Assembly (NCBI GenBank): GCA_035498035.1
Contig: DATKAN010000025.1
Location: forward strand, 145,190 to 209,189
Direction of reading: 5' to 3'
Source of the DNA: Nitrospiria bacterium
GTDB taxonomy: Bacteria; Nitrospirota; Nitrospiria; JACQBZ01
DNA length: 64,000 bases
This document shows positions 1-64,000 of this stretch, in pieces. A program made the position numbers and the translations under genes. The notes beneath the pieces were generated by a model. The model did not search any database, was not told the origin of the DNA, and saw only the letters and a list, made by a program, of their open reading frames with translations. Positions within the stretch are counted from its first letter, which is position 1; every line of letters begins with the position of its first letter.

Positions 1-1
1 G

Positions 2-1078
2 TCGATCAAGATTTCCGGCTGTCAAAACGCCTGTGCGCAGCATCAGCTCGCCTCGATCGGATTTCACGGCGTGGGCAAAAAAGTCGGCAGCCGCACTGCG
101 CCGTTCTACGAGATCCATCTCGGGGGCTCGAATCTACGATTCGGACCGTACGTCGTTAAGATCCCGGCCAAACGCGCTCCGGATGCCGTTCGGCATCTTC
201 TCAAACAGTACCGGGAGACCCGCCTCAACGGCGAATCGTTCGAGACCTTTACCGCACGACTGGGCAAGGAAAAACTCAAAGAGACCCTGATGCCGTTCAC
301 GTTTCTGCCTTCCTATGACGAGGACCGCAGTTTCTACGTTGACTGGGGAGAGGAGAAGGATTTCACAACGGAGGATCTTGGGCCCGGCGAATGCGCCGGA
401 GGGGCTTACGAGATGATGGAGGGCTTCCTGTTTGAAGCCGACCAGGAACTTCACCTGGCCGGGGTAATGACCGAAAAGGGGCAGACGGGCCATGCCGTAA
501 ATAAAGCCTACCGAGCCATCGTGGCCGCGGCCAAGGGGCTTTTGGTGCTGGAAGGGGTCGACTCCTCCATCGATGCCGACATTCTTTTTAAAGCCGAAAC
601 GCTTCTGGTCGGGAAAGAAATCCTTCCCCGGACCTTCGCCCGCCTGACCGATCAGGTCAAGGAGCTTGGACCAAAGTCGCCCACGGTCGAGTTTGCCCGA
701 GGAAAAATTGCCTTTGCCAAATCATTTGTCGAAGCCAGTCATGCGGCCTTTGACCAACACGGCCGTGCGCTTAAGCAAGGGAAAACCCACGCCCCCAAAG
801 CATCCGAGGCGGTGGAAAAATCTGGCGAGCAGGCGCCGGGGGAAACGGTATCGGTCGTCAAGCTGGATCTAAGCGGCGTGGCCTGTCCGATCAATTACGT
901 GAAAACCAAACTCAAGTTGGAGGAATTGGAAGTCGGCCAACGGCTCGAGGTGATTCTGGACGAAGGCGAGCCGATCCGAAACGTCCCGAAGAGTCTCCAA
1001 GGTGACGGACAGAAGATTCTGTCCCAGGAAAAATTGGACGATTACCATTACCGTCTTCTAATCGAAAAGGCGTTCTAA
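2..1078 (+). CDS. Siroheme-dependent sulfite/nitrite reductase hemoprotein, C-terminal part, with a fused C-terminal TusA-like (SirA/YedF) domain. The 5' end is truncated by the window edge.
   Basis: Frame 2 is open from base 2 and reads [21 protein letters not shown], the Cys-cluster signature of the siroheme/[4Fe-4S] site of NirA/Sir hemoproteins. The last ~70 aa ([43 protein letters not shown]) fit the TusA Cys-Pro fold pattern. ATP sulfurylase is adjacent. Confidence 0.7.
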
Positions 1079-1091
1079 CTCGGAGAAACAA

Positions 1092-2270
1092 ATGACAACG
1101 AATACGCCCCATCATGAAATTCCGGCCCATGGCGGCCGGTTGATCAGCCGCCTCGTCCAAGGTGCCGAACAGGAACGGCTGATGAACAAAGCGCTCGAGA
1201 TGAAAAAGATCCCGCTCACCCGGCGAAAACTTTGCGACCTGGAGATGCTCGCCGTAGGCGCCTACAGCCCGCTCGAGGGCTACATGGGACGGAAGGATTA
1301 TGAACGCGTGGTCACGGAGATGCACTTGTCCGGCGGCCTTCCCTGGAGCATCCCGATCACTTTCCGTGTCGACAGGAAGACGGCCGAGTCGATCCGGGAA
1401 GGTCAGGAAATCGCCCTGACGGATGAACGTCAAAATATCCTGGCGATCCTTCATCTGGAGGAAAAATTCGAATACGATAAAAAACTCGCCGCGAGGGCGG
1501 TCTACCGAACCGACAGCGCAGCGCATCCGGGTGTGGACATTCTCTACAAACGGGGAGATATTCTTCTGGGAGGCAAGGTCAGCGTGGTTCGGCTTCCAGA
1601 AAACCGCGAGTTTCTTTCCTACCGCCTTACGCCGGCCGAAACGCGGGCCATCTTCAAAGATCGCGGATGGAAGACCGTCGTCGGTTTTCAAACAAGAAAT
1701 CCGGTTCACCGGGCTCATGAATACATCCAGAAATGCGCGCTGGAGATTGTGGATGGACTCTTGCTTCATCCCCTGATCGGCGAGACAAAGAGCGACGACA
1801 TCCCCGCGGATGTCCGGATGCGATGCTACGAGGCCTTGTTAGAAAGGTACTACCCTAAAAACCGCGTCGTGCTCTCGGTGCTTCCGGCGCCGATGCGTTA
1901 TGCCGGCCCCCGCGAGGCCATCCATCACGCGATCGTCCGGAAGAACTACGGCTGCACCCATTTCATCGTCGGGCGAGATCATGCCGGCGTCGGAAGTTTT
2001 TACGGCTCGTTCGACGCCCACCATATCTTCAATGAATTTGCCCCCGGGGAACTGGGCATCACGCCGCTTTTCTTCGACAACACCTTTTACTGCAAGGCCT
2101 GCGGAAGCATGGCCTCGGTCAAAACCTGCCCGCATGACAAGAATGAACATGTAAGCCTTTCCGGCACAAAAGTTCGTGAAATGCTCCGGGCCGGCACCCT
2201 GCCGCCACCCGAGTTTTCCCGTCCGGAAGTGGCCAAGATCCTGATCGAGGCGATGAAAAATAGCGGATAA
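1092..2270 (+). CDS. sat: Sulfate adenylyltransferase (ATP sulfurylase)
   Basis: 392 aa. Carries the [11 protein letters not shown] and GRDHAGVG motifs of ATP sulfurylase and the PUA-like N-terminus. GGAGAAACAA spacer before the ATG. Confidence 0.9.
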
Positions 2271-2308
2271 ACGCCCTTGGCGGGCATCGGTGCCACAAAT
2301 TTCCTCTG

Positions 2309-2337
2309 TTGACACCCTCCCCCGTCTGGCATATAGT
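2309..2337 (+). promoter_or_regulatory. Candidate sigma70-type promoter for the apbC operon: TTGACA, 17 nt, TATAGT
   Basis: TTGACA at 2309-2314, a 17-nt spacer, then TATAGT at 2332-2337, about 22 nt upstream of the ATG at 2360. GGGAGG RBS at 2349-2354. Confidence 0.4.
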
Positions 2338-2359
2338 AGCTTTTTCTGGGAGGAATGTC

Positions 2360-3310
2360 ATGAAACAAGGCAAATCGGAAGGAAGGACCATCACCGAGGT
2401 GGTAAAAGACCTCGAGGCGCAGCAAAAGAAAAACAAGGTGGTCAATCCCATTGTTCAGCAGGTCATGGAGCAGGTCGCGGCCGTCCAGACAAGGATGGGC
2501 CTGATCAAGCACAAGATCGCGGTGATGAGCGGGAAAGGGGGCGTAGGCAAGAGCTCGGTGACGGTTAATCTCGCCCACAGTTTTGCCGCGCGGGGCTACA
2601 AAGTCGGCATCCTGGACGTGGACTTAAGCGGGCCTTGCATCCCGAAAATGATGGGCGTACGCGAGCGGGCGCTCAAGATTACGTCCGAAGGGGCTCAACC
2701 GGCGCTTGGAGTGAACGGGATCAAAGTTGCCTCGATGGAGCTGATGCTCCCCAGCGAGGGCAGCCCGGTGATGTGGAAAGGGCTTTGGGAAGATTCGGCC
2801 GTCTGGCGCGGTACGGTCGAGATGAGCGTCATACGCGAGTTCATCAGCGATGTCAATTGGGGTCCCCTGGATCTCCTATTGATTGATATGCCCCCGGCCT
2901 CCTCTGACAAGCCGCCGATCATCTCCCAGATGATTTCGGACCTGGATGGGGCCGTGATCGTGACGATTCCTTCTGAAATTTCACAATTTATCGTCAAAAA
3001 ATCGGTCGTGTTTTTGAACCGGGAACTTCATATCCCGATCATCGGACTGATCGAGAACATGAGCGGGGCGATCTGCCCGCATTGCGGAGAGTCGCTGGAA
3101 CTTTTCGAAGATGCGTCCCGGGGGGAAAGTCCTCTCCAGAAAATGGGCCTCCCTCTGTTGGGCCGGGTCCCTTTCGACCGGCGGATCGCCGGCTGTGCGG
3201 ACCATGGCCGGTCGTTCGTGGATGAGCATCCGCTCACACCAGCCGCGCAGGCCTTCCGGATCATTACCGATTCGCTGCAACAGCACATTGAATCAAGGAG
3301 ATCGTCATGA
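2360..3310 (+). CDS. apbC: Fe-S cluster carrier ATPase, Mrp/ApbC/NBP35 family
   Basis: Deviant Walker A KGGVGKSS, the ParA/MinD-like fold and a C-terminal CPHC motif. The internal Met at 2360 is preferred over the ORF-track start at 2309 because of the GGGAGG RBS and the promoter position. Confidence 0.85.
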   Translation: MKQGKSEGRTITEVVKDLEAQQKKNKVVNPIVQQVMEQVAAVQTRMGLIKHKIAVMSGKGGVGKSSVTVNLAHSFAARGYKVGILDVDLSGPCIPKMMGVRERALKITSEGAQPALGVNGIKVASMELMLPSEGSPVMWKGLWEDSAVWRGTVEMSVIREFISDVNWGPLDLLLIDMPPASSDKPPIISQMISDLDGAVIVTIPSEISQFIVKKSVVFLNRELHIPIIGLIENMSGAICPHCGESLELFEDASRGESPLQKMGLPLLGRVPFDRRIAGCADHGRSFVDEHPLTPAAQAFRIITDSLQQHIESRRSS

Positions 3311-3822
3311 AATTTTTGTGCATCAAATGCAACAACTTCATGGATTACGAATCCAAGGAACAGGTCGACACGCTCCGCCTTGGCATCACCTTTGCCTGTA
3401 CCCAATGCGGCTATAAAGTTGCGATGGTCACCAATCCGGGGGAGACCCAGTTGGTCAGCGGGCTGGGCGTCAAGATCGGCGGACGGACGGTTCCGGCCGA
3501 GCCGATGGAATTCACACGCGAGGCCATCAAGCCGGAGGGCCAACCCACGGCGACCCTGTCGGCCGACATGGGCAAATGCCCCTTCCCGGCGATGCTGGCC
3601 GGGTCGGGTTTCAAAGACACCGGGATCGGGGCCGGCCTGTCCGGTCAGGACTCCCAACCCTCGGTTCCTTGGACATCGAACGCCGAAAAGCGGCTTCAAA
3701 ACGTCCCGTCTTTCGTCCGGTCGCTCGCCCGGGCTGGAATCGAGCAGTACGCGAAAGAGAACGGGTTCGCCGAAGTGAACGATCAGGTCATGGATGAGTA
3801 CCGGGAAAAGGTGGGAATGTAA
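3307..3822 (+). CDS. Zinc-ribbon protein with a C-terminal PCP-reductase-like (BchB C-terminal-like) domain; function unknown
   Basis: N-terminal CxxC...CxxC (CIKCNN...CTQCGYK). C-terminal AEKRLQNVPSFVRSLARAGIEQYAKENGF resembles the Proto_Chlide_red (pfam08369-like) motif. Start overlaps the apbC stop (ATGA), so the two are translationally coupled. Confidence 0.5.
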   Translation: MKFLCIKCNNFMDYESKEQVDTLRLGITFACTQCGYKVAMVTNPGETQLVSGLGVKIGGRTVPAEPMEFTREAIKPEGQPTATLSADMGKCPFPAMLAGSGFKDTGIGAGLSGQDSQPSVPWTSNAEKRLQNVPSFVRSLARAGIEQYAKENGFAEVNDQVMDEYREKVGM

Positions 3823-3828
3823 CAGGGA

Positions 3829-5001
3829 TCACGGGATGATCAAACCGTTCCGGCCCGGCACGATTTTTCCCATAACTACGGGCCGTTTAGCCCCGGTGGC
3901 GGAAGGAACGTTGTTCGGCTCGCCTTGAATCGTACCGTACGCGAACAGGGCGAAGGCCATCGCCTCAAGCGCTCGGCTGTCCAGATCGAACTTCTCAAAC
4001 GTGAGAACCGGAACCGGGCCGAAGGCCTGCTGAAGAAACCGCATTAAGGTCACGTTTCGGGTTCCTCCACCTCCAACGATCACCTCCTCGGCGTTTCCAC
4101 CGGGAAGAATGAATCCTCGATAAGCCTGAGCAATCGACCGGGCCGTAAAGGCGGTGACGGTCGCCATTAAATCCCAATGGTTTAACCTCAAGATCCCCGC
4201 CCGCCTTATTAACCGACGGATCATGCCCTGTCCAAAGGCCTCGCGCCCCGTTGTCTTCGGGGGCTTTCGATTTAAAAATGGATGCCGGAGCAATTCATTC
4301 AGGAGCTCCTCATGGACCTTTCCACGCCGGGCCATGGCTCCGTCCCGATCCATCGTTCGCCGTCCGTTCGTTCGATGCTGGACGATTCCGTCCATCAACA
4401 TATTCCCGGGTCCGGCGTCAAAGGCGACAATTTTCGAGAGACCGGTCCCGGAAGGCAAATACGTGAGATTGCTGATCCCGCCGATGTTGACAACGAGACG
4501 AGGGCGCTGGGGATGGTAAAAAAGGATATAGTGCAGATAAGGCGTCAAGGGCGCGCCTTCCCCCCCCGCCGCCATGTCCCGATGACGAAAATCGGACACG
4601 GTCGTCACGCCGGTTCTCTCGGCGATGACGGACGGCTCCCCGATTTGGAGCGTTGAACGGATTTTCATTCCGCCGATCTTCATAGGGACGGGTTGATGAC
4701 AGATCGTCTGGCCGTGGGATCCGATCAGATCGATTTCGTCCAGCGGGATGCCGGCTTCTCTCGCAATCCGAACGGCCGCCCCTGCAAACAGCTCGCCGAC
4801 ATAGACATTCAGCCGGCTGAGCTCCTCTACCCGGCCGTCGTGGGTCAAATGAACAAGGCGAGAACGTAACGCAAGAGGATAAGGAAAGGTCGCAAACCGC
4901 AACAACTGGAGTCGGCTCTCCAGCCCCCGGCCGGAGATATCCACCAAGGCGGAGTCAACGCCGTCGGTTGACGTTCCTGAAATCAGCCCGATCACCTTCA
5001 T
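3829..5001 (-). CDS. anmK: Anhydro-N-acetylmuramic acid kinase
   Basis: N-terminal MKVIGLISGTSTDGVDSALVDI is the AnmK signature. 390 aa. Confidence 0.85.
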   Translation of the reverse strand: MKVIGLISGTSTDGVDSALVDISGRGLESRLQLLRFATFPYPLALRSRLVHLTHDGRVEELSRLNVYVGELFAGAAVRIAREAGIPLDEIDLIGSHGQTICHQPVPMKIGGMKIRSTLQIGEPSVIAERTGVTTVSDFRHRDMAAGGEGAPLTPYLHYILFYHPQRPRLVVNIGGISNLTYLPSGTGLSKIVAFDAGPGNMLMDGIVQHRTNGRRTMDRDGAMARRGKVHEELLNELLRHPFLNRKPPKTTGREAFGQGMIRRLIRRAGILRLNHWDLMATVTAFTARSIAQAYRGFILPGGNAEEVIVGGGGTRNVTLMRFLQQAFGPVPVLTFEKFDLDSRALEAMAFALFAYGTIQGEPNNVPSATGAKRPVVMGKIVPGRNGLIIP

Positions 5002-5085
5002 GGCCGGTTAGCCTACTGCAACAATGGGAGAGCGTCAAGATAAATTTAAAAGGCCCCAGGTAAGGGATGGGACGTCATATCCTTG

Positions 5086-5115
5086 TTTGACAACATTCGG
5101 CTTAAAATGGTATGT
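5086..5115 (+). promoter_or_regulatory. Candidate promoter TTGACA, 18 nt, TATGTT (with TG extension), upstream of the methyltransferase gene
   Basis: ttgaca at 5086-5091 and tggTATGTT at 5107-5115, about 88 nt upstream of the start at 5203. Confidence 0.35.
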
Positions 5116-5202
5116 TAGCATCAGTCCACTATTGCGGTCTGTCCATTGACCCTCTTAATACCTCTGTCCTGGGCAGTAAGTTAGCTAAACCGAGGAGTAA
5201 CC

Positions 5203-5937
5203 TTGACCACCCAGGCAACGAGCGTTTTAACAAAAGATTGGACCATTCACGGTCACACGATTCGTCTTGAACTGTGGCCCGGTCGTGTGTTTGTCCCGAC
5301 CACCACGTCCGAACTAATTGCCGATCAGTTTGCGTCCTGTTCCGGGGAAACGGTGATCGACCTGGGTTGCGGCAGCGGCTTTTTTTCAGTGCTGGCGGCC
5401 AAGATGGGCGCCAACCGGGTCTACGCACTGGACCTCCACAAAGAGGCCTGCGATCTCACCCGGCGGAATTCTGAAATGAACGGCGTAGCCGACCGAATTG
5501 ACTGCCGGCAGGGGGATTTATTCGACTCGCTCAACGGCCTCGTCGCGGATACGATTATCGATGACGTTTCCGGCGTGGCCGAGGCACTGGCCCGGCGCTC
5601 CGGATGGTTTCCCGAACCGGTTCCGACCGGTGGACCGGACGGCGCCGATCCGACGGTCCGGATGTTCCAATCCGTCCGACAGCATCTGGTTTCGAACGGG
5701 CGGCTGATCTTTCCCGTGATTTCACTGGCCAATGAGAAACGAATTTTGGCCGCCGCCCGAGAGACGTTTAAAGAAGTCCGGATGGTGTTCGAAAAACGGC
5801 TGCCGCTGCCGGCTTCGATCTCCCCGGAGACCCCTCCACTCAATCAGTTGATCTCGGACGGCATCGTTCGGCTTATTAAGAAAGGCAGTCGCTGGCTTTG
5901 GGAACTGCGGATCTACGAAGCCCGGAACAAGTGTTAA
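5203..5937 (+). CDS. Class I SAM-dependent methyltransferase (small-domain MTase, HemK/RsmC-like fold; substrate unknown)
   Basis: The SAM-binding motif I VIDLGCGSGFF and an acidic motif-II loop are present. No NPPY motif was seen, so it is not a clear PrmC. Confidence 0.65.
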   Translation: MTTQATSVLTKDWTIHGHTIRLELWPGRVFVPTTTSELIADQFASCSGETVIDLGCGSGFFSVLAAKMGANRVYALDLHKEACDLTRRNSEMNGVADRIDCRQGDLFDSLNGLVADTIIDDVSGVAEALARRSGWFPEPVPTGGPDGADPTVRMFQSVRQHLVSNGRLIFPVISLANEKRILAAARETFKEVRMVFEKRLPLPASISPETPPLNQLISDGIVRLIKKGSRWLWELRIYEARNKC

Positions 5938-5949
5938 TTTCCCCCGACT

Positions 5950-6603
5950 TCAATAACCATTCAACGTCAGGTCCTTCAATCCCACGATCTGTTGAATCCG
6001 TTTTTGCACCTGTCTTTTTTTGCCCTGCCGCAGAAGCGTGAGGAGATCGGACGCGGCCAGCCGTTGAAGGATGCGTCGCCGACGAGCCATGGAAGGAACC
6101 CGCGATTGGACCTGTTTCCGGATGGAACCCAACAGGCAGATGAATTTTCCGTATTCCGCTCCAAACGACCCTTCCAGTTCCCGGCGGATCCGGCGGGCGA
6201 GCGATGGACTTTTTCCGCTCGTCGATACGGCGATGATTAAATCCCCCCGTGTGATCACGGAGGGCATGATGACATTGCATCGGGCGGGGTCGTCTGCAAT
6301 GTTGACGAGACGGGAATCCGCCTGCGCCCGACGGGCGATTTCGGCATTGGCCTTCCGATCGTCCGTCGTGGCCATGATTAAGAAGGCCTCTTTGAGGTCC
6401 ACGGGACGCCAGCGACGGGCGTGGCCACGGATCGCGCCCGCCTGAACCAGATAGGACAGTTTGGGAGTCAAGCCCGGACTGACCACAGTCACACGGGCGC
6501 CGCAGGCCAGCAAGGTGAGGACTTTGCGCTCGGCAATCCGGCCCCCGCCGATCACGACCGCAGACCGGCCCTGTAGATCAAGAAAGGCCGGGAAATACCT
6601 CAT
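5950..6603 (-). CDS. Precorrin-2 dehydrogenase / sirohydrochlorin ferrochelatase (siroheme synthase N-terminal domain type, SirC/Met8-like)
   Basis: N-terminal FLDLQGRSAVVIGGGRIAERKVLTLLACGARVTVVSP matches the NAD-binding Rossmann motif of CysG-N/Met8p. Consistent with the siroheme requirement of the sulfite reductase at the window start. Confidence 0.75.
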   Translation of the reverse strand: MRYFPAFLDLQGRSAVVIGGGRIAERKVLTLLACGARVTVVSPGLTPKLSYLVQAGAIRGHARRWRPVDLKEAFLIMATTDDRKANAEIARRAQADSRLVNIADDPARCNVIMPSVITRGDLIIAVSTSGKSPSLARRIRRELEGSFGAEYGKFICLLGSIRKQVQSRVPSMARRRRILQRLAASDLLTLLRQGKKRQVQKRIQQIVGLKDLTLNGY

Positions 6604-7331
6604 GATTGCGGTCCTTGGTTGAGTCGGCCCAGGAGCTGCCGCGCTTTTTCGTGATAGGGGCTGTCGGGATATTTTACGATCAGGTCCTGCAGGCGGCTCA
6701 CGGCCTGCTCGGCCTTCCCCGATCGTTCATAAGAGAGGGCGAGGTAGTATAAGGTATCCGCGACCACCGGCTCGTTCGGATACGCCGAAAGGATTTGTTC
6801 AAATCGGTGGATCGCGGCCGGGTAAGCCTCCTGCTTGTAATAGAAGTGACCGACATAAAACTGGTACTGGGCCAGACGTTCCTGACAAATGGATATGCGC
6901 TTCCGGGCCTCGTCAGCATATTTTGAGTTGGGATACGTGGTCAATAATTTTTGAAACGATCCCAACGCCTTTTGGTCCGGCTCGGGGTCCCGATCAATGG
7001 TCGTAAATTGCTGGAAATAGCTCAGGCCAAGTTTTAATTGCGCGTAGTCGGCCCATTCATGAAGGGGATGGAGATCCAGAAAATGTTGGTATTCGCCGGC
7101 GGCCTCGATGTACTCCCCGCTTTGATAAAGGGCCTCGGCCCGTTTTAGGATGACCTTGGGGTCATAGTTCCGCTTGACATCGTCCTTCGTTTCCTCGGCG
7201 CTGTTCTTGGTCACACCGAGTTCTTTGCGGATATCGGCTCCCAGGGGATCGTTCGGGGTGCCGCAGCCGGCGGCGGCCAGAAAAACGGTCAAGGCAAAAC
7301 CGACGATCGTTTTTTGAGTTTTGATCTCCAT
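6600..7331 (-). CDS. bamD: Outer membrane protein assembly factor BamD (TPR lipoprotein)
   Basis: Lipoprotein signal MEIKTQKTIVGFALTVFLAAAGC with its lipobox, TPR repeats and the typical BamD length. The upstream 128 codons of the ORF-track ORF (Pro/Arg-rich, no homology pattern) are judged a spurious extension. The stop overlaps the start of the downstream siroheme gene (ATGA). Confidence 0.8.
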   Translation of the reverse strand: MEIKTQKTIVGFALTVFLAAAGCGTPNDPLGADIRKELGVTKNSAEETKDDVKRNYDPKVILKRAEALYQSGEYIEAAGEYQHFLDLHPLHEWADYAQLKLGLSYFQQFTTIDRDPEPDQKALGSFQKLLTTYPNSKYADEARKRISICQERLAQYQFYVGHFYYKQEAYPAAIHRFEQILSAYPNEPVVADTLYYLALSYERSGKAEQAVSRLQDLIVKYPDSPYHEKARQLLGRLNQGPQS

Positions 7332-7447
7332 GAGAATGGTTGTTGTACCGTCGGATAGCATACCAGATGCGAGCGGAAATGGCAAGACGGGTTCGTTGAC
7401 TTCTCGGAAGCCGTCTCTTATAATTCCCTCGTAATAAGGAGTTCGCT

Positions 7448-8425
7448 TTGATCGCACAAATTGCCGGCACCGGGTTCTACGTTCCGCATCGCCGCGTGAC
7501 CAATCAGGAACTGGCGGCCCTCGTACATATGGACGACGCCGGCATTCAAAGACGCACCGGCATCCGGGAACGCCGATGGGCTGGAAAGGACCAGGCCGCC
7601 TCCGATCTGGCGACCGAGGCGGTCCGGGCGGCGATGGAACAATCCGGTTGCACGGCCAATGATCTCGATGCCATCGTTCTGGCCACCACCTCGCCCGACA
7701 TGTGGTTTCCATCAACCGCTTGCCTCGTTCAAAAAAATCTCCACGCCCGGAACGCCTTCGCCCTGGACGTCGCGGCCTCCTGCTGCGGATTTCTTTTTGC
7801 GCTTTCGGTCGCGGAGCAGTTCATTCGGTCCGGCCAGGCGAAAACCGTCGCGGCCGTTGCGACCGAAGTCAAGTCCCGGTTCTTAAACCGGTCCGATCCG
7901 GCCACGGCCATCCTTTTTGGTGACGGCGCGGGCGCGGTCGTTCTCAAACGGAGCGCGGGCCGGGCCGGTCTTCTTTCGGTCCGCCTGTATTCGGATGGCT
8001 CAAGATCGGGGATGATTCAAATCCCGGCGGGCGGTTCGAGACAGCCGATCAGCCCGCAGAGCCTGGCGGAACAACAACATGTGATCCGAATGAAGGGGGG
8101 ATCTCTCTTCAAGGCCGCGGTCCAGCGGCTGACCGATGTGACACATGAAATTTTAAAAACCCATCACCTCGAAGCGAACGACATCCATCACTTTGTTTTC
8201 CATCAGGCCAATTCCCGGATACTCTCGGCCGTGGCCAAACGGCTGCATATTCCGCGGGACCGATTCGTGATGACCCTGGATCGTTACGGCAACACCTCTT
8301 CCGCCTCGCTGCCCATAGCACTGGATCATCTATTTCAAAGCGGGCATATCCGGCCCGGGGACCTGATCTTCCTAGGCGCGTTCGGCGGAGGACTCAATTG
8401 GGGCGGTGCACTGGTCCGTTATTAG
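7448..8425 (+). CDS. fabH: 3-oxoacyl-[ACP] synthase III
   Basis: Active-site Cys in AASCCGFLFAL, a HQAN motif and a GFGGGLNWG C-terminus. TTG start with an AGGAG RBS at 7435-7439. Confidence 0.85.
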   Translation: MIAQIAGTGFYVPHRRVTNQELAALVHMDDAGIQRRTGIRERRWAGKDQAASDLATEAVRAAMEQSGCTANDLDAIVLATTSPDMWFPSTACLVQKNLHARNAFALDVAASCCGFLFALSVAEQFIRSGQAKTVAAVATEVKSRFLNRSDPATAILFGDGAGAVVLKRSAGRAGLLSVRLYSDGSRSGMIQIPAGGSRQPISPQSLAEQQHVIRMKGGSLFKAAVQRLTDVTHEILKTHHLEANDIHHFVFHQANSRILSAVAKRLHIPRDRFVMTLDRYGNTSSASLPIALDHLFQSGHIRPGDLIFLGAFGGGLNWGGALVRY

Positions 8426-10658
8426 GAGGTATGTCATTCCAACCCTTCCCACACGTCAAGAAATCTTAAAGCGGATCGAGAAACAATCCGCCCATCCCAT
8501 GCTTCTGCGCGAACTGATGCGCTCGCTCGGCATCCCGAAGAATCGCCGGGCGGCCTTTCAAAAGTTTTTGGACGAGATGATCCGGGACGGCGAGCTGATC
8601 GCCATCAAGGGCAACCGCTACGGCATTCCCGGAAAGATGAATCTGGTGACCGGCCGGCTTCAGTGTCACCCGAACGGGTTCGGGTTCGTCGTCCCGGAAA
8701 AGGCGGACGGGCCGGATCTTTTCATCGGGCGGCGAGGCATGATGGAGGCGATGCATGGCGACCGCGTCGTGGCCCGAATCGAATCCACCAAGCCGGACGG
8801 CCGACGGGAGGGTCGGATCATTCGCGTCCTGGAACGGGGGATGAGCCGGATCGTCGGGCGGTTTGAATCGGGACGAGAGTTCGGATTCATCGTCCCGACC
8901 GAAAAACAGGTCTGCCGGGATCTGTATGTCAGTCCCGATCTCACGGGCGGCGCCAAGACCGGCGATCTGGTCGTGGCCGAGATTACGTCTTATCCCACGC
9001 CGCATCGAAACCCGGAGGGGCGAATCGTCCAAGTACTCGGCCAGGCCGGGGATTCCAAGATCGACACCGAGATGGTGATCGCCGAGTTCGGTCTTCCCAA
9101 GGTTTTTCCCAAAGAGGTTCTCGTCGAGTCACAGGCCGTTCCCGAAACGGTTTCGGCGGACATGATCCGAAATCGACGGGATCTTCGGGATCTCAACACC
9201 GTCACAATCGACGGAGAACGGGCCCGCGATTTCGACGACGCCGTTTCCATTCAAAGGCTGCCTCACGACCGAATCCGGCTCTGGGTCCACATCGCCGATG
9301 TCGGCCATTATGTCCCGTGGGACTCACCGCTCGATCTGGAGGCCCGCCGCCGGGGAACCAGCGTTTATTTTCCCGATCAGGTCGTCCCGATGTTTCCCGA
9401 ACGGCTTTCGAACGGAATCTGCAGCTTGAATCCCAGGGTGGACCGTCTCACGCTGACGGCCGAGATGCTGTTCGATCCAAACGGGCAGCGGTTGGAATAC
9501 GATATATATGAAAGCGTTATCCGGAGCAATGAACGGATGACCTACACGGCCATCAAAAAAATCCTCATCGATCAGGATCCGGAGCTGGGCCGGACCTACG
9601 ACTATCTGCGGAACGACTTTGAGCTGATGGAAGCGCTTTGCCGCCGGCTCATGGCGGTCCGCACCCACGACGGGAGCATCGATTTTGACCTCCCTGAACC
9701 GGAGATCATTTTAGACCTTCAAGGACAGACCACGGATATTATCCGGGAGGAGCGCCACATCGCTCACCGGATCATCGAGGAATTCATGCTGGCGGCCAAC
9801 CGGACCGTGGCCGAGCATATGACGGAGCAGAACGTCCCGTTCATTTACCGCATTCACGATTCGCCAGACCCGGAGAAAATTCATGACTTCATCCAGTTCG
9901 TCGGAAGTTTCGGCCTGCGGTTCTCGGGACCCAAGTCGGGCCATGCTCCGGAGAAAGTCCGGCCCAAGGCGTTTCAGAATGTGCTTGAACAAGTGAAGGG
10001 CCGCCCCGAGGAGCGATTGATTAATCACGTCCTGCTCCGGTCCATGAAACAGGCCAAGTATTCGACCCAGAATGTCGGCCATTTCGGGCTGGCGTTCGAT
10101 CACTACACGCATTTTACCTCCCCCATTCGACGTTATCCCGATCTCATCGTCCATCGACTCGTCAAGGAGATGATTCATCACCGTGAAATGTCCCCCCACC
10201 GACGGACGGTCTTTGAAAAGCTCCTCCCCCAGGTGGCCCAGACCAGCTCGGAACGGGAGCGCGTCGCGATGGAGGCCGAACGCGAAGCGGTTGATTTAAA
10301 GAAGGTCCGTTTTCTGGCGGACAAGGAGGGGGAAGAGTTCTACGGGTTCATCACGGGCGTGACCGCATTCGGGTTCTTCGTGGAGCTGGAGGAGATGTTC
10401 GTGGAGGGGTTGGTCCATATCAGCTCGATCCCGGACGATTACTATGTCTACGAAGAAAAACAGCACCGTTTGATAGGCCGCCGCCACCGACGGATCTTCC
10501 GGATCGCCGACCGTGTCAAGGTCCGCGTCGAAAAGGTCGACCTGATCAAACGCCAGGCCGACTTCCGGCTGGCGGAGGAGGGCGACCGGAAGGCTCCGCA
10601 CGAGAGAACGATGCACCAGCGGCGAGAAAAAGGCACGAAAAGAAGGCGCGGAAGATAA
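8406..10658 (+). CDS. rnr: Ribonuclease R (VacB/RNase II family 3'-5' exoribonuclease)
   Basis: N-terminal winged-HTH, cold-shock domains, RNB motifs (DFDDAVSIQ...; HFGLAFDHYTHFTSPIRRYPDL), a C-terminal S1 domain and a basic tail. The start is uncertain: the ATG at 8406 overlaps fabH by 20 nt, and an AGGAGG at 8424-8429 suggests a non-ATG start near 8436. Confidence 0.85.
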   Translation: MHWSVIRRYVIPTLPTRQEILKRIEKQSAHPMLLRELMRSLGIPKNRRAAFQKFLDEMIRDGELIAIKGNRYGIPGKMNLVTGRLQCHPNGFGFVVPEKADGPDLFIGRRGMMEAMHGDRVVARIESTKPDGRREGRIIRVLERGMSRIVGRFESGREFGFIVPTEKQVCRDLYVSPDLTGGAKTGDLVVAEITSYPTPHRNPEGRIVQVLGQAGDSKIDTEMVIAEFGLPKVFPKEVLVESQAVPETVSADMIRNRRDLRDLNTVTIDGERARDFDDAVSIQRLPHDRIRLWVHIADVGHYVPWDSPLDLEARRRGTSVYFPDQVVPMFPERLSNGICSLNPRVDRLTLTAEMLFDPNGQRLEYDIYESVIRSNERMTYTAIKKILIDQDPELGRTYDYLRNDFELMEALCRRLMAVRTHDGSIDFDLPEPEIILDLQGQTTDIIREERHIAHRIIEEFMLAANRTVAEHMTEQNVPFIYRIHDSPDPEKIHDFIQFVGSFGLRFSGPKSGHAPEKVRPKAFQNVLEQVKGRPEERLINHVLLRSMKQAKYSTQNVGHFGLAFDHYTHFTSPIRRYPDLIVHRLVKEMIHHREMSPHRRTVFEKLLPQVAQTSSERERVAMEAEREAVDLKKVRFLADKEGEEFYGFITGVTAFGFFVELEEMFVEGLVHISSIPDDYYVYEEKQHRLIGRRHRRIFRIADRVKVRVEKVDLIKRQADFRLAEEGDRKAPHERTMHQRREKGTKRRRGR

Positions 10659-10721
10659 TTTAACGGGAACAAGGCCCCTGGCTCCGCGCCGTGTAATGAA
10701 CGCCTGCGGCCACAATTAATT

Positions 10722-10742
10722 CCGTTCCCTCACCGGGAACGG
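10722..10742. terminator. Candidate bidirectional hairpin between the convergent rnr and CoA-binding genes
   Basis: The 8-bp stem ccgttccc/gggaacgg with loop tcacc spans the stop of the minus-strand gene. Flanking U-tracts are weak. Confidence 0.25.
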
Positions 10743-11167
10743 TGCACTTTCATCATGCATTTGTCCATGATGACGGTCAGGCCGGCGGCCTTGGCCCGTT
10801 CGGCCGCGGCGTTGTTCACAATCCCCTCCTGCATCCAGACGACCTTCGCTCCGATGGCGATCGCCTCTTCAACAATCGGAGGAACGTCTTTCGGCGGACG
10901 GAAAATATCGACGATCTCGACTTTTTGGGGAATCTCCTTCAAACCGGCATATACCTTTTGGCCTAAAATTTCCCCTTTCGCCGTCGGGTTCACCGGAATG
11001 ACGGTGTAGCCGTGCTCTTTGAGATACTTGGGAACGTAATGGCTGGGTTTTTCGGGATTGGTGGAAAAACCGACGACCGCGATGGTTTTGTATCGGTCCA
11101 TCACACTTCGGGCCTCTTCCTCCGAAACCCGGAAGGCCGGCAGCTCGCACATTTCTTCGCTGGTCAT
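10730..11167 (-). CDS. CoA-binding domain protein (YccU/CoA_binding_2 family)
   Basis: AVVGFSTNPEKPSHYVPKYLKEHGYTVIPVNP is the CoA-binding Rossmann signature. The start was moved to the internal Met (MTSEEM...) preceded by AAGGGGGG. The upstream 42 codons are Gly/Pro/Arg-rich and unlikely to be coding. Confidence 0.65.
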   Translation of the reverse strand: MTSEEMCELPAFRVSEEEARSVMDRYKTIAVVGFSTNPEKPSHYVPKYLKEHGYTVIPVNPTAKGEILGQKVYAGLKEIPQKVEIVDIFRPPKDVPPIVEEAIAIGAKVVWMQEGIVNNAAAERAKAAGLTVIMDKCMMKVHRSR

Positions 11168-11181
11168 TGTCAACCCCCCTT

Positions 11182-11424
11182 TCACGGTTTCGAGGCCGCG
11201 ATCTTTTCGACCGCAAGGGTGATTCGATAAAGCAGCCACAGGCCCAACAGGACGATCGCCGCCTTGACCAGGCCGAACAGTCCCCACCACCAAAGGTAGC
11301 CGCCCATCACACCGTAATGGCGGCCTTCATCGCCCATCATATATCCGCCGCCCGTCTGAGCCATCGCCCAGGAACCGAACGCGACCATCGAGACCAGGAT
11401 CAGACTCGCAAGGATCTTTTTCAT
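11182..11424 (-). CDS. Small secreted/membrane protein (80 aa) with a signal peptide, a Met/Gly/His-rich stretch, a Trp-rich hydrophobic C-terminus and one TM helix
   Basis: MKKILASLILVSMVAFGSWAMA signal peptide, then GGGYMMGDEGRHYGVMGGYLWWWGLFGLV and a hydrophobic helix. AAAGGAG RBS. Confidence 0.4.
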   Translation of the reverse strand: MKKILASLILVSMVAFGSWAMAQTGGGYMMGDEGRHYGVMGGYLWWWGLFGLVKAAIVLLGLWLLYRITLAVEKIAASKP

Positions 11425-11525
11425 GACCGACTCCTTTCGGAAGGAAATAAAACCGGCGCGATGCGCCTCATTCTCGCAACTATAGCACTCCACTCGGATG
11501 GGATGCAAACAGACCCGCGTCTGTA

Positions 11526-12290
11526 TTACTGGGTTTCCGTCAGAGAAGTAACGATGTAGGAGCGGCTCTTCGCGTCATGGGTGATCTTGATCAGCTCATG
11601 CTTGGCCGCGTCCTCAAGAAGCTTGCTGAAGGAGCTGTAGCCGTAGTAGGACTCGTTGAAAGAGGGCTGCTTTCGCTTCATGGTCTGCTTCACCATGGAA
11701 CCCCAGATCACCTCTTTATCTTCCCGCTGAAGGGCCTCGATCGTTTCGAGCAGGAGTTCGAAGCATTCCTTCTTCTTCTCTGGCAGCTGGGTCACCGCCT
11801 TGGGTTTCGGCTTCGCGGTGCGCACAAGGTCTTCGTAATAGATAAATTCGTCACAGTTCGAGGCCAGCAGCGTCGACGTGGAATTTTTCACGCCCACCCC
11901 GATGACGTGCTTGTCGTTTTCCTTCAGCTTCGAGACCAGCGGGGTGAAATCGCTGTCTCCCGAGGCGATCACGAAGATGTTCACGTGCTCTTTGGAGGCG
12001 GCCAGCTCCATCGCATCCACCACCAGCTTGATATCGGCGCTGTTCTTTCCGCTGTAACGCTTGTGCGGAATATCGATCAACTCGATTCCGGCCTCATGGA
12101 ACGCGCGCTTATATTCCTTGTACACATCCCAATCGGCATAGGCCTTCTTGACGATCAGCTTGCCCTTTTCCACCAGGCGCGCCAAAACCTTGCCGATCTC
12201 AAAGCTGGAATACTTCGCCTCACGCACGCCGAGCGCGATGTTCTCCAGGTCGACAAAGAGCGCCAGCCTCGATTCTTCCGATACCGCCAT
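11526..12290 (-). CDS. NYN-domain (LabA-like PIN-fold nuclease) protein with a C-terminal OST-HTH/LOTUS domain
   Basis: LALFVDLENI...ASGDSDFTPLVSKLKENDKHVIGVG is the NYN catalytic-core pattern. The C-terminal ~70 aa match OST-HTH. Start set at the internal Met (MAVSEE...). Confidence 0.7.
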   Translation of the reverse strand: MAVSEESRLALFVDLENIALGVREAKYSSFEIGKVLARLVEKGKLIVKKAYADWDVYKEYKRAFHEAGIELIDIPHKRYSGKNSADIKLVVDAMELAASKEHVNIFVIASGDSDFTPLVSKLKENDKHVIGVGVKNSTSTLLASNCDEFIYYEDLVRTAKPKPKAVTQLPEKKKECFELLLETIEALQREDKEVIWGSMVKQTMKRKQPSFNESYYGYSSFSKLLEDAAKHELIKITHDAKSRSYIVTSLTETQ

Positions 12291-12543
12291 CGGCCGCCAT
12301 TCTCCTTTCCAATGCACCGGTTTCACAACCGGAGATGGTTTCAAGGCCGGGAATGAACATAACATCATTGAACCGGATACGTCAACCTAAGCGGACAGCC
12401 ATACAGGATATGGTAGCATCCCTTATCCATAACCACTCAATCTTGTACTTTTTTCTTTACTTCATATTTCAGATATGTTATATGTTTTCGTCAAACTGGG
12501 ATAAGCGGGTCCGGTCCGGCCGGCGGAATAACCAAGGAGGCCT

Positions 12544-15500
12544 ATGTTCCTTAAAAAACTGGAGTTGATCGGGTTCAAGTCGTTCGCCGAATCGATGGTG
12601 GTAACGTTTCAGCCCGGGATTACGGCGATCGTGGGACCGAACGGCTGCGGAAAGAGCAATATCGTGGACGCCGTCCTTTGGGTACTGGGAGAGCAGAGCA
12701 CCAAGGCGCTCCGTTCCGATCGAATGGAGGACGTGATTTTTAACGGCAGCGAAACCCGGCGACCGCTTAATCTATCCCAAGTAATTCTGACCGTCGGCGA
12801 TGTCACCGGAGAAATCGCGGGGCAGTTCGGCGATTACCAGGAGATCGCCATCAGCCGCCGGTTGTTCCGAACCGGCGAAAGCGAGTACCTGATCAACAAG
12901 ACCCCGTGCCGGTTAAAAGACATCCGAGACCTTCTCATCGATACGGGCGCCGGCCACAAAGGGCACACCATTATCGAACAGGGAAAAGTCGACCAGCTCT
13001 TAAACGCCTCGCCGCTTGAACGCCGCGAGCTGATCGAGGAGACGGCCGGCATCTCCAAGTACAAATTGAGAAAGGCCGAGGCCGAACGAAAGCTGGAAGC
13101 CACGCAACAAAACCTTCTCCGCGTCCGTGATATCATCGGCGAGGTCAAGCGGCAAATCAACGCTCTGGATCGGCAGGTCAAAAAGACCGAGCTCTACCAG
13201 GAACTCCGGACCGAGACCCGGGGCTTGGAACTGAAGCTTCTGGTTTCGGAATACCGGGATCATCGGACGACGCTTTCCGAAGTCCTCCGTCAGATGGCCG
13301 AACTGAAGACCGATGAATCCGCGCTTCTGGCGGAGCTCTCCAGAACCGAGGCCGAGCTGCAGGCCGTAAAAACTGGCGCACTCCAGAAAGAGACGGCCCT
13401 TTCTTCGTTGAAACAGGCGGTCTACGACACCCAGACCTTGATCCATCGGCAGGAAAATCGGATCGAGCTTTTACGCCATCAGATCCATTCCTGGGAGGAG
13501 CAACGTTCAAAGCTCGGCCAGGAACAGACGCGTCTCGAACAATCCCTCACGCTATCCGTTGCGCAAGGGGAAGAGACCGAACGGCAATTGTCCGATGTGG
13601 TCACGATTCTTTCCGATCGGCGGGAACGATTGACGATCCAGGAAACCGCGCTGGCCGAGGTGGAAACTCAACGCGCCGTCCAGGATGCCGGTCTGGAAGA
13701 AAACAAGACGCGACTCTTTGAGACCATGGCCGAAATGACCGAGGTGAAGAACCGCGTCGCCTCTCTCGAATCACGCAAAAAAGAGATTCAGCGGATCCAG
13801 GACAAGGGCCGGTCCGAATTATCCTCGGTGGATCAGCAGATCGATCAGACCCGTCAGGCCTTGGAGGCGGAACAATCCCGCCTGAACGATTTCCTGGATA
13901 CCCTGAACCGGGTCCAGGCCGAGGGGGCCCGCCTTGGCGATGAAGTGCACCAAAAACAGGGCGCGATCGCAACGCGGACCGAGGCCATTCTCGGTCAGCG
14001 GGAGGTGCTGACGCTCGCGCAGGCTCGCCTCGCATCGCTGAAGGAGAACGAAAAAGCGATGATGACGACCCAGGCCGGCATCCTCGCCTGGCTTTCCGAG
14101 CGGCCTGAACTCCGAAACCGGCTTCACGGCATTGTGGCCGATCTCCTGGAAGTACCAAAGGCTTTTGAGCCGGCCATCGAAGCGGCTCTGGGCGACCAGC
14201 TCCAGGGTCTATTGATAGACGATCATGCGACCATCAAAGAAATCGTTCAGTCCTTGAAATCGGTCCAGCTCGGCCGGGGGGTTTTCCTCCCCCGAACCCC
14301 GCGTCAGACACGAACCGCCCAGGTTCACTCCTCCGGCGAAGAGTTCGACGGCTTCATCGGACCGGCGCTGCAGCAAATCAAAGTCAGGTCCGGTTTCGAG
14401 GCCGCGGCCCAAGCCCTCCTGGGCGATGTTCTTCTGGTTCGAGATCTTGAATCGGCATTGAAACTTTGGAGTCAACTCCGGATCGGCTATACCATTGTGA
14501 CGCTGGAAGGGGAAGTCCTCTCCCCGAGCGGCCTTCTTTGGGCGGGACGGCGCACCGGATCACAACAAGGACTCCTATTAACCCGGCGTGAAATTCGTGA
14601 GGCCGAAGAACAATTAATCCAACTTGAGAGCGACCTGGGCCGGTCCGAGACCGATAAGGCCGCGCTCGCATCGGATCTGGAGCGACTTCAACAACGACAA
14701 CTGGAACTGATCGAGCAACGACAACTGGAGGAAGCAACCATCGCGGCCCAGCGGCAGAAGATCGCCCTTCTGGAAGCGGACCGTCTCCGTCTCGAGGAGA
14801 GACGGGGCTTGTTGCAGACCGAACACGCCCAGGAAGCGCAGGAAGTCGTCACGGCGGAGCAGGCCCTGGCCGAGGCCTTGCTCCGCTTGGAAGCTCAACG
14901 GGAAGAGCAGGGGCGGATCGAAAACGAGCTTGCGCGCCTCCAGGAAACGGCCAAAAACTTCTCCGAACGACAAGACCTTCTTCGTTCCGAAGTGACCCAG
15001 CTGAAGGTGGATGTCTCGGCGTTGGTTCAACGGGAGGAGGCGCTGTCCAAAGAGAAGCTCCGCCGGCGGGAGGATCAGGCCTCACTAACGGAACAACAAC
15101 ACCGCCAAGCCACTGAAATAACGACCCTCGAGTCAAAAGGGTTGGCCGCCCGCCAGGACATCGAGCAAACCGAAAAGACTATCGGCACCTTGAGCGCCCA
15201 ACTCTCCGAGACACAGCAGCGCCTGTCGGTCGAGACCGAATCCTACATGGCCGATCTTGGGCAGATCAACCAGCTGGAAAACCGTCTGGGCCAGGTCCGG
15301 GCCGAACGAGCCCGAGCGGAAAAACTGCACAATGAACTGGACATGCGCCAGACCGAGTTGAAGCTTCGGATCGAGCACCTGGTCGATCAGGCCTCCAGTC
15401 TCCATCAAACGGTGCTTGAGGACGCGGCCGAGGCGATGACGGAACCGATCAATCCCGCCCCGGTACAGGAACGGCTTAGCGAACTTCGGGCCAAATTAGA

Positions 15501-16170
15501 TCAGCTGGGACCGGTGAACCTGGCCGCCATCGATGAATACCGGGAACTGGATGAACGATACCGGTTTCTTACGACACAGGAGACCGACCTCACCCAATCG
15601 ATCGAGGACCTCGAGTCCGCCATTTCGAAAATCAACCGGACCACCAAGGAAATGTTTTTTTCAACGTACTCGGCCTTGCGCGAAAAATTCAAGGAGGTCT
15701 TCCAGAATTTTTTTGTGGGAGGACAGGCCGATCTGGTCCTTCTCGATGAAAACAACCCGCTGGAGTCGGGGATCGAGATTGTGGCCCAGCCCCCGGGAAA
15801 GCGGCTGAAGAGCATCAGCCTTCTGTCCGGCGGAGAAAAGGCCCTGACCGCGATCGCCCTGTTGTTTGCCAGTTTTCTGATCCATCCCAGCCCGTTTTGC
15901 ATCCTGGACGAGATCGACGCCCCCCTGGATGAGGAGAACATCCGCCGGTTCCTGAAGGTGCTTCGCCAGATGACGGACCACTCCCAGTTCCTGATCATCA
16001 CCCACAACAAGCGGACCATGGAACAGGCCGATCTTCTGTACGGGGTCACGATGGAAGAGGCCGGGGTGTCCAAACTGGTCTCGATCAAATTGGGGGCAAA
16101 CGGCAACGGCCATACCGTACTCGACCCCGCGTCCGTGACGGCCGAGTCCTCCACGACCGCAACGGCCTAG
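12544..16170 (+). CDS. smc: Chromosome partition protein SMC
   Basis: 1208 aa. N-terminal Walker A GPNGCGKSN, long coiled coils, a hinge and a C-terminal LSGGEK signature motif. AAGGAGG RBS. Confidence 0.95.
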   Translation: MFLKKLELIGFKSFAESMVVTFQPGITAIVGPNGCGKSNIVDAVLWVLGEQSTKALRSDRMEDVIFNGSETRRPLNLSQVILTVGDVTGEIAGQFGDYQEIAISRRLFRTGESEYLINKTPCRLKDIRDLLIDTGAGHKGHTIIEQGKVDQLLNASPLERRELIEETAGISKYKLRKAEAERKLEATQQNLLRVRDIIGEVKRQINALDRQVKKTELYQELRTETRGLELKLLVSEYRDHRTTLSEVLRQMAELKTDESALLAELSRTEAELQAVKTGALQKETALSSLKQAVYDTQTLIHRQENRIELLRHQIHSWEEQRSKLGQEQTRLEQSLTLSVAQGEETERQLSDVVTILSDRRERLTIQETALAEVETQRAVQDAGLEENKTRLFETMAEMTEVKNRVASLESRKKEIQRIQDKGRSELSSVDQQIDQTRQALEAEQSRLNDFLDTLNRVQAEGARLGDEVHQKQGAIATRTEAILGQREVLTLAQARLASLKENEKAMMTTQAGILAWLSERPELRNRLHGIVADLLEVPKAFEPAIEAALGDQLQGLLIDDHATIKEIVQSLKSVQLGRGVFLPRTPRQTRTAQVHSSGEEFDGFIGPALQQIKVRSGFEAAAQALLGDVLLVRDLESALKLWSQLRIGYTIVTLEGEVLSPSGLLWAGRRTGSQQGLLLTRREIREAEEQLIQLESDLGRSETDKAALASDLERLQQRQLELIEQRQLEEATIAAQRQKIALLEADRLRLEERRGLLQTEHAQEAQEVVTAEQALAEALLRLEAQREEQGRIENELARLQETAKNFSERQDLLRSEVTQLKVDVSALVQREEALSKEKLRRREDQASLTEQQHRQATEITTLESKGLAARQDIEQTEKTIGTLSAQLSETQQRLSVETESYMADLGQINQLENRLGQVRAERARAEKLHNELDMRQTELKLRIEHLVDQASSLHQTVLEDAAEAMTEPINPAPVQERLSELRAKLDQLGPVNLAAIDEYRELDERYRFLTTQETDLTQSIEDLESAISKINRTTKEMFFSTYSALREKFKEVFQNFFVGGQADLVLLDENNPLESGIEIVAQPPGKRLKSISLLSGGEKALTAIALLFASFLIHPSPFCILDEIDAPLDEENIRRFLKVLRQMTDHSQFLIITHNKRTMEQADLLYGVTMEEAGVSKLVSIKLGANGNGHTVLDPASVTAESSTTATA

Positions 16171-16261
16171 CGTTTGCTAAAAGAAGGTTGGAAGAGGGAT
16201 AGGTTTAGGGTCGGGGCGCCCGAAGGATGGGTCCGGCCGGTCCCCTTGGAGCCGGATTTAA

Positions 16262-16558
16262 TCAATACAGTTTCAGATCACTGAACTGCTCTTCGATATT
16301 TTCGATCAGGTCCTTGGCCTTCTTCTCGATCAGGCTTTCTTTGACCTGTTTGTCCTGCCGTAGTTGGAAGAGTTCGTGCGTGATATTGACGGCCGCCAGC
16401 AAGGCCAATTTCGCGGCGGGGAAATTCTTTCCGCTCTTGGCCAGCTCGTTCATCTTTCCGTCCACGTATCGAGCCAATTTGCCGACATACTGTTCATCCG
16501 CCTCTCCCGCAATGGTATAACGCTGGCCGTAGATCTCCACCTCCACTTGTTTTTTCAC
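16262..16558 (-). CDS. zapA: Cell division protein ZapA
   Basis: 98 aa. VEVEIYGQRYTIAGEADEQYV...LALLAAVNITHEL is the typical ZapA pattern. Confidence 0.8.
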   Translation of the reverse strand: MKKQVEVEIYGQRYTIAGEADEQYVGKLARYVDGKMNELAKSGKNFPAAKLALLAAVNITHELFQLRQDKQVKESLIEKKAKDLIENIEEQFSDLKLY

Positions 16559-16827
16559 GTCTCCCCTCGCTTTCTGGACCCGGTCGCCTCCGCCGGTTCC
16601 CGACGGGCCGCCCCGGTCTCCATTTCGGACAGGATTCGCTTCACCCGGGAGCGCAATCGCACCCGGTCATGGCTCCACCGGAGCGTATCGCGTTCCCGCT
16701 TGGCCAATTGTTGAGAGATCGTCCTGACCTTCTGTTCCAAAAAGGTGTTGTCTTGTCTCAAGCGCTTCACCAGTTCCAAGATCTGGTGAACGCGCTTTTC
16801 CAACAATGTCATTTGATCGATGGGCAT
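16555..16827 (-). CDS. Small coiled-coil protein upstream of zapA (ZapB-like / cell-division-associated)
   Basis: 90 aa of heptad-rich coiled coil. It overlaps the zapA start by 4 nt, so it is translationally coupled. Confidence 0.5.
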   Translation of the reverse strand: MPIDQMTLLEKRVHQILELVKRLRQDNTFLEQKVRTISQQLAKRERDTLRWSHDRVRLRSRVKRILSEMETGAARREPAEATGSRKRGET

Positions 16828-17183
16828 GACGACGGTTCCTAAATATTAGGGGCTCACGTCGCCCCCATCAACTGTGGGGGCCCGTGCGGGCTTTGCTCCT
16901 CCGATGCCCCCACGCCCCGCGCTCGGACGGGCCAAGCCCGATCCTCGCTTTCACCAGCGAAGCCGGATGGAGCCTCCCCTCTGGTTCGCCGTGTACACCG
17001 GGTAGAACTACGCGTCTTGGCCACCGAGAGTCGAATGGATTCAATCGAAAAGTATGGGACATGCCCGACGGCGGAAATGCCGTCCGGGAGAATGGAACGG
17101 AACCACGGACCTTCCGATGAGGAGAGATCACGTTCGCAACTCCTCAAAATTGACCCCACTATACCGTCTTCCCGCCTCACTTG

Positions 17184-19568
17184 TCAAGGCGAAACCAAGG
17201 CTCCCATCACCGGCTGAACGGAATTTTCTCCGGCAATCCGACGATATTCGTGGTAGCTTCGCATAACCTTCTTTGTAAAGTATCGGGTTTCGTTAAACGG
17301 GATCGATTCGATGAATTCGTCGAGATTCCCCACCCCTTTCTCCGCCCACCGACCCACCGCGTCCGGACCGGCGTTGTAGCTGGCCACCGCCAGGACCAGG
17401 TTTCCGTTGAATTGCTCAATCAGATGGCCGAGATACCATGCCCCCAAGTGGAGGTTGGTCGCTTCATCCAGCAACAGTTCGGGACGGAAATCGTCCAGGC
17501 CCACCCGCTTGGCCACCCATTCCCCGGTATAAGGCATGAGCTGCATCAAACCCAAGGCCCCGACCTTGGAAACCGCCTTCGAATCAAACGCGCTTTCCTC
17601 CCGGGCCACGGCCGCGACGAGGTAGGGATCGGTTCCCACGGCGGGACTTTGCTGTTGCACCCATTGCACGAAACGATTCGGATAAGCCTGTTCCCAGAAA
17701 CTTCTCGGTATCTCGTCGCCCCCTTTTTCCATGACATCCTGGAAGTAAAGCCGCAGGAGACGAAGACTTTGATGGTAGTCGCCGGCGCTGTAAAGAAGCC
17801 CGGCCAGCTTCAAGACCGTCGGTTTGTCCGTCGCATATCGATCCGTCAAGTAGGACAGTTCCCGGGTGGCCTCCGACTCGAGATGCAGCGCCAGAAGCTC
17901 CAGTGCCGTTGAGTAATGCCGATCGCGGGTCAATGCGGGGCTGGCCTCATCGACCGGCAGGCGGATGGAATTCCCGTTCACAGGTTTTGAACCGGCTTCC
18001 GGATCTCCGATAGGGGCATCCGGACTAGGGTCCGTCTTTCCGGAGTCGGACAGGGCCGACTGGAGTCCGGCCAAGCGGACCTGGGCCTGCTGGCAATAAA
18101 AACTCCGCAGAAAGTCTCGGCAGACTCCCCGGTAAGCTTCCGCCGCTTGGGCCGGCTGGTTTATCTGTTCCGAACTGCGTCCGATCCAGTATCCGAACTG
18201 GCCGCCGGACAGGCTGGCGGGATGTTGCTGCCAATAGTCCCCGAGGGTCCGGATCGCGTCGCTGTACCGCCCCGTTTTATAGGCCATCCAGCCGATCCGC
18301 CAGACGGCATCCTCGGCGGATGGATCGCCCGGAGTTTCGTCGATAATCCGGTGATACATCTTCAGGGCCTGTTCGATCTGGCGACGATCTTCGTAATAGT
18401 CACCGATCATAAAGAGCAGTTTCGCCCGATCCGGGCTGGTCGGAAATCGCTCGGCCAGCTTACGCTCGATCTGAAGGAACCGCCCCTCGTCGCCTTGACG
18501 AATCGCGACGCGCCCCATCCAGAATAGGGCGCTGGTCAGAAGATCCGGCCGGCCGCTGCGGCGGGCCAGGTCTTCCAATACCCGATTGGCGTCATCGTAT
18601 TGTTTGAGCTGGATCAAGGTTTCCCCCAATTTCAGACTCAGATCATCGCGGTTCCCCGGTTCGCCGGCGGCCAACAGCGCCTTGAATTCCACCGCGGCTT
18701 CGTCGTATCGGGCCGCGTCAAAAAGGATCCGGCCCCGCTGATATCGCGCCTCGGAGGCCGGTGCCGGGATTGAAACGCCGGACGCACCGAGCTGTTGAAG
18801 ATTCTTTTGCGCAGCCGGGGCCTCCGGGCTGTCCGCATAGTAAAACCACACCCGTTGCAGCGCCCAAATGGCCTTCTCCGAATCCCCGATCTTCAAGGCG
18901 CAGTCGGCCAGTCGAAGCAAGGCCGGGCCGGCGTTGGGATCGCCCGGGAATCGGGTCACAAATTCCTGAAACTGTGTGAGGGCTGTTTGACAATCACCGG
19001 ATTGAGCCCAGGCATCCGCCTTTTGGTAAACGGCCTGCGCGCTTAGCACACTTTCCGGATACTTCTGGAGAAGACGGTCGTAGGTCTGAACCGCCTGCGG
19101 ATACTGTCCCCGTATGGCCTCGCCATTGGCCATAAAGAAAAGACCGTATTCTTCGAGCGAGGGGAGATCGACGACGGCCTGCGATAAGAGCTCATCCGCC
19201 TCGGGGGACCCCCCTTCGGCGGCCCATTGCCCCAAAAGAAACCCGCTCCGCTTCGCCGGTAGGGAATCGGGGAATCGGTCTCGAAGCGACCGGAGTGCGG
19301 CGGTCGCGGACCCTCGATCCCCTTTGTCCGCCAGCTGCAACGCCGTGCTAAAACAGTCCTCGGCCGATCCGCAGGCCCCCTGAGCCGGGTCCGATTTTGG
19401 AAGCGCGGGGGGCGGCGGCTGGTCCAAACCGGGATTCTCGTTCCGTTCGGAAGGAGGGGTCGTGGGCACAATCAGCGGCTTTTGGGCCGCACAGGCGACA
19501 AGCCAGCCCACGCTGAAAAGCAATACCGCTCCGGCCACCCTTCCTGTGTAAAACCGATTCGCCATCAC
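17184..19568 (-). CDS. slt: Soluble lytic murein transglycosylase (Slt70-like, superhelical TPR-like N-domain plus SLT catalytic domain)
   Basis: C-terminal ESAFDSKAVSKVGALGLMQLMPYTG is the SLT family catalytic motif. Long alpha-helical repeat region and an N-terminal signal peptide. Confidence 0.85.
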   Translation of the reverse strand: MMANRFYTGRVAGAVLLFSVGWLVACAAQKPLIVPTTPPSERNENPGLDQPPPPALPKSDPAQGACGSAEDCFSTALQLADKGDRGSATAALRSLRDRFPDSLPAKRSGFLLGQWAAEGGSPEADELLSQAVVDLPSLEEYGLFFMANGEAIRGQYPQAVQTYDRLLQKYPESVLSAQAVYQKADAWAQSGDCQTALTQFQEFVTRFPGDPNAGPALLRLADCALKIGDSEKAIWALQRVWFYYADSPEAPAAQKNLQQLGASGVSIPAPASEARYQRGRILFDAARYDEAAVEFKALLAAGEPGNRDDLSLKLGETLIQLKQYDDANRVLEDLARRSGRPDLLTSALFWMGRVAIRQGDEGRFLQIERKLAERFPTSPDRAKLLFMIGDYYEDRRQIEQALKMYHRIIDETPGDPSAEDAVWRIGWMAYKTGRYSDAIRTLGDYWQQHPASLSGGQFGYWIGRSSEQINQPAQAAEAYRGVCRDFLRSFYCQQAQVRLAGLQSALSDSGKTDPSPDAPIGDPEAGSKPVNGNSIRLPVDEASPALTRDRHYSTALELLALHLESEATRELSYLTDRYATDKPTVLKLAGLLYSAGDYHQSLRLLRLYFQDVMEKGGDEIPRSFWEQAYPNRFVQWVQQQSPAVGTDPYLVAAVAREESAFDSKAVSKVGALGLMQLMPYTGEWVAKRVGLDDFRPELLLDEATNLHLGAWYLGHLIEQFNGNLVLAVASYNAGPDAVGRWAEKGVGNLDEFIESIPFNETRYFTKKVMRSYHEYRRIAGENSVQPVMGALVSP

Positions 19569-19645
19569 GCTTTCGATTATAACACAGACGCCGATCAGAT
19601 CAAGACATCTTGTTCGTCCGTCCGGAACTGTGTTAAATTAAACCC

Positions 19646-20698
19646 ATGCAAACGGTGAATCTCAAACAGCTCTCCTTTGACGAGTTTGACGGCTTTATGC
19701 GGGATCTGGGCTGGCCGAGGTATCGCGCTCAACAGCTCCGGGACTGGATCTACAAGAAACACGTCTCCCGGTTCGATGCAATGACCAACCTGTCGAAAAC
19801 CGACCGAGCGGTTCTTGAGACGCGGGCTAGGATCGGGGAACCCGAGTTGGTCCGGCGGCAGCGTTCCACGGACGGGACGCAGAAGTTCCTGTTTCGTATG
19901 GCCGATGGTCAGGAAATCGAGTCCGTCTTGATTCCGGACGAAGACCGCAACACCCTCTGTATATCGACCCAGGTCGGCTGCACGCTCGACTGCACTTTTT
20001 GCCTCACCGGCACCATGGGCCTCCTTCGCAATCTCAAGGCCCACGAGATCGTCGATCAAGTGCTCTGGGTGCTGAGAGACCTCGAATCGGGAGTTCCCCT
20101 GACCAATGTAGTCCTCATGGGGATGGGCGAACCCCTGGCCAATTACCGCGAGGTGACCGAGGCCTTGAAACGGCTGACGGATCCGAAAATGGTCGGCCTT
20201 TCTCCCCGCAGGATCACCCTTTCCACCTCCGGTCTCGTTCCTCAGATCAGAAGGCTGGGAGAGAGCGGATTGAACGTAAACCTAGCCGTCTCCCTCAATG
20301 CGACAACCAATGCGGTTCGGGACCGCTTGATGCCCGCGGTCAACAAACAATTTCCCTTGGAAACGCTGCTTCGGGCCTGCCGGGACTATCCCCTCCCGCC
20401 CCGCCGGCGGATATTTTTCGAATACGTCCTGTTAAAAGGCGTGAACGATTCCGAGGAGGACGCCCATCGCCTCCTCCGGCTGCTCAAGGGCCTGCGCTGC
20501 AAAGTGAATCTGATCCCGTTTAACGACTATCCCGGCGCTCCCTTTGGTCGTCCGGACGATGAAACCGTGCTTCGCTTTCAAAAAATCCTGATCGAAGGAC
20601 ACCTGGCGGCCTTTATACGAAAAAGCCGCGGCCGCGACATCTTGGCCGCCTGCGGCCAACTCCGCACCGAGAAAAACGACGTAACGGTCATAAATTGA
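19646..20698 (+). CDS. rlmN: 23S rRNA (A2503 C2) / tRNA A37 methyltransferase RlmN (radical SAM)
   Basis: CTLDCTFC radical-SAM cluster motif, a conserved N-terminal MRDLGWPRYRAQQL helix, and a C-terminal Cys. Confidence 0.9.
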   Translation: MQTVNLKQLSFDEFDGFMRDLGWPRYRAQQLRDWIYKKHVSRFDAMTNLSKTDRAVLETRARIGEPELVRRQRSTDGTQKFLFRMADGQEIESVLIPDEDRNTLCISTQVGCTLDCTFCLTGTMGLLRNLKAHEIVDQVLWVLRDLESGVPLTNVVLMGMGEPLANYREVTEALKRLTDPKMVGLSPRRITLSTSGLVPQIRRLGESGLNVNLAVSLNATTNAVRDRLMPAVNKQFPLETLLRACRDYPLPPRRRIFFEYVLLKGVNDSEEDAHRLLRLLKGLRCKVNLIPFNDYPGAPFGRPDDETVLRFQKILIEGHLAAFIRKSRGRDILAACGQLRTEKNDVTVIN

Positions 20699-20806
20699 GG
20701 CGGAATGAAACCGGCCGGGTGACGAGCCCACTGGGGCTGCGGAAGGTTGGGACCCTCCTGCACTCGCGAGATCCGCAGTTGACAACACCAGAGGCTCTTG
20801 TTTAGG

Positions 20807-22135
20807 ATGTCTCCTATGCCGATCTTATTGGGTCTCTTGTTCACATGGCTCTTGTTTTTTTCATCCTCTCCGGCCCTGGCCCGGGAGATTCAGACCCGCA
20901 CCCTCGAGAACGGGCTCAAGGTCATCCTCGTCGAAGAGCACAAAGCCCCCGTCGTGACAATCCAGATCTGGTATCGCGCCGGTTCGAGGAACGAGGTCAC
21001 GGGAAAAACCGGGCTGGCCCACCTCACGGAACACATGATGTTCAAGGGCACGCCCAAATACGGAAAGGGCGAATTCTCACGGATGATCGCCAAGGTCGGC
21101 GGGACCGAAAATGCCTTCACGTCGAAGGACTACACCGCTTATTTCGAAAACCTTTCGGCGGATCAAATCGGCTTGGCCTTGAACCTCGAATCGGACCGGA
21201 TGACGAACCTCCTGCTGGACACGAAGGAATTCCAACTGGAGCGGGAAGTGGTGAAGGAAGAGCGGCGCCTTCGGACGGACGATGACCCTCAAAGCTTGGT
21301 TGTCGAGTACCTCTACGCCATGGCCTATCTGGTCCACCCCTACCACGCCCCGACGCTCGGATGGATGACGGACCTGGACAGCCTCGTACGAAACGACGTC
21401 ACGGCCTTTTACAAACGGTATTACTCGACCAACAATGCGATCCTCGTCGTCGTGGGGGATATCAATCCCGAGCAGCTGTTTCCCAAAATCCAGCAGACCT
21501 TCGGCCGGGTCCCGAAGGGTTTCCCGGTTCCGCCCTTCCATATCGTCGAGCCGGAACAAAGCGGCGAGCGGCGGTTCGTGATCAAGAAGGAAGCCCAATT
21601 GCCGTTTGTGTTTGCCGGCTACCCCGTACCCAATTTTTCCCATCCGGACAACTACGCCCTGGGGGTGCTGGCCAATATCCTGTTCTCCGGGAAAAGTTCC
21701 CGCCTCTACCGCAGCCTGGTTTATGAACAGAAACTCGCCCTCGATGTCGGCGGTGAATACCCGAATCTTTCGGCCAATCCGGATCTGTTCTACCTTTACG
21801 GCATTCCTCCGCCGGGCAAGAACGCGGACGATCTGGAGAAGGGGATCTACGCCGAGATCCGGAAGGTGTCGACCGAGCCGATCTCCGACCAGGAACTCCA
21901 AAAAGCCAAGAATCAGATCGAGGCCGGTTTCATCATGGGTCAAGATTCCAACTTCTTTCAGGCCATGCAGATCGGAAGCGCGGAAGCGGTCGGCGCGGGC
22001 TACGGCTACCAGGAATCCTATGTCGAAAACATCCGCAAAGTCACAAAAGAAGATGTGATGCGCGTCGCCAAGACCTATCTGATCGAGGATCATCGCACCG
22101 TGGGCATACTCATCCCTCAACCTCACAAGGAATAG
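20807..22135 (+). CDS. M16 family zinc peptidase (catalytic subunit with an HxxEH motif), secreted
   Basis: HLTEHMMFKGT inverted zincin motif and a signal peptide MSPMPILLGLLFTWLLFFSSSPALA. Start moved from the TTG at 20798 to the ATG at 20807. A TTGACA/TAGGAT promoter-like pair sits immediately upstream at 20773-20806. Confidence 0.8.
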   Translation: MSPMPILLGLLFTWLLFFSSSPALAREIQTRTLENGLKVILVEEHKAPVVTIQIWYRAGSRNEVTGKTGLAHLTEHMMFKGTPKYGKGEFSRMIAKVGGTENAFTSKDYTAYFENLSADQIGLALNLESDRMTNLLLDTKEFQLEREVVKEERRLRTDDDPQSLVVEYLYAMAYLVHPYHAPTLGWMTDLDSLVRNDVTAFYKRYYSTNNAILVVVGDINPEQLFPKIQQTFGRVPKGFPVPPFHIVEPEQSGERRFVIKKEAQLPFVFAGYPVPNFSHPDNYALGVLANILFSGKSSRLYRSLVYEQKLALDVGGEYPNLSANPDLFYLYGIPPPGKNADDLEKGIYAEIRKVSTEPISDQELQKAKNQIEAGFIMGQDSNFFQAMQIGSAEAVGAGYGYQESYVENIRKVTKEDVMRVAKTYLIEDHRTVGILIPQPHKE

Positions 22136-22142
22136 AATCTCC

Positions 22143-23519
22143 ATGTTGGATTCCCGAACCCGCATCGCGACCCAATGGCTTGTCCGGCTGGTCTTGTCCG
22201 GGACGATCCTCTTTTTCTGCCGGCCCGTTCCGACCGAAGCGGCCGGCGCGGCGACTCCCTTTTCGCCCAAACGCCTCGTCACCGACAATGGCATGACGGT
22301 CGTCATTCAGGAGGCGCACTCCCTGCCCGTAGTCAATGTCCAGGTGATCGTCAAGGCCGGTGCCGTTCTGGACACGGACGACAAGGCGGGGCTGGCCAAT
22401 CTGACCGCCGAGCTTTTAGATGAAGGGACCGCCACGCGAAGCGCCACCCAGATCGCGGACGCGGTCGATTTCATCGGGGCCGGCCTCTCCGCGGACGGCG
22501 GCGAGGATTATGCGACGGCCTCGCTTCGGGTTCTGAAGAAGGATCTGAATAACGGCATGGACCTTCTCTCCGATATTCTACTCCACCCGTCTTTCCCGGA
22601 GCCTGACTTGGAGCGTAAGCGTCAAGAGATCCTGGGTGAAATTATCTCCGAGAAGGATCAACCCGGAGAGGTGGCCGACAAGGCCTTCAATCAGATCGTG
22701 TTCGGCGCCCACCCCTACCACCGGCCCTCGGAAGGCACGGAGCAGACCTTACCGGGCATTACCCGCGCGGATGTCTCCCAATTTTACGAACGGTATTATC
22801 ATCCGAACAACACGATCATGACGATCGTGGGCGACATCACCGAAGCGGAGGCCCTTGATCTCCTTAAAACCTATTTCGGTTCGTGGGCTCGGGCTCCGAT
22901 TCCGACCCTAACCATTCCCCCCGCAGTCGGCCTGGAAAAACCCGTCGTCAAGCTGATCGATAAGAATCTGACGCAGGCCAATATCATTCTCGGTCACCTG
23001 GGAATCGACCGGAAGAACCCGGATTATTATGCCGTGACCGTCATGAACTATATCCTGGGAGGGGGAGGTTTTTCCTCGCGCCTCATGACCAAGATCCGCG
23101 ATAATCAGGGCCTCGCTTACAGCATCGACAGCCATTTCGATGCCAGTGCCTTTCCCGGAAGCTTCACCATCTCGCTGCAAACCCGGAATGCGGCGGCCCA
23201 GGTGGCCATCGACGGGGCCATGGCCGAACTTCGCAAAATTCGGACCGCGCCCGTCACCGACCGGGAATTGGAAAATGCCAAGGCCTTTCTGATCGGCAGC
23301 TTCCCGCTTCGGATCGACACCAGCGCAAAGATCGCCGGCTTTCTCGCCCAGATCGAGTATTACGACCTGGGTCTGGATTATGCCGAACGTTATCCCAAGC
23401 TCATCCGGTCGATCACCAAAACCGATGTTCAGCGGGTGGCGCAGAAATATCTCGATCCGGATCATTTGGCCCTGGTGGTGGTCGCCAAACAAGACGAGGC
23501 CAAGATCCGGCCAAATTAG
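22143..23519 (+). CDS. M16 family peptidase partner subunit (no HxxEH), secreted
   Basis: Same fold pattern as the upstream gene but the zinc motif is replaced by GLANLTAELLDEGT. The tandem arrangement is typical of heterodimeric M16B pairs. Confidence 0.75.
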   Translation: MLDSRTRIATQWLVRLVLSGTILFFCRPVPTEAAGAATPFSPKRLVTDNGMTVVIQEAHSLPVVNVQVIVKAGAVLDTDDKAGLANLTAELLDEGTATRSATQIADAVDFIGAGLSADGGEDYATASLRVLKKDLNNGMDLLSDILLHPSFPEPDLERKRQEILGEIISEKDQPGEVADKAFNQIVFGAHPYHRPSEGTEQTLPGITRADVSQFYERYYHPNNTIMTIVGDITEAEALDLLKTYFGSWARAPIPTLTIPPAVGLEKPVVKLIDKNLTQANIILGHLGIDRKNPDYYAVTVMNYILGGGGFSSRLMTKIRDNQGLAYSIDSHFDASAFPGSFTISLQTRNAAAQVAIDGAMAELRKIRTAPVTDRELENAKAFLIGSFPLRIDTSAKIAGFLAQIEYYDLGLDYAERYPKLIRSITKTDVQRVAQKYLDPDHLALVVVAKQDEAKIRPN

Positions 23520-23581
23520 AAATCGTGTCGTCTTCGTCGCTACCCGCAAGAAGAATTCGACGCGAGCCCCCGTTATAAACC

Positions 23582-24397
23582 ATGGATACGCGGACCCATC
23601 AAAATCTTGAGCGATTGCAAAAAATCTTCCAGGGGATGGATTCCGTCCTGGTGGCTTTTTCGGGAGGAATCGACAGCACCTTGGTGCTTAAAATCGCCCA
23701 CGATGTTCTGGGAAGCCGGGCCGCCGCCGCAACCTCCGTTTCGCCCACCGTGCCTGCCTCCGAATTGGAAACCAGTCGCCGGCTCGCCAGCCGGATCGGC
23801 GCAGCGCACCACTTGATTCCTTCCATGGCCATGGAGCGACCCGAGTTCAGCCAAAATGGTTTGCGGCGGTGCCACGCCTGCAAACAGGATCTCTATTCGA
23901 ACGGCGCGCGTCTGGCCAAGGAGCTGGGCCTGCGATGGTTGGCAAACGGCACCAATCTGGACGACCTCAAGGATTTCCGACCGGGGCTTGAAGCGGCCGA
24001 GGCCTTCGGCGTCCGAAGCCCTCTGGTCGAGGCCGGCCTCGATAAAACCCAGATCCGTCTTTTGGGTCGTGCGCTCGGGCTTCCCAATTGGGACAAACCC
24101 GCCGAGGCCTGCTTGTCCTCCCGCGTCCCTTTCGGAACGCCGATCACCGTGGAACGACTGGGCCGAATCGAACGGGCCGAGGAAGTTTTAAAGAAGGAGG
24201 GGTTCCGACAGGTGCGAGTGCGCGACCATGGGGAGGTGGCCCGCATCGAGGTCGCGGCGGCGGACCTGGCCCGCCTGCTCGATTCCCCCCTTCGAGAGCG
24301 GGTGATAGCCGCCGTACAGGAAACCGGCTTCCGATATGTCACGATGGATCTCCGGGGCTACCGACAGGGAAGCCTCAACCCGGAGTCGGCTCCATAA
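23582..24397 (+). CDS. LarE-family PP-loop ATP pyrophosphatase (ATP-dependent sulfur transferase-like)
   Basis: VAFSGGIDSTLVLK PP-loop, then DFRPGL, QVRVRDHG and GFRYVTMDLRGYRQG blocks that align with L. plantarum LarE. The Cys at the LarE sacrificial-Cys position (EACLSSRVPFG) is conserved. An extra CHAC motif is present. Confidence 0.75.
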   Translation: MDTRTHQNLERLQKIFQGMDSVLVAFSGGIDSTLVLKIAHDVLGSRAAAATSVSPTVPASELETSRRLASRIGAAHHLIPSMAMERPEFSQNGLRRCHACKQDLYSNGARLAKELGLRWLANGTNLDDLKDFRPGLEAAEAFGVRSPLVEAGLDKTQIRLLGRALGLPNWDKPAEACLSSRVPFGTPITVERLGRIERAEEVLKKEGFRQVRVRDHGEVARIEVAAADLARLLDSPLRERVIAAVQETGFRYVTMDLRGYRQGSLNPESAP

Positions 24398-25071
24398 TGG
24401 GTTCGAAAACGGGATCCCGGATCACACCAGCGTTGCACGCAATCGCACTGACCGCCGGGCTGTTCATCGTCGGCGCGGCCGTCGGCGAAACGCCCCCCCC
24501 GCCTCCAACGGCCGCAGGCCTTCCCGATCTTTCGGCCGAACTCCAGACGACCTTGATCGACCTGAACGGCCACCGGTCGCTGTCGACGGTTCATATTCTC
24601 CGGTCCGGCCAATCCGTCCGGTACGAGCACAATAATTCCGACCCGCCCGAGGTCTGGATCATGGATTTTAAGGAAATGAAGGAATACCGGATCTATTCCG
24701 GGGACAAGATCTATTTCGATACGCCGATTTCCGCTCGGTTGTCCCTTAAAGCCCAACGCGAGGGACTGATTCCGGAAGAGGACCACCCGGAGTTGATTGA
24801 AACGCGGTTTCTTCTAAGGGAGGACCGGATTGACGGACATCCTTGCGACATCGTCCTCCTCGTCCGTTCGATCAAGGACCGGAAGGATCTCGGGAAGGAT
24901 TACACCTTGCGGTGGGAAGCCCGCGACCTGAATGGGCAAACGCTTCGCATCGCCTACTTCGAACCGAATTCCACGCTGGCCGTCATCGATCTCCAGGCCG
25001 TCCAGACGGGCCCGGTTGATCCGGGGCTCTTGCAGCCCCCCTCGGGATTCGCCAGCATGAGTCCGTATTGA
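24397..25071 (+). CDS. Hypothetical exported protein (signal peptide/TM; LolA-like or DUF4412-like)
   Basis: The start overlaps the larE-like stop (TAATG). N-terminal hydrophobic segment ITPALHAIALTAGLFIVGAAVG. No recognisable catalytic motif. Confidence 0.45.
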   Translation: MGSKTGSRITPALHAIALTAGLFIVGAAVGETPPPPPTAAGLPDLSAELQTTLIDLNGHRSLSTVHILRSGQSVRYEHNNSDPPEVWIMDFKEMKEYRIYSGDKIYFDTPISARLSLKAQREGLIPEEDHPELIETRFLLREDRIDGHPCDIVLLVRSIKDRKDLGKDYTLRWEARDLNGQTLRIAYFEPNSTLAVIDLQAVQTGPVDPGLLQPPSGFASMSPY

Positions 25072-25081
25072 CCCTCCGGGG

Positions 25082-25588
25082 CTATCGCTTGGACGGCGGG
25101 GTGATTTCCCGCACCGCCTCGTCGACCAACCGCCGGTGGTCCGCATCGGTCAGACTTCGGGCCAAAACCTTTTCGGCCGCCAGAAGGGTCAGATCCACGG
25201 CGGTGCGCTGGATTTCTTGCAAGGCCTGCTGCTGGTCCCGTTGAATTTCGGAACGGGCCTCGGCCAGCATCCGCTGCGTCTCCTGTTCCATCCGCCGCTC
25301 ATTTTCCTCGAGCTGGTGCTGGGCCTGCATTCGCGCCTTTTCCAATATCGCCCGGCCCTCTTCGTGGACTGATTTGAGTTTCGCCTCGTACTGGCTCAGA
25401 AGCTGGTGCGCTTCCTGTTTAAGTCGGTCCGCCTGATCCAGGCTGTCCTTGATCTTTTTTTCCCGCAACTCCAGCATTTCAAGGACCCCCGGCAGTGCAA
25501 AGCGCTTGAGCAGATAGAGAAGTATGCCGAAGGAAACGATCGACCAGAAAAGCAAGGGAGACAGAAAATGGGTATCGAATTGAGGCAT
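25082..25588 (-). CDS. atpF: F0F1 ATP synthase subunit b
   Basis: N-terminal TM helix followed by a long charged coiled coil (QADRLKQEAHQLL...). Confidence 0.8.
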   Translation of the reverse strand: MPQFDTHFLSPLLFWSIVSFGILLYLLKRFALPGVLEMLELREKKIKDSLDQADRLKQEAHQLLSQYEAKLKSVHEEGRAILEKARMQAQHQLEENERRMEQETQRMLAEARSEIQRDQQQALQEIQRTAVDLTLLAAEKVLARSLTDADHRRLVDEAVREITPPSKR

Positions 25589-25591
25589 GGG

Positions 25592-25822
25592 TTATTTCCG
25601 AAGGCCCAGGATGATGAAGGCCACCACCAGGCCGTACAGCGCGATCGCCTCGACCAGCGCGAACCCGATCCACATATACTTCCCGACCTTGCCCTCGGCC
25701 TCGGGCTGCCGGGCCACGGCTTCGATCATCTTTCCGAAGATGAAGCCGATGCCGATTCCGGCGCCGCCGAACCCGGCCGCGGCCAGGCCCATTCCCAATA
25801 ACGCTGCTGCGTTTGCATCCAT
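25592..25822 (-). CDS. atpE: F0F1 ATP synthase subunit c
   Basis: Hairpin of two TM helices with GxGxGxG packing (GMGLAAAGFGGAGIGIGFIFG) and a conserved carboxylate in helix 2 (LVEAIALYGLV). Confidence 0.85.
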   Translation of the reverse strand: MDANAAALLGMGLAAAGFGGAGIGIGFIFGKMIEAVARQPEAEGKVGKYMWIGFALVEAIALYGLVVAFIILGLRK

Positions 25823-25843
25823 GGTTTTTCCCTCTCCTTTCAA

Positions 25844-26569
25844 TTAATGTAATTTGATGGCATCGCCCAGATAAACCGTCGCCAGAATGGTGAAGATAAA
25901 CGCCTGAATGAAGGCGACGATCACTTCCAAGATATAGACCGCCACGGTAAAAGCGAAGGGCAGCCAGCCGATCAGCGCTCCCCCCGCCAGCATCAGGCTG
26001 AACAGGACAATCAGGATCGTGTGCCCCGCCGTCATGTTGGCAAAGAGCCGGACGGCCAGGGTTACGGGCCGGGCCACCTGGCTCACCACCTCGATCGGAA
26101 TCATCAGCGGGAGAAGCCATCCCGGCGTGCCCGGCGGCACCAAGATGCTGAAAAAATGAAGTCCGTGGACCATAAATCCCACGACCAGGCTGATCAGGTA
26201 GACCACGATCGCAAACAAGGCGGTCACCATGATCTGGCTGGTGACCGTGTAGGTCCCTGGAATGAGCCCGAGCAGATTGGCGAAAAGGATAAAGAAGAAC
26301 AGCGTCACGATGAACGGGAAGAAACGCATTCCCTGCTCGCCCATATTTTCCATCACCAAGCCCCGAAGGAACTCGATGCTCATCTCAGCCAGGCTCTGAA
26401 TCTTGGACGGAACGAGGCGGCGCTGACTAACGGCCGCCCAGAAGAACAGGGATACCGCCGCCACCACGACCCACATCATCACCACGGCCTGATTGATCGA
26501 GAGATCGAATCCGAAGAGATGGATCGGGATCAAAGGATGCAATATAAAATGATCAAGCGGATTTTCCAT
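25844..26569 (-). CDS. atpB: F0F1 ATP synthase subunit a
   Basis: Conserved Arg in LAVRLFANMTAGH (aR210 equivalent) and five TM helices. Start moved to the internal Met (MENPLDHFIL...); the upstream 91 codons are Gly/Arg-rich and implausible. Confidence 0.85.
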   Translation of the reverse strand: MENPLDHFILHPLIPIHLFGFDLSINQAVVMMWVVVAAVSLFFWAAVSQRRLVPSKIQSLAEMSIEFLRGLVMENMGEQGMRFFPFIVTLFFFILFANLLGLIPGTYTVTSQIMVTALFAIVVYLISLVVGFMVHGLHFFSILVPPGTPGWLLPLMIPIEVVSQVARPVTLAVRLFANMTAGHTILIVLFSLMLAGGALIGWLPFAFTVAVYILEVIVAFIQAFIFTILATVYLGDAIKLH

Positions 26570-26577
26570 GGGTCCGT

Positions 26578-26838
26578 TTAACGCTCTTTCTTGTCGCCGG
26601 GCCGATCCCCGGAAGTGGCCATTTGATAGATGCTGCGAAATCCCGCCGCGGCCCCGATGAAAACACCCACGACCATGATCCAGGGACGCGTTCCAAGCCA
26701 AGTGTCCAAGAGGTATCCCAAAGCGGCGCCCACCACCGTTGAGACTACCAGCTCGACGCCGATCCGGGCCGCAAAGGACAATCCCTGACGAAATGGATCC
26801 TGCGGATCCGCCATACGAACCCCACCGAACGTGGGCAA
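26578..26838 (-). CDS. AtpZ/AtpI-like small membrane protein preceding atpB
   Basis: 86 aa with two TM helices (ARIGVELVVSTVVGAALGYLL; WIMVVGVFIGAAAGF). Position is immediately upstream of atpB. Confidence 0.5.
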   Translation of the reverse strand: MPTFGGVRMADPQDPFRQGLSFAARIGVELVVSTVVGAALGYLLDTWLGTRPWIMVVGVFIGAAAGFRSIYQMATSGDRPGDKKER

Positions 26839-26981
26839 ACAAAGCCGTTATCTAATCAGAATTGTCGAATCTTGTCAAGGCGGAAGTTTTGCAACTCTTA
26901 CATCGAGAGCGAAGCGGCGGGGCCGCCTGCGATTTAGCCTCTTCTTTACTTTATCCCCGGGTCCGTGCGATAATCCGGGCC

Positions 26982-28415
26982 ATGACAACCTCCGCCAACG
27001 AAAAAGTCAGGGTCCGGTTTGCGCCAAGCCCGACCGGGTATCTCCATATCGGCGGCGTCCGAACGGCGCTCTTCAACTGGCTCTTCGCGCGGCACAACAA
27101 GGGGACCTTTATCCTTCGGATCGAGGACACCGACCGCTCGCGATCCACCGAAGAATCGATCCACACGATTCTCGACAGCATGCGCTGGCTCGGGCTGGAC
27201 TGGGACGAAGGGCCGGTACGGCAGATGGACCGTCTCCCCGTTTATAAGGAGCACGCCGACCGCCTCCTCAAAGAGGGCAAGGCCTACCTATGCTATTGCA
27301 CGCCGGAAGAACTGGAGCGGCGGCGAAAAGAAGCCCAGGCCAGGAAGCTCATTCCCCGTTATGACGGACGGTGTCGGGATCGGAAGGGCCCGGCTCCGGA
27401 CCTCCCGGCCGCGATTCGGTTCAAGGCCCCGCAAACCGGACAGACCCTCGTGAACGATCTGGTCAAGGGCCTCGTCCGGTTCGACAACGCGCAGTTAGAC
27501 GATCTGATCATGCTCCGCTCCGACGGCGTCCCGACCTACAACTTCGGCGTCGTGGTGGACGATTCCTTGATGGGAATCACCCACGTGATCCGCGGGGACG
27601 ATCATTTGAATAACACCCCGCGTCAAATCCAGATCTACCACGCCTTGGGCTATGCCCTTCCGAAATTCGCGCATCTGTCGATGATCCTCGGTCCGGACAA
27701 AAGCCGCCTTTCCAAGCGTCACGGCGCGACCTCGGTGGGGGAGTACCATGAGCAGGGCTATCTCCCGGAAGCCCTCATCAACTATCTGGCCCGCTTGGGC
27801 TGGTCGCACGGCGACCAGGAAGTCTTCAGCCGGGAGGAACTGGTCGAAAAATTTTCCCTCGACAGCATCACCTCTTCGCCTGCCGTTTTCAACCCGGAAA
27901 AGCTGCTCTGGTTGAACGGTCATTATATCCATGAGGCGGACAGCCGGCGGCTGGCCGAATTGCTCAAACCTATTCTGGCCGGGCAGGGACATACCGGCGA
28001 AGCGATGGATGACCTCGTTAGGGACAAGGTTATCACGGCGGTCAAGTCGCGTTCTCGCACGCTGATCGAGCTGGCGCAGGGGACCACCTTTTTCTTCAAA
28101 GAAGACCTGTCCTATGACGAATCCGCCCGGACCAAATTCCTGACGCCGGAAATCCGGCCGGTGCTGATCGAGCTCGTGAGCCGACTGGAGGCCGCGGCGG
28201 CCTTCTCTGCACCGGAGCTGGAAAAAACCTTTAAAGGGCTTCTTGACCAGAACGGGTTGAAGCTGGCCCAATTGGCCCAACCCGTCCGCGTGGCCCTCAC
28301 CGGCCGCACGGTGAGTCCCGGAATCTACGAGGTGATGGAGATCCTCGGGAAGGAGCGCAGCCTCGCCCGTCTAAAACAAGCGACCGACTGGATCACGACC
28401 CGTAACCCGAAGTAG
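26982..28415 (+). CDS. gltX: Glutamate--tRNA ligase
   Basis: RFAPSPTGYLHIGGVRTALFNW (HIGH region) and a KLSKRH-like KMSKS motif (RLSKRHG). Start moved to the Met (MTTSANEK...) 120 nt downstream of the ORF-track start. Confidence 0.9.
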   Translation: MTTSANEKVRVRFAPSPTGYLHIGGVRTALFNWLFARHNKGTFILRIEDTDRSRSTEESIHTILDSMRWLGLDWDEGPVRQMDRLPVYKEHADRLLKEGKAYLCYCTPEELERRRKEAQARKLIPRYDGRCRDRKGPAPDLPAAIRFKAPQTGQTLVNDLVKGLVRFDNAQLDDLIMLRSDGVPTYNFGVVVDDSLMGITHVIRGDDHLNNTPRQIQIYHALGYALPKFAHLSMILGPDKSRLSKRHGATSVGEYHEQGYLPEALINYLARLGWSHGDQEVFSREELVEKFSLDSITSSPAVFNPEKLLWLNGHYIHEADSRRLAELLKPILAGQGHTGEAMDDLVRDKVITAVKSRSRTLIELAQGTTFFFKEDLSYDESARTKFLTPEIRPVLIELVSRLEAAAAFSAPELEKTFKGLLDQNGLKLAQLAQPVRVALTGRTVSPGIYEVMEILGKERSLARLKQATDWITTRNPK

Positions 28416-28461
28416 CTGCTTTTCAACAAAAGATGAAGGCCCTTGCACCGAACCGGGGATT

Positions 28462-29028
28462 TTGATGGAGGTGTTCATGATAAACGCGAAGGGTGTAATC
28501 AAGGGATTGCGATTGTTTGTTTTGCTTGGATCGATGATCGGAACCGCCGCCTGTTCCACGGTCACGGTGAAATCAAGCGCCAAATATGACCCAAACTTCG
28601 ACTACGCCCGTTTCAAGACCTTCAACTGGATGCCGAAGTCCGCATCGAGCGAAAACCTTCAACAGACCGCGGCCGCCGCGGAGGTGGGCCAGATGATCGA
28701 GTCCGAGGTGGAGAAGGGGCTGGAGGCACGAGGATTCAATAAATCTACCGCCGGGAAACCCGACTTTTACCTGAATTATCACGCCCGCGTCCAGACCAGA
28801 GTTGAACCCCAAGTCGTGACCTACAACTGCGGGCGGGGAATTTGCGGCCAGGGAATGGATATGAATCAGGTCAGGGAAGGAACGCTGATCCTGGACATCA
28901 TCCAGGCCGACAGCAACGATGTGGTCTGGCAGGGAACGGCAGTCGCCGAGGTCGGGGATCCGTCCAGACGAAAGGAAATTATTGAAACGGCGGTCCGTCA
29001 GTTGCTCAGCGTGTTTCCTCCCAAATAA
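28462..29028 (+). CDS. Lipoprotein, DUF4136-like family, paralog 1 of a tandem array
   Basis: Signal peptide plus lipobox (GTAACS). Conserved blocks shared with the two downstream paralogs: NF.R.KT..W, Y.CG..IC.QG, REG.L.LDII.ADS..VVW.GTAV and GDP..R. A later Met (28477) is also a possible start. Confidence 0.6.
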   Translation: MMEVFMINAKGVIKGLRLFVLLGSMIGTAACSTVTVKSSAKYDPNFDYARFKTFNWMPKSASSENLQQTAAAAEVGQMIESEVEKGLEARGFNKSTAGKPDFYLNYHARVQTRVEPQVVTYNCGRGICGQGMDMNQVREGTLILDIIQADSNDVVWQGTAVAEVGDPSRRKEIIETAVRQLLSVFPPK

Positions 29029-29082
29029 AAAAGGATCCCGCGGGGCCCGGGAAAAAAAAAGAACCGGCGCCACTTCACAGAC

Positions 29083-29643
29083 TTGTCAACGAAAAATACG
29101 AACAGGGCGATGAAAGGGCTCCACCTTCTTTTACTGTTCTATATTACAACCTGGGCCGCCGCCTGCTCCACAATTACGGTGAACACGGTCTACGAGCCGG
29201 GCATCAATTTTGCCCGATTGAAGACCTACGCCTGGGTGCAACGACCGAAGGACAGTGATAACCTTCAGGAGGTGATCACGGCCGGGCGGGTGGGCTATAT
29301 CATCGAGGGGGCGGTGGAAAAAGAGTTGGCCGCCCGCGGCTATGAGAAAGAAAACAGAGCGGGTGTAAAACCGGGCTTTTTTGTGGCCTACCGCGCACAA
29401 GTTAAGGAAAAGATGGAGCCGAGGGCGATCACCTACTCGTGTGGAGAAAGTATTTGTCCGCAGGGGATCGATTTGGTAAAAATCAGGGAGGGGATGCTGG
29501 TGCTGGACATCATCGAGGCCGATTCAAACCGGGTGGTCTGGCGGGGTACGGCGGTCGGGTTGATCGGGGATCCGTCCAAAAGACAGGAGGCGATTGAAGG
29601 AGCTGTCGGCCGCCTGCTTCAAAACTTTCCCCCGAAACAATGA
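29083..29643 (+). CDS. Lipoprotein, DUF4136-like family, paralog 2
   Basis: Lipobox WAAACS and the same conserved blocks. The Met at 29110 (MKGLHLLLLF...) is an alternative start. Confidence 0.6.
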   Translation: MSTKNTNRAMKGLHLLLLFYITTWAAACSTITVNTVYEPGINFARLKTYAWVQRPKDSDNLQEVITAGRVGYIIEGAVEKELAARGYEKENRAGVKPGFFVAYRAQVKEKMEPRAITYSCGESICPQGIDLVKIREGMLVLDIIEADSNRVVWRGTAVGLIGDPSKRQEAIEGAVGRLLQNFPPKQ

Positions 29644-29866
29644 AGGCGACCTCACGGAATTTGATGCCGCATCATCATCGCACAGATGACGTCCAGGATT
29701 TTTGAATTCGTCCGCACGTTGCCAAACCGTTTCCGCATCCGTGCCCGAAGCTATCCCGCAAGAAAGCGATTGACTTGATCTGCCCGGGTATTTCAAAATA
29801 GAGCCCCTTGCTTTTAAATTCGTTGGCAACCCGAATCTCGAACGGGACGAAAAAAAGAATAAATTC

Positions 29867-30394
29867 ATGAACAGAGTCCGCACATTTTTCTTTTTAAGCA
29901 TGATGACCTGGGCGACGGCCTGTAGTTCCTTCACGGTCACTTCGGCCTATGAGCCAACCGTAAATTTTTCCCAGATGAGGACTTATGACTGGATGCCCCG
30001 GAACGAAATAACCGACAAACCTCCGGAGACGGCCATTGCCGCACAAGTGGGCCAACTGATCAAAGAGGCGGTGGAAAATGGAATGACGAAGCGCGGATAC
30101 GTAAAACGAAGCGGGGAGAACCCGGATTTTTTTCTGGCCTACCACGCGTCGGTCGAGGACAAGGTGGAGCCGCGGGTGGCAGACTACTATTGCGGAACTC
30201 GGATTTGCAATCAGGGAATAACGATCGACCGGTACAGGGAAGGGACGCTGGTGCTGGACATCATCAAGGCCGACTCAAAGGAAGTGGTCTGGCGCGGAAC
30301 GGCGGTCGGCATCGTAGGGGATCCGACGAAACGTAAGGCCCTCATCGATGAAGCGGTGAACGAAATCCTGAACCAATTCCCGCCGAAAAAATAG
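29867..30394 (+). CDS. Lipoprotein, DUF4136-like family, paralog 3
   Basis: Lipobox WATACS and the same conserved blocks. Confidence 0.6.
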   Translation: MNRVRTFFFLSMMTWATACSSFTVTSAYEPTVNFSQMRTYDWMPRNEITDKPPETAIAAQVGQLIKEAVENGMTKRGYVKRSGENPDFFLAYHASVEDKVEPRVADYYCGTRICNQGITIDRYREGTLVLDIIKADSKEVVWRGTAVGIVGDPTKRKALIDEAVNEILNQFPPKK

Positions 30395-30467
30395 GAAATC
30401 CTCACGGGCTCGCCCTCGGGGAGTCCTCCGGCGAGCCCGCGGCTTATATGATTCCAGGTGGCATTCG

Positions 30468-31631
30468 ATGATCGGGTTTGTCGCTCTTGGATTCCTACAG
30501 GTCATCTTAATTTTTGCGGTATTATATTACCGCGCAAGGCTCCGGCGTTCCATCCTCAAGACCGGCGCCATGCAGGAGAGGTTCGGGACTCTTGCCAATG
30601 GCGCACCCGTGCTTATCTGGATGGCGGGGCCTGATAAGCTCTGCACGTATTTCAACAAGCGCTGGCTTGATTTCACCGGACGAACAATGGAACAGGAGCT
30701 TGGAAACGGGTGGGCGGATGGGGTTCACCCTGACGATTTTCACCGGTGTCTCGATACCTATATCACTGCATTCGACCGGAGAGAACTCTTTGAGATGGAA
30801 TACCGGCTCCGCCGCGCGGACGGCCATTATCGCTGGATCTTTGATACGGGCAGCCCGTTGTTTTCCGAAGGCACTTTCCTTGGTTACATCGGGTCCTGTA
30901 TCGACATTACCGATCGCAAGGAGATGGAAGAAACCCTGCGAAAGAACGAGGCGGCTCTTCGGTGGAGCCAGAGCGACCTCCAGAAACTGGCCTCCAGGTT
31001 GTTGACGTCGCAGGAAGAAGATATGCGACAGCTGGCCCGGGATCTCCATGATGACTTGACGCAAAGACTGGCCGTCCTGGCCATCGACGCCGGATTGCTT
31101 GAGCAAAAGTGCGCGGCCAGCCCTCCGGAGGTTCATCAGAAGCTTGCGGATATCAAAAAGAAATTGATCAAGATATCCGAAGACGTCCATAACCTCTCTC
31201 GCCAGATCCATCCTTCCATTATCGACGATCTTGGATTGATCCACGCCATTGAGGCGGAATGCTACGCCTTTGCCAAGAGCACCGGCATCGTCGTATCGTT
31301 CTCCCCCGAGTCAATTCCGGGACCGATTCCGCAGGATATTTCACTTTGCATATACCGGGTGATTCAGGAAGGCCTCCGGAATGTCGCCAAACATTCCAAA
31401 GCCGAGGAGGCCCATATTTCCCTTGCCGGCGAACCGGCAGGCCTGCGTCTCACCGTTCGGGACGCCGGGACAGGCTTCGACATGAACGAAGTAAGACATA
31501 AGGCCGGCCTCGGCTTCACCGGTATGAGAGAGCGGGTTCGTTTAATTCATGGCTCAATGTCCATAAACTCGGAGCCGGGGAAAGGCACGGTGGTGGAAGT
31601 CTTTGTTCCGTTCCCGGAGAAAAACCCATGA
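30468..31631 (+). CDS. Sensor histidine kinase (TM, PAS, HisKA_3, HATPase_c; NarL-partner type)
   Basis: N-terminal TM segment, a PAS fold (WMAGPDKLCTYFNKRWLDFTG...YRWIFDTGSPLF), an H-box in LARDLHDDLTQRLAVL, and the G1/G2 boxes RDAGTGF and GLGFTGMRERV. Confidence 0.8.
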   Translation: MIGFVALGFLQVILIFAVLYYRARLRRSILKTGAMQERFGTLANGAPVLIWMAGPDKLCTYFNKRWLDFTGRTMEQELGNGWADGVHPDDFHRCLDTYITAFDRRELFEMEYRLRRADGHYRWIFDTGSPLFSEGTFLGYIGSCIDITDRKEMEETLRKNEAALRWSQSDLQKLASRLLTSQEEDMRQLARDLHDDLTQRLAVLAIDAGLLEQKCAASPPEVHQKLADIKKKLIKISEDVHNLSRQIHPSIIDDLGLIHAIEAECYAFAKSTGIVVSFSPESIPGPIPQDISLCIYRVIQEGLRNVAKHSKAEEAHISLAGEPAGLRLTVRDAGTGFDMNEVRHKAGLGFTGMRERVRLIHGSMSINSEPGKGTVVEVFVPFPEKNP

Positions 31632-32269
31632 CGAAGGCGCGTGTGATTCTTGCCGATGATCATAAAATTGTGATCGAGGGACTGAAAAGTCTTCTGGAGC
31701 CCGAATTTGATATTGTTGGGACGGTTCAAGATGGGCGCGAGCTCATCAACTCCGCCCAGAAACTTAGCCCTGATGTCATCGTGGTCGACATCAGCATGCC
31801 CGGGTTAAACGGGATTGAAGCGGTTCAATTTCTCAAACACACTCAAGAAAATGTCAAAGTTGTCTTTCTCACCATGCACCCCGATGTGGCCTACGCGGTG
31901 AAGGCCTTCGAATCGGGCGCCTCGGGTTATGTCCTGAAACATTCGGCCCCCGAGGAACTTATTACGGCCATCCGGGAATCGCTGAAAGGCCGGACCTACG
32001 TGACGCCGCTGATCGCCGGAGAGCTGATGCAGTCCTATAAGGCAGGGTCCCACCGGGATAGGGATACCCTCAACCAGCTCACATCGAGACAGCGTCAGGT
32101 CCTTCAGCTTTTGGCCGAGGGGCATTCCGCCAAGGAAATTGCCACGATTCTGGATATTTCGGTGAGGACGGTGGAATTCCACAAATATCGAATGATGGAA
32201 GACCTCGGAATTAATAACGGGGCCGATTTGATCCGTTATGCGATCAAGCACCGGGTTGTCTCTATTTGA
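31628..32269 (+). CDS. Response regulator, NarL/LuxR family (REC plus HTH_LuxR)
   Basis: ILADDH...VVDISMPGLNG receiver domain and a C-terminal LTSRQRQVLQLLAEGHSAKEIATILDISVRTVEFHKYR. Overlaps the HK stop (ATGA). Confidence 0.85.
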   Translation: MTKARVILADDHKIVIEGLKSLLEPEFDIVGTVQDGRELINSAQKLSPDVIVVDISMPGLNGIEAVQFLKHTQENVKVVFLTMHPDVAYAVKAFESGASGYVLKHSAPEELITAIRESLKGRTYVTPLIAGELMQSYKAGSHRDRDTLNQLTSRQRQVLQLLAEGHSAKEIATILDISVRTVEFHKYRMMEDLGINNGADLIRYAIKHRVVSI

Positions 32270-32428
32270 AGTGATCCTTGAGGACATTATTTTCGAAAAA
32301 CCCGTATTTTCCCTAGTTGTGTTCCCTGCCAATCTCTAGTACATCTTCGCATACAACATAAAATCACTCACGATTGATGGCGACGTTTCAGGCGGACTGT
32401 CGGAGCCCGTTTGAAAGGACGGAGGAGA

Positions 32429-32833
32429 ATGCAAAGGCCCCGAATACTTTTGGCCGATTCACATCTTGGTATGCTGGAGGGCCTCCGGGACCTCCTGGAA
32501 GCCTCGGTGGATGTGATTTATATGGTTGTGAATGAAAAATCCCTGGTGGACGCCGTGGCCAGGGCCGCGCCCGACCTCATCATCGTGGACCTCTCCATGC
32601 CCGTAGCGTCGGAGGCCAATGTGGTCCGCCTCCTTCGAAGATTACGCCCTGAAATTCCTGTCATCGTTTTAAGCGTCCATGACGATCAAGCGGTCCTTCA
32701 TGAGTGCCTTGCCGCCGGGGCCAAAGGGGTTGTGCTTAAACGGACAGCCGTCATCGATCTCGTTCCGGCCGTGGAAACCGTGATGAAAGGGGGAAACTAT
32801 GTGTCCCCATCCATACGTTCAGCCCCCAATTAA
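32429..32833 (+). CDS. Stand-alone receiver (REC) domain protein
   Basis: RILLADSHLG...DLIIVDLSMP...IPVIVLSVHDD receiver pattern with no output domain. Start set at the Met after GGAGGAG; the ORF-track start at 32411 is also possible. Confidence 0.6.
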   Translation: MQRPRILLADSHLGMLEGLRDLLEASVDVIYMVVNEKSLVDAVARAAPDLIIVDLSMPVASEANVVRLLRRLRPEIPVIVLSVHDDQAVLHECLAAGAKGVVLKRTAVIDLVPAVETVMKGGNYVSPSIRSAPN

Positions 32834-32882
32834 CCGCGTGAGGCGATTCTTCACGCTCGAATTTTCCTTGAAGGAGATAATC

Positions 32883-33515
32883 ATGATGAAAACTATATAT
32901 TTATCGGCCGCCATGACCCTATTCGGGGCGATCCTCCTTTCCTCTTGCGCCTCCACGCAAGTGACGGCCGCCTGGAGGGACGACGCCTATACCCAAACCC
33001 CCCAAAAAGCCCTGGTGTTACTCGTCACCGGGAAACCCACCCTCCTGCGGGTATTCGAGGACGAGTTCTCTCGGCAACTGAAAACCCGGGGCATCGAGGC
33101 GGTTCCCGGGTACAGCCTGCTCCCGCTGGACCGGAAGCTTGATAAAGAGGAAATCGCGGCCGCGGCGGAAAAAATCCATGCGGATACGGTTTTAATCACC
33201 CGTCTCGTGGACAAGAAATCCTACGAAACCTACTATCCGGGCAGCGTGTACGCCACACATCCCGGAGCGTACAATCCCGGCTGGAATGACTATTACTCAA
33301 GAGGCTTTGACTATTACCAGGCCACCCCCGGATACACCGTCCAGCGGGACATCCTGTATGTCGAAACCCAACTCTACGACGTCAGCAATCAACACCTGAT
33401 CTGGTCGGTCATGACCGAAACGCTCGTTGGCGATCCCATGGAAACGGAGGTGCGATCGTTTGTAAAAATCATAATGAAAAACCTGTCGCAGAATCGCCTC
33501 GTGGAAAAGCAGTGA
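32883..33515 (+). CDS. Lipoprotein, distant member of the same DUF4136-like family
   Basis: Signal peptide plus lipobox (LLSSCAS). C-terminal DILYVETQLYDVSNQHLIWSVMTE parallels the LVLDII.ADS..VVWRGTAV block. AAGGAG RBS before the ATG at 32883. Confidence 0.55.
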   Translation: MMKTIYLSAAMTLFGAILLSSCASTQVTAAWRDDAYTQTPQKALVLLVTGKPTLLRVFEDEFSRQLKTRGIEAVPGYSLLPLDRKLDKEEIAAAAEKIHADTVLITRLVDKKSYETYYPGSVYATHPGAYNPGWNDYYSRGFDYYQATPGYTVQRDILYVETQLYDVSNQHLIWSVMTETLVGDPMETEVRSFVKIIMKNLSQNRLVEKQ

Positions 33516-33680
33516 AAATGGAGCCGACGGAATTCGGCCGGATCGAGGATCCGGAAAAGGACCGAAAGATCGCTTGACCAAAGAAACCGGTTGACATGCT
33601 CCCCCCCGATGCCTCAGAATGATCCCCCGTCGGTCCATGTCCGGCCATTTCAAAGACCGTTATCATAGATCATACAAGGT

Positions 33681-33754
33681 TGGGGGATCGTCTAATGGCA
33701 GGACGACAGACTCTGACTCTGTCTATCGAGGTTCGAATCCTCGTCCCCCAGCCA
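33681..33754 (+). tRNA. tRNA-Gln (anticodon CUG)
   Basis: Cloverleaf: acceptor UGGGGGA/UCCCCCA with U1-A72, G73 and an encoded CCA; anticodon stem GACAGA/UCUGUC with loop CUCUGAC; T-arm GAGGUUCGAAUCCUCG, identical to E. coli tRNA-Gln. Confidence 0.8.
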
Positions 33755-33943
33755 ATAGTTCACCCGGCCGATTTCAAGCCCCGTAATTTCAAATTCAAGG
33801 CCCCGGAAGCGAGCCGGCGACTGCCCGGCGTCTCCGACCTGGTAAATTTACTAAGCGGTGCTTCCCCGAGTTGAAACGGAAGGCCGGTCGTTTAAGATGC
33901 GGACAAGGCTCCCAGCGCCGGAAAAGGATAGGGTCGTCGTCCA

Positions 33944-34561
33944 TTGCCGAAGTTATTACTCTTCACCATAATTATAATCCTTGTCGGGTCGCTCCCCGGA
34001 GCGGCCGCCGCGGCCTCGGGAATCGAAATCACCCCCTTCGCAGGGTTTCGATTCGGCGGTGTGTTTGAGGACGCCAACACCGGCGAGAGAATCGGGATCG
34101 ATGAATCCGGGAGCTTCGGTCTGATGCTCGATTTCGACCTTGAGCCCGCCAAACAGATCGAGGTTTACCTGAGTCGCCAGAAAACCAAGCTTTCGGAAGG
34201 GGGGACGGTCACCGGCGATCCGAATTTCGACCTCACCGTCGACTATTACCACATCGGCGGCCTCTATGAGCTCGAAGGGGATCGCGTCCGACCGTTTGTT
34301 GCGGGGACATTCGGTCTCACCCGTATGGACCCGGAGGGGGCGGATCGGTCCACGGAATATCATTTTTCGCTGGCCCTCGGCGGAGGGGCCAAGATCCCCC
34401 TGACGGAACGTCTCGGTCTTCGGTTTGATGCACGCGGCATCTTCACCGCGGTAAACTCCAACACCACGATCTTTTGCTCCGGCGGCGGCTGCACCATTCG
34501 GGTGCAAGGCGGCGGGGTCCTTCAGGGGGAACTGACCGTGGGATTGACGTTTAAGTTGTGA
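33944..34561 (+). CDS. Outer-membrane beta-barrel protein (OmpW/OmpA-beta-barrel-like, about 8 strands)
   Basis: Signal peptide MPKLLLFTIIIILVGSLPGAAAAAS, alternating hydrophobic beta-strand pattern, and a C-terminal aromatic/Leu residue (TFKL). Confidence 0.55.
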   Translation: MPKLLLFTIIIILVGSLPGAAAAASGIEITPFAGFRFGGVFEDANTGERIGIDESGSFGLMLDFDLEPAKQIEVYLSRQKTKLSEGGTVTGDPNFDLTVDYYHIGGLYELEGDRVRPFVAGTFGLTRMDPEGADRSTEYHFSLALGGGAKIPLTERLGLRFDARGIFTAVNSNTTIFCSGGGCTIRVQGGGVLQGELTVGLTFKL

Positions 34562-34747
34562 CTTTATGGAATCCGTGAGGCCTATTCAGGCGAAGGGTGT
34601 ATTTTAAATTTCTCGATCGATCCCGAAGTGCATCCTAATCATTCTCGGAACCACGTTTCCTGAAGCCCCGTATTTTTGCGAGTTGAAACTGGGACCCCTC
34701 CCTTCCTATAATCTTTGTTGGATGGTCGGATACGGGAGGAAGAAAAA

Positions 34748-36424
34748 ATGACGGCGCTTTCCCCCCTGGCAGGCAAGCCCGCCACAAAAGAGATGTTGGT
34801 GGACGTAGCCCGGCTGGAACGCGATTATTACGAGAAGCGGACCGATGTCGCGGATCCCAACCAGCGGGTGAGTTTCGGCACCAGCGGGCACCGGGGCTCG
34901 CCCTTGCGCGGCTCATTTACCGAAGCCCACATCCTGGCCATCACCCAGGCGATCTGCGACTACCGTCACAGCCGGGGCACGGACGGCCCGCTCTACATGG
35001 GCAAGGACACGCACGCGGTGTCCGGTCCGGCCCAGCGGACCGCGCTCGAGGTCCTGGCGGCCAACCGCGTCGAGACCGTCATTCAAAAGGAGGACGGGGT
35101 GACGCCGACGCCGTCGGTCTCCCGGGCCATCCTCGCCTACAACCGCGGCCGCAAGACTCACCTGGCCGACGGCATCGTCGTTACGCCGTCGCACAATCCG
35201 CCGGAGGACGGCGGATTCAAGTACAACCCGACCCACGGCGGACCGGCCGAAACCGAGGTCACGCACTGGATCCAGGACCGGGCCAACGAGCTTTTACAAA
35301 AGGGCAACGCCGGGGTCAAGCGCGTGCCGTTTTCCACGGCGATCAAAGCGGAGACCCTCCGACAGGAAGACTTCCTCCTGCCCTACGTCAACGACCTGCG
35401 AAACGTCATCGATTTGGACGCCATCCGCGCGGCGGGGCTCAAGTTGGCCGTGGACCCGCTCGGAGGCGCCGCCCAACCCTATTGGGAACCGATCAACGCC
35501 ATTTACGGGATCGACATCGCCGTCGTCAATCCCGCGATCGACCCGACCTTTTCTTTCATGACGGTCGATTACGACGGGCGGATCCGAATGGACTGTTCCA
35601 GCCCGTACGCCATGGCCCGGCTCGTCGGGCTGAAGGACAAGTACCGCTTGGCATTCGCCAACGACGCCGACGCGGACCGCCACGGGATCGTCACCCCCTC
35701 TTCCGGCTTGATGAACCCCAACCACTATCTGGCGGTCGCCATCCGCTATCTCCTCACGCACCGTCCCCTCTGGTCGGTCCAGTCCGCCGTCGGCAAGACG
35801 CTGGTCAGCAGCAGCATGATCGACCGCGTTGTGCAGAAGCTCGGCCGCCGTCTATCCGAGGTTCCGGTGGGCTTCAAATGGTTTGCCCCCGGACTGTTCG
35901 ACGGCTCGTATTGCTTCGGAGGCGAGGAGAGCGCCGGGGCGAGCTTTTTACGACGCGACGGCCGGGTCTGGACGACCGACAAGGACGGCCTGGTCATGAA
36001 CCTGCTTGCGGCCGAGATCACCGCCTGCACCGGCCGGGATCCCGGCGAGCATTATCGGGAATTGACCGATGATTTCGGGGCGCCCCACTACACGCGCGTG
36101 GACACGCCCGCGACGCCCGAGCAGAAGGCGAAATTGGAAAAACTGTCACCCGAGGCGGTCACGGCGGCGACACTGGCGGGCGAACCGATCACGGCCAAGC
36201 TGACACGCGCCCCGGGCAACGGTGCTCCGATCGGCGGGCTCAAGGTCGTGACAGCCAGCGGGTGGTTTGCGGCCCGGCCTTCCGGCACGGAGAACCTCTA
36301 CAAGATTTACGCGGAGAGCTTCAAGGATCCGGCTCATCTGGACGCGATTGTGAGCGAGGCCCAAAAGATCGTCAACAATGCGTTGGAATCATCCAAGCCC
36401 GGACGCGACCGGCAAAGGGATTGA
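34748..36424 (+). CDS. pgm: Phosphoglucomutase (alpha-D-glucose phosphate-specific)
   Basis: Active-site FGTSGHRGS, a GGPAETEV-type metal loop and a C-terminal sugar-binding region. Start at the Met after the GGAGG RBS ([10 protein letters not shown]...). Confidence 0.85.
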
Positions 36425-36426
36425 CC

Positions 36427-38013
36427 ATGATCGACAAAACCCGGCCGACAAGTATTCCACCGTTTCCCCCTGGATACCGTGCTTCGGGCATCCTCCTTCA
36501 CGTCACCTCGCTCCCCTCGTCTTACGGCATTGGCGACTTGGGGCCGTCCGCGATGGCGTGGGTCGACCAACTCAACGAGGCGGGTCAAACCTGGTGGCAG
36601 GCCCTGCCGTTGGGACCCACCGGATACGGTGACTCGCCGTACCAATCCCTTTCGTCCTTTGCCGGTAACGGGCTACTGATCAGCCCGGACTGGATCATCG
36701 AGGACGGACTGTTGAATGCGAACGATTGCCAAGGCCCATCCTTCTCCGAAACCGCCGTCGATTACCAGGCCGTCGCCTCATTCAAACACCGGTTGCTCGA
36801 GAAGGCCTGGAATAACTTCCAATCGCAGGCGCACGCCGACTTGCAGAACGCCTGTCAGAATTTCCGCACCGATCAGGCCCATTGGCTGGAGGACTATGCC
36901 CTCTTCCAAGCGCTCAAAGCCCGGTACAACGGCGCCTATTACCTCCAATGGCCGGCCGAGCTGGTGCGCCGGGACCCGGCTGCCCTCGAACGGGCACGTC
37001 AGGAACTGGCCGGCCAGGTCGATCGGGTATGCTTTGTACAATTTCTGTTGTTCCGTCAGGGGGCGCGCCTCAGGGAATACGCACGGGGCAAGGGTGTCCG
37101 ATTGATCGGCGATCTGCCTTTTTTCGTTTCCCCCGATTCGAGCGACGTGTGGGCCAACCCGGAACTTTTTTTGTTGGACGAAGATCGCCGTCCGCGCGTC
37201 GTCGCCGGGGTACCGCCCGACTATTTCAGCGCCGATGGACAACTTTGGGGCAACCCTCTCTACGACTGGGCGGCGCTTCGTCGCACCGGCTATCGCTGGT
37301 GTATGGACCGCATTCGGGCGCTGCTGGCTCACGTCGACGTGGTCCGCCTGGATCATTTCCGGGCCTTCGTGGCGGCCTGGCAGATCCCGGCGGGGGCGCC
37401 GACGGCCCGATCGGGCCGCTGGAGGCGCGGTCCGGGTTTAAAATTTTTCAATGCGCTGGAGATGGAGATAGGAACGCTGCCTTTCATCGCCGAGGATTTG
37501 GGGGTGATTACTTCCGCGGTGAATGGGCTACGGGACAAGATGCATTTACCCGGAACGCGGGTCCTTCAGTTCGCCTTCGACGGCCAGTCGGACAACCCCT
37601 ACCTCCCCGAAAACTACGTCCCCAACACGGTGGTGTACACCGGCACCCACGACAACCCCACAACGCGCGGCTGGTATGCTGAATTGCCCGAGAACCAACG
37701 CAAAAATTTATGGGATTATCTAAAGCGCCCCCCTGGGAGAAGCGAGGAGGTCGCGCGCGAACTGATCGGCCTGGCGTGGTCCTCACCGGCGGCGTTGGCC
37801 ATGACTCCTTTACAGGATCTCCTCAGCCTTGGAGACGAGGCTCGAATGAACATCCCCGGTCGTGCGGAGGGTAACTGGCGCTGGCGCTGCACTCAGAAGA
37901 TGCTGTCGGATCCGGCCTTCCCATGGATCCGCGATTTGACACACTCCGCAAAGCGCTCGGGGGTTCTTGAAAGACCGACGACGGATCGCGTGATGGAGGC
38001 CGCGTCATCATGA
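36427..38013 (+). CDS. malQ: 4-alpha-glucanotransferase (amylomaltase, GH77)
   Basis: YGIGDLGP and [17 protein letters not shown] motifs, and the catalytic region [10 protein letters not shown]. Start is 3 nt after the pgm stop. Confidence 0.85.
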
Positions 38014-39677
38014 AAATTAAAAATCCCCGGGCAAAACGGCATGGCACCGCACCCCTGACCCGACGAAAGGCATGGAAGGCTCTCCAGGCCCATTATAAGA
38101 AGGTCCGGGGGTTGCATCTCCGGAAGCTTTTCGCGGACGATCCCAAACGCGGCGAGCGGATGACGGCCGAGGGGGCGGGTCTCTTCCTGGATTACTCCAA
38201 AAACCGGATCACGGATGAAACCATCGCGCTCCTCCTGAAGCTGGCGGAAGAATCCCGTCTGCGGGAGCGGATCGAGGCCATGTTCCGGGGGGAGAAGATC
38301 AACGTCACCGAAAACCGGGCCGTGCTGCATGTGGCCTTGCGGGCGCCGAGGGGGGCCTCGATCGTCGTGGACGGCGGGAACGTGGTTCCAGAAGTTCACG
38401 CCGTGCTGGATAAAATGGCCGAGTTCGCCAATCGGATCCGCAGCGGGGCCTGGAAGGGCCACACCGGCAAGCGCATTCGCAACGTCGTCAACATCGGGAT
38501 CGGGGGCTCCGACCTCGGGCCGGTGATGGCCTATGAGGCCCTCAGGCATTTCAGCGATCGGGCCCTGACCTTCCGCTTCGTATCCAACATCGACGGGACG
38601 GACTTCGCGGAGGCGATTCGGGACCTGGACCCCGCGGAGACCCTGCTCATCGTCTCCTCGAAAACCTTCACGACCCTGGAGACGATGACCAACGCCCGCA
38701 CCGCCCGGGACTGGGCGTTGAAGGGTCTCGGGGGAGATGAAAAGGCGGTGGCCCGGCATTTTGTCGCCGTATCGACGAACACGGCGGAGGTGTCGAAGTT
38801 CGGCATCGATCCCGCCAGCATGTTCGGGTTCTGGGACTGGGTCGGCGGCCGCTACTCCATGGACTCGGCCATCGGCCTCTCGACGATGCTGGCGGTCGGC
38901 CCGGAGCCATTCCGCGCCATGCTGGAGGGCTTCCACCGAATGGACAACCACTTCCGCGAAGCCCCTTTCGAGCGCAACCTGCCGGTTCTCATGGGCCTAC
39001 TGTCCCTCTGGTATAATAACTTCTTCGGCGCTCAAACCGTCGCGGTCCTGCCCTACGATCAATACCTGAAACGGTTCCCGGCCTATCTCCAACAGCTGAT
39101 CATGGAGAGCAACGGAAAACACGTGACGCTGGAGGGAACCGAGGTGGATTACCCGACCGGCGCAATCTACTGGGGCGAGCCCGGAACCAACGGCCAGCAT
39201 TCGTTCTATCAGCTGATTCATCAGGGGACTCGGCTGATCCCCTGCGACTTCATCGCATTCAACCGTTCGCTCAACCCGCTCGGCCGCCATCACGACATGC
39301 TGCTGGCGAATGTCTTCGCCCAGGCCGAAGCGCTGGCCTTCGGCAAGACGGACAAGGAGGTCAAAGCCGAGGGCACCCCCCCGGCCCTGGCGCCGCACCG
39401 GGTCTTCGAGGGAAACCGACCGTCGAACATGATCCTCGCCGAACGCCTGTCGCCGGAAATCCTGGGATCCTTGGTCGCCCTGTACGAGCACCTGACTTTC
39501 ACCCAGGGCGTCGTCTGGAATTTGAATTCGTTCGATCAATGGGGCGTGGAGCTCGGCAAGGCGCTGGCCCAGCGGATTCTTCCGGAACTTGAGAGCAAGA
39601 CGGCGCCCAAGCTCGGCCATGACAGTTCGACGAACCATCTGATCCGTCGGTATCGGAATTCGAAGGGGGCGGGATGA
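38010..39677 (+). CDS. pgi: Glucose-6-phosphate isomerase
   Basis: 555 aa with the PGI signature regions (GIGGSDLGP; ...ESNGKHVT...). Overlaps the malQ stop (ATGA). Confidence 0.9.
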
Positions 39678-39720
39678 AGGCCTTCACAACGAGCCATGGC
39701 TATGGTGAGAGGGATCTAAT

Positions 39721-40737
39721 ATGGAAATTGGGATGATCGGTTTGGGCAGAATGGGCGCGAACATGGTGCGGCGGCTTTTGAAAAACGGCCACCGCTGCGT
39801 CGTCTTCGACCAGTCGCCAAAAACGGTGAAGGCGTTGGCGCAGGAGAAAGCGGTCGGGGCCTCCTCGCTTGCGGATCTCGCCAAAAAACTGGAGAAACCG
39901 CGGGCGATCTGGATGATGGTTCCGGCGGCGGTCGTGGATAAAACCATCGCCGACCTCCGGCCCCATCTCGAGGCCGGGGACATTCTCATCGATGGCGGCA
40001 ATTCCTGTTATGTGGATGACATCCGGCGGGCCAAGGATCTTGCGGCCAAACGGATCCATTACGTGGATGTGGGAACCAGCGGAGGGGTCTGGGGTCTGGA
40101 GCGGGGCTACTGCTTGATGATCGGCGGCGAGGCCGCGCCGGTCAAGCGGCTCGATCCGATCTTCGCCGGCCTGTCTCCCGGCGCGGGCGACATCCCGCAC
40201 ACCGCGGGGCGCGAGAAGATTCCCGGCACCGCCGACCAGGGTTACCTGCACTGCGGGCCGAACGGCGCCGGCCACTTTGTCAAGATGGTGCACAACGGAA
40301 TCGAGTACGGTCTCATGGCCGCCTACGCCGAGGGGATGGGCATCCTGCGCGCCGCAAACGTCGGTAAGAGAAAACACGAGGCCGATGCGGAGACGACCCC
40401 CCTGCGCGAGCCCGAGCATTATTCCTACGATTTTAATCTGAGCGACATCGCGGAAGTCTGGCGACGCGGGAGCGTGGTCGCTTCGTGGCTGCTGGATTTG
40501 ACGGCCGCCGCACTGGCCAAAGATCCCGAACTCTCGCGCTTCACCGGGCGGGTGTCGGATTCGGGCGAAGGACGGTGGACGATCAAGGCCGCCGTGGATG
40601 AAGCGGTGCCGGCCCACGTCCTGACCGCGGCGCTCTTTGAACGGTTCAGCTCACGAGGCGAGGCCGGGTTCGCGGACAAGTTGCTCTCGGCCATGCGCTT
40701 CGAGTTCGGCGGACACGTGGAAAAACAGGAGAAATGA
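39721..40737 (+). CDS. gnd: 6-phosphogluconate dehydrogenase (decarboxylating), short ~300-aa NAD-type form
   Basis: [13 protein letters not shown] Rossmann motif, then [19 protein letters not shown] and [21 protein letters not shown], the 6PGDH catalytic-domain signatures. Confidence 0.8.
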
Positions 40738-40756
40738 GGGGAAAAACAGAGGTCTC

Positions 40757-41455
40757 ATGCAAATCAAAATTCTTCCCGATGCCGATGCGGTGGCAAAAGA
40801 GGCGGCCAAAATCATCGCCGCGGAGGCTCGGGCGGCCGCGGCCGCGCGCGGCCGGTTCATCGTGGCCATGAGCGGTGGCCGTACACCGTGGGCGATGCTT
40901 CGTGCGCTGGCCTCGGAAGACCTCCCCTGGGATGAAATTCATGTCGTGCAGGTGGACGAACGGGTGGTCCCGGAGGGTCACCCGGACCGGAACCTCACCC
41001 GGTTGCGCGAAAGCCTGCTTGACCATTCCCCGCTGCCTCCGGAGCAAATCCATCCCATGCCGGTGGAGTCGTCGGATCTGGAAGTTGCCGCCATGGGCTA
41101 TGCCCTGACCCTCAAAGAGATCGCCGGCTCGCCGCCGGTGCTCGACCTGGTCCATCTGGGACTTGGACCGGACGGTCACACCGCTTCACTCGTGCCGGGT
41201 GATCCGGTCCTCCACATCACCGACCGGGATGTCGCCCTGACGGGGATATATCACCAGCGACGTCGGATGACCCTGACCTATCCCATTTTGAACCGTTCAC
41301 GGAACATCCTCTGGCTTGTGACCGGGAGCGAAAAGGTCGGGATGCTTTCGCGCTTGCGCGACGGCGATCCATCCATTCCGGCCGGGCGTGTTCGCCGGGA
41401 CCATGCCCGGGTACTCGCCGACCGCGCGGCCGCCGGGGGGCCGGGGTCGATATAA
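40757..41455 (+). CDS. pgl: 6-phosphogluconolactonase
   Basis: RFIVAMSGGRTP motif of the Pgl/NagB fold. Position is directly after gnd. Start at the Met (MQIKILPD...) 120 nt downstream of the ORF-track start. Confidence 0.75.
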   Translation: MQIKILPDADAVAKEAAKIIAAEARAAAAARGRFIVAMSGGRTPWAMLRALASEDLPWDEIHVVQVDERVVPEGHPDRNLTRLRESLLDHSPLPPEQIHPMPVESSDLEVAAMGYALTLKEIAGSPPVLDLVHLGLGPDGHTASLVPGDPVLHITDRDVALTGIYHQRRRMTLTYPILNRSRNILWLVTGSEKVGMLSRLRDGDPSIPAGRVRRDHARVLADRAAAGGPGSI

Positions 41456-41877
41456 ACGGCCCGGCAGATCGTGTTTCGGAAGACGCCGAGCTGTCCCATC
41501 TTCACTGATTTCCGTTTTCAAGCACCCGGAAATTTAACCCACGAAACGATCGGGATCGCCTTGGCCATGGCTCGGGTTCAGATTGAACCGAGCGCTTGGT
41601 CCGGCGGTCCATGCCGGGCGGGCCTAAAAGGCATATTTTACCAAAATTATCAACTCGTAATATTACTAGTCGGTAACTTACCGTGTAAAAACAAGGGTCG
41701 GACGAATGTCGCCTCCTGTTTCCTGCAACGGCCTTGTTTCCCAACTACCCTAAGTAACACTACGGAGGCTTGGCGCATTGACTTAAGAGCGATACAAAGG
41801 ATACCATGGATGCAACCCATGGATCTGTAATCGCAGCCGTGGCCGACGGTTCTTCCCTTCGGCTCGTTTAGGCCCGG

Positions 41878-44196
41878 TTGAGCTTCCTTATGCGGGAACG
41901 AATTGTAAAAATGGCCGTTTGCGCGCTGTGTTGGATGAGCCTGGCCACCGCAACGGGCGTGAACGCCGCGGATGTCGAGAGGGCCCGACGCGTCCTGATC
42001 CTATCGGACCAAAGCAGCGTCATGCCGGGCGTCTCAACCGTCCAAAGAAATGCGGAGTCTGTGATTCGAACGGCCCTTCAGTGGCGTGTCGAATTTAACG
42101 CCGAATACCTCGACGCCGGGCGTTATCCCCAGGAGAAGCTATCTCCGCTGTTTCTGAATTACGTGCGCGAGAAATACGCCTCGCATCCTCCCGACCTGAT
42201 CGTCGCGTTATGCACCGTGAGCTTTGACCTTCTTGCAGAGCTGGCGAAAACCGATTTTCCGAGCGTGCCGATCGTTCTGATGGGTCTCACCGAAGGAGAG
42301 GTCTCTCTTGAAAAATTCGGCCCCAATGTAACCGGCTTTATCCAGCGTTCCGATATGCTCGGGACGATGGAGCTTATTTTAAAGTTGCAGCCCGAGGTGC
42401 GGCGGATCGTGGTCATCGGCGGCACCACGCCCTTTGATAAAGCGTACCTGAACAGGGTTCGGGAAGATGCCCGGTCGCTGGAGGGCCGCGTTGCGGTCGA
42501 ATTCTGGACCGACCGTTCCCTGGCGGAACTGGAGAAGGACGTTTCCTCCTTGGACCGGGACACGGCCGTATTCTATACGACGATCTTTCGGGATTCCACG
42601 GGCGAATCTTTTGTTCCGGTGGAAGCCGCGCAGAGGATTGTCGACCGCGCGAGCGTTCCCGTATACGGTTTTTTTGAGGGGATCGTGAAAGTCGGAGCCG
42701 TGGGCGGATCGGTCATCCAGTTTGAGACGATCGGAAAAAAGGTGGGCGAGTTCGCCGGCCGCATTCTTCAAGGCGGATCGGCCAATTCAAACCCCCTTGA
42801 ACTTCATAAGGACGCCCTGCCCGTCTTCAACTGGACTGCGCTTCATCGGTGGGGAATCGATGAAAACCGCTTGCCGCCGGGCAGCGTCTTGGAATTTCGG
42901 ACCCCTTCGGCATGGGAAAAGTATCGATGGTATCTTCTTGCGGGGCTCGCCATCATAACGTTTCAAACCGCATTGATCATCGGTTTATTCGTGCAGCGCT
43001 CCCGTTTCCGGAAGGTCGAGAGGAGCCTTCGGGAGAGCCATAACTTGATAGAACTGGCCTCGGGGGCCGGTCATTTGGGTCTGTGGGTGCGCGACTTGCC
43101 ATCCGGTGAAGTATGGGCCAACCGCACACTGCGAACGATCCTGGGCTTTAAAGAAGAGGCGGTGTTTCAGATCGATGACCTTTATGGCCGAATTCATCCC
43201 GGAGATCGCGATCGGGCCCTCGCTGCGATTACGGCCGCCGCAGGAAACGGACAGTTATTTGAATTCGAGTGCCGTTTGTCACGTCCCGGTGGCACGGAGC
43301 GTTGGGTGTTGGTGAAAGGGAAAGGGGTTCTCGATTCACAGGGTCGTCTGATCCGGACGCAAGGCGTCGTGGTGGACAAAACAGCGAGCAAGCAGACCGA
43401 ATTGCAAGCGGACCGTCAGCGCGAGGAGCTCACGCACATCCAACGCATTTCGACGATGGGAGAGCTGGCCGCATCGCTGGCGCATGAGTTGAACCAGCCG
43501 CTCACGGCCATCCTGAGCAACGCCCAGGCCGCCCAGCGCTTTCTGCTCGCCAACCCGGCCGACATGGAGACGCTGCAAGAGATTCTCAGAGACATTATCG
43601 AGGACAACAGCCGTGCCAGCGAGGTCATCCGCCGTTTGCGCTCGCTGGTCAGGAAGGAAGCGCACGAATACGCGGCACTCGACCTCGCCGGAATCGTCCG
43701 GAATGTCATGCTGCTGGTCCAAAGCGACGCCGTATTACACAATGTGAACGTCTCGCTCCTATGCAGCCAGGGCCCGCACCACGCGTGGGGGGACAAGGTT
43801 CAGTTAACGCAGGTCGTGCTCAATCTCTTATTGAACGCGTTTGACTCCATGAAGGATATCCCGGCCGACGAACGTCGTGTCGTTGTACGGATAGAACAGA
43901 ACGGCCCCCACAGGGTGAAAGTGACCGTGAGCGACCGCGGCCACGGTCTGCCCGGGGACAGGCTCGAAAAGATTTTTGAGCCTTTTTACACCACCAAACC
44001 CGACGGGATGGGAATGGGGCTCACCATCAGTCGCTCCATCATCGAGGCCCACGGCGGGCGTCTGTGGGCGGAGAACAACCCCGATGGCGGCGCGACATTT
44101 AACTTCACGGTGCGGGTCGACAGGCGACGGACCGGAAGGGTCGGTTCGCAGCCTCTACGCGAGCTGGAAAAGAGCGATCATCTTGGACAACCCTAA
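41878..44196 (+). CDS. Sensor histidine kinase with a large N-terminal periplasmic solute-binding-protein-like domain, one TM, PAS, HisKA and HATPase_c
   Basis: Signal peptide MAVCALCWMSLATATGVNA and a ~330-aa periplasmic domain with an ABC-substrate-binding/BMP-like pattern. TM helix WYLLAGLAIITFQTALIIGLFV, PAS region, H-box LAHELNQPL, and the G boxes DRGHGL and GMGMGL. True start may be an internal Met at 41890 or 41911. Confidence 0.8.
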   Translation: MSFLMRERIVKMAVCALCWMSLATATGVNAADVERARRVLILSDQSSVMPGVSTVQRNAESVIRTALQWRVEFNAEYLDAGRYPQEKLSPLFLNYVREKYASHPPDLIVALCTVSFDLLAELAKTDFPSVPIVLMGLTEGEVSLEKFGPNVTGFIQRSDMLGTMELILKLQPEVRRIVVIGGTTPFDKAYLNRVREDARSLEGRVAVEFWTDRSLAELEKDVSSLDRDTAVFYTTIFRDSTGESFVPVEAAQRIVDRASVPVYGFFEGIVKVGAVGGSVIQFETIGKKVGEFAGRILQGGSANSNPLELHKDALPVFNWTALHRWGIDENRLPPGSVLEFRTPSAWEKYRWYLLAGLAIITFQTALIIGLFVQRSRFRKVERSLRESHNLIELASGAGHLGLWVRDLPSGEVWANRTLRTILGFKEEAVFQIDDLYGRIHPGDRDRALAAITAAAGNGQLFEFECRLSRPGGTERWVLVKGKGVLDSQGRLIRTQGVVVDKTASKQTELQADRQREELTHIQRISTMGELAASLAHELNQPLTAILSNAQAAQRFLLANPADMETLQEILRDIIEDNSRASEVIRRLRSLVRKEAHEYAALDLAGIVRNVMLLVQSDAVLHNVNVSLLCSQGPHHAWGDKVQLTQVVLNLLLNAFDSMKDIPADERRVVVRIEQNGPHRVKVTVSDRGHGLPGDRLEKIFEPFYTTKPDGMGMGLTISRSIIEAHGGRLWAENNPDGGATFNFTVRVDRRRTGRVGSQPLRELEKSDHLGQP

Positions 44197-44818
44197 ACCC
44201 GCCACGGTGTTTCTAATCGATGACGACGCCTCCGTGCGGCGGGCGTTGACGCGACTCATCACGTCCGCCGGCCATCAGGTGCGGCCCTTTGCCTCGGCGC
44301 GCGAATATCTGGACAGCGGTCCTCATGGCGGCGGTCCGGCCTGCCTGGTGCTCGACGTTCGTCTGCCCGGCCTCAGCGGGCTGGACCTCCAACGCGAACT
44401 TCGGACGGCCAAGACCCCCCACCCTGTTATTTTTATCACCGGCCACGCGGATGTTCCGATGAGCGTGAAGGCGATGAAGGAGGGGGCGGTCGATTTTATT
44501 CCCAAGCCGGTTCGGGATGAGGACCTTCTGCGCTCCATCGAACAGGCGATGACCCGGGCCGAACGGGAAAGCGCGGAACGGGCCGAGATCGAGGCCCTTC
44601 AAGATCGCGCCCACCGCTTGACCCCGCGCGAGCGCGAGGTGATGGCCCTGGTCGTGAGAGGCCTGCTCAATAAACAAATCGCCTTCGAACTCGGCACCGC
44701 CGAAAAAACCGTCAAAGTCCACCGGGCGCGCGTGATGCAGAAAATGCAGGTCCAATCGCTGGCCGAACTCGTGCGCGTCACGGAGAAGATCGGCCTTCCG
44801 CCAAGACCCGCTTCGTAA
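44183..44818 (+). CDS. Response regulator, FixJ/LuxR family (REC plus HTH_LuxR)
   Basis: MDNPKPATVFLIDDD...VLDVRLPGLSG...TGHAD receiver domain and a C-terminal LTPREREVMALVVRGLLNKQIAFELGTAEKTVKVHRAR. Start taken as the TTG at 44183, overlapping the kinase stop by 14 nt. An in-frame ATG at 44084 would overlap by 113 nt. Confidence 0.7.
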   Translation: MDNPKPATVFLIDDDASVRRALTRLITSAGHQVRPFASAREYLDSGPHGGGPACLVLDVRLPGLSGLDLQRELRTAKTPHPVIFITGHADVPMSVKAMKEGAVDFIPKPVRDEDLLRSIEQAMTRAERESAERAEIEALQDRAHRLTPREREVMALVVRGLLNKQIAFELGTAEKTVKVHRARVMQKMQVQSLAELVRVTEKIGLPPRPAS

Positions 44819-44922
44819 TCCTCCCCCTTTCGATCCATTGGACCAAGGTCCCATATCCACCCATCCCGTTTTTCATTAGAATAAGCCCCCTGTAATCCAT
44901 GGAGTGAACGAACCTGTTTCGG

Positions 44923-45336
44923 GTGGACTGCGCGGGGTTCCTCTTGAGCCAAACCAAGCCTCTGATCGCCGTTGTGGATGACGATGTATCCGTCTGTCGC
45001 GCGCTGGAGCGGCTGCTGCACTCGCTGGGGATGAACACACATACCTTCGCCTCCGGCGGCGAGTTCCTCGATTTCATTCATGCCATGCCGTCGTTTCATC
45101 CGGACTGCGTCCTCCTCGACCTGCATATGCCCGGGTTGAACGGCCTGGATGTGCAGGAACAACTGACCCGGGACCACAGTCCGCTTTCCGTCATTTTCAT
45201 CACCGCCTATGACGAGGCCGTCACCCGGGATCGGGCGCTGGAGGGAGGCGCGGTCGCCTTTTTGCGCAAACCGTTCAGCGATGAGACCTTGATTAAGGCA
45301 TTGAACGAAGCGATTCAGAGGAGATCGGGACAATGA
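44923..45336 (+). CDS. Stand-alone receiver (REC) domain protein, translationally coupled to the decarboxylase gene
   Basis: IAVVDDDVSVCRAL...CVLLDLHMPGLNG...FITAYDE...FLRKPF receiver pattern with no output domain. Stop overlaps the next start (ATGA). TTG at 44944 (MSQTKPLIAVVDDD) is an alternative start. Confidence 0.6.
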   Translation: MDCAGFLLSQTKPLIAVVDDDVSVCRALERLLHSLGMNTHTFASGGEFLDFIHAMPSFHPDCVLLDLHMPGLNGLDVQEQLTRDHSPLSVIFITAYDEAVTRDRALEGGAVAFLRKPFSDETLIKALNEAIQRRSGQ

Positions 45337-48149
45337 AAAGCAAAAACGAGACATCGGAGGCCATGAAACGAACGGGTCCGGCGGTGGCGGGCGAGGCCTC
45401 CGCCGATTCCCCGTCCATTGACCTGAGGGATTTCTTCACGGCTTCGGAAGCGCGCGTGGACCGGTGGCGCAGCCTTCACCGTCTCGCAAAAGAATTGGCG
45501 GAATCAACCGGGTCCAAGACCGAGCCATTAAAAACGGAGGCCGCCGACCTCCTCGCGGCGATGGAGCCGATCGAGGACCTTTGCGGTTTCCCCGGCCCCC
45601 GGCTCATGGAGCATCTGCACGACCGGATCCGAACCGGTGACTGGACCGGATTCCTGCGCCTCGTGCAGCGTATCAGTTTCGCCTTGCTTGCCAACAGCTA
45701 CCGGGACGATCCCGAGGCTTGGAAACTCGAAGACGAGGGCGAAGTCCACGCCCCGGACATTCTCCCGCCGTCCATCGGACGCGGTCAGAGCCGCCGCCCG
45801 TATTTTGAGATCCTCATGGTCTCGCCCGGCGAACGCTCCACCTGGCCGGAGCTTCGTGAGATGTTCCGGAGAATCCGACGGGAGCACGACGAATTCATCT
45901 ACGAGCCGGTGATCGTCGGCAGTCTCGAGGATGCGCTTCTGGCCGTTATTTTCAACTACAACCTCCAGGCGGTCGTGATCAGCGACGGCTTCGGGTTCGC
46001 CTCCCAGTACTCGGTGCCCGTCCTGCGGGAAATTCTTCAGCAGCAGGTCCCGATCGATGAGGCCGCACGCACCGGCGATCTTGGCGCGACCCTGTCCCGC
46101 CTAATCCGCCGTGTGCGACCCGAAATGGACATCTACCTTGTCACCGACCGCAACGTGGGCAAGTTGGCGGGGTCCGACGAGGCCGCCTCGATCCGACGGG
46201 TCTTTTACGGCGTCGAGGAGCCGATGGAGATCCATTTGAGCATCCTCGAAGGGATCAAGGAACGCTACACCACGCCGTACTTCGACAACCTCAAACGCTA
46301 TGCGCAACGCCCGATCGGCACGTTTCACGCCCTGCCGATCGCACGCGGCAAGTCGATCTTCAAGTCGAACTGGATTCGCGACATGGGTGAATTCTACGGC
46401 GCAAACCTCTTTCTTGCGGAATCCTCCGCCACCACCGGCGGGCTCGACAGTCTCCTCGAGCCCACGGGCAACATCAAACTCGCCCAGGATGCCGCGGCGC
46501 GCGCCCTCGGCGGCGACCGCAGCTTTTTTGTCACCAACGGCACCTCCACCTCCAACAAGATCGTCCACCAGGCGTTGGTACGACCCGGAGACATCGTACT
46601 GATCGATCGCGACTGTCACAAGTCCCACCACTACGGGACGGTGCTGGCCGGCGCGCAGCCCCTCTACATCGACGCCTATCCGCTCACGCAGTATTCGATG
46701 TACGGCAGCCTCGCGATCAAACCGATTAAGCAGGCACTGCTGCGGCTCAAGGCCGAAGGCAAGCTCGACCGGGCCAGAATGCTTGTGCTCACCAATTGCA
46801 CCTTCGACGGGCATGTCGCCAACGTGAAGCGCACGATGCTCGAATGCCTCGCCATCAAACCGGACTTGATCTTTCTCTGGGACGAGGCCTGGTTCGGCTT
46901 CGCCCGCTTCTCGCCGTTTTTGCGTCGGAGAACCGCGATGGGCGCCGCGGCCGATCTGCGCGCCATGATTCGGGACCCGGAGTACCGCAAACGGTATGAG
47001 GAGTTCAAGAAACAAGCGGGCGAGCTCGACCCCAAGGACCCGCGTCTTCTCGATATGTCCCTGTTGCCCGACCCGGACAAGGTCCGGCTTCGGATGTACG
47101 AGACCGACTCGGTGCATAAATCCATGTCCTGTCTGCGTCAGGGATCGATCATCGTGGTCGCCGATCAGGACTTCCACAAGGTCGAAGCGGCTTTCAAGGA
47201 GGCCTTCTTCACACACACATCGACCTCGCCCAACCTCCAGATCATCGCCTCCATCGACGTGGCGCGGCGGCAGATGGAATTGGAAGGCTACGAGCTCGTG
47301 GGGCGCGCCACGCAGCTCGCGATCGAGATGCGGCGCGAGATCAACAGCCATCCGCTCATCTCCAAATACTTCCGCGCCGCGACACCGGCCGATATGATCC
47401 CGGCCGAATACCGCCGCTCGGGCATGGCGGACTACGGGGCGCCGGGTTGGACCATGACGGACACGATCAAGGCGCTCGACGACGATGAATTTTTCCTGGA
47501 CCCGAGTCGCATTACCTTGCTGTGCGGAAACGCCGGCTACGACGGGACACAGTTCAAGGCCCTGTTGTCGAGTGATTACGACATCCAGATCAACAAGACC
47601 TCGCGAAACAGCGTGCTGGTGCAGATCAACATCAACAATAACCGAAGCGATCTGGCGCACCTCATCAAGGCCCTGGCCGAGATGGCGCGCACGATCGACA
47701 AGCGGCTGCAGGAGGGGGGCGAATCGGAGCGCGCGGCCTTCCAGGCGCGTGTCAAGTCCCTGGTGGAGGACGTGCCCGACATGCCGGACTTCAGTGGTTT
47801 CCATGACGCCTTCCGCGAAGACCCGAAGAGCGCCACAAAGGAAGGGCATATCCGGGACGCCTACTACATGGCCTACGACGCCGCGAACTGCGAGTACATC
47901 AAGCTCAACAGCCAGGAGATCGACGATCGGCTGAAGAACGGACCGCCCTTGGTCTCGGCCAAATTCGTGATCCCATACCCGCCCGGCTTCCCGATCATGG
48001 TGCCGGGCCAGGTGATCACGCAGGAGACGATCACGTTCATGCGGAAGCTGGACGTGAAGGAGATTCACGGTTTCAACGCCGTCAAGGGTCTCGAACTGCT
48101 TAAAGCCGATGCGCTGGCCAGACATAAGGCCAAGGCCGCCGAACTATAG
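45333..48149 (+). CDS. Orn/Lys/Arg decarboxylase family protein (fold-type I PLP, inducible-decarboxylase-like), long form with a ~150-aa N-terminal extension
   Basis: FVTNGTSTSNKIVHQALVRPGDIVLIDRDCHKSHHYG aligns with the LdcI/AdiA block FVVNGTSTANKIV...ILIDRNCHKS. PLP-Lys motif SVHKSM. A wing-like region precedes the PLP domain. 938 aa. Confidence 0.75.
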   Translation: MKSKNETSEAMKRTGPAVAGEASADSPSIDLRDFFTASEARVDRWRSLHRLAKELAESTGSKTEPLKTEAADLLAAMEPIEDLCGFPGPRLMEHLHDRIRTGDWTGFLRLVQRISFALLANSYRDDPEAWKLEDEGEVHAPDILPPSIGRGQSRRPYFEILMVSPGERSTWPELREMFRRIRREHDEFIYEPVIVGSLEDALLAVIFNYNLQAVVISDGFGFASQYSVPVLREILQQQVPIDEAARTGDLGATLSRLIRRVRPEMDIYLVTDRNVGKLAGSDEAASIRRVFYGVEEPMEIHLSILEGIKERYTTPYFDNLKRYAQRPIGTFHALPIARGKSIFKSNWIRDMGEFYGANLFLAESSATTGGLDSLLEPTGNIKLAQDAAARALGGDRSFFVTNGTSTSNKIVHQALVRPGDIVLIDRDCHKSHHYGTVLAGAQPLYIDAYPLTQYSMYGSLAIKPIKQALLRLKAEGKLDRARMLVLTNCTFDGHVANVKRTMLECLAIKPDLIFLWDEAWFGFARFSPFLRRRTAMGAAADLRAMIRDPEYRKRYEEFKKQAGELDPKDPRLLDMSLLPDPDKVRLRMYETDSVHKSMSCLRQGSIIVVADQDFHKVEAAFKEAFFTHTSTSPNLQIIASIDVARRQMELEGYELVGRATQLAIEMRREINSHPLISKYFRAATPADMIPAEYRRSGMADYGAPGWTMTDTIKALDDDEFFLDPSRITLLCGNAGYDGTQFKALLSSDYDIQINKTSRNSVLVQININNNRSDLAHLIKALAEMARTIDKRLQEGGESERAAFQARVKSLVEDVPDMPDFSGFHDAFREDPKSATKEGHIRDAYYMAYDAANCEYIKLNSQEIDDRLKNGPPLVSAKFVIPYPPGFPIMVPGQVITQETITFMRKLDVKEIHGFNAVKGLELLKADALARHKAKAAEL

Positions 48150-48218
48150 AGCGGCCAGAGCTGCAAAAATCACTAAGGCCGGCCTGGTATGCCGATGGCG
48201 GGTCGAGAAAGGAGCTTT

Positions 48219-49901
48219 ATGGAATGGCTGATCGAGACATTTAAACATTATCCGGAGCTGGCGATTTTTCTCACGCTGGCCCTGGGGTATTGGGTGGGCG
48301 GGCTCAAGTTCGGCACCTTTTCCCTGGGCGCGGTCACCGGGACGCTTCTGGTGGGCGTCGTCGTGGGGCAGATGCAGATCACGATCTCCCCACAAGTAAA
48401 ATCGGTTTTCTTTCTCATGTTTCTTTTCGCCGTTGGCTACGGCGTCGGCCCGCAGTTCGTCCGCGGCCTGAAGAGCGACGGCCTCCCTCAGGTGATCTTC
48501 GCCGTCCTCCAGTGCGTGGCCTCGCTGCTGACGGTCTTAATTGTCGCGAAGCTGTTCGGCTACAACGTCGGCCTGGCGGCCGGTCTCCTCTCCGGATCCC
48601 AGACCATTTCGGCGGTGCTCGGCGTGGCCACGGACGCGATCAACCGTCTTGGGATCTCAACGGAGGACAAGGAGAAGCTCATCAATGCCATGCCGGTTGC
48701 CTACGCCGTGACCTACATCTTCGGCACGGCCGGGTCGGCATGGGTCCTGGCCTCTATCGGGCCGAAGATCCTTGGAGTGGATCTTCCGGCCGAATGTAAA
48801 AAGCTGGAAGAGAAGATGGGTGCGGGCGGGGAAACCGAGCCCGGAGTCATATCTGCGGCCCGGCGCTTCGATGTGCGCGCCTACCGTGTGACCAACCCGA
48901 ATCTGGTGAACAGGACCGTTGCGGAGCTTGAGGCCCTTCCCAAGGAGGCCCGCGTTTTTATCGTCCGGGTCCGCCACGCAGGCGCGATCATCGAGGCCGA
49001 GCCCGCCACCGTGATTCATCAGGACGACGTGGTCGCCGTAACAACCCGACAGGAGATTCACGTCGAGCGTGGAACCGCCATCGGCCCGGAGGTGGACGAC
49101 AAAGCCCTGCTCGATTTTCCGGTGACATTGCTCGATGTGGTGATGACGAACAAATCGCTCGCCGGAAAGACCTTGGCGGAGTTGGCGGCCTCCGAGAACG
49201 CCCGCGGGGTGTTTTTGCGGAAGCTGATGCGAAGCGGCCTGGAGATGCCGTTAACCCCTGGAACCCAGGTCGATCGCGGCGACGTGCTGACTCTTGTCGG
49301 CGCCAAGCGTGATGTCGACCGTGTGGCCAAGGAGATTGGCTACGCCGACCGGCCGACCAACATGACGGACATGGTCTTCGTGGGAGCCGGGATCGTTCTG
49401 GGGGGCTTGGTGGGCGCCATGGCGATCAACATCGGTGGCGTCCCATTGAGTCTCACTACAAGCGGCGGCTCGCTCATCGCGGGCCTGATCTTCGGATGGC
49501 TCCGGTCCGTGTACCGGACCTTCGGCCGCGTTCCAGAACCCGCCCTCTGGATGATGAATTCGGTGGGGCTCAATACCTTCATTGCCGTGGTCGGGATCAG
49601 TTCCGGACCGGCCTTCGTGCTTGGACTCAAAAATGCCGGAGTGAGTCTATTCCTGGCGGGGATCATTACGACCACGGTCCCGCTGGTGATCGGGGTCCTG
49701 CTCGGCAAGTACGTGTTCAAGTTTCACCCGGCGATTACGCTGGGCGCCGCCGCAGGCGCACGAACTACGACCGCGGCTCTCGGCCTTATTCAAGACGCGG
49801 CGAAGAGCAAGACGCCGGCTCTCGGCTACACCGTGACCTACGCCGTGGGCAACATACTGCTCATCACCTGGGGGCTCGTGATTGTGTTGTTAATGACGTA
49901 A
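48219..49901 (+). CDS. Aspartate:alanine exchanger (AAE) family transporter (AspT/YidE/YbjL-like), copy 1
   Basis: Duplicated TM domains around two central TrkA_C/RCK_C-like cytoplasmic domains. N-terminal ELAIFLTLALGYWVGGLKFG is characteristic of the family. Start at the Met after AAAGGAG. Confidence 0.8.
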   Translation: MEWLIETFKHYPELAIFLTLALGYWVGGLKFGTFSLGAVTGTLLVGVVVGQMQITISPQVKSVFFLMFLFAVGYGVGPQFVRGLKSDGLPQVIFAVLQCVASLLTVLIVAKLFGYNVGLAAGLLSGSQTISAVLGVATDAINRLGISTEDKEKLINAMPVAYAVTYIFGTAGSAWVLASIGPKILGVDLPAECKKLEEKMGAGGETEPGVISAARRFDVRAYRVTNPNLVNRTVAELEALPKEARVFIVRVRHAGAIIEAEPATVIHQDDVVAVTTRQEIHVERGTAIGPEVDDKALLDFPVTLLDVVMTNKSLAGKTLAELAASENARGVFLRKLMRSGLEMPLTPGTQVDRGDVLTLVGAKRDVDRVAKEIGYADRPTNMTDMVFVGAGIVLGGLVGAMAINIGGVPLSLTTSGGSLIAGLIFGWLRSVYRTFGRVPEPALWMMNSVGLNTFIAVVGISSGPAFVLGLKNAGVSLFLAGIITTTVPLVIGVLLGKYVFKFHPAITLGAAAGARTTTAALGLIQDAAKSKTPALGYTVTYAVGNILLITWGLVIVLLMT

Positions 49902-49925
49902 TAACAAAGAGAGGAGAATCCTACG

Positions 49926-51575
49926 ATGGCCATCAAATCATCAAAGTCGACCACCTCACGCGCCGAACAACGTGAGCTGCTAAAGCTGAGTCCCTTTGAG
50001 CTCAAGGACAAGCTCATTACCTTGGCCGCCGAGAGCGAACGGGAGAGCGATTTACAGATGCTGAACGCCGGGCGCGGCAACCCGAACTGGATCTGCACCA
50101 CGCCGCGGGAGGCTTTCGGAACTCTGCTCCAGTTCGGCATCGAGGAATCGCGGCGCGGTATTAACATACCGGATGCCGGTCGCATGCCCCAAAAGAACGG
50201 CATCGCGGGACGCTTCACATCTTTTCTCGAATCCCATAAGGAGGCTCCCGGGGCCGAGCTCCTCCGCGCCTCCTTCGATTACGGGACCAAAACGCTGAAC
50301 TTCGACCCGGATTCATTCGCGCACGAACTCGCCGAGAGTATCATCGGCTGCATGTATCCCGTGCCGGACCGTATGCTGCGATGCACCGAGCGGATCGTGC
50401 ACGAATACCTGGTCCGGGAGCTGTGCGCCGGCAAGCCGCCCGCCGGCCGCTACGACCTGTTCGCCGTCGAGGGCGGGACGGCCGCGATGTGTTACATCTT
50501 CGATTCGCTGATGCTCAACCGCCTGCTGCACCGCGGCGACACCGTCGCGCTCGGGATCCCGACCTTCACGCCCTACATCGAGATCCCTCACTTCGACCGC
50601 TATGCCTTCAAGGTGGTGAACATCGACGCCGGCTCCGAACAACGTCCCGACGGCAGCCATTCCTGGCAATATACCGACAAGGAAATCGACAAGCTCGCGG
50701 ACAAGCGGATCAAGGCGTTCTTCCTGGTCAATCCGAGCAACCCGCCCTCCTACGCCATGCGCCAAAGCACCGTGAAGCGGCTCGTCAAAATCGTGAAGAG
50801 CAAACGGCCCGACCTGATCATCATCACCGACGACGTCTACGGCACCTTCGTGCCCGGCTTCCGGTCGTTGATGGCCGAATTGCCGCAGAACACCATCGGC
50901 GTCTATTCCTATTCAAAGCATTTCGGATGCACCGGCTGGCGGCTCGGGGTCGTGGCAATTCACCAGAACAATATCTTCGACAAGATGCTGGGGAAACTGT
51001 CCTCCAAGGATCGCGCCGCGCTCAACCGCCGTTACGGCAGCATCTCGCTCGCGCCGGAGAAGCTGAAGTTCATCGACCGGATGGTCGCCGACAGCCGGCA
51101 GGTCGCGCTCAACCACACCGCCGGCCTGTCGATGCCCCAGCAGATCCAGATGGCCCTGTTCTCCCTGTTCGCGATCCTCGACACGGCCAACAGCTACAAG
51201 ACGCTTTGCCAGCTCGTCGTGCGCCGGCGTTTCAAGGCGCTGTGGGACGGGCTGAACCTCCCGTCGCCCCCTGAGGAAGACCGGGCCTCCTATTACGCCG
51301 AACTCGACCTCATGGTCTGGGCCGAAAAGGAATACGGTCCCGAGTTCGTGAAATTTCTCCGGAAGAACTACGAATGCACGGACGTCCTGTTCCGTCTCGC
51401 GGAGCAGTCGGGCGTCGTGCTTCTGCACGGCGGCGGATTTGGCGGGCCGGAATGGTCGGTCCGCGTATCGCTCGCCAATCTGCCGGAGGAAACCTATCCG
51501 AAAATCGGCCGGTACCTCAGGCAGGCGGCCGAGGGCTACGTTAAGGAATGGAAGGCGTCGCAAAAAAACAAGTAG
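49926..51575 (+). CDS. asdA: Aspartate 4-decarboxylase (bifunctional aspartate aminotransferase / L-aspartate beta-decarboxylase)
   Basis: ~549 aa class-I aminotransferase fold with PLP-Lys in YSYSKHFGCTGWRLGV. Its length and N-terminal extension match AsdA rather than ordinary AspC. Adjacent to an AspT-family exchanger, as in known aspD-aspT systems. Confidence 0.75.
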   Translation: MAIKSSKSTTSRAEQRELLKLSPFELKDKLITLAAESERESDLQMLNAGRGNPNWICTTPREAFGTLLQFGIEESRRGINIPDAGRMPQKNGIAGRFTSFLESHKEAPGAELLRASFDYGTKTLNFDPDSFAHELAESIIGCMYPVPDRMLRCTERIVHEYLVRELCAGKPPAGRYDLFAVEGGTAAMCYIFDSLMLNRLLHRGDTVALGIPTFTPYIEIPHFDRYAFKVVNIDAGSEQRPDGSHSWQYTDKEIDKLADKRIKAFFLVNPSNPPSYAMRQSTVKRLVKIVKSKRPDLIIITDDVYGTFVPGFRSLMAELPQNTIGVYSYSKHFGCTGWRLGVVAIHQNNIFDKMLGKLSSKDRAALNRRYGSISLAPEKLKFIDRMVADSRQVALNHTAGLSMPQQIQMALFSLFAILDTANSYKTLCQLVVRRRFKALWDGLNLPSPPEEDRASYYAELDLMVWAEKEYGPEFVKFLRKNYECTDVLFRLAEQSGVVLLHGGGFGGPEWSVRVSLANLPEETYPKIGRYLRQAAEGYVKEWKASQKNK

Positions 51576-51647
51576 TGCGGGGAACCCACAGAGAAAATAT
51601 CCATCGACCGGCCGAAATGATCCGGCCAAACAAAAGGAGGAAAAACC

Positions 51648-52715
51648 GTGAGACAGCATCCAATAAAAATGATCCTGCCGATCCTGGTGTTCCTGCTGGC
51701 GCTCGCGCCCGCGGCCTACGCCAAGCCCAAGATCGTGCTGTTGGCGACTGGGGGCACCATTGCCGGCGTGCAACCGGGCCCGAACGATCCCGGCTATAAG
51801 GCCGGCGAGGTTTCGGTGGACCAGCTCATCAAGGCCGTGCCGCAGTTAAAAGATATGGCCGACATCAGCGGCGAGCAGATCGCCAGCATCGGCAGTCAGA
51901 CCATGACCAATGACGTCTGGCTGAAACTCGCGGACCGGGCCAATGCGGTGCTGAAGCAATCCGATGTGACCGGGGTGGTGATCACCCATGGGACCGATAC
52001 GTTGGAGGAGACCGCTTACTTCCTCAGTCTCGTGGTGAAGAGCGACAAGCCGGTGGTGCTGGTCGGATCGATGCGACCCTCCACGGCCATCGGAGCGGAC
52101 GGTCCGGCCAACCTGTTCGAGGCGGTGGCGCTGGCGATAAACCCCGAGGCCAGGGGGCGCGGGCCGTTGATCGTCCTCAATGACGAGATCCACTACGCGC
52201 GCGAGGCCGAGAAAACCAACAGCACCGAACTCAACACTTTTAAATCCCCAAACCGCGGCCGCGCGGGTGTGATGAACACGGGAATCGCGCACTTCTTTTT
52301 CCCGAACAGCGTGCGCCACACCACGAAAAGCCAGTTCTCGGTGGATGGCGTGAAGCCTGAGGATCTGCCCCGGGTCGAGATCGTCTACTCCTATGCCAAC
52401 TTCGGACGCGACACGATCGATTTCCTGGTCCAGAAAGGCGTCAAGGGGATCGTGCTGGCCGGCGTGGGTGACGGCAATACGACCGATACGGCGATGGCGG
52501 GTCTTGTCGACGCGGCGAAGAAGGGTGTGGCCGTGGTCCGTGCGACGCGCACCGGCAGCGGGATCGTCGCACGAAATATCGAGGTGAACGACGACAAGCT
52601 GGGTCTGATCGCATCGATGGAATTAAACCCGCAGAAGGCAAGGATCTTATTGATGTTGGGGTTGATGCAGACCAAGGACCCGAAGAAACTCCAGGAACTG
52701 TTCTACGCCTATTGA
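51648..52715 (+). CDS. ansB: L-asparaginase type II (periplasmic)
   Basis: Signal peptide, TGGTIAG threonine active-site motif, and a second conserved HGTDT block. Confidence 0.85.
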   Translation: MRQHPIKMILPILVFLLALAPAAYAKPKIVLLATGGTIAGVQPGPNDPGYKAGEVSVDQLIKAVPQLKDMADISGEQIASIGSQTMTNDVWLKLADRANAVLKQSDVTGVVITHGTDTLEETAYFLSLVVKSDKPVVLVGSMRPSTAIGADGPANLFEAVALAINPEARGRGPLIVLNDEIHYAREAEKTNSTELNTFKSPNRGRAGVMNTGIAHFFFPNSVRHTTKSQFSVDGVKPEDLPRVEIVYSYANFGRDTIDFLVQKGVKGIVLAGVGDGNTTDTAMAGLVDAAKKGVAVVRATRTGSGIVARNIEVNDDKLGLIASMELNPQKARILLMLGLMQTKDPKKLQELFYAY

Positions 52716-52929
52716 TAGGGGCTTGCGTCGCCCCCTCCATCCGCCTCAAGCGGACTGGAGCCTCCCCCTCTCGCTCGCCTTGCTCGCTGGGTGGATCATC
52801 ACGGGCGGCGCAGGCAAGAGGACACCGCTTTCGGGCGGGAGTAAATGAAGTTTTGCGCGAAGCGCGGCGCAATGAGTATCACGGGCTTGCCCGTGGGTAT
52901 CTATCAATCGATAAGGGAACGCGAACGTC

Positions 52930-54621
52930 ATGATCGAGTGGTTCGTCTCGGCCTTGCGCAGCAACCCGGAGCTGGCGCTCTTTCTGTCGATCGGCCTGGG
53001 GTTCTGGATCGGGTCGTGGAAGCTCGGCCAATTCAGCCTGGGCGGCGTCACCGGTTCACTGCTCGCCGCGCTGTTGGTCGGCCAATTGAATGTCGAGGTT
53101 CCGGGTCTCGTCAAGACCGTGCTGTTCATGCTGTTCCTGTTCGGGACCGGTTATTCGGTCGGGCCGCAGTTTTTTCGTTCTTTGAAGGGGGACGGCCTGC
53201 GTTCGCTGGCCTTCACGATCGTGCACTGCGGGGCGGGGCTCGCCGTGGCCTATTTCATGGCGCGACTCCTTGGGCTGGACCTCGGCCTTTCGGCCGGCCT
53301 GCTCTCGGGCGGTCTGACCCAATCGGCCGCTATCGGAACCGCGACCGAGGCGATTATGGCGCTCCCGCTTCCGGATGCCGAGCGGCAGATGCTCGTCAGT
53401 CACATCGCCGTGGCGGATGCGCTGTCCTATTTGTTCGGCGTGGTGGCGCCCATCGTGTTCCTGGGTTCCATCGCGCCGCGAATGATGGGCATCGATCTCA
53501 AGGCCGAGGCGGCAGCGTTCGAGTCGAAGCTCGGGATCAAACGTGTCGCCCCCAATGTCACCTCGGCCTACCAGCGCTTTGCCTTCCGCGCACACCGCGT
53601 CGAAAGCGCCGAGGTCATCGGGAAGCGCGCGACCGAGGTGGAGGTGATCCGGCCGGACGGACGGATGTTCGTCGAGCGGCTGCGTCGAGGGGACCGGATC
53701 ATTCCTGTCGGTCCGGACACACGCGTCGAGCGGGGCGACATCCTCGTCCTCTACGGACGCCGGGAGGTGGTCCTGGAGGTCGGGCCGCGCCTCGGCCCCG
53801 AGGTCGACGACCCGGAGCTGCTCGATTTCCCGATTGAGGTCGCCAGGGTCGTCGTGACAAACCCCGAAATCACGGGACGGAGCTTCAGCGAGCTGGCCAG
53901 CTGGCCGCCGGCCCGCGGGGTAGGCGTCCGATCGGTCACACGCGGCGGCCAGGAAATCCCGATCTCCCCTGAAACCGTCATGGATCTCGGAGACGTGATA
54001 GAGCTGGTCGGACCGCAGCCCACGGTGGAACGCGCCGCGCGGGAGATCGGACAGGTTGAAATCCCCACGGCCAGCACCAACCTCATGCTCCTCGGCATCG
54101 GGATTGTAATCGGCGCGTTCGTCGGGCTGCCCTATCTCATGCTGGGGTCCTTAAAACTGTCGCTGACGACCAGTGTCGGGGTGTTGCTGGCCGGTCTGTT
54201 CTTCGGCTGGTTCTACTCGGTGAAGCCGGCGCTCGGGAAGATTCCAGACGCCTCGGTCAACCTCATGACCCAGCTCGGGCTGGCCGGATTCGTCGCCGTG
54301 GTCGGCCTGCATGCGGGGCCGATCTTCATCGATGCGGTGCGCGACGCCGGCCCGCGGCTTCTGCTCGGCGGCGCGGTGGTCACGTCGGTTCCACTGCTCG
54401 TGGCCTTCGCGTTCGGGCGCTATTTTCTGCGGATGCATCCGGTGCTTTTGATCGGCGCCATGGCCGGCGGCCAGACCCTGACCCCGGCGCTCGTCGCGAT
54501 CCAGGAGAAGGCCGAAAGCCAGACGCCGGTCCTGGGTTATACCGTGCCGTATGCGCTGGCCAACATACTGCTCACCATGTGGGGCACCTTCATGGTGCTG
54601 TTGCGATCACAGTTTGGATAA
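52930..54621 (+). CDS. AAE family transporter (AspT/YidE/YbjL-like), copy 2
   Basis: Paralog of the gene at 48219, with the same architecture and N-terminal pattern (ELALFLSIGLGFWIGSWKLG). Confidence 0.8.
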   Translation: MIEWFVSALRSNPELALFLSIGLGFWIGSWKLGQFSLGGVTGSLLAALLVGQLNVEVPGLVKTVLFMLFLFGTGYSVGPQFFRSLKGDGLRSLAFTIVHCGAGLAVAYFMARLLGLDLGLSAGLLSGGLTQSAAIGTATEAIMALPLPDAERQMLVSHIAVADALSYLFGVVAPIVFLGSIAPRMMGIDLKAEAAAFESKLGIKRVAPNVTSAYQRFAFRAHRVESAEVIGKRATEVEVIRPDGRMFVERLRRGDRIIPVGPDTRVERGDILVLYGRREVVLEVGPRLGPEVDDPELLDFPIEVARVVVTNPEITGRSFSELASWPPARGVGVRSVTRGGQEIPISPETVMDLGDVIELVGPQPTVERAAREIGQVEIPTASTNLMLLGIGIVIGAFVGLPYLMLGSLKLSLTTSVGVLLAGLFFGWFYSVKPALGKIPDASVNLMTQLGLAGFVAVVGLHAGPIFIDAVRDAGPRLLLGGAVVTSVPLLVAFAFGRYFLRMHPVLLIGAMAGGQTLTPALVAIQEKAESQTPVLGYTVPYALANILLTMWGTFMVLLRSQFG

Positions 54622-54688
54622 AGTCTTAAAGCAGGGTGTAGGTGTGATGTCGAGTTATGGCGAATCACTAACCAGAAAGGAGAAATAT

Positions 54689-55726
54689 ATGGAAAGACCA
54701 AAGTGGCTACACCGCACCGCTGTACTGGTAACGTTCACGGTGGCGGTACTTCTGGTATCGCCGTTCCGGGCGACCGCCGGGGAGGTCTCCACGGATCCCG
54801 CGACCCTCAAACGCCTCGTGCAGGAGGCCTACAACAAGTTCAAGGATGTCAAGGAAGGCAAGCCCGCGGATTACATCCCGGAGCTGGCCAAGGTGCCGGC
54901 CGATCTTTTCGGCGTCGCGATCGTGACGGCGAAGGGCGAAACCTACACCGCCGGCGATGTGGATTATGCCTTCACCATCCAATCGGTCTCCAAGCCGTTC
55001 ACCGCGGCCCTGGTGATGCAGGAGCAGGGCAGCGAAGCGATCCTGGACAAGATCGGCGTCGAGCCGACCGGCCAGAAGTTCAACTCCATCCTCGCGACAC
55101 AGATTATTCCGCAGGTGTCGGTCAACCCGCTGGTCAATTCCGGCGCGATCGCGGCGGTCAGCATGGTCAAGGCGAAGTCGGCCGAGGATCGTTTCAACAA
55201 GATCCTCGATTTTGAAAATCGCCTCTCGGGGGCCAAGCTTAAGGTGATCGAGGATGTCTACAAGTCCGAGGCGGCTACCAACCAGCGAAACCGGGCCCAC
55301 GGCTACATCCTGTTCGCTTCGGATCGCATCTATTCCGATCCGATGGAGGCGGTGGACGTCTACACCCGGCAATGCTCCATCGGCGTGACCGCAAAGCAAC
55401 TCGCGGTGATGGGCGCCACGCTGGCGGACGACGGCATGAACCCGATCACCAAGGAGCGGGTCCTGGATGCGAGGTACGTTCCGAAGGTGCTCGCCATCAT
55501 GATGATGGCCGGTTTTTATAATGAGTCGGGGAAATGGGCCTACACGGCGGGACTGCCGGCCAAGACCGGTGTCGGGGGCGGTATTGTCGCGGTCGTGCCG
55601 GGCAAAATGGCGATCGTCGGCTTCTCGCCGCGCGTGAACGATGCCGGGAACAGCGTGCGCTCCGCCAAGGCGATCGAATACATCGCCGAGCAGCTGGGCG
55701 CAAACGTGTTCGGCAGCGGACGATAA
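54689..55726 (+). CDS. glsA: Glutaminase (GlsA family), with a signal peptide
   Basis: QSVSKPF serine-nucleophile motif in a serine-beta-lactamase-like fold. N-terminal hydrophobic signal. Start at the Met after AAAGGAG. Confidence 0.8.
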   Translation: MERPKWLHRTAVLVTFTVAVLLVSPFRATAGEVSTDPATLKRLVQEAYNKFKDVKEGKPADYIPELAKVPADLFGVAIVTAKGETYTAGDVDYAFTIQSVSKPFTAALVMQEQGSEAILDKIGVEPTGQKFNSILATQIIPQVSVNPLVNSGAIAAVSMVKAKSAEDRFNKILDFENRLSGAKLKVIEDVYKSEAATNQRNRAHGYILFASDRIYSDPMEAVDVYTRQCSIGVTAKQLAVMGATLADDGMNPITKERVLDARYVPKVLAIMMMAGFYNESGKWAYTAGLPAKTGVGGGIVAVVPGKMAIVGFSPRVNDAGNSVRSAKAIEYIAEQLGANVFGSGR

Positions 55727-55773
55727 ACGTCCGATCGAAATCAATGGGGGACAAATAAATAAAGGAGCCAAAC

Positions 55774-56970
55774 ATGATTAAACGATACGCAATCATTTTC
55801 GCATTGACGTTTAGCCTTTTTGCCGCAGGACTGGCCTCCACTTCCGCTGCGAAAGCGGCGGGACCGGAATTAAATTTCTACGGGTTTGTCCAATTGGATG
55901 CCATTTATGATGTAAACACGGTCGATCCCAATTGGAAGGCCGCCTTGCGTCCTTCCAAGATCCCGGTGAATTGTCCTGGCGGAACAGCGAATGACCCAGG
56001 ATGCGGGAAGGATGGCAATACCACCTTCAGCGTCCGGCAGTCGCGTTTTGGTGTTACGGGCGACTTCCCGACCTCCGCGGGTGAGCTGCACACAAAGTTC
56101 GAGTTCGACATGTTCGGCGTCGGGGTCGACGAAGGCCAGACCACGATCCGTCTCCGCCATGCCTACGGCGAGATGGGGGCCTTTCTGGCCGGTCAGACGA
56201 ACAGTCTGTTCATGGACGGGGACGTCTTTCCCAACACCATTGAATACTGGGGGCCGGGCGGAATGATCTTCTTCCGGAACATCCAGTTACGATGGACGCC
56301 GATGCGCACCGATCATGCGAAGTTCGCGGTCGCCCTTGAAGGACCCGGGTCCGCAATCGATGTGGGCAACGCCGTCAACCCGGAAGGATGGACGGCCTGG
56401 AATCCTTACCCGGATTTGACCGGGCAGTATCGTGTCAACCAGCCCTGGGGACATGCACAGGTGGCAGGCATCGTGCGATGGCTCGGATACCAGAATCCCG
56501 ACCTAATAAACTTCTCTGGCATCAGCAAGACCTCCGGACACGTTCTCGGCGGCGGCATCAATCTGAGCGGAAGCCTCAATACCCACGGCAAGGACAAGAT
56601 TATGGCGCAGTTGGCCTATGGAAAGGGCATCGCGAACTACTTCAATGACTGCTGCACGGATGTGGCCCCCAACTCGTCCCTTTCAAAGGGCCAGGCGGTG
56701 CCGCTGCTTGGGTGGCTTTTGTACTACGATCATTACTGGAATGAAAAGTGGAGCAGCTCCATCGGATACAGCGGCCAGAATCAAAACAATTCCGGCGGAC
56801 AGGCCGACAATGCCTTCAACAACGGATCCTACGCCTCGGGGAACCTGCTTTTTTACCCGGCGAAAGGGGTCATGACGGGCGCGGAGATCCTTTGGGGCCA
56901 ACGCGAGAACAAGAACGGGAACAAGGGCGATGACACGCGCGTGCAGTACTCGGTGAAGTACGATTTTTAA
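55774..56970 (+). CDS. Outer-membrane porin-like beta-barrel protein (DcaP-like)
   Basis: Signal peptide MIKRYAIIFALTFSLFAAGLASTSAAKA, alternating beta-strand pattern and a C-terminal ...VKYDF (terminal Phe). Confidence 0.5.
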   Translation: MIKRYAIIFALTFSLFAAGLASTSAAKAAGPELNFYGFVQLDAIYDVNTVDPNWKAALRPSKIPVNCPGGTANDPGCGKDGNTTFSVRQSRFGVTGDFPTSAGELHTKFEFDMFGVGVDEGQTTIRLRHAYGEMGAFLAGQTNSLFMDGDVFPNTIEYWGPGGMIFFRNIQLRWTPMRTDHAKFAVALEGPGSAIDVGNAVNPEGWTAWNPYPDLTGQYRVNQPWGHAQVAGIVRWLGYQNPDLINFSGISKTSGHVLGGGINLSGSLNTHGKDKIMAQLAYGKGIANYFNDCCTDVAPNSSLSKGQAVPLLGWLLYYDHYWNEKWSSSIGYSGQNQNNSGGQADNAFNNGSYASGNLLFYPAKGVMTGAEILWGQRENKNGNKGDDTRVQYSVKYDF

Positions 56971-56982
56971 CCCAGGCTCAAG

Positions 56983-57015
56983 GGGCCTGTTCCTGACCGG
57001 GATCGGGCAGGCCCC
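56983..57015 (+). terminator. Candidate terminator hairpin after the porin gene
   Basis: ggggcctg ... caggcccc 8-bp GC stem, followed by GTCTGTCG. U-tract is weak. Confidence 0.3.
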
Positions 57016-57054
57016 GTCTGTCGAAGGTGGGGTTCGTGCACGCATGGAGAGTGG

Positions 57055-57714
57055 ATGAAGGTTTTTCTACATCACTTCGGTCATGTGTTTGCGGCGCTTT
57101 TTCCGGTGATCAATCCCCCGGGCATGGCCTTGCTTTTTATTGCGATGACCCGACGCGCGGGGCGGGCCCAGCGAATTATTCTTGCGGGACGGATTGCCTT
57201 CTACGCGTTTATCATCATCAACGTGTCGTATTATGTCGGGACTTTTCTTCTCGATTTTTTTGACATATCGTTGCCGGTGCTTCGTGTGGCCGGGGGAATC
57301 GTGCTCGCCTCCTCCGGCTGGCGGCTTTTAAACGAAACCCGATCGGCGAGCGAGACCGGCATGGAGATCGGCGGGGGTTCGGGGGATTGGGCCCAAATGG
57401 CGTTTTATCCCTTGACGATGCCGATCACGACCGGCCCCGGAACGATTTCGGTGACGATCGCGATGGGCGCCATACTTCCGAGGACCATTCCGGTCATGCT
57501 AGGGGCCCTGGCGGCGAGCATGACCGTATCGGCGGCCATTTACCTTTGCTACCGGTATGCGGACCGGATCGAAGGGAGGCTGGGGAAGACGGGCTCCGAA
57601 GCGCTGTCCCGACTCTTCGCCTTCATTCTGGTCTGCATCGGAGTGCAGATCTTGTGGAACGGAATTTCTGAGCTGTGGGGGTCGCTGCCCCCCCAATTAC
57701 CGGCAGGGCCATAG
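57055..57714 (+). CDS. marC: MarC family (UPF0056 / NAAT) integral membrane protein
   Basis: LFPVINPPGMALLF N-terminal motif and six TM helices, ~219 aa. Confidence 0.75.
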   Translation: MKVFLHHFGHVFAALFPVINPPGMALLFIAMTRRAGRAQRIILAGRIAFYAFIIINVSYYVGTFLLDFFDISLPVLRVAGGIVLASSGWRLLNETRSASETGMEIGGGSGDWAQMAFYPLTMPITTGPGTISVTIAMGAILPRTIPVMLGALAASMTVSAAIYLCYRYADRIEGRLGKTGSEALSRLFAFILVCIGVQILWNGISELWGSLPPQLPAGP

Positions 57715-57742
57715 ACGGAGGTTTGACGATTTCGGCGAAAAA

Positions 57743-58324
57743 ATGAAGAACATGATGAAAATAAGTCGCGGCATTAATATGGCATACGGTCTCAAAATCT
57801 CTGCCTGGGCCGGAATTGGCTTATTGTTGACCTCCCTTCCGGAATCCGCATGGGCCATGACGGGGCCCTTCGTCGACACGCTGGCGGATATCCTGACCAT
57901 CGTGGTCCTCCTATTTGTTCCCGTTGTCGGAATTTATTTATTCTGGATGGTCCATATCCTTCCCGAAAAAATCGCCGAGAAGCGTCATCACCCCCAGAAG
58001 GAGGCGATCAAAATCCTCTGCATCCTGTCGTTAGTCTTCGGCGGGATGCTTTGGCCGCTCGCCTGGCTCTGGGCCTACTCAAAACCCGTACTGCACAAGA
58101 TGGCCTACGGGACCGACAAACACGAGGATTACTACCTGGAAAGCGAAGGCGAGGCCGAGGCGCCGGCCGGCGACACGGGCGAGGCGGTCGCCCGACTTCG
58201 CCTGGCCATCGGTCAACTGGCCGCAAAAGGCGTACCCGCCGAGGAGCTCGAGTCCCTTAAGCGCGAGCTGGCCGAGATCGAGGAAACATTAGCGCGGATG
58301 AAAACCCGCCAGGGAGAAGTCTGA
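57743..58324 (+). CDS. DUF3302-like small membrane protein (YibI-like) preceding the HlyD-family gene
   Basis: Two TM helices and an acidic, coiled-coil C-terminus. Its position directly before the HlyD-family gene matches yibI-yibH-type pairs. Confidence 0.5.
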   Translation: MKNMMKISRGINMAYGLKISAWAGIGLLLTSLPESAWAMTGPFVDTLADILTIVVLLFVPVVGIYLFWMVHILPEKIAEKRHHPQKEAIKILCILSLVFGGMLWPLAWLWAYSKPVLHKMAYGTDKHEDYYLESEGEAEAPAGDTGEAVARLRLAIGQLAAKGVPAEELESLKRELAEIEETLARMKTRQGEV

Positions 58325-59280
58325 TGGAACTCCTATTGGTAGGCATTTATTCATTTTTCGTCTGGATTATTTTCTTCAAGCTCAAGTGGCTGCCCTGGAA
58401 CACGACCTCGCAGGTGGTGGTCGTCACCATTCCGATCGTCGGGCTCGCCACCCTGATCCTCTTGCTCAACGTCGTCGCCCCATCGTCACACGACGTGCGC
58501 GTGATCAAGTACGTGGTGCAGGTTATGCCTCAAGTGCGAGGCCGTGTGATCGAGGTGCCGGCCGAGGGCAATCGACCGATGAAGAAGGGTGACGTGCTGT
58601 TCAAGATCGATCCCACCCCGTTCGAGATCGACGTCCGGCGCATCGAGGCGCAACTTTCCCTGGCCCAGACGCGGCTCAGGCAGTCGCGCGACCTCGCGAA
58701 GACCGGCGCGGGAAGCAAATTCGACGAGGAGCGTTATGAAAGCGACGTGCGACAACTCCAGGCGCAACTGGATCAAGCGCGCTGGGACCTGTCGCAAACG
58801 ACGATGTATGCGCCGGCGGACGGCTCGGTCATCAACCTGCAGCTTCGGGTCGGTTCGTTCGTCGTGCCGTTTCCAATTGTGCCGGCGATGAGCTTTGTCG
58901 AAGACGAGTATCAGGTGATCGCGCTCTACCATCAGAACGAGCTGCACGAGGTGGAGCCGGGCAACGAAGTGGAAATCGCTCTGCCGACCTATCCCGGCCG
59001 GATCATCAAGGGGAAGGTCGACTCCATCGTCTGGGCCCAGGGACAGGGTCAAGTTCCAATGAGCGGGACGATCCCTCAGACGGGACCTATTCCTCCGCCG
59101 GAGGGACGCTTCCCGGTGAAGATCGATCTCGAGGAGAAGGACCGGGCCCTCTTTCTGGCGGCCGGGGCATTGGGCAGCGCGGCGATCTATACCCATCATG
59201 TAGAACCGATCCATATTCTCCGCAAGGTGATACTGCGCGTGGGTTCCTACACCAACTACCTCGTCCTGAAGCTTCATTAG
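58324..59280 (+). CDS. HlyD-family membrane fusion protein (EmrA/YibH-like)
   Basis: N-terminal TM, GDVLFKIDPTPFEIDV lipoyl/biotinyl-like hairpin, a coiled coil, and a C-terminal beta domain. Confidence 0.75.
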   Translation: MELLLVGIYSFFVWIIFFKLKWLPWNTTSQVVVVTIPIVGLATLILLLNVVAPSSHDVRVIKYVVQVMPQVRGRVIEVPAEGNRPMKKGDVLFKIDPTPFEIDVRRIEAQLSLAQTRLRQSRDLAKTGAGSKFDEERYESDVRQLQAQLDQARWDLSQTTMYAPADGSVINLQLRVGSFVVPFPIVPAMSFVEDEYQVIALYHQNELHEVEPGNEVEIALPTYPGRIIKGKVDSIVWAQGQGQVPMSGTIPQTGPIPPPEGRFPVKIDLEEKDRALFLAAGALGSAAIYTHHVEPIHILRKVILRVGSYTNYLVLKLH

Positions 59281-59283
59281 GTC

Positions 59284-60795
59284 GTGGGGGGTAACGTGGC
59301 GTACCGGCGATCGCGAATTCCGTTCCGATATGCACTGGCGGTGATCCCGTTGTTGGGCGGCGCTTTGTGGGGCTGCGCGCTCAACCCCCCGCCGAGCGCC
59401 GATGAAATTCGCTCGCAAACCCTGGCGCACGCGGAGCTGCCGCCGAAGTGGAAGGCCCCCGGCGCGGCGGAGGGGGCGGTGGTCGACGGATGGCTCGCCA
59501 CCTTCAACGACGCCTCCCTCCGGGCCCTGGTGGAGGAAGCGCTCGTTCACAATGCGGATCTGCGCGTGGCCGCGACGCGTGTGGAGCAGGCGGGAGGATA
59601 CCTGAAAGTCGCGGGGGCGAGCCTGTATCCGGCCGTGACCGCGCTCGGTCGAGCCGGCGGAAAGCTCAGCGGCGACAATTCCGGTCTTACGGGCATCCTC
59701 GTGTCGGCCTCATGGGAAATCGATCTTTGGGGGCGGGTGCGGTACGGCCGCGCCGCCGCGACCCAACAATATGCCTCGGCGCTGTCGGACTTCGAATACG
59801 GTCGACAGTCTCTCGCCGCCATGGTGGCCAAGAGCTGGTTCCTCGCGACCGAGGCCAAACAGCAGAAAGAAACCGCCGCCCAGATCGTGACCTCCGCAGA
59901 ACAATTGCTCAACATCGCGCGCCAGCGTCTGCGAGTGGGCGCGGGCAATGAGTTGGACGTCGCCGTCGCCCAGGCCAATCTCGACGGCTACCGTGACACC
60001 CTCCGGCAGCTTGAGCTCGCCTACGAACAATCGTTACGCGCGCTCGAACTGCTTCTGGGCCGCTATCCCGCCGCGGCTATGGAAGCCTCCGGGAAGTTGG
60101 ACCTGATGCCCCCGCCGGTGCCGGCCGGATTACCGTCGGAACTCCTCGAACGCCGCCCGGATGTCGTCGCCGCGGAGCGGCGGGTCGCCGCGGCCTTCGA
60201 CCGCGTGGGCGAGGCGAAGGCCGCGATGTTGCCGAAAATCTCGCTCACGGCCGGCGTCAGCAGCGTCTCAAGCGACCTGTTCGTCCTCAAGGATCACAAC
60301 AATCCGGTCTGGAGCGCCGGGGCGAACTTGCTGGCGCCGATCTATCAGGGCGGGGCGCTGCGCGCCCAGGTGGAGATCCGCACGTCCGAGCAGAAACAGG
60401 CGCTGGCCGAGTACGCGCAGGCGGGGCTTCGCGCTTTCGGCGAAGTGGAGAATGCGCTGGCGACCGAGTTCACGCTCAAGGATCGCCAGACGATTCTGAT
60501 GAACGCCGTGACGGACAATGAGCGCGCCCTCGAGCTAGCCAATGTACAGTATCGCGTGGGCTCGGTGGATCTTCGAAGTGTATCGCAGCAGCAGCTCGCC
60601 CTGTTCGCCGCACGGTCGGCGCTGATTCGGGTTCAGAGCGAGGCGCGCGTGCAACGGGTTAACTTATACCTGGCGCTGGGAGGAAGCTTCAAAAAGTCCG
60701 AAGAGGAAAAGAAGACCGAAGACGGGACGCAATCAAACCTGGCCCCGCCTTCGCCAACAGAGGAGACGACCGGCAGTGGCAAAACTACAAATTGA
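59284..60795 (+). CDS. Efflux outer-membrane factor lipoprotein, NodT/OprM family
   Basis: Lipobox LLGGALWGCA, duplicated OEP repeats, and a C-terminal low-complexity tail. Confidence 0.8.
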   Translation: MGGNVAYRRSRIPFRYALAVIPLLGGALWGCALNPPPSADEIRSQTLAHAELPPKWKAPGAAEGAVVDGWLATFNDASLRALVEEALVHNADLRVAATRVEQAGGYLKVAGASLYPAVTALGRAGGKLSGDNSGLTGILVSASWEIDLWGRVRYGRAAATQQYASALSDFEYGRQSLAAMVAKSWFLATEAKQQKETAAQIVTSAEQLLNIARQRLRVGAGNELDVAVAQANLDGYRDTLRQLELAYEQSLRALELLLGRYPAAAMEASGKLDLMPPPVPAGLPSELLERRPDVVAAERRVAAAFDRVGEAKAAMLPKISLTAGVSSVSSDLFVLKDHNNPVWSAGANLLAPIYQGGALRAQVEIRTSEQKQALAEYAQAGLRAFGEVENALATEFTLKDRQTILMNAVTDNERALELANVQYRVGSVDLRSVSQQQLALFAARSALIRVQSEARVQRVNLYLALGGSFKKSEEEKKTEDGTQSNLAPPSPTEETTGSGKTTN

Positions 60796-61585
60796 ACACG
60801 ATCGGCCCAAGATGAAACAAAAAGAGTATGCCAAGGAGCTGCAGCGCCTTCAGGCGGAGCTTTGCATGCTCCAGGAATGGGTCAAGGCCAAAGGACTGCG
60901 GGTGATCGTTTTTTTCGAGGGACGCGACGCCGCCGGCAAGGGCGGAACGATCAAGGCGATCACCGAGCGCGTGAGTCCGCGGGTCTTCCGCCTCGTGGCC
61001 CTGCCCGCGCCGTCCGATCGGGAGAAATCGCAGATGTACGTCCAACGGTACGTCCAGCATTTCCCGGCGGCCGGTGAGATCGTGATCTTTGATCGCAGTT
61101 GGTACAACCGCGCGGGCGTGGAGCACGTCATGGGGTTTTGCACGAAGGAGCAGCACCGCCGTTTCCTGAAGCTTTGTCCCGAGATTGAACAATATATCGT
61201 TGAAGGAGGCATTCAGCTCATCAAGTACTGGCTGGAAGTCAGCAATAAGGAACAGAAGCGACGGTTTGAGGCGCGCATAAACGACCCGCTGCGCCAATGG
61301 AAGCTCAGTCCCATTGATTTGCCGTCACGGAGCCGCTGGTATGATTACTCCCGCGCGCGGGACATGATGCTGGAGGCGACGGATACGAAATGGGCGCCCT
61401 GGTACATTCTGCGGTCGGACGACAAGAAACGGGCCCGCCTCAATTGCATCTCTCATCTCCTGAGCCTCATTCCGTACGAGAAGTTGCCCCAGAAGAAGGT
61501 GCACCTGCCCGATCGCTCGAAAAAAGGGGCCTACGACGATCAGGCTGCGTTGAAGGGCAGAAATTTCGTGCCGGAGAAATATTGA
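60776..61585 (+). CDS. ppk2: Polyphosphate kinase 2 family protein (single-domain PPK2)
   Basis: Walker A FEGRDAAGKGGTIK, Walker B/lid residues, and the PPK2 blocks YVQRYVQHFPAAGEIVIFDRSWYNR. Confidence 0.85.
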   Translation: MAKLQIEHDRPKMKQKEYAKELQRLQAELCMLQEWVKAKGLRVIVFFEGRDAAGKGGTIKAITERVSPRVFRLVALPAPSDREKSQMYVQRYVQHFPAAGEIVIFDRSWYNRAGVEHVMGFCTKEQHRRFLKLCPEIEQYIVEGGIQLIKYWLEVSNKEQKRRFEARINDPLRQWKLSPIDLPSRSRWYDYSRARDMMLEATDTKWAPWYILRSDDKKRARLNCISHLLSLIPYEKLPQKKVHLPDRSKKGAYDDQAALKGRNFVPEKY

Positions 61586-62085
61586 TGGTCGAATTGAACC
61601 TGAAGGGAAAGCATCTCACCTTCATCCTCGCGGGCCTCACGCTGCTCGTGCTCGCGCTCTCGGTGCCGGGGTCCCTGCGCGAGGCCTTTAACCGCGGAGG
61701 GTTTTACCTTTTTACGCGCGAGTTCATCGAGGATATTCCAAAACGACTCACCGGCCCCGGCCGGTTTCGTTTCGTTCTCCAGCCAACCTTTGCGACCATC
61801 ATCGGCATCTGGAACGGTCTGGCGGATGCGCGGGCGGGGCGGCCGCCGTATCTGTATGGCGTGCTGTTCCACCGGGGGCTACGGCGCGATCTGGTCCGAA
61901 GCGGTTACGAGAGCGTGCTCAATCTACTGCTGATGGGAATTCTCCTGGATTCTATTTTTCAATGGATCCTCTTCAGGGTTTCGTATCCGGGGGCGGCCCT
62001 TGTAGTCGGACCGGTACTGATCGTTGCGCCCTACTCGATCGCTCGCGCGTTATCGAATCGACTCGCGCGCGCGAAATTGAAGTGA
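61585..62085 (+). CDS. Hypothetical membrane protein, translationally coupled to ppk2
   Basis: TGATG overlap with ppk2. At least three hydrophobic helices. No recognisable motif. Confidence 0.4.
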   Translation: MVELNLKGKHLTFILAGLTLLVLALSVPGSLREAFNRGGFYLFTREFIEDIPKRLTGPGRFRFVLQPTFATIIGIWNGLADARAGRPPYLYGVLFHRGLRRDLVRSGYESVLNLLLMGILLDSIFQWILFRVSYPGAALVVGPVLIVAPYSIARALSNRLARAKLK

Positions 62086-62099
62086 AGGACCCCATTATA

Positions 62100-63773
62100 A
62101 TGATACGAATTTTTGTTTTGACCGCAACTTTAGCCGCTTCGACGGCTTTGACGGCCTGGTCGGCGCCGCCGGGCCAGCCTGCGACAGGCGTTTCGGGAGA
62201 GGCTTCGCGCGAAGCCCTCGAGGCGGCCTTCGCAACGGCGCCCGTCCAGCTCGACAGCGAAGTGCTGTTTAAGGTGCGGGGCACGACTTCCTTTCCGGCC
62301 GAGCAGCGGGCGCTTGCCATCCACGACCGTATCGTGGCCCCGGCTCAAGACCCCGCCGTAAGTCCGGAAACGGTGCGAACGGTCGAGTCCGAAACATCAA
62401 CCGATATCATGGCCGGGGATTATTTCATCATGTCGGTCTTCGACGCCGACGCACGCCTGGAAGGACTGGGTCGCCAGGAACTGGCCGCGACGCACGCCCG
62501 ACGCATCCGGCAGGCCATCGAACGGTACCGCAGCGACCGGAGCCCCGAGAGTTTGATGAGAGATACTTCGGCCGCCGCCATCGCCACCGTGGTTTTCATT
62601 GCGGCGTTCTGGCTGGGATTCCGGCTGTTCCGACGTGCGGAACAGACGATCGAGGCGCGATACAAGGCGCGGATTCACGGGTTGACGATCCGCTCATTTG
62701 AAGTGATCCATGCGGAGCAGCTCTGGGGCGCGCTAAGGCGGGCGATCCATACCCTGCGCCTGATCACCGGCCTCGCCTTGCTCTTCGTTTATTTCCACTT
62801 CACGTTGGGTCTGTTTCCTTGGACGCGGGCGGCGGGCCACCGTTTGGCCCACTGGGTGTTCGAGCCCTTTGTCATCCTGGGCCACGGGGCCATCGGTTAC
62901 CTGCCGAACCTCATTTTTCTCGCCATCCTTTTTATCATCACCCGATACGTGCTCAAGGTGGCCCGGCTGTTCTTCACCGGTCTGGAACGGGGAACCGTGA
63001 CGATCTCGGGGTTCGATGCGGACTGGGCGCAGCCGACCTACCGGATCGTTCGATTGGCGGTCGTGGTTTTCGCGCTGGTGGTGGCCTATCCGTACATCCC
63101 CGGCGCCGAGTCCCCGGCTTTCAAGGGCCTTTCGATCTTCCTCGGCGTGATCGTGTCGCTCGGATCGTCCTCGGTCATCGCCAACATCCTGGCCGGTTAC
63201 TCGCTCACGTATCGGCGGGCATTCAAGGTCGGCGACCGGGTGAAGATCGAAGGCGTCGTCGGGGACATCGAGAAGGTCCGCCTCCAGGTCACCCACCTGA
63301 CTACCATCAAGAACGAAGAGGTCGTCGTGCCCAATTCCAAGATCCTCAACACGGAGATCCTCAACTACAGCTCCCTTGCCCGAACGCGCGGACTGATCCT
63401 GCATACCACCGTGGGAATCGGTTATGAAACGCCCTGGCGCCAGGTCGTCGCGATGCTGAAAATCGCGGCCGACCGCACCGCGGGGCTGCTCAAGAACCCG
63501 GAGCCGTTCGTCCGGCAGCTGTCGCTCGGCGACTTTTGCGTCACGTATGAGCTCAACGCCTACTGCGACAACGCACAATCCATGGCGCAGGTTTACTCGG
63601 ACATGCACCGCAATATTCTGGACCTCTTCAATGAATACGGCGTGCAGATCATGACGCCGGCTTACGAGGGAGATCCCGCGCAGCCCAAAGTGGTGCGAAA
63701 AGAGGATTGGTTTGCGGCGCCGGCGGCGCCGCCGGACGAGGAGGAGGCTCACCGGCCCGCGAAGCCGCCTTAA
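62100..63773 (+). CDS. Mechanosensitive ion channel family protein (MscS-like, large form with a periplasmic N-domain)
   Basis: Signal peptide, TM helices, and the MscS core VGDRVKIEGVVGDIEKVRLQVTHLTTIKNEEVVVPNSKI. Confidence 0.8.
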   Translation: MIRIFVLTATLAASTALTAWSAPPGQPATGVSGEASREALEAAFATAPVQLDSEVLFKVRGTTSFPAEQRALAIHDRIVAPAQDPAVSPETVRTVESETSTDIMAGDYFIMSVFDADARLEGLGRQELAATHARRIRQAIERYRSDRSPESLMRDTSAAAIATVVFIAAFWLGFRLFRRAEQTIEARYKARIHGLTIRSFEVIHAEQLWGALRRAIHTLRLITGLALLFVYFHFTLGLFPWTRAAGHRLAHWVFEPFVILGHGAIGYLPNLIFLAILFIITRYVLKVARLFFTGLERGTVTISGFDADWAQPTYRIVRLAVVVFALVVAYPYIPGAESPAFKGLSIFLGVIVSLGSSSVIANILAGYSLTYRRAFKVGDRVKIEGVVGDIEKVRLQVTHLTTIKNEEVVVPNSKILNTEILNYSSLARTRGLILHTTVGIGYETPWRQVVAMLKIAADRTAGLLKNPEPFVRQLSLGDFCVTYELNAYCDNAQSMAQVYSDMHRNILDLFNEYGVQIMTPAYEGDPAQPKVVRKEDWFAAPAAPPDEEEAHRPAKPP

Positions 63774-63816
63774 GCGCGGGGCCACATCGATACAGAGATA
63801 AGGAGGAGGGACCAAA

Positions 63817-64000
63817 ATGGACACGAACATTTCCCCGGAGCCGGCGAGAAAATTACCGCCCAAGCCCGTTGGAACGCGGACGGAGGCGGATGTTCGCGCC
63901 GGCCTTCGGGCGGGCGACTTGCGGCAGGCGGTCATCGATCACCTGCGCCACTCCATCGGGCGCCTCGAGGCGTTAGCGAAGCCTCACGACTATTACCGGG
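63817..64000 (+). CDS. Probable alpha-glucan (glycogen) phosphorylase, N-terminal 61 codons; truncated by the window end
   Basis: AAGGAGGAGG RBS, ATG at 63817, and the pattern LRQAVIDHLRHSIGRLEALAKPHDYY, which resembles the GT35 phosphorylase N-terminus. Confidence 0.4.
   Translation, partial: MDTNISPEPARKLPPKPVGTRTEADVRAGLRAGDLRQAVIDHLRHSIGRLEALAKPHDYYR

Follow-up and report, generated by a model that had tools for sequence, protein, structure and literature searches.

We found, in DNA from a Nitrospiria bacterium, a siroheme sulfite reductase whose core is followed by a C-terminal extension of about 263 aa. The protein is laid out as sulfite reductase (Sir) core, Gly-Glu-Cys (GEC) loop, HEPN-like four-helix bundle, linker and TusA domain. 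This fusion is real, widespread and unstudied, and it appears to be the standard enzyme form in Nitrospira. A full-text search of the literature turned up no description of a Sir-HEPN-TusA fusion, and the names in the databases are automatic only. Judged by its sequence, the protein is an assimilatory ferredoxin-type siroheme sulfite reductase of Nitrospirota, with sulfite assigned as the substrate from the gene context. The gene enters the window (the whole stretch of 64,000 nucleotides that was analysed) at its left edge, and the following features were located there:

2..1078 (+): sir::HEPN-like::tusA, 3' part; 1077 nt, 358 codons plus stop, uninterrupted frame
2..286 (+): end of the siroheme sulfite reductase core (last NIR_SIR domain), with the second [4Fe-4S] cysteine pair
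287..394 (+): junction segment with a Y-x-D-W...F...G-x-G-E-C loop; invariant Glu-Cys, Cys at aa 131, nt 392-394
395..784 (+): HEPN-like four-helix bundle, ~130 aa, no HEPN nuclease motif
785..859 (+): flexible low-complexity linker, A/E/K/P/S/T-rich, tethering the TusA domain
860..1075 (+): TusA/SirA-family domain with invariant Cys-Pro-x-Asn (PF01206, E 2.2e-18)
1092..2270 (+): sat, ATP sulfurylase, 13 nt past sir and preceded by a GGAGA site (NF003166, 578.9 bits against a cut-off of 387)
2309..3310 (+): Mrp/ApbC/NUBPL-type Fe-S carrier ATPase with P-loop, same operon (PF10609, E 1.8e-77)
3307..3822 (+): small protein with zinc ribbon and PCP_red domain (PF08369, E 4e-13); its start overlaps the end of mrp
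5950..6603 (-): CysG N-terminal/SirC-type precorrin-2 dehydrogenase/sirohydrochlorin ferrochelatase (TIGR01470, E 4.8e-51)

The frame at 2..1078 is single and open, ends with a TAA stop and runs past the left window edge. The whole gene encodes 807 aa, with codons 1-449 lying outside the window beyond that edge. The window ORF is identical to the C-terminus of the products of L083 (1569-3992) and L086 (444-2867), both of which carry an uninterrupted 807-aa ORF. These two are other assemblies of the same population: L083, a near-identical metagenome contig, shows 5 mismatches in a 12,270-nt overlap with the window, and L086 a single mismatch in 5,486 nt. Intact orthologues of 805–850 aa occur at ~70 other genome loci, complete chromosomes among them. 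Two separate genes can look fused after a frameshift, through misassembly or by read-through. The gene is fragmented in some long-read contigs (L001, with three frame changes, L002 and L095), and many database entries are N-truncated fragments. However, the break positions differ between the contigs, and neighboring genes are broken too (cysN in L002, a merged GT3-CysD in L095); the damaged copies come from error-prone contigs. Since the frame is intact in the window, in L083 and L086 and at the ~70 genome loci, and the protein is full length (735–900 aa) in 64 of the best 150 cluster representatives, an origin by artefact is already refuted and its probability is practically nil. A sequence-only reading of this DNA had raised a possible frameshift between Sir and TusA; there is none in the independent assemblies.

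A domain search on the full 807-aa protein bore out the domains proposed by that reading. It returned two stretches each of NIR_SIR (PF01077, E 1.1e-54) and NIR_SIR_ferr (PF03460, E 5.2e-43); on the window fragment, the TusA domain scored well above threshold. Both cluster ligand motifs (CX5C ... CX3C) are present, as ACPGTDTC and GCQNAC. The second [4Fe-4S] ligand pair lies within the window in a ten-residue motif at nt 14-43 (Cys aa 7 and aa 11), and the truncated piece at window aa 2-96 still matches the end of NIR_SIR (Pfam E 4.9e-5) and positions 486-586 of the 595-position NCBIfam NirA family model (E 5.8e-13). Conservation was counted over 65 divergent representatives, taken from clusters sharing 50% identity or less; the Fe-S ligands C417, C423, C461 and C465 are conserved in all 65. 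Foldseek matched the core of the AlphaFold model (pLDDT 85.9) to 1zj8 (E 9e-32), tobacco NiR (E 2e-29), maize SiR (E 2e-25) and E. coli SiRHP (E 9e-23). The curated equivalog cut-offs for the NirA family, Sir, CysI and ferredoxin-nitrite reductase were not reached (best NF007126, 287.8 bits against 523); the subfamily is a distinct one. As the earlier reading held, the architecture is not that of textbook CysI/Sir.

The closest structural relative is M. tuberculosis NirA/SirA (1zj8, TM 0.78 on the target), a proven sulfite reductase (PMC3141025). It shares with the fusion protein a sequence match (E 3e-50), a monomeric two-repeat NIR_SIR_ferr/NIR_SIR core with four cluster cysteines and membership in a sulfate-assimilation gene set. 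However, identity is only ~27%, the fusion falls below the NCBIfam NirA cut-off, and 1zj8 lacks the 263-aa Cys-loop/HEPN-like/TusA extension. The Nitrospirota fusion proteins have Tyr60 and Cys135, which we take to align with the crosslinked Tyr-Cys pair of the M. tuberculosis enzyme. Among the 65 divergent fusion proteins, position 135 is Gly in 49 and Cys in only 13, and a Tyr-Cys crosslink was therefore dropped as a hallmark of the family.

The extension begins with the junction segment, in which D568, E584 and C585 (P0121 numbering) are conserved in 65 of 65 representatives. Loop residues 580-587 have an AlphaFold pLDDT below 50, which is consistent with a mobile loop. The bundle that follows shows the four-helix up-and-down HEPN fold, with helices modeled at pLDDT ~76–95. 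Its sequence similarity to HEPN domains is faint in the window protein (PF05168, E 0.0093, 16.6 bits, under the cut-off of 22), and PF05168 is precomputed for many homologues. The profile of alignment A1 reached the HEPN structure 9xbc (E 6e-4), and Foldseek returned 2hsb, 1wol and 2q00 (TM 0.69 each), 1ufb (0.68), the sacsin HEPN domain 3o10 (0.62) and also 1o3u. The Rx4-6H RNase motif is absent, as are conserved Arg/His or other polar residues anywhere in the bundle, and a HEPN nuclease function was ruled out for these reasons. Among the 65 representatives, conservation reaches 85% or more only at L634, L635, G639 and F652. The bundle is probably a scaffold. Behind it, the linker has a pLDDT below 50, corresponds to gap-rich columns in alignment A1 and ranges from 11 to 45 aa in the 65 representatives (median 23); in its variable length and low complexity it resembles the linkers of swinging-arm carriers. 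The ~190-aa region between reductase and TusA, with the HEPN-like bundle and a second invariant cysteine, had no place in the sequence-only reading.

That reading had described a C-terminal TusA-like domain of ~75 aa with a TusA-type Cys-Pro motif. The domain is real and is fused in frame to the hemoprotein: window aa 287-356 match positions 2-70 of the 70-position PF01206 profile with 66.3 bits (gathering cut-off 28.6). It is the last part of the much longer extension, however, and the motif is not the canonical one. The Cys-Pro is invariant (C749, P750 and N752 are conserved in 65 of 65), and the sequence in the fusions reads C-P-x-N-[YF]-V-K-x-K, the second Pro of CPxP being replaced by Asn in every one of the 65. 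With this replacement, the domain may work by a chemistry other than TusA's. In the window protein the motif spans aa 292-303 (nt 875-910), with the Cys at aa 295 (nt 884-886). This Cys, residue 744 of the 807-aa protein, and that of the GEC loop, residue 580, are the only cysteines of the extension. The A1 profile found 1jdq (E 5e-11), and the fold is that of TusA (E. coli TusA 3lvj_C, TM 0.82; 3hz7, 0.85–0.86; 1dcj, 0.78–0.80). The domain thus resembles the TusA/SirA carriers (E. coli TusA, YedF, YeeD/TsuB, T. maritima TM0983) in its PF01206 match, its alpha/beta fold (TM 0.8–0.86) and an active-site Cys-Pro that begins helix 1. Unlike these free-standing proteins, it is fused to an enzyme, it has Asn in place of the second Pro and it misses the curated equivalog cut-offs for TusA (PRK00299) and YedF (PRK11018/TIGR03527), with 16.5 against 78, 38.1 against 79 and 20.8 against 110. 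Over the 65 representatives, median identity falls from 52% in the TusA domain to 32% in the core and 19% in the HEPN-like part, and the conserved surface of the TusA domain covers it entirely. The two extension cysteines are conserved like the Fe-S ligands, and conservation of the TusA domain exceeds that of the core; both facts argue for a part of the extension in the reaction itself or in handing on its product.

A survey showed that such fusions are widespread rather than rare. The family forms ~160 clusters at 50% identity, and hundreds of Nitrospirota genomes encode intact proteins of 735–900 aa, as do Bacteroidales (Prevotella) and one "Deltaproteobacteria" MAG. How common the architecture is had likewise not been part of the earlier reading. 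We found no stand-alone HEPN-TusA protein or TusA protein of the fusion subfamily; the extension module was seen only attached to Sir. The short hits that were inspected turned out to be fragments starting within the Sir C-terminal region or downstream of a broken frame.

The genes around the fusion were compared at 80 genome loci, all but one labelled Nitrospirota. In the window lineage the fusion belongs to a sulfate-assimilation operon that runs TauE, AprA, AprB, Sir, Sat, Mrp and PCP_red and is governed by an Rrf2 (CymR-like) regulator. The sequence-only reading had correctly placed sat directly downstream of the hemoprotein gene and an ApbC-type Fe-S carrier beside sat. It had also named a SirC-like siroheme enzyme 4 kb away; a gene of this kind is present at 5950..6603 (-), and its product matches the bifunctional CysG N-terminal type (TIGR01470) together with PF13241, PF14824 and PF10414. 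It is predicted to supply siroheme. The mrp gene follows sat also in L003, L004 and L083-L086, and the PCP_red gene follows mrp also in L001, L002, L003 and L083-L086. As universal partners both were dropped, with an Mrp ORF at 13 of the 80 loci (flank length limits its detection). CysH is encoded at 72 of the 80 loci and Rrf2 at 69. AprAB and Sat accompany the fusion in the window clade, and L092 shows the same combination independently; siroheme genes follow the fusion in L089, L093 and L094. With its Rrf2, AprAB-like or CysH/CysDN, Sat and siroheme genes, the context is assimilatory as far as gene content can tell. No further sulfur genes were seen among 20 larger ORFs scanned in the rest of the window. 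These ORFs are of a housekeeping kind (SMC, peptidases, GltX, ATP synthase a subunit, sugar metabolism, sensor kinases, transporters).

One locus of Bacteroidales type, L089, stands apart. Here the fusion is preceded by a ThiS-like protein ending in GGGAHL, a ThiF of 270 aa that lacks rhodanese, and a JAB protein, and MetY is adjacent. No ThiS/ThiF/JAB genes lie near the fusion in the 64-kb window, in L001-L088 or in L090-L094, leaving 1 of 95 loci with this linkage; the window also holds no MetY homologue. Neighborhoods of this sort are known. Iyer, Burroughs & Aravind 2006 (PMC1779556) reported ThiS/JAB/E1 neighborhoods with SirA and sulfite reductase, predicted that SirA replaces rhodanese and noted ThiS fused to the Sir C-terminus in actinobacteria. 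Their type 4e clusters likewise link a SirA/TusA protein functionally with an assimilatory sulfite reductase, and L089 repeats that neighborhood with SirA as the C-terminal domain of Sir. The differences are that the searched text of that paper treats SirA as a neighborhood component and does not describe a Sir-HEPN-TusA fusion or a second cysteine, and that the window and the other genome loci examined show no ThiS/ThiF/JAB by the fusion. A different parallel is offered by DsrAB-DsrC, in which a siroheme sulfite reductase works with a two-cysteine flexible-arm element that carries the reduced sulfur off in protein-bound form. The fusion likewise has a two-cysteine element on a flexible arm, but the analogy is functional only. 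The extension is not homologous to DsrC, the core is remotely related to DsrA/B (E 1e-5 to 1e-7, TM ~0.45–0.5), and the context is assimilatory and without DsrMKJOP. Related to the ThiS/JAB/E1 neighborhoods is the HcyS/HcyF/HcyD/MetY/Sir protein-thiocarboxylate pathway of W. succinogenes, reportedly described by Krishnamoorthy & Begley in 2011.

We tentatively propose, at slightly less than even probability, that the two cysteines form a swinging-arm relay that would pick up sulfur reduced at the siroheme and carry it off as sulfane sulfur bound to the protein. The sequence-only reading had already suggested that the TusA-like domain would place a sulfur acceptor or donor at the enzyme. The siroheme-[4Fe-4S] site would reduce sulfite that comes from APS reductase. 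Instead of being set free as sulfide, the sulfur would be captured by the two extension cysteines. The pair would alternate between a disulfide state and a state with one thiol and a persulfide on TusA. Should the enzyme yield zero-valent sulfur as its immediate product, TusA could collect it directly. The linker-borne TusA domain would then swing and pass the sulfane sulfur to downstream acceptors. Candidates are cysteine or homocysteine synthase and, where a rhodanese-less E1 is present, an adenylated ThiS/CysO-like carrier. With an acceptor of the ThiS/CysO type, the loop cysteine would resolve the acyl-disulfide and restore the disulfide, which would make the cycle redox-neutral. That both cysteines are as invariant as the Fe-S ligands and are the sole ones of the extension, that TusA is the best conserved part of the protein, that the linker is of the swinging-arm type and that the module was seen only with Sir favors a catalytic relay over decoration, and the ThiS/ThiF/JAB/MetY neighborhood of L089 supports product hand-off. 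However, we know of no thiol partner that canonical Sir enzymes need for their function, and the L089 type of linkage was seen at that one locus only. The Asn in place of the second Pro of the TusA motif counts against the relay as well. Capture of S2- as persulfide requires an oxidised cysteine pair, the regeneration of which is hypothetical here. According to a recent study, S0 is what assimilatory sulfite reductases release, and persulfide is preferred by cysteine synthases (Cao et al. 2026, PMC13188885), which speaks for hand-off; the S0 claim comes from this single study of unfused enzymes, which counts against the relay. In its strongest form, the proposal would make the fusion an assimilatory counterpart of DsrAB-DsrC that never frees sulfide, holds persulfide or trisulfide on its own two cysteines and feeds cysteine/homocysteine synthesis or carrier thiocarboxylation through the TusA arm. 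This we consider rather doubtful.

Other roles for the cysteine pair have to be weighed against the relay. It might be a redox- or persulfide-sensitive switch, the TusA/HEPN module gating the active site or docking partners (ferredoxin, cysteine synthase) and carrying no sulfur per turnover. Two invariant cysteines on mobile elements and a HEPN-like scaffold without a catalytic motif would suit such a device, and feedback by sulfide or persulfide as product would be physiologically sensible. The operon is moreover controlled by an Rrf2/CymR-type regulator, which indicates that sulfur status is sensed in this system. Conservation is nevertheless higher in the TusA domain than in the core, and the conserved surface of the domain extends over all of it, which is more typical of a domain with a specific chemical partner. 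To our knowledge, the characterised members of the TusA family are carriers and not sensors. The fusion is also kept both in strict anaerobes (Bacteroidales) and in aerobes (Nitrospira), which argues against an oxygen-specific switch. On balance, a regulatory or structural role seems unlikely.

Two further readings turn the sulfur flow around. The TusA Cys could act on the substrate side, attacking thiosulfate (or persulfide/polysulfide) so that sulfite is released at the reductase and the sulfane sulfur is kept, while the loop Cys resolves the persulfide; the protein would then be a thiosulfate-assimilation device of a YeeD/TsuB- or rhodanese-like kind. Profile and fold comparisons do match the TusA part to YeeD, a component of the YeeE-YeeD complex for thiosulfate uptake (8k1r/8j4c), YeeD decomposes thiosulfate via a conserved cysteine (PMC11073785), and a TauE/SafE-family anion permease lies within the window-clade operon. 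However, the similarity to YeeD is no better than that to TusA, TM0983 or YedF, and none of the neighborhoods examined holds a YeeE/TsuA-like transporter. The operons encode full sulfate activation and reduction (Sat/AprAB or CysDN/CysH), which indicates sulfate as the substrate, and we regard use of thiosulfate as quite improbable. In the reverse, oxidative direction, TusA would feed sulfane sulfur to the siroheme enzyme to give sulfite, which AprAB and Sat would convert to sulfate and ATP. This would amount to an energy pathway like rDsr, but with an enzyme of the assimilatory type. Sulfur oxidisers use TusA to feed rDsr, dissimilatory-type AprA/AprB and Sat flank the fusion in the window clade and L092, and a permease of the TauE 'sulfite exporter' family lies upstream in the window clade (L003-L005, L007, L008). 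Yet most fusions stand beside strictly assimilatory CysH/CysD/CysNC (72 of 80 loci) or, in Bacteroidales, siroheme genes; DsrC, DsrEFH, DsrL and DsrMK genes are absent nearby; the core is closest to assimilatory enzymes and the regulator is CymR-like. An Apr-type enzyme in assimilation also has precedent (PMC10322725). An oxidative role is thus very unlikely.

Carriers of the fusion include Nitrospira, which in soils, groundwater and wastewater plants are the main nitrite oxidisers and comammox bacteria, as well as Prevotella and other gut and rumen Bacteroidales. Annotation pipelines label this ~800-aa reductase 'sulfurtransferase TusA family protein' or 'HEPN domain-containing protein', and a metabolic reconstruction that relies on such labels can miss sulfate assimilation. 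The usual picture of assimilatory sulfite reductase is that of a six-electron enzyme that works alone and yields free sulfide. If the counterpart to DsrAB-DsrC outlined above were true, the fusion would give independent, genome-encoded support for zero-valent sulfur, and not H2S, as the assimilatory product. The fusion offers a clean test system for the question raised in 2026, whether assimilatory sulfite reduction gives S0/persulfide or H2S, and it bears on how toxic sulfide stays away from aerobic respiratory enzymes.

The window opens inside a single frame of 358 codons that encodes the end of a siroheme sulfite reductase (Sir) joined to a TusA domain. A sequence-only reading had described a Sir with C-terminal TusA, adjacent to sat and with ApbC- and SirC-like genes nearby, and domain matches and coordinates bear this out:

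2..1078, + strand: sir::tusA, open at the left edge, stop codon TAA
residues 2-96 of this frame, +: end of the NIR_SIR domain, including the second pair of [4Fe-4S] ligands
residues 287-356 of this frame, +: TusA domain (Pfam TusA, whole profile, E 2.2e-18, 66.3 bits vs a cut-off of 28.6)
nt 875-910, +: the TusA motif quoted in the sequence-only reading, in the same frame
13 nt downstream of sir::tusA: sat, behind a GGAGA site
2309..3310: Mrp/ApbC-type ATPase (NUBPL-type), next after sat
3307..3822: small protein, zinc ribbon at the N-terminus and PCP_red domain at the C-terminus
5950..6603, minus strand: CysG-N/SirC-type siroheme enzyme

The full-length gene was found on two further contigs, L083 (12,270 nt overlap with the window, 5 mismatches) and L086 (5,486 nt, 1 mismatch), and these few mismatches place all three in the same population; the Sat protein is identical on twelve metagenome contigs. 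In L083 and L086 the gene is an uninterrupted frame of 807 codons with a C-terminus identical to that in the window, and the protein matches Pfam NIR_SIR and NIR_SIR_ferr in two stretches each, plus TusA. Near residue 544 of 807 the reductase core gives way to an extension of 263 residues, which exceeds a TusA domain of ~75 aa. An intact frame of 805–850 aa is present in about 70 of the best 80 loci of our genome scan, complete chromosomes included. In some long contigs the gene lies in pieces (L001:3209-5710, L002:6965-9401, L095:3758-6228). The L001 copy has three frame shifts that together restore the original frame, the break sites differ among the three contigs, and neighbouring genes there are also broken or merged. 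The sequence-only reading had named a frameshift as a finding that would refute the fusion; the intact frames and the differing break sites practically rule out an artefact of frameshift or misassembly, and the fusion stands.

The scan, which covered one genome per GTDB species with two peptide patterns from the extension, returned at least 600 stretches (up to two per gene), 553 of which were confirmed. All of the best 80 loci are labelled Nitrospirota except L055 (JACZVJ010000033.1), labelled Nitrospinota, which nevertheless has a Nitrospira-type operon, and 50% identity; this label could reflect lateral transfer, mis-binning or mislabelling. A search of 1.84 billion cluster representatives with an extension profile gave 160 clusters at E <= 1e-30. 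Of the best 150, 64 are full-length proteins (735–900 aa) that match at their C-terminus. Named members outside Nitrospirota were one "Deltaproteobacteria" MAG and many Bacteroidales (Prevotella, Bacteroidaceae, Paludibacteraceae). Short matches proved to be N-truncated fragments starting within the Sir C-terminal region, and among the matches examined the module was attached to Sir in every case.

We aligned 65 divergent full-length representatives with MAFFT (numbering of the fusion protein P0121). Two cysteines are kept in 65/65, C585 in a loop (window aa 131, nt 392-394) and C749 in TusA (window aa 295, nt 884-886), as are the four [4Fe-4S] cluster ligands. The extension has no other cysteines, and E584, P750 and N752 are likewise kept in every sequence. 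Compared with the window-type protein, TusA has the highest median identity (52%), ahead of the core (32%) and of a helical bundle lying between the two (19%).

According to the homologue alignment A1 and two AlphaFold models (full-length: pLDDT 85.9, pTM 0.72), the extension comprises a poorly ordered segment with a conserved Y-x-D-W ... G-x-G-E-C, a four-helix bundle of ~130 residues, a low-complexity linker (11 to 45 residues, A/E/K/P-rich) and the TusA alpha/beta domain. The bundle is predicted to be HEPN-like. Pfam HEPN scores below threshold in the window protein, yet is precomputed for many homologues; a profile search of PDB sequences matched the HEPN protein 9xbc (E 6e-4), and Foldseek matched the HEPN proteins 2hsb, 1ufb, 1wol and 2q00 at TM about 0.69. 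No Arg or His of the bundle is conserved among the 65 representatives; we therefore regard it as a scaffold and dismiss a nuclease role. The TusA part resembles TM0983 (1jdq, E 5e-11), YedF and YeeD in sequence, and E. coli TusA (TM 0.82) and DSY4693 (TM 0.85–0.86) in fold. Its motif is C-P-x-N-[YF]-V-K-x-K, in contrast to the CPxP of the TusA family, and it scores too low for the curated equivalogs of TusA and YedF. Judged by sequence, it forms a separate subfamily.

The core is nearest in sequence to plant ferredoxin-nitrite reductases (E 1e-53) and M. tuberculosis NirA (E 3e-50). NirA, which is the sulfite reductase SirA (PMC3141025), is also its best fold match (1zj8, E 9e-32, TM 0.78). 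All curated equivalog thresholds are missed, the best being the NirA family (287.8 bits vs 523); it is the gene context, that of sulfur, which suggests sulfite as the substrate. In the Nitrospirota proteins the sequence REACADTVRN includes an invariant Cys135 (residue 130 in L083, upstream of the window), and Tyr60 is invariant too; the two probably correspond to the positions of the Tyr-Cys crosslink in M. tuberculosis SirA. Residue 135 is Gly in 49/65 divergent fusion proteins, as in plant nitrite reductase, and the surrounding loop has low AlphaFold confidence.

Two operon types occur among the best 80 loci, and further types among the divergent fusions:

Window clade (L003-L008, L083-L086): Rrf2 (CymR-like), TauE-family permease, AprA, AprB-like ferredoxin, Sir::TusA, Sat, Mrp, PCP_red
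Apr region, upstream of the left edge of the window: L083:1-1529; L003:2157-4329; L092:5495-7675
Nitrospira type: Rrf2, Sir::TusA, CysH, Glycos_transf_3 protein, CysD, CysNC; sometimes followed by Mrp and PCP_red
Bacteroidales: siroheme synthesis genes after the fusion
L089:1688-3111, a Bacteroidales-type contig: ThiS-like protein ending in GGGAHL, 270-aa ThiF without rhodanese, JAB peptidase, directly before the fusion

In the window's lineage, a dissimilatory-type APS reductase pair stands in the place of CysH in the sulfate-assimilation operon. AprA (572–587 aa) exceeds the NF005331 cut-off (779.5 bits vs 557 in the window clade), and the AprB-like 2x[4Fe-4S] protein (126–127 aa) is under that of aprB. 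The regulator lies upstream of the pair, as does, in L003, the permease, and the order Rrf2-AprA-AprB-Sir::TusA-Sat recurs in the divergent fusion lineage L092. The only known precedent for an Apr-type enzyme serving in assimilation comes from Methanothermococcus (PMC10322725). Among the best 80 loci, CysH is present in 72, the Glycos_transf_3 protein in 70 and Rrf2 in 69; three divergent fusions are solitary genes. All these neighbourhoods are assimilatory.

Some neighbours deserve mention in their own right. The Glycos_trans_3N/Glycos_transf_3 protein between cysH and cysD (L001:6492-7550; 70 of the best 80 loci) has the fold of anthranilate phosphoribosyltransferase or nucleoside phosphorylase; salvage of a nucleotide by-product is one idea. 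The Mrp stop and PCP_red start overlap, and the pair closes the window operon and also follows the cys genes in L001, L002 and L028; PCP_red is otherwise the C-terminus of the protochlorophyllide reductase BchB. Unconnected with the fusion, window 45333-54621 holds a 938-aa Orn/Lys/Arg decarboxylase-family protein, two Asp-Al_Ex/TrkA_C permeases (48189-49901, 52930-54621) and an aminotransferase (49926-51575), and may be an amino-acid decarboxylation/exchange module.

In an assimilatory context, a complete Sir core thus carries a tethered TusA and two invariant cysteines on mobile elements. A tentative but plausible reading is that reduced sulfur passes from the siroheme site to the cysteine pair and TusA, which act as a relay and hand it on as protein-bound sulfane sulfur. 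Nascent HS- would open the Cys-Cys disulfide, leaving a thiol on the loop and a persulfide on TusA. This persulfide would attack an acceptor such as an adenylated ThiS-type carrier, and the loop thiol would resolve the mixed disulfide, restoring the Cys-Cys disulfide. The cycle would be redox-neutral overall, and the scheme is chemically closed. It parallels the chemistry of MOCS3/Uba4 and ThiI, which pair a rhodanese with a second cysteine. The L089 set, in which the ThiS-like protein extends past its Gly-Gly and a MetY-type enzyme adjoins the fusion on the other strand, resembles the Wolinella HcyS/HcyF/HcyD/MetY system. A functional association of SirA and Sir in operons has been in print since 2006: Iyer, Burroughs and Aravind (PMC1779556) state that ThiS/JAB/E1 sulfur-assimilation operons "always contain a SirA", predicted to stand in for the rhodanese missing from E1, and describe an actinobacterial fusion of ThiS to the Sir C-terminus, so that, on this account, carrier fusions at that site recur. 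Cao et al. 2026 (PMC13188885) report direct S0 release by unfused assimilatory sulfite reductases and a preference of cysteine synthases for persulfide; if S0 release is right, a built-in acceptor would be a natural elaboration.

Two points count against the relay: no ThiS link besides L089 was found near the fusion among the loci examined, and canonical Sir works without a thiol. It is possible, though unlikely, that the cysteine pair and TusA are a regulatory or docking switch. Because YeeD, a TusA relative, decomposes thiosulfate (PMC11073785), TusA might act on the thiosulfate (substrate) side, which we consider rather improbable; a reverse, oxidative pathway seems very improbable.

A full-text literature search returned no description of, or experiment on, the fusion; the second invariant cysteine and the HEPN-like scaffold are newly noted here. 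Automatic names obscure it. NCBI calls it "sulfurtransferase TusA family protein" or "HEPN domain-containing protein", and IMG "sulfite reductase (ferredoxin)" or a second name. Where the gene is split, callers output pieces labelled 'HEPN domain-containing protein' or 'TusA family protein', and PGAP gives even the intact reductase of 800 aa the name 'sulfurtransferase TusA family protein'. This pitfall can mask a sulfite reductase in metabolic reconstructions. With this fusion a textbook enzyme takes a form that is common yet uncharacterised. The fusion may not startle a sulfur specialist, but it is well defined, is ecologically prominent (Nitrospira, Prevotella) and bears directly on the route by which reduced sulfur exits sulfite reductase.

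Follow-up and report, generated by a model that had tools for sequence, protein, structure and literature searches.

A DUF4136 lipoprotein array adjoining a NarL-type two-component system in a Nitrospiria genome

Organisation of the locus

The window, a stretch of 64,000 nucleotides from a Nitrospiria (Nitrospirota) metagenome-assembled genome, has the seven open reading frames of the locus at the coordinates given by the first-pass annotation, all on the forward strand (28462-29028, 29083-29643, 29867-30394, 30468-31631, 31628-32269, 32411-32833 and 32799-33515). Inspection of the reading frames and Pfam searches confirmed the tandem array of lipoprotein genes together with a kinase, a NarL regulator and a receiver-only protein. 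The constant left neighbour of the DUF4136 gene is gltX, encoding glutamyl-tRNA synthetase (26862..28415, forward strand). Since relatives call a protein of 477 aa, gltX probably starts near 26982. Orthologues of gltX (tRNA-synt_1c) lie directly 5' of a DUF4136 gene in the related genomes L001, L027, L029, L042, L044, L047, L049, L050 and L080. On the right, a tRNA-Gln (CTG) gene (33681..33754, forward strand; Rfam 60.5 bits, also called by ARAGORN), which is kept in L001, is situated between the fourth lipoprotein gene and a gene for a small outer-membrane beta-barrel protein (OMP_b-brl; 33944..34561, forward strand; Pfam E 6.6e-8). The latter is carried on a segment of ~800 bp (33886-34681) that is missing from L001, as seen from a gap in the BLAST alignment.

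The histidine kinase (30468..31631, forward strand) showed PAS_3, HisKA_3 and HATPase_c domains in Pfam. Its ATG is preceded by AGGTGG and its start does not overlap any gene. Hydropathy and the conserved N-termini indicated a single N-terminal hydrophobic anchor (residues 1-23), with RARLRR directly after it and the PAS domain on the cytoplasmic side; neither hydropathy nor Pfam revealed a periplasmic domain. The start of the response regulator (31628..32269, forward strand) overlaps the kinase stop by 4 bp. Its REC and GerE domains (Pfam, NCBIfam) are those of a NarL/FixJ-type protein, as proposed. The receiver-only protein (32411..32833, forward strand; Pfam REC, BLASTP) is a paralog of the receiver domain of the regulator (35% identity) and retains the phospho-acceptor Asp60. 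Its orthologues come after the regulator in L001, L047 and L080. It had been described as an orphan, a label that does not fit, since a second triad of histidine kinase, NarL regulator and receiver-only protein is present at 41878-45336, there without lipoproteins. Such a protein would be the standard third member of these triads and probably serves as a phosphate sink or branch point.

The lipoproteins

Three of the lipoproteins belong to the family PF13590 (DUF4136), as the first-pass annotation had suspected: an HMM search gave 92-115 bits at a cut-off of 32.8 bits. lipoA (28477..29028, forward strand; Pfam E 1.4e-29) opens as a reading frame at 28462 but probably starts at 28477, with GGAGG 5 nt upstream of the ATG. 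For lipoB (29110..29643, forward strand; frame open from 29083; E 8.9e-26) the probable start is 29110, as nucleotide homology to the B-type genes of L039 and L037 begins at 29109. lipoC (29867..30394, forward strand; E 5.7e-33) occupies the slot directly 5' of the kinase. With pairwise identities of 45-49% and phmmer E values of about 1e-55, far beyond chance, the three are true paralogs. Three of the four sequence blocks said to be shared are exact in all copies, namely Y-x-C-G-x-x-I-C-x-Q-G, R-E-G-x-L-x-L-D-I-I-x-A-D-S-x-x-V-V-W-x-G-T-A-V and G-D-P-x-x-R, whereas the first is only approximate (DYARFKTFNW in copy A, NFSQMRTYDW in copy C).

Lipoprotein signal peptides are present in all four proteins, and residue +2 after the lipobox Cys is Ser or Ala throughout. 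With Ser at this position, lipoA, lipoB and lipoC would be exported and lipidated and would end up on the periplasmic face of the outer membrane; this sorting follows the +2 rule, which may not be that of Nitrospirota. The predicted fold of the three is a two-layer alpha/beta structure (beta-beta-alpha-beta-beta-beta-alpha) of the LptE / PelC / HpaA type. The AlphaFold model of lipoC (pLDDT 83.8) matched 4l8n (E 1.6e-8), PelC (4e-6) and LptE (3e-4) in Foldseek, and a profile search of the PDB matched 4f54. Both 4f54 and the DUF4136 domain of 4l8n are solved examples of the family, determined by JCSG from Bacteroidales proteins.

The fourth lipoprotein, lipoD (32883..33515, forward strand; frame open from 32799, probable start at 32883 or 32886), has a lipobox and is 100% identical in sequence to the NCBI protein VMN77_05255 (Nitrospiria bacterium). 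It had been assigned to the same family. This holds for the predicted fold, which is PelC/LptE-like (AlphaFold pLDDT 83.7; Foldseek matches to PelC and 4l8n), but not for the sequence, which stays below the Pfam threshold for DUF4136 (15.6 bits, E 0.022; by hhalign E 1.4e-3 and 18% probability). lipoD has no Cys pair, is missing from the conserved block in L080, and its homologues elsewhere have no two-component system in their contexts. Its kinship with DUF4136 is distant and below threshold, and it stands outside the conserved block.

History of the array

The array had been viewed as a lineage-specific expansion of paralogs. Types A, B and C are instead old orthogroups, of which other genomes have single members; relatives have either one DUF4136 copy or three, and their lipoB orthologues lie at unrelated loci. 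lipoA, lipoB and lipoC, one from each orthogroup, are three anciently diverged members of the family. The way in which they came together is recorded 5' of lipoC, where the insertion left behind some 50 bp of the displaced gltX 3' end as a relic (29753..29801, forward strand). It was recognised by alignment, by BLAST breakpoints at 28392/29759 and by its translation, ..LSRKKAIDLICPGISK*; the real gltX of L001 has ..LSRLKKAIDLSQPGGSK* at its C-terminus. The segment that brought in lipoA and lipoB has its right junction at this relic. Between lipoC and its L001 copy dS is 1.42, compared with 0.34-0.61 for neighbouring genes. The array arose by insertion of a segment (gltX 3' end, lipoA and lipoB) before an older gltX-lipoC-HK-RR-REC arrangement, and not by recent local duplication. 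It is real, yet it sits in a rearrangement-prone spot.

Promoter candidate and transcription

The AT-rich spacer at 29644-29866 had been put forward as a place for a promoter, and a sigma-70-like candidate was indeed found there (29770..29799, forward strand; TTGACT-18-CAAAAT, 9/12 matches in a consensus scan), about 60 nt 5' of lipoC and inside the gltX relic. Both hexamers are kept in L001 and L029, the second reading CAGAAT in L029. The region holds nine promoter-like matches, compared with 3.4 +/- 2.2 in shuffled sequences, and the candidate is weak evidence. Between lipoC and the kinase there is a GC-rich hairpin, GGGCTCGCC...GGCGAGCCC (30406..30438, forward strand). It has no U-tract, its fold energy of -31 kcal/mol corresponds to a z of only -1.6, and L001, L027 and L047 do not share it; a role as terminator is improbable. 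No motif for regulator binding turned up.

Most likely a DUF4136-HK-RR transcription unit begins with the DUF4136 gene that adjoins the kinase, because the genes share a strand and a conserved gap of 70-73 bp, no convincing terminator intervenes and a conserved promoter-like site lies upstream. A shared unit would tie expression of the DUF4136 gene to the two-component system and possibly place it under its control; co-transcription and regulation are both read from the gene layout.

Linkage to the two-component system in relatives

Synteny of lipoproteins and kinase holds wherever a relative has a kinase of 70% identity or more: a DUF4136 gene then lies 70-73 bp 5' of HK-RR-REC on the same strand. 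The order gltX-DUF4136-HK-RR(-REC) was seen in L001, L027, L047, L049 and L080, with different genes further downstream. In the slot before the kinase one finds either an A-type or a C-type gene, whose products are only 45% identical to each other. Kinase homologues at 53-56% identity have no DUF4136 gene beside them. The linkage also fails elsewhere. In L029 and L030 a 2.1-kb microhomology deletion removed HK-RR-REC and the three lipoprotein genes are intact and under purifying selection (dN/dS 0.18-0.40); in L042, gltX-lipoA is followed by unrelated genes and there is no two-component system; and B-type orthologues at other loci never lie beside one.

The best explanation of the locus as a whole, which we regard with moderate confidence, is that the lipoproteins are co-transcribed or regulated envelope lipoproteins and not sensors. 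The kinase would sense through its cytoplasmic PAS domain, and therefore a lipoprotein would be an output or a passenger of the system and not its periplasmic sensor.

It is possible, if rather doubtful, that the genes are coincidental neighbours in a rearrangement-prone islet reaching from gltX to tRNA-Gln, their conservation reflecting vertical inheritance among close relatives. Genomes at about 85% nucleotide identity show four different layouts (A-B-C-TCS-D, A-B-C-deltaTCS-D, C-TCS-D and A-other). The neighbouring housekeeping genes (atp, gltX, PGM) show the same collinearity in relatives; since atp-gltX-DUF4136-HK is collinear throughout a clade of 70-87% nucleotide identity, the adjacency may be simple inheritance. 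The unlinked B-type copies and lipoD homologues, a GC content of 0.54 for the region as against 0.59 for the window, and the great abundance and many contexts of the PAS-HisKA_3 family to which the kinase belongs, point in the same direction. Against coincidence, the gap of 70-73 bp and the common strand persist in five lineages despite changing downstream genes. Moreover, about four unrelated lineages have DUF4136 genes beside a kinase, a NarL regulator or a REC-only gene (two-component parts adjoin them in Cystobacter, Rokubacteria and other soil lineages), as does Burkholderia. The Burkholderia 'BiofilmReg' operon consists of a response regulator, a LysM/FecR protein, a PAS kinase and a DUF4136 protein (PMC5192318). 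As at our locus, its DUF4136 gene is co-oriented with the PAS kinase and the response regulator, but it comes last instead of first, the regulator is OmpR/CreB-like, the kinase is described with a periplasmic sensor, and a LysM/FecR protein is present. Its DUF4136 protein is related to lipoA, lipoB and lipoC by family only, not by orthology.

The fold class offers a comparison. Several PelC, LptE, HpaA, GNA1162 and CsgG-type proteins form rings or plugs for outer-membrane transport machines. These lipid-anchored proteins match our lipoproteins in predicted fold (Foldseek E 1e-7 to 3e-4, TM 0.4-0.65), with no sequence-family match, and no pel, lptD or csg genes occur in the locus. By analogy, the lipoproteins may build oligomeric scaffolds or associate with outer-membrane complexes. 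The nearby beta-barrel gene at 33944-34561 is missing from a close relative.

Lipoproteins as sensors and the cysteine pair

The first-pass annotation suggested an envelope-stress or signal-sensing module, and in a redox version of this idea a Cys pair would report the periplasmic state to the kinase. Lipoprotein partners of sensor kinases are known (NlpE-CpxA, RcsF-Rcs, LpqB-MtrB, KapB-KinB), and NlpE and RcsF carry functionally important disulfides. Those systems share with this locus a small lipoprotein that acts on a two-component system or is encoded next to one; here the lipoprotein gene is first in the putative kinase operon of all close relatives, and the invariant Cys pair lies on an exposed hairpin. 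Nevertheless, we regard a sensor function as very unlikely. Those kinases or relays have extracytoplasmic or multi-pass parts, whereas the kinase here has an N-terminal anchor and essentially no extracytoplasmic residues. The lipoproteins have no homology to NlpE, RcsF, LpqB or KapB, the array outlives deletion of the two-component system, the slot accepts proteins of two types, and in other branches this loop carries Cys pairs whose spacing varies.

The mature proteins contain exactly two Cys besides that of the lipobox. They form a C-x4-C pair (residues 118 and 123 in lipoA, counted from 28477, where the lipobox Cys is residue 26; 109 and 114 in lipoC) that is invariant in 13/13 subfamily members, among which no His is conserved. 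In the lipoC model the first ends strand beta3 (residues 88-109) and the second stands at the beginning of beta4 (112-134); the register, with a two-residue turn at 110-111, places them diagonally and not directly opposite each other (local pLDDT 77-79). The pair would thus flank the tip of a long hairpin and most likely forms a loop-closing disulfide in the oxidising periplasm, stiffening a protruding, family-variable loop that is a likely surface for contact with a partner. Sequence comparison favours a structural disulfide over the metal or redox site that the first-pass annotation had also considered, because other DUF4136 branches have independent Cys pairs of other spacings (Cx10C, roughly Cx20C) bracketing the same loop. 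The least probable of the readings considered is a metal site or catalytic thiol (e.g. two-Cys Cu(I) or an inter-subunit cluster), for which two invariant Cys close in sequence with conserved Gly and Gln alongside could be cited, but which offers only two potential ligands with no His, Met or Asp in the invariant columns nearby, a spacing that is not CxxC, a predicted oxidising location and a loop that is hypervariable across the wider family.

Like other PF13590 lipoproteins, those described here have a lipobox, about 150 mature residues, the same fold and an uncharacterised function. They differ from generic members, to which their identity is about 30%, in the C-x4-C at the beta3-beta4 hairpin tip, which generic DUF4136 lacks, and in the tandem occurrence of three orthogroups. 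The pair occurs solely in one very small clade of Nitrospiria; of 1.84 billion cluster representatives (50% identity), just three exceed 200 bits.

DUF4136 lipoproteins and their cysteine pair

The three consecutive genes lipoA (ORF 28462-29028), lipoB (ORF 29083-29643) and lipoC (ORF 29867-30394), all on the plus strand downstream of gltX (26862-28415, plus strand), encode lipoproteins of about 180 amino acids that belong to DUF4136, a known but uncharacterised family. The Pfam model PF13590 (profile length 152, gathering threshold 32.8 bits) matched them with 103.9, 91.6 and 114.9 bits, respectively, as a full-length domain covering profile positions 1-152 or 3-152, and pairwise identity among the three was 45-49%. 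Every defining feature examined, namely profile score, lipobox and fold, was present, in agreement with the first-pass annotation; the conserved blocks listed there were also found, although the first of them had been stated loosely. No Pfam or NCBIfam family other than DUF4136 was detected in the lipoproteins. A PROSITE-type lipobox (PS51257-like pattern, Ser or Ala at position +2) is present in all four lipoproteins of the locus; its Cys, residue 26 in lipoA and residue 19 in lipoB and lipoC, is invariant across the subfamily that carries the cysteine pair described below.

The AlphaFold model of lipoC (pLDDT 83.8) has the topology beta-beta-alpha-beta-beta-beta-alpha. Its best Foldseek match was 4l8n, a DUF4136-containing protein (E 1.6e-8), and other matches were PelC, LptE, HpaA, DUF330, CsgG and TraT. 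A PDB search with lipoC as a single sequence gave no match; 4f54 (E 9.5e-4) and 4l8n (E 2.9e-3) were reached by sequence profile only. The likeness to PelC and LptE is one of predicted fold, without membership in their sequence families, and none of the pel or lpt genes that form their cognate operons (pelA-G, the lptD partner) occurs at this locus. DUF4136 is a very large family without known function, on which our literature search turned up only a paper on a Burkholderia operon and lists of vesicle proteomes; its PelC/LptE-like fold class suggests roles as outer-membrane scaffold or partner.

Apart from the lipobox Cys, the only cysteines of the mature lipoproteins are a C-x4-C pair (Cys109 and Cys114 in lipoC). 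Both are invariant in an alignment of 13 sequences, composed of the three paralogs of the window and ten close homologues, which contains no conserved His. Both are missing in generic DUF4136 members, and the two are strictly paired, being either both there or both gone. In the lipoC model Cys109 ends strand beta3 (residues 88-109) and Cys114 occupies the third position of beta4 (residues 112-134). Together they bracket the tip of a long hairpin whose loop corresponds to the length-variable segment of the family alignment. Four of the best 150 family representatives checked carried a Cys motif of the same length, and four others had independent pairs (Cx4C, Cx10C and about Cx20C) that enclose this loop; the hairpin loop of this family repeatedly gains a closing Cys pair. 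A disulfide or a metal or redox site had been proposed for these residues. Cys pairs that recur on a loop in the periplasm with differing spacings argue for a structural staple and against a fixed motif of the metal or redox type, and the pair probably forms a disulfide that closes the hairpin. We infer this bond rather than observe it, because the two-residue turn of the lipoC model would set Cys109 and Cys114 diagonally.

Searched against 1.84 billion representatives at 50% identity, a profile of the Cys-pair subfamily matched 9,940 clusters with E-values of 0.001 or lower. Only three representatives scored above 200 bits, the next one reaching 149 bits, and a word-based search returned only about 11 proteins with at least 35% identity, followed by generic DUF4136 proteins at about 30%. 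The drop in profile score together with the small number of close proteins indicates that the Cys-pair branch is tiny. This small, putatively disulfide-stapled branch of DUF4136 is described here for the first time.

The divergent lipoprotein lipoD (ORF 32799-33515, plus strand, with the real start at 32883 or 32886) had been assigned to the same family. It appears to share the fold class but misses the Pfam threshold, its PF13590 score being 15.6 bits (E 0.022), and it lacks the Cys pair. Among its homologues 26 of 28 matched PF13590 at E <= 1 (best 7e-6), and four had precomputed matches. An hhalign comparison of lipoD with DUF4136 was collinear and full-length with an E-value of 1.4e-3 but a probability of 18%. 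The lipoD model (pLDDT 83.7) matched PelC best (1e-7), then FlgT, CsgG, 4l8n (7e-5), GNA1162 and HpaA. lipoD is thus probably a distant, sub-threshold relative of DUF4136 in the same fold class. A protein with 100% identity to lipoD is on record as a hypothetical protein from the MAG of a Nitrospiria bacterium, which places the window in Nitrospirota. Neither DUF4136 genes nor two-component genes were found beside its homologues (38-63% identity).

Assembly of the array

A scan of GTDB genomes gave no close relative (best match 32% identical), and synteny was therefore drawn from metagenome contigs of relatives, designated by L numbers. A neighbour-joining tree resolved three old orthogroups, A, B and C, to which lipoA, lipoB and lipoC belong, respectively. 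The relatives carry them in different combinations next to gltX, the histidine kinase (HK), the response regulator (RR) and the receiver-only gene (REC). The order gltX-A-HK-RR-REC was found in L027, L046/47 and L049 (about 72-76% nucleotide identity by BLAST) and in L080 (kinase 71% identical in amino acids), where the conserved block is without lipoD. In L001-4 and L036 (81-87% nucleotide identity) the order was gltX-C-HK-RR-REC-D-tRNA-PGM, and in L029, L030 and L035 (86%) gltX-A-B-C was followed by a kinase remnant and then D. In L042 (85-87%) gltX-A was followed by unrelated genes. B-type genes also occurred alone, flanked by aldehyde-dehydrogenase-like and DEAD-box helicase genes in L037-41 and L051 (69-73% nucleotide identity over the lipoB gene) and in another context in L028 (70% over the lipoB gene). 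In L028 (989-2653, minus strand) about 1.1 kb separates the solitary B-type Cys-pair gene from a gene for a 554-aa protein in which a receiver domain is fused to a pyridine-nucleotide disulfide oxidoreductase (Pyr_redox_2).

It might be thought that the tandem genes arose by lineage-specific expansion of paralogs, as the first-pass annotation supposed. The spacer of 223 bp in front of lipoC (GC 0.48) tells a different story. It contains a relic of about 50 bp of a gltX 3' end (29753-29801), whose translation ..LSRKKAIDLICPGISK* resembles ..LSRLKKAIDLSQPGGSK* at the genuine C-terminus of L001 gltX and not the window's own gltX. BLAST breakpoints between the window and L001 fall at 28392 and 29759. 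Relic and breakpoints together indicate that an insertion joined the old orthogroups: gltX-C was the older arrangement, in front of which a segment with a gltX 3' end, A and B was placed. This reconstruction is new, and the locus shows that a tandem "expansion" can be an assembly of old paralogs built by recombination at a housekeeping gene.

Comparison of lipoC with the corresponding L001 gene gave a dS of 1.42, while flanking genes gave 0.34-0.61. Given this dS, the L001 copy owes its low identity to being an older allele and not to fast protein evolution. We rejected positive or diversifying selection for the lipoproteins, since their dN/dS was 0.14-0.40 in all comparisons and every value obtained was below 0.6. 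The pattern indicates that old alleles have been exchanged at a slot prone to recombination.

The same region has also lost genes. In L029, L030 and L035, close relatives at 86% nucleotide identity, a clean deletion of 2.1 kb has removed the equivalent of window positions 30719-32831 and with it most of the kinase, the regulator and the receiver-only gene. The junction lies at about L029 4925-4940 and shows microhomology (AACGGGTGA / AACCGCGTGA). The kinase remnant of 81 codons evolves under relaxed constraint (dN/dS 0.56).

The two-component system

The genes following lipoC on the plus strand encode a histidine kinase of 387 aa (30468-31631; PAS_3, HisKA_3, HATPase_c), a response regulator of 213 aa (31628-32269; REC, GerE) whose gene overlaps that of the kinase by 4 bp, and a receiver-only protein of 140 aa (32411-32833). 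Pfam matches of kinase (HisKA_3 7.5e-10, HATPase_c 3e-13, with the H-box LHDDLTQ visible in the sequence) and regulator (REC 1.7e-28, GerE 1.3e-18) are those of the NarL/FixJ type, in which a HisKA_3-HATPase_c kinase is combined with a REC-GerE/LuxR regulator, and agree with the NarL-type system originally annotated. The NCBIfam equivalog cut-offs of the named systems NarX/NarL, MctSR, UhpBA and LiaSR were not reached, the best matches being MctS for the kinase (141 bits versus a cut-off of 700) and MctR for the regulator (181 versus 300). The system is a generic NarL/HisKA_3 one, to which only the generic family name applies. The only hydrophobic segment of the kinase spans residues 1-23; RARLRR and then the PAS domain come after it, an arrangement kept in L001 and L027.

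The receiver-only protein shares 35% identity with the receiver of the regulator and retains the acceptor Asp (Asp60, aligned with Asp54 of the regulator). It had been regarded as an orphan. A second triad at 41878-45336, consisting of a kinase (periplasmic ABC_sub_bind plus PAS_3-HisKA-HATPase), a NarL-type regulator and a receiver-only protein of 137 aa, indicates that such a protein is a normal third member of these modules in this genome. The second triad has no lipoproteins and is followed by a gene for a 938-aa protein with an Orn/Lys/Arg decarboxylase domain.

PAS-HisKA_3 kinases may often adjoin envelope or outer-membrane genes. Homologous PAS-HisKA_3 kinase/NarL pairs in two other Nitrospiria contigs, L080 (7892-11167) and L081 (7162-11197), are followed by genes for a Phenol_MetA_deg-type outer-membrane channel and a sulfatase, between which L081 carries a DUF3313 lipoprotein gene.

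Relationship between lipoproteins and two-component system

Wherever a relative has a kinase with 70% identity or more, a co-oriented DUF4136 gene precedes the kinase gene at a distance of 70-73 bp. To this extent the linkage proposed earlier holds. Inheritance alone could explain the adjacency, because atp and gltX are part of the collinear block as well. L029 retains its three lipoprotein genes intact after deletion of the system, the whole system is missing in L042, no B-type gene is linked to it, and no DUF4136 gene adjoins the kinase homologues of 53-56% identity. A functional link is also weakened by the great size of the kinase family (5,409 matches at E <= 1e-30). Against this stands the persistence of spacing and strand even though the downstream genes vary among relatives. 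That one Nitrospiria clade conserves a DUF4136-HK-RR-REC block which can nevertheless be dispensed with has not been described before.

The spacer at 29644-29866, which had been called AT-rich and suggested as a place to look for a promoter, contains the candidate site TTGACT-18-CAAAAT (29770-29799), conserved in L001 and L029. No convincing terminator was found between lipoC and the kinase gene; a hairpin at 30406-30438 was considered as terminator or attenuator and rejected (z -1.6, no U-tract, unconserved). No structure was found in the gltX-lipoA and lipoA-lipoB spacers. The better reading is that the lipoprotein is a co-transcribed or regulated output of the system. Sensing of envelope stress by the lipoproteins, as first suggested, is disfavoured: a lipoprotein sensor requires a kinase or relay with a periplasmic or multi-pass domain, and this kinase, with segment 1-23 alone, offers a lipoprotein nothing in the periplasm to contact. 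The logic of NlpE, RcsF and LpqB, in which a lipoprotein informs a kinase, therefore fails here on kinase topology. That Cys-stapled lipoproteins are interchangeable (A/C-type) redox-sensitive envelope modules, which act on the membrane-anchored kinase by way of its one transmembrane helix or of a third partner, seems very improbable. If true, it would make DUF4136 proteins widespread unrecognised co-sensors for cytoplasmic-type kinases and would explain why Nitrospiria, Rokubacteria, myxobacteria and Burkholderia repeatedly have their genes next to those for PAS/GAF kinases, NarL regulators and receiver-only proteins.

A link is also favoured by two-component genes that adjoin distant DUF4136 genes in several lineages unrelated to one another. 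Cystobacter has a gene for a hybrid PAS/GAF kinase as the neighbour; in Rokubacteria/Acidobacteria MAGs a NarL-type regulator is located directly upstream, together with a MASE1-GAF-PAS kinase; and in another soil lineage DUF4136 adjoins a GAF-PAS kinase and two receiver-only genes. An RR-LysM/FecR-HK-DUF4136 operon has been published for Burkholderia (PMC5192318). Adjacency occurred in about 4 of 22 independent distant lineages, a count too rough for significance, and enrichment is suggestive at best. The findings at this locus, in an uncultured organism, are modest and do not overturn current views. The occurrence of some DUF4136 branches beside two-component genes could guide a first genetic test.

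The downstream region

A tRNA-Gln (CTG) gene (33681-33754), the only structured RNA matched in an Rfam search, separates lipoD from a segment of about 800 bp (33886-34681) with a gene for a small outer-membrane beta-barrel (33944-34561, plus strand). This segment is missing in L001, which has about 47 bp instead. Imperfect direct repeats (AAGCCCCGTAATTT / AAGCCCCGTATTTT) at 33776 and 34663 do not match the ends of the indel.

The decamer CCCGTAWTTT occurs four times on the plus strand (32301, 33780, 34667 and 45797; 0.12 expected). Two copies extend to CCCGTATTTTnnnnAGTTG, one of them in the RR-REC spacer and the other just upstream of a site at 34683-34712 that strongly resembles a promoter and precedes the phosphoglucomutase gene. 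We considered the decamer as a site for the regulator and left it out of the argument, as the copy at 45797 is inside a coding region, only the RR-REC spacer copy is kept in L001 and the longer form occurs only twice.

Downstream of the beta-barrel gene, a conserved sugar-phosphate cluster (34715-41455, plus strand) comprises phosphoglucomutase, a GH77 4-alpha-glucanotransferase, glucose-6-phosphate isomerase, a 6-phosphogluconate dehydrogenase-like protein and a member of the 6-phosphogluconolactonase/glucosamine-6-P isomerase family. The cluster is collinear in L001 and partly collinear in L032.

Follow-up and report, generated by a model that had tools for sequence, protein, structure and literature searches.

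Gene Content and Organization of the Island

The window, a 64,000-nucleotide stretch of a Nitrospiria bacterium contig, contains an island of nine co-oriented, closely spaced genes on the + strand (44923-57714), whose open reading frames lie where a preliminary description had placed them and whose domains were all confirmed by Pfam and NCBIfam/TIGRFAM profile searches against curated cut-offs. The first gene encodes a stand-alone receiver (REC-only) protein of 137 aa (44923..45336; Response_reg E 1e-26) with a canonical DDD pocket and the phospho-acceptor Asp (LLDLHMPG), Thr (FITAY) and Lys (RKPF) residues in place. Its stop codon overlaps the start of the second gene in an ATGA at 45333-45336, preceded by a GGAG-type ribosome-binding site, which bears out the proposed translational coupling to the 938-aa decarboxylase (45333..48149). 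There follow an AAE-family exchanger (AAE1; 48189..49901), an aspartate 4-decarboxylase AsdA (49926..51575), a type II asparaginase AnsB (51648..52715), a second exchanger (AAE2; 52930..54621), a glutaminase GlsA (54689..55726), a trimeric outer-membrane channel of the DcaP family that bears a signal peptide (55774..56970; Pfam DcaP E 1e-24; PGAP name 'DcaP family trimeric outer membrane transporter') and a MarC/NAAT-family inner-membrane protein, a candidate neutral amino-acid transporter (57055..57714; Pfam MarC E 1e-41; TIGR00427 129 bits, cut-off 99). Successive genes are separated by -4, 39, 24, 72, 214, 67, 47 and 84 nt, with no terminator-like site in any of these gaps and no promoter or terminator assignable with confidence at the island; we infer that the genes are co-transcribed.

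AsdA would catalyze the conversion of Asp and H+ to Ala and CO2, and its scores against NF006755 (791 bits, cut-off 321) and TIGR03801 (786 bits, cut-off 435) exceed the cut-offs and thus rule out an ordinary aminotransferase; its public record (HTN43201) bears the PGAP name bifunctional aspartate transaminase/aspartate 4-decarboxylase. The asparaginase is of the periplasmic type (TIGR00520 410 bits, cut-off 314), displaying TGGTIAG and HGTDT motifs and a Sec-type signal peptide, with the N-terminus MRQHPIKMILPILVFLLALAPAAYA followed by KP. The glutaminase belongs to the YbaS/GlsA1 type (NF009020 458 bits, cut-off 395) and most likely starts at 54689 (MERPKWLH...) rather than at the listed 54551; the resulting 345-aa product is identical to the public glutaminase A record HTN43204. 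Among PDB entries, it matches E. coli YbaS best (1u60, E 2e-92; residues 37-341 against YbaS 4-308), and relative to this cytoplasmic enzyme it has an extra hydrophobic N-terminal stretch of 33-36 residues; a similar signal-like N-terminus is found in all five cluster-linked GlsA orthologs compared. The export signals proposed for both amidases thus stand, as judged by eye and by the comparison with YbaS.

A Long-Form Decarboxylase Predicted to Act on Glutamate

The 938-aa protein belongs with Rv2531c in a family of PLP decarboxylases of fold type I and has the long, four-domain form. It does contain the OKR_DC_1 domain of the Orn/Lys/Arg family (Pfam, E 2e-65), as first described, but the Ldc/Adi-like role attached to it is probably wrong, because work published in 2026 demonstrated, in vitro as well as in vivo, that its M. 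tuberculosis homolog Rv2531c decarboxylates L-glutamate but not Lys, Arg or Orn (PMC13506015). Residues 38-933 of the window enzyme align with the Rv2531c structures (PDB 9n0n/9n0o, E 4e-221), and the homology is full-length, although the identity is just 44% over 877 aa. Of seven active-site positions compared, six retain the Rv2531c residue, namely the PLP lysine and five substrate/cofactor residues, and these six (H405, K406, K570 (PLP), R576, T606 and N731) are invariant among 81 decarboxylase sequences; the seventh, R718, is replaced by Lys, a conservative change that is fixed across the same 81 sequences. We accordingly predict from the family membership and these residues that the enzyme is an L-glutamate decarboxylase (Glu + H+ -> GABA + CO2).

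That the protein is instead an Arg, Lys or Orn decarboxylase, a polyamine or acid-resistance enzyme working independently of the AsdA/AspT operon next to it, is suggested by the OKR_DC_1 match and by the JGI name 'arginine decarboxylase' of its homologs. We regard this as very improbable: the protein falls below all NCBIfam Ldc/Adi/Odc cut-offs by a wide margin, the sole characterized member of the long-form clade is inactive on these substrates, R576, the Arg proposed to bind the gamma-carboxylate, is invariant, no basic-amino-acid/polyamine antiporter of the APC family is present and the adjacency to anion-type AAE exchangers is kept even at loci without AsdA.

Conservation of the Island across Genomes

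The island arrangement is far beyond chance, because its synteny is conserved in many genomes. Within the lineage, at least 10 contigs retain its gene order, representing three flanking contexts, and the eight genes from the decarboxylase to MarC remain one block in at least three distinct contexts. The nearest named relative is Manganitrophus, a genus of Mn-oxidizing chemolithoautotrophs. Farther afield, we compared neighborhoods in a census of 85 loci (window included), 58 related loci being informative for the counts, which were drawn from the best 80 matches to one query and come from loci that are not phylogenetically independent. An AAE-family exchanger adjoins the long decarboxylase in 56/58 informative loci, lying immediately downstream in 42; AsdA is present in 38/58, at least two AAE exchangers in 33/58 and a DcaP-like porin in 27/58 (32/85 census loci, window included), with an OprD porin in 19/85 census loci. 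The decarboxylase-AAE pair occurs in Methylomirabilota, Acidobacteriota, Burkholderiales, Binatia, Verrucomicrobiota, Myxococcota and others. MarC also closes the cluster in L001, L086, L088 and L090 and, independently, in Falsiroseomonas bella (L097).

The combination had been put forward as unreported. This applies to the version with both secreted amidases, which is rare, being found in the Manganitrophus-related lineage and two betaproteobacterial loci (secreted GlsA occurs in the L001, L028, L030, L083 and L086-L093 contigs), but not to the core of decarboxylase, AAE, usually AsdA and, in many cases, another AAE and a porin, which is common in public genomes. There, the core carries automatic names alone ('arginine decarboxylase', 'aspartate-alanine antiporter'), and our literature search found no paper describing the island.

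A fortuitous neighborhood, in which the genes function one by one without coupling or co-regulation, could be read from the 214-nt gap between ansB and AAE2 and from the lack of confidently assignable promoters and terminators. However, this gap shrinks to ~25 nt in L086 and L090, and the order kept across flanking contexts, the core conserved across phyla, the translational coupling and the short gaps together leave this reading with hardly any probability.

Two Exchanger Subtypes

Both exchangers pass the AspT equivalog model TIGR03802 (cut-off 547), AAE1 with 694 and AAE2 with 600 bits. AAE1 comprises two Asp-Al_Ex halves and a TrkA_C domain. Their predicted pockets differ: in the numbering of T. 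halophilus AspT, AAE1 shows the signature I131/Y163/Y524 and AAE2 Q131/D163/Y524. The I131 type is found in 35/37 loci with AsdA, whereas only 2/19 loci without AsdA have it (Fisher p = 3e-10 over these non-independent loci), and 16 of the 19 AsdA-less loci combine the decarboxylase with a non-I131 AAE. D163 is constant in the AAE2 clade (25/25 locus copies; 113/114 aligned database homologs), and both distant homologs sampled with the AAE2 signature adjoin a long decarboxylase, e.g., that of Bordetella bronchialis, which does so without AsdA. E131/V524 homologs that share D163 have, in two of three sampled contexts, a class-II lyase (aspartase/fumarase-like) neighbor and no decarboxylase. The pairing is not one-to-one everywhere, as a single exchanger type serves loci with two decarboxylases in 17/37 AsdA-containing cases and Bordetella combines one decarboxylase with two AAEs.

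These patterns link AAE1 with AsdA as a predicted aspartate:alanine antiporter and, less firmly, AAE2 with the long decarboxylase as a candidate Glu:GABA exchanger; since both pass the AspT model, AAE2 could carry aspartate too. The second decarboxylase/exchanger pair suggested early on for glutamate thus gains the backing of homology.

Facultative Regulators

Upstream of the island lie genes for a sensor histidine kinase (41878..44196, +), combining a periplasmic solute-binding-like domain (PF04392, ABC_sub_bind) with PAS_3, HisKA and HATPase_c domains in Pfam, and a FixJ/LuxR-type response regulator (REC + GerE HTH by Pfam; 44183..44818, +), whose approximate start was set by analogy with a 211-aa call in L085. 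Among solved structures, the sensor domain is closest to three PF04392 binding proteins (6hni, 3lkv and 3lft). The kinase has an ortholog of 78% identity in the close relative L085, and FixJ-type orthologs neighbor the decarboxylase in L085 (84%), L075 (49%) and L039 (47%). REC-only genes are found immediately 5' of the decarboxylase in L085 (likewise with a 4-nt overlap), L075 and L063 (an NC10 genome) and near it in L039 and L098. Control by the kinase, the FixJ-type regulator and the receiver, as originally envisaged, is in keeping with the recurrence of the whole set beside the decarboxylase in L085 and Arenimonas daejeonensis (L075), and with an Akkermansiaceae MAG (L039) that has all three upstream, REC and FixJ on the opposite strand. 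It does not extend to the island in general: neighborhood comparison found no such regulators in Ca. Manganitrophus SB1 (L001), L086 and L090, and at the remaining loci with kinases the sensor domains differ, leaving only the PAS, HisKA and HATPase core in common. The regulators are therefore facultative.

A Possible Downstream Extension

The conserved neighborhood reaches past 57714. Pfam searches identify a DUF3302 membrane protein (57746-58324), a HlyD-type membrane-fusion protein (58324-59280), an outer-membrane efflux protein (OEP; 59284-60795), a polyphosphate kinase 2 (PPK2; 60776..61585, E 1e-97), overlapping the OEP gene by 20 nt, and an MscS-family mechanosensitive channel (61962..63773), all on the + strand and each a possible extension of the island. 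The DUF3302-HlyD-OEP trio (46-63% identity) recurs beside the decarboxylase in L003, L013, L016, L017, L025, L028, L031 and L082 and immediately 3' of MarC in L088; in L049, the contig ends at a DUF3302 gene beside the decarboxylase. PPK2 homologs (62-78% identity) are found in 12 decarboxylase loci, contiguously in, e.g., L042 and L046, and MscS homologs in seven (L002, L003, L042, L044, L046, L053 and L057).

These neighbors could fit a glutamate or osmotic-homeostasis valve, in which a low-affinity, cooperative decarboxylase would act at very high cytoplasmic K-glutamate and an AAE would export GABA, together with the MscS channel and efflux components. Rv2531c indeed has a K0.5 of ~0.5 M glutamate (about 509 mM), a Hill coefficient of 4 and hysteresis (PMC13506015), and AAE proteins carry TrkA_C (RCK_C) regulatory domains. 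Yet, these kinetic figures belong to Rv2531c rather than to the window enzyme, and the valve would leave both secreted amidases, the porin and the tight AsdA/AspT link unexplained, so that we hold it to be distinctly improbable.

Proposed Parallel Decarboxylation-Antiport Cycles

We consider it reasonably probable that the island specifies two parallel decarboxylation-antiport cycles for acidic amino acids, fed by the periplasmic asparaginase and the YbaS-type glutaminase. Substrates would enter through the DcaP-type porin, and the secreted amidases would convert Asn to Asp and Gln to Glu in the periplasm, releasing NH3 that may buffer this compartment. AAE1 would then take up Asp(1-) in exchange for neutral Ala formed by cytoplasmic AsdA, an Asn-Asp-Ala logic that holds as first outlined, and AAE2 would take up Glu(1-) in exchange for neutral GABA formed by the Rv2531c-type decarboxylase. 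Each turn of either cycle would use one cytoplasmic proton and move one net negative charge inward, and would therefore generate proton-motive force and raise the internal pH. AspT exchanges Asp(1-) for Ala(0) electrogenically (PMC9508256, PMC12462496), and YbaS-type glutaminase serves glutamine-dependent acid resistance in E. coli (PMC3641589, PMC6250119). The cycles are also favored by other genes tied to glutamate at related loci, namely secreted GlsA and, within the Falsiroseomonas bella cluster, a GltS Na+/glutamate symporter (E 4e-84). Against them stand the modest identity of the decarboxylase to Rv2531c, the very low glutamate affinity of Rv2531c, the lyase-associated D163 homologs and the loci where exchangers and decarboxylases do not pair one-to-one. 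In the window lineage, expression is probably under the upstream kinase and FixJ-type regulator, with the co-translated receiver as a second phospho-acceptor or modulator.

Alternatively, the island could be a nutrient-scavenging or catabolic operon, obtaining NH4+ from Asn and Gln, with the AAEs as net Asp/Glu importers and the carbon passing to Ala/pyruvate and the GABA shunt, which would imply neither product export nor a bioenergetic role. Related clusters do feature other anion transporters such as DASS and GltS. In Pseudomonas and Comamonas, AsdA is generally regarded as a catabolic enzyme, and Leduc et al. are said to have described in 2010 a Helicobacter periplasmic deamidase coupled to a transporter for nutrition. 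In M. tuberculosis, Rv2531c itself has been described as the enzyme through which glutamate enters the GABA shunt, in work that mentions no antiporter (PMC13506015). Against this, AAE1 falls in the exchanger equivalog, strict decarboxylase-exchanger adjacency is a hallmark of precursor/product antiport systems, amino-acid carbon meets no obvious need of the chemolithoautotrophic Manganitrophus, and none of the GABA- or alanine-catabolic families (gabT/gabD, alanine dehydrogenase, transaminase) is a recurrent neighbor among the 85 loci, which fits product export. We thus think the catabolic operon unlikely and favor the antiport cycles, whose physiological role, by analogy with such systems elsewhere, may be acid protection or a supplementary supply of energy.

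The working principle of these cycles would be that of E. coli Gad/AR2_Q plus AspD/AspT, but the parts of the island are non-homologous. The island would thus represent a known proton-consuming, energy-yielding strategy, implemented with parts whose combination is unusual and as yet undescribed.

Gene content of the island

We recovered all nine + strand ORFs of the island (44923-57714), which run in the order REC, long decarboxylase, first AspT-family exchanger (AAE1), AsdA, asparaginase II (AnsB), second AspT-family exchanger (AAE2), GlsA, DcaP porin and MarC, and their Pfam and NCBIfam domain calls agree with the preliminary description, with OKR_DC_1, Asp-Al_Ex, AsdA, type II asparaginase and glutaminase A all borne out by profile searches. 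The window comes from a 224-kb contig belonging to a 'Nitrospiria bacterium' MAG (proteins HTN43193-HTN43206), whose nearest named relative at the island locus is Candidatus Manganitrophus sp. SB1. The intergenic gaps span -4 to 84 nt, with the exception of 214 nt ahead of AAE2, and the stop codon of REC overlaps the start codon of the decarboxylase as ATGA, as claimed. A promoter and terminator scan placed no terminator-like site in any island gap, all + strand matches being intragenic, and gave promoter-like matches at the island no more often than background. Rfam returned no match across 41000-58500 at E <= 0.1, a repeat search for signs of mobile elements turned up neither direct nor inverted repeats flanking the island, and the composition of the island is not distinct from its surroundings.

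AsdA is matched over its full length by NF006755 (790.7 bits, cut-off 321) and TIGR03801 (785.8 bits, cut-off 435.1). AnsB displays the catalytic TGGTIAG and HGTDT motifs and scores above TIGR00520 (410.5 bits, cut-off 314.3), though below the stricter E. coli AnsB equivalog NF008304 (407 vs 506); the signal peptide attributed to it is visible as a classical signal sequence at the N-terminus. The DcaP porin, a family name also given by PGAP, matches PF19577 with 87.9 bits (gathering score 27) over profile positions 67-252 of 410 only. MarC is recognized by PF01914 (143 bits) and TIGR00427 (128.7 bits, cut-off 99.2) and falls narrowly below the E. coli MarC equivalog NF008228 (151 vs 162).

GlsA (NF009020, 457.7 bits, cut-off 395) features the Ser-x-x-Lys catalytic motif as QSVSKPF, has E. 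coli YbaS (1u60, E 2e-92) as its nearest PDB match and most likely starts at 54689, giving a 345-aa protein identical to the public record HTN43204 (glutaminase A). In keeping with the signal peptide claimed earlier, its N-terminus extends beyond that of the cytoplasmic E. coli YbaS by a hydrophobic stretch of 33-36 residues, featuring both a hydrophobic core and a site resembling A-x-A, and similar extensions are found in the orthologs of four other loci (five cluster-linked orthologs including that of the window). We hence predict that the window GlsA is exported and, in its location, is not a cytoplasmic YbaS-like enzyme. Exported orthologs from Ca. Manganitrophus SB1 and two further loci (L028, L030) display Arg-Arg just ahead of the hydrophobic core (LRRTVVL/WRRSLLL/VRRAAFLF), reminiscent of a Tat signal; the window protein (54689-54790) has His-Arg where several orthologs carry Arg-Arg.

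The genes that follow MarC (57746-63773) are co-oriented and tightly spaced, and code for a DUF3302 protein, an HlyD-type fusion protein, an outer-membrane efflux protein (OEP), PPK2, whose gene overlaps that of OEP by 20 nt, and, after a 376-nt gap, an MscS-family channel. The DUF3302-HlyD-OEP trio also occurs beside the long decarboxylase in eight other loci, with DUF3302 found additionally at the contig end of L049; PPK2 occurs in 12 decarboxylase loci (62-78% identity, with 73-78% against MAGs of Acidobacteriota, namely Ca. Acidoferrales and relatives), MscS-like channels occur in seven loci from other phyla, and the same-lineage metagenome contig L088 has the same gene order past MarC as the window. 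Because these downstream neighbors recur in related loci, the functional unit may be larger than nine genes. On the other flank, a carbohydrate-metabolism block of about 62% G+C (34715-41455) lies directly upstream of the sensor kinase and codes for phosphoglucomutase, 4-alpha-glucanotransferase, glucose-6-phosphate isomerase, a 6-phosphogluconate-dehydrogenase-like protein and 6-phosphogluconolactonase; a 119-aa ORF between these pentose-phosphate genes and the kinase (41471-41830) has no Pfam match and may not be a real gene. Further upstream, the stretch 28000-34000 has a G+C content of 0.54 against 0.58-0.64 elsewhere and holds several short ORFs, and a second kinase, a cytoplasmic PAS-HisKA_3 protein, is encoded at 30468-31631.

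The long decarboxylase is a homolog of Rv2531c

The 938-aa protein (45333-48149; HTN43199) had been described as an Orn/Lys/Arg-family decarboxylase, which holds for its OKR_DC_1 domain but not for its family, since it is a homolog of Rv2531c and lies below every Ldc/Adi/Odc cut-off. Membership in the LdcI/CadA, AdiA and SpeF families was rejected, with scores of 145-178 bits against NCBIfam cut-offs of 794-1310. Rv2531c of Mycobacterium tuberculosis is a long four-domain 'KOR' decarboxylase, shown in a 2026 study to be a Mg2+-dependent L-glutamate decarboxylase that is the source of most GABA synthesis in that organism, is without activity on Lys, Arg and Orn, and has a very high K0.5 for glutamate of about 0.5 M (PMC13506015; structure in PMC12329521, PDB 9N0N/9N0O/9N0P). 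The window enzyme aligns with Rv2531c (9n0n_A) in a single alignment (residues 38-933 vs 23-906, E 4e-221), spanning PDB 9N0N/9N0O end to end with 44% identity over 877 residues, and has the same architecture of N-terminal helical, receiver-like, PLP catalytic and C-terminal domains, its 938 aa falling within the ~900-950 aa of the class.

The PLP lysine K570 and residues H405, K406, R576, T606 and N731 of Rv2531c correspond to K596, H429, K430, R602, T631 and N754 of the window enzyme and are invariant across 81 aligned sequences; the role proposed for H405/K406, T606, R576 and N731 is to hold PLP and the carboxylates of glutamate in position (PMC13506015). R718, the second Arg that is missing from lysine decarboxylase (PMC13506015), is replaced by Lys742 in the window enzyme and by Lys in all 80 environmental homologs, with the positive charge kept. 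The window enzyme is, by its homology to Rv2531c, best read as a glutamate decarboxylase, a reading tempered by the moderate identity and by the very high K0.5 of Rv2531c itself. Its catalytic core is unusually conserved across phyla.

Conservation of the neighborhood across bacterial phyla

A scan for the decarboxylase with one genome per species yielded the best 80 loci, with 58-84% identity to the window enzyme, from Methylomirabilota/Rokubacteria, Acidobacteriota, Burkholderiales, Binatia, Verrucomicrobiota, Myxococcota, Planctomycetota and others, including the cultured Cupriavidus and Arenimonas, and four more contexts were added from exact-protein look-ups. Neighbors were scored by tblastn/blastp with the window proteins, taking as informative the 58 loci whose sequence continues downstream of the decarboxylase for at least 6 kb. 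An AAE transporter is found beside the long decarboxylase in 56 of these 58 loci, as in the window, and immediately downstream of it in 42; by comparison, the papers on Rv2531c assign it a GABA-shunt role and mention neither an antiporter nor the gene neighborhood (PMC13506015, PMC12329521). AsdA is present in 38/58 loci, two or more AAEs in 33/58 and a DcaP-like porin in 27/58, while GlsA (4/58), AnsB (3/58) and MarC (1/58) are rare. By these counts, the widespread core is the long decarboxylase with an AAE, usually with AsdA and often with a second AAE and a porin; the co-occurrence to be checked under the preliminary description extends across phyla for AsdA and the AAEs beside the decarboxylase, and the version with both amidases is rare.

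AnsB and GlsA are found together in Ca. Manganitrophus SB1 (L001), in same-lineage metagenome contigs (L085-L094) and in two betaproteobacterial loci (L028, L083). Within the lineage, the eight-gene block from the decarboxylase to MarC is kept across three flanking contexts: downstream of a kinase-FixJ-REC set (the window and L085), behind a Phenol_MetA_deg outer-membrane protein (L001) and behind unrelated genes (L086, L090). A metagenome scan with AAE2 recovered seven contigs, all of the same lineage and with upheld synteny. The copies of Rokubacteria and Sulfurifustis share 79-84% identity with the window decarboxylase, whereas the AsdA-to-GlsA block is nearest to that of L083 (AsdA 88%, AAE2 79%, GlsA 81%), whose decarboxylase is only 61% identical. 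Judged by these identities (L007, L029 and L083 compared), the ancestry of the island is mosaic, with the decarboxylase and the AsdA-to-GlsA block apparently nearest to different lineages.

Several other families recur near the decarboxylase cluster, including the secreted DUF3300 (11 loci), DUF2950 (14) and DUF4136 (10) proteins, a DASS anion transporter (13) and an AI-2E family transporter (9) (e.g., L002 16190-19177, L034 6371-7723, L065 4668-5666, L055 19200-19775). Among AsdA-less clusters, that of Falsiroseomonas bella (L097 524-10920) reads DcaP porin, decarboxylase, AAE, GltS (a Na+/glutamate symporter), AAE, one further gene and MarC, and that of Bordetella bronchialis (L095 1649-9698) reads RND, OEP, decarboxylase, AAE and AAE.

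Exchanger subtypes and their predicted partners

Both AAE1 (693.9 bits) and AAE2 (600.2 bits) exceed the cut-off of the AspT equivalog TIGR03802 (546.95), and each comprises two Asp-Al_Ex halves with central TrkA_C domains. We compared them at the 13 L-Asp contact or gate residues of Tetragenococcus halophilus AspT (F66, F69, M70, T130, Q131, S132, Y163, Y167, L431, F434, T496, S498 and Y524; PMC12462496), of which each retains 10, with M70L, Q131I and S498T in AAE1 and M70L, Y163D and S498T in AAE2. In addition, 101 full-length AAE proteins from the related loci were sorted into subclades. Position 131 is Q in T. halophilus AspT and AAE2, I in AAE1 and M in AAE clade 3.5; position 163 is D in AAE2 and Y in the other three; and position 524 is Y in all four. 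AAE1 shares I131/Y163 with a large AsdA-linked clade, and Y163D is specific to the AAE2 clade, where D163 is found in 25/25 locus copies and 113/114 aligned database homologs. A third AAE clade, with M131, lies under the AspT cut-off at 382 bits and occurs in AsdA-less loci only.

The I131 type is found in 35/37 AsdA-containing and 2/19 AsdA-less loci (Fisher p = 3e-10, from counts that ignore phylogeny), and 16/19 AsdA-less loci contain non-I131 AAEs, again counted without regard to phylogeny. AAE1 lies 24 nt upstream of asdA, and AAE2 is parted from it by ansB. We also sampled, in the reciprocal direction, five contexts of AAE2 homologs with about 50% identity. The two with the AAE2 signature Q131/D163/Y524 both adjoin a long decarboxylase, in Bordetella bronchialis without AsdA, and the three E131/D163/V524 homologs give a mixed answer for that subclade, with one in the decarboxylase cluster of Falsiroseomonas bella and two adjoining a class-II lyase, with no decarboxylase. 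From residue signatures and gene contexts, there is good support for the prediction that AAE1 is an Asp:Ala exchanger for AsdA and moderate support for the prediction that AAE2 serves the long decarboxylase.

A simpler rule, pairing the decarboxylase with whichever AAE directly follows it, was discarded, as in AsdA loci that slot usually holds the I131 (AsdA-linked) type. The two lyases next to E131/D163/V524 AAEs (L096 8001-11109 and L099 6346-11149) are Lyase_1/FumaraseC_C proteins, aspartase- or fumarase-like, with an OprD porin also present in the latter context, and such pairs may represent a different AAE-based module, for example for aspartate/fumarate.

A facultative regulatory link

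Upstream of REC are a REC+GerE regulator and a kinase whose sensor resembles a solute-binding protein; both had been proposed to control the island. The kinase-FixJ-REC-decarboxylase order recurs in L085, with the same 4-nt REC/decarboxylase overlap, and in Arenimonas daejeonensis (L075), but is missing from L001 and from L086 and L090; hence, the link of these regulators to the decarboxylase is real but facultative. An NC10 genome (L063) has a REC-only gene directly 5' of the decarboxylase, and an Akkermansiaceae MAG (L039) has a kinase, REC and FixJ upstream, the latter two on the opposite strand. The sensor domains vary, being solute-binding-protein-like in the window and PAS/GAF at other loci. 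The free receiver has the full set of phospho-acceptor residues, and we speculate that it is a phosphate sink or contacts the receiver-like domain of the decarboxylase.

Comparison with known systems

The island is comparable to the Gad and glutamine-dependent acid resistance systems of E. coli (AR2 and AR2_Q: GadA/B, GadC and YbaS/GlsA) in the predicted YbaS-type conversion of Gln to Glu and NH3, proton-using decarboxylation of Glu to GABA and CO2 and Glu/GABA exchange, and a glutaminase, a decarboxylase and an exchanger are encoded together in some enterics and Brucella (PMC3641589, PMC6250119, PMC5695133). However, its decarboxylase is a long-form fold-type-I 'KOR' enzyme of the Rv2531c family in place of GadB (Pfam group II), its exchanger is of the AAE rather than the APC family of GadC, its GlsA has an export signal unlike the cytoplasmic YbaS, and it adds an Asp/Ala module, an asparaginase and a porin. 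None of the nine island proteins has a Pfam match to GadB-type group II decarboxylases or APC-family GadC, which places the island outside the Gad system, although it may operate in a similar way.

With the AspD/AsdA-AspT cycle of T. halophilus and Comamonas testosteroni (PMC9508256, PMC12462496), the island shares AsdA and an adjacent AAE, both above equivalog cut-offs, and differs in that the pair lies downstream of a second decarboxylase with a predicted periplasmic asparaginase supply, and in the replacement of AspT Q131 by Ile throughout the AsdA-linked environmental clade. The protein families of the island are all known already, and the pairing of a decarboxylase with an antiporter is textbook knowledge.

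Periplasmic deamidase-transporter coupling is reportedly found in Helicobacter pylori (Leduc et al. 2010), where AnsB with DcuA and gamma-GT with GltS are said to provide a similar periplasmic Asn/Gln deamidation, Asp/Glu uptake and ammonia release, though reportedly by gamma-glutamyl transpeptidase instead of glutaminase A, by symporters instead of exchangers, with no coupled decarboxylases and from unclustered genes.

Literature searches for the island gene combination returned unrelated papers or nothing. The claim of an unreported combination hence stands for the literature searched but only in part for the genomes, as the core is common in public records, where these genes bear automatic names only. 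Within the literature searched, the systematic pairing of Rv2531c-type decarboxylases with AAEs, the frequent occurrence of such pairs fused with AsdA/AspT and a porin, and the amidase-fed version of the system all appear undescribed.

A model of two decarboxylation-antiport cycles and its implications

We propose that the island specifies a pair of decarboxylation-antiport cycles, supplied with substrate by two periplasmic amidases. The same logic underlies AspD/AspT (PMC9508256) and the Gad and glutamine-dependent systems of E. coli (PMC3641589, PMC6250119, PMC5695133), but GadB and GadC share no homology with the decarboxylase and exchanger of the island. Substrates would enter through the porin, and AnsB and the secreted YbaS-type GlsA would release NH3 along with Asp and Glu. 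Asp would then be imported by AAE1 in exchange for Ala produced by AsdA, and Glu by AAE2 in exchange for GABA produced by the long decarboxylase, such that each turn would consume one cytoplasmic proton and import net negative charge, offering the cell acid protection, supplementary energy or both. We infer all the substrate and transport assignments of this two-cycle model, which we regard as a fairly probable account of the island. GABA- or alanine-catabolic families are not recurrent near the cluster among the related loci, which favors product export. Mn(II) oxidation releases protons, and we speculate that proton consumption would be useful to a Manganitrophus-like organism for this reason.

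More tentatively, we posit a wider generalization, whose parts taken jointly seem possible rather than probable. Under it, the Rv2531c-type 'cloaked' glutamate decarboxylases of most bacteria would not be mainly GABA-shunt enzymes but the catalytic half of an unrecognized decarboxylation-antiport system, in which AAEs of the D163 or M131 clades would be Glu:GABA exchangers, forming a non-homologous replacement of GadB/GadC. This system would often be joined to the AsdA/AspT cycle and to a porin of its own, and the two secreted amidases would make of it, in this Nitrospiria lineage, a four-substrate (Asn, Gln, Asp and Glu) proton-consuming engine, with the co-translated free receiver perhaps acting on the receiver-like domain of the decarboxylase.

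Since cultured carriers exist, these proposals are directly testable, and simple experiments in them could settle the substrate and transport assignments, with Falsiroseomonas bella and Bordetella bronchialis, both cultured and with AsdA-less clusters, as good entry points. If true, they would provide a physiological context for a large and only recently recognized family of enzymes (over 1,000 sequences), of which only the M. tuberculosis member has been studied, define a new AAE substrate class (Glu/GABA) with a testable residue signature, and point to systematic mis-annotation ('arginine decarboxylase', 'aspartate-alanine antiporter') across thousands of genomes. They would also mean that soil and freshwater bacteria of the Acidobacteriota, Methylomirabilota, Burkholderiales and Nitrospirota, including relatives of manganese-oxidizing chemolithoautotrophs, carry an Asp/Glu decarboxylation machine with a Gad-equivalent function built from different proteins.
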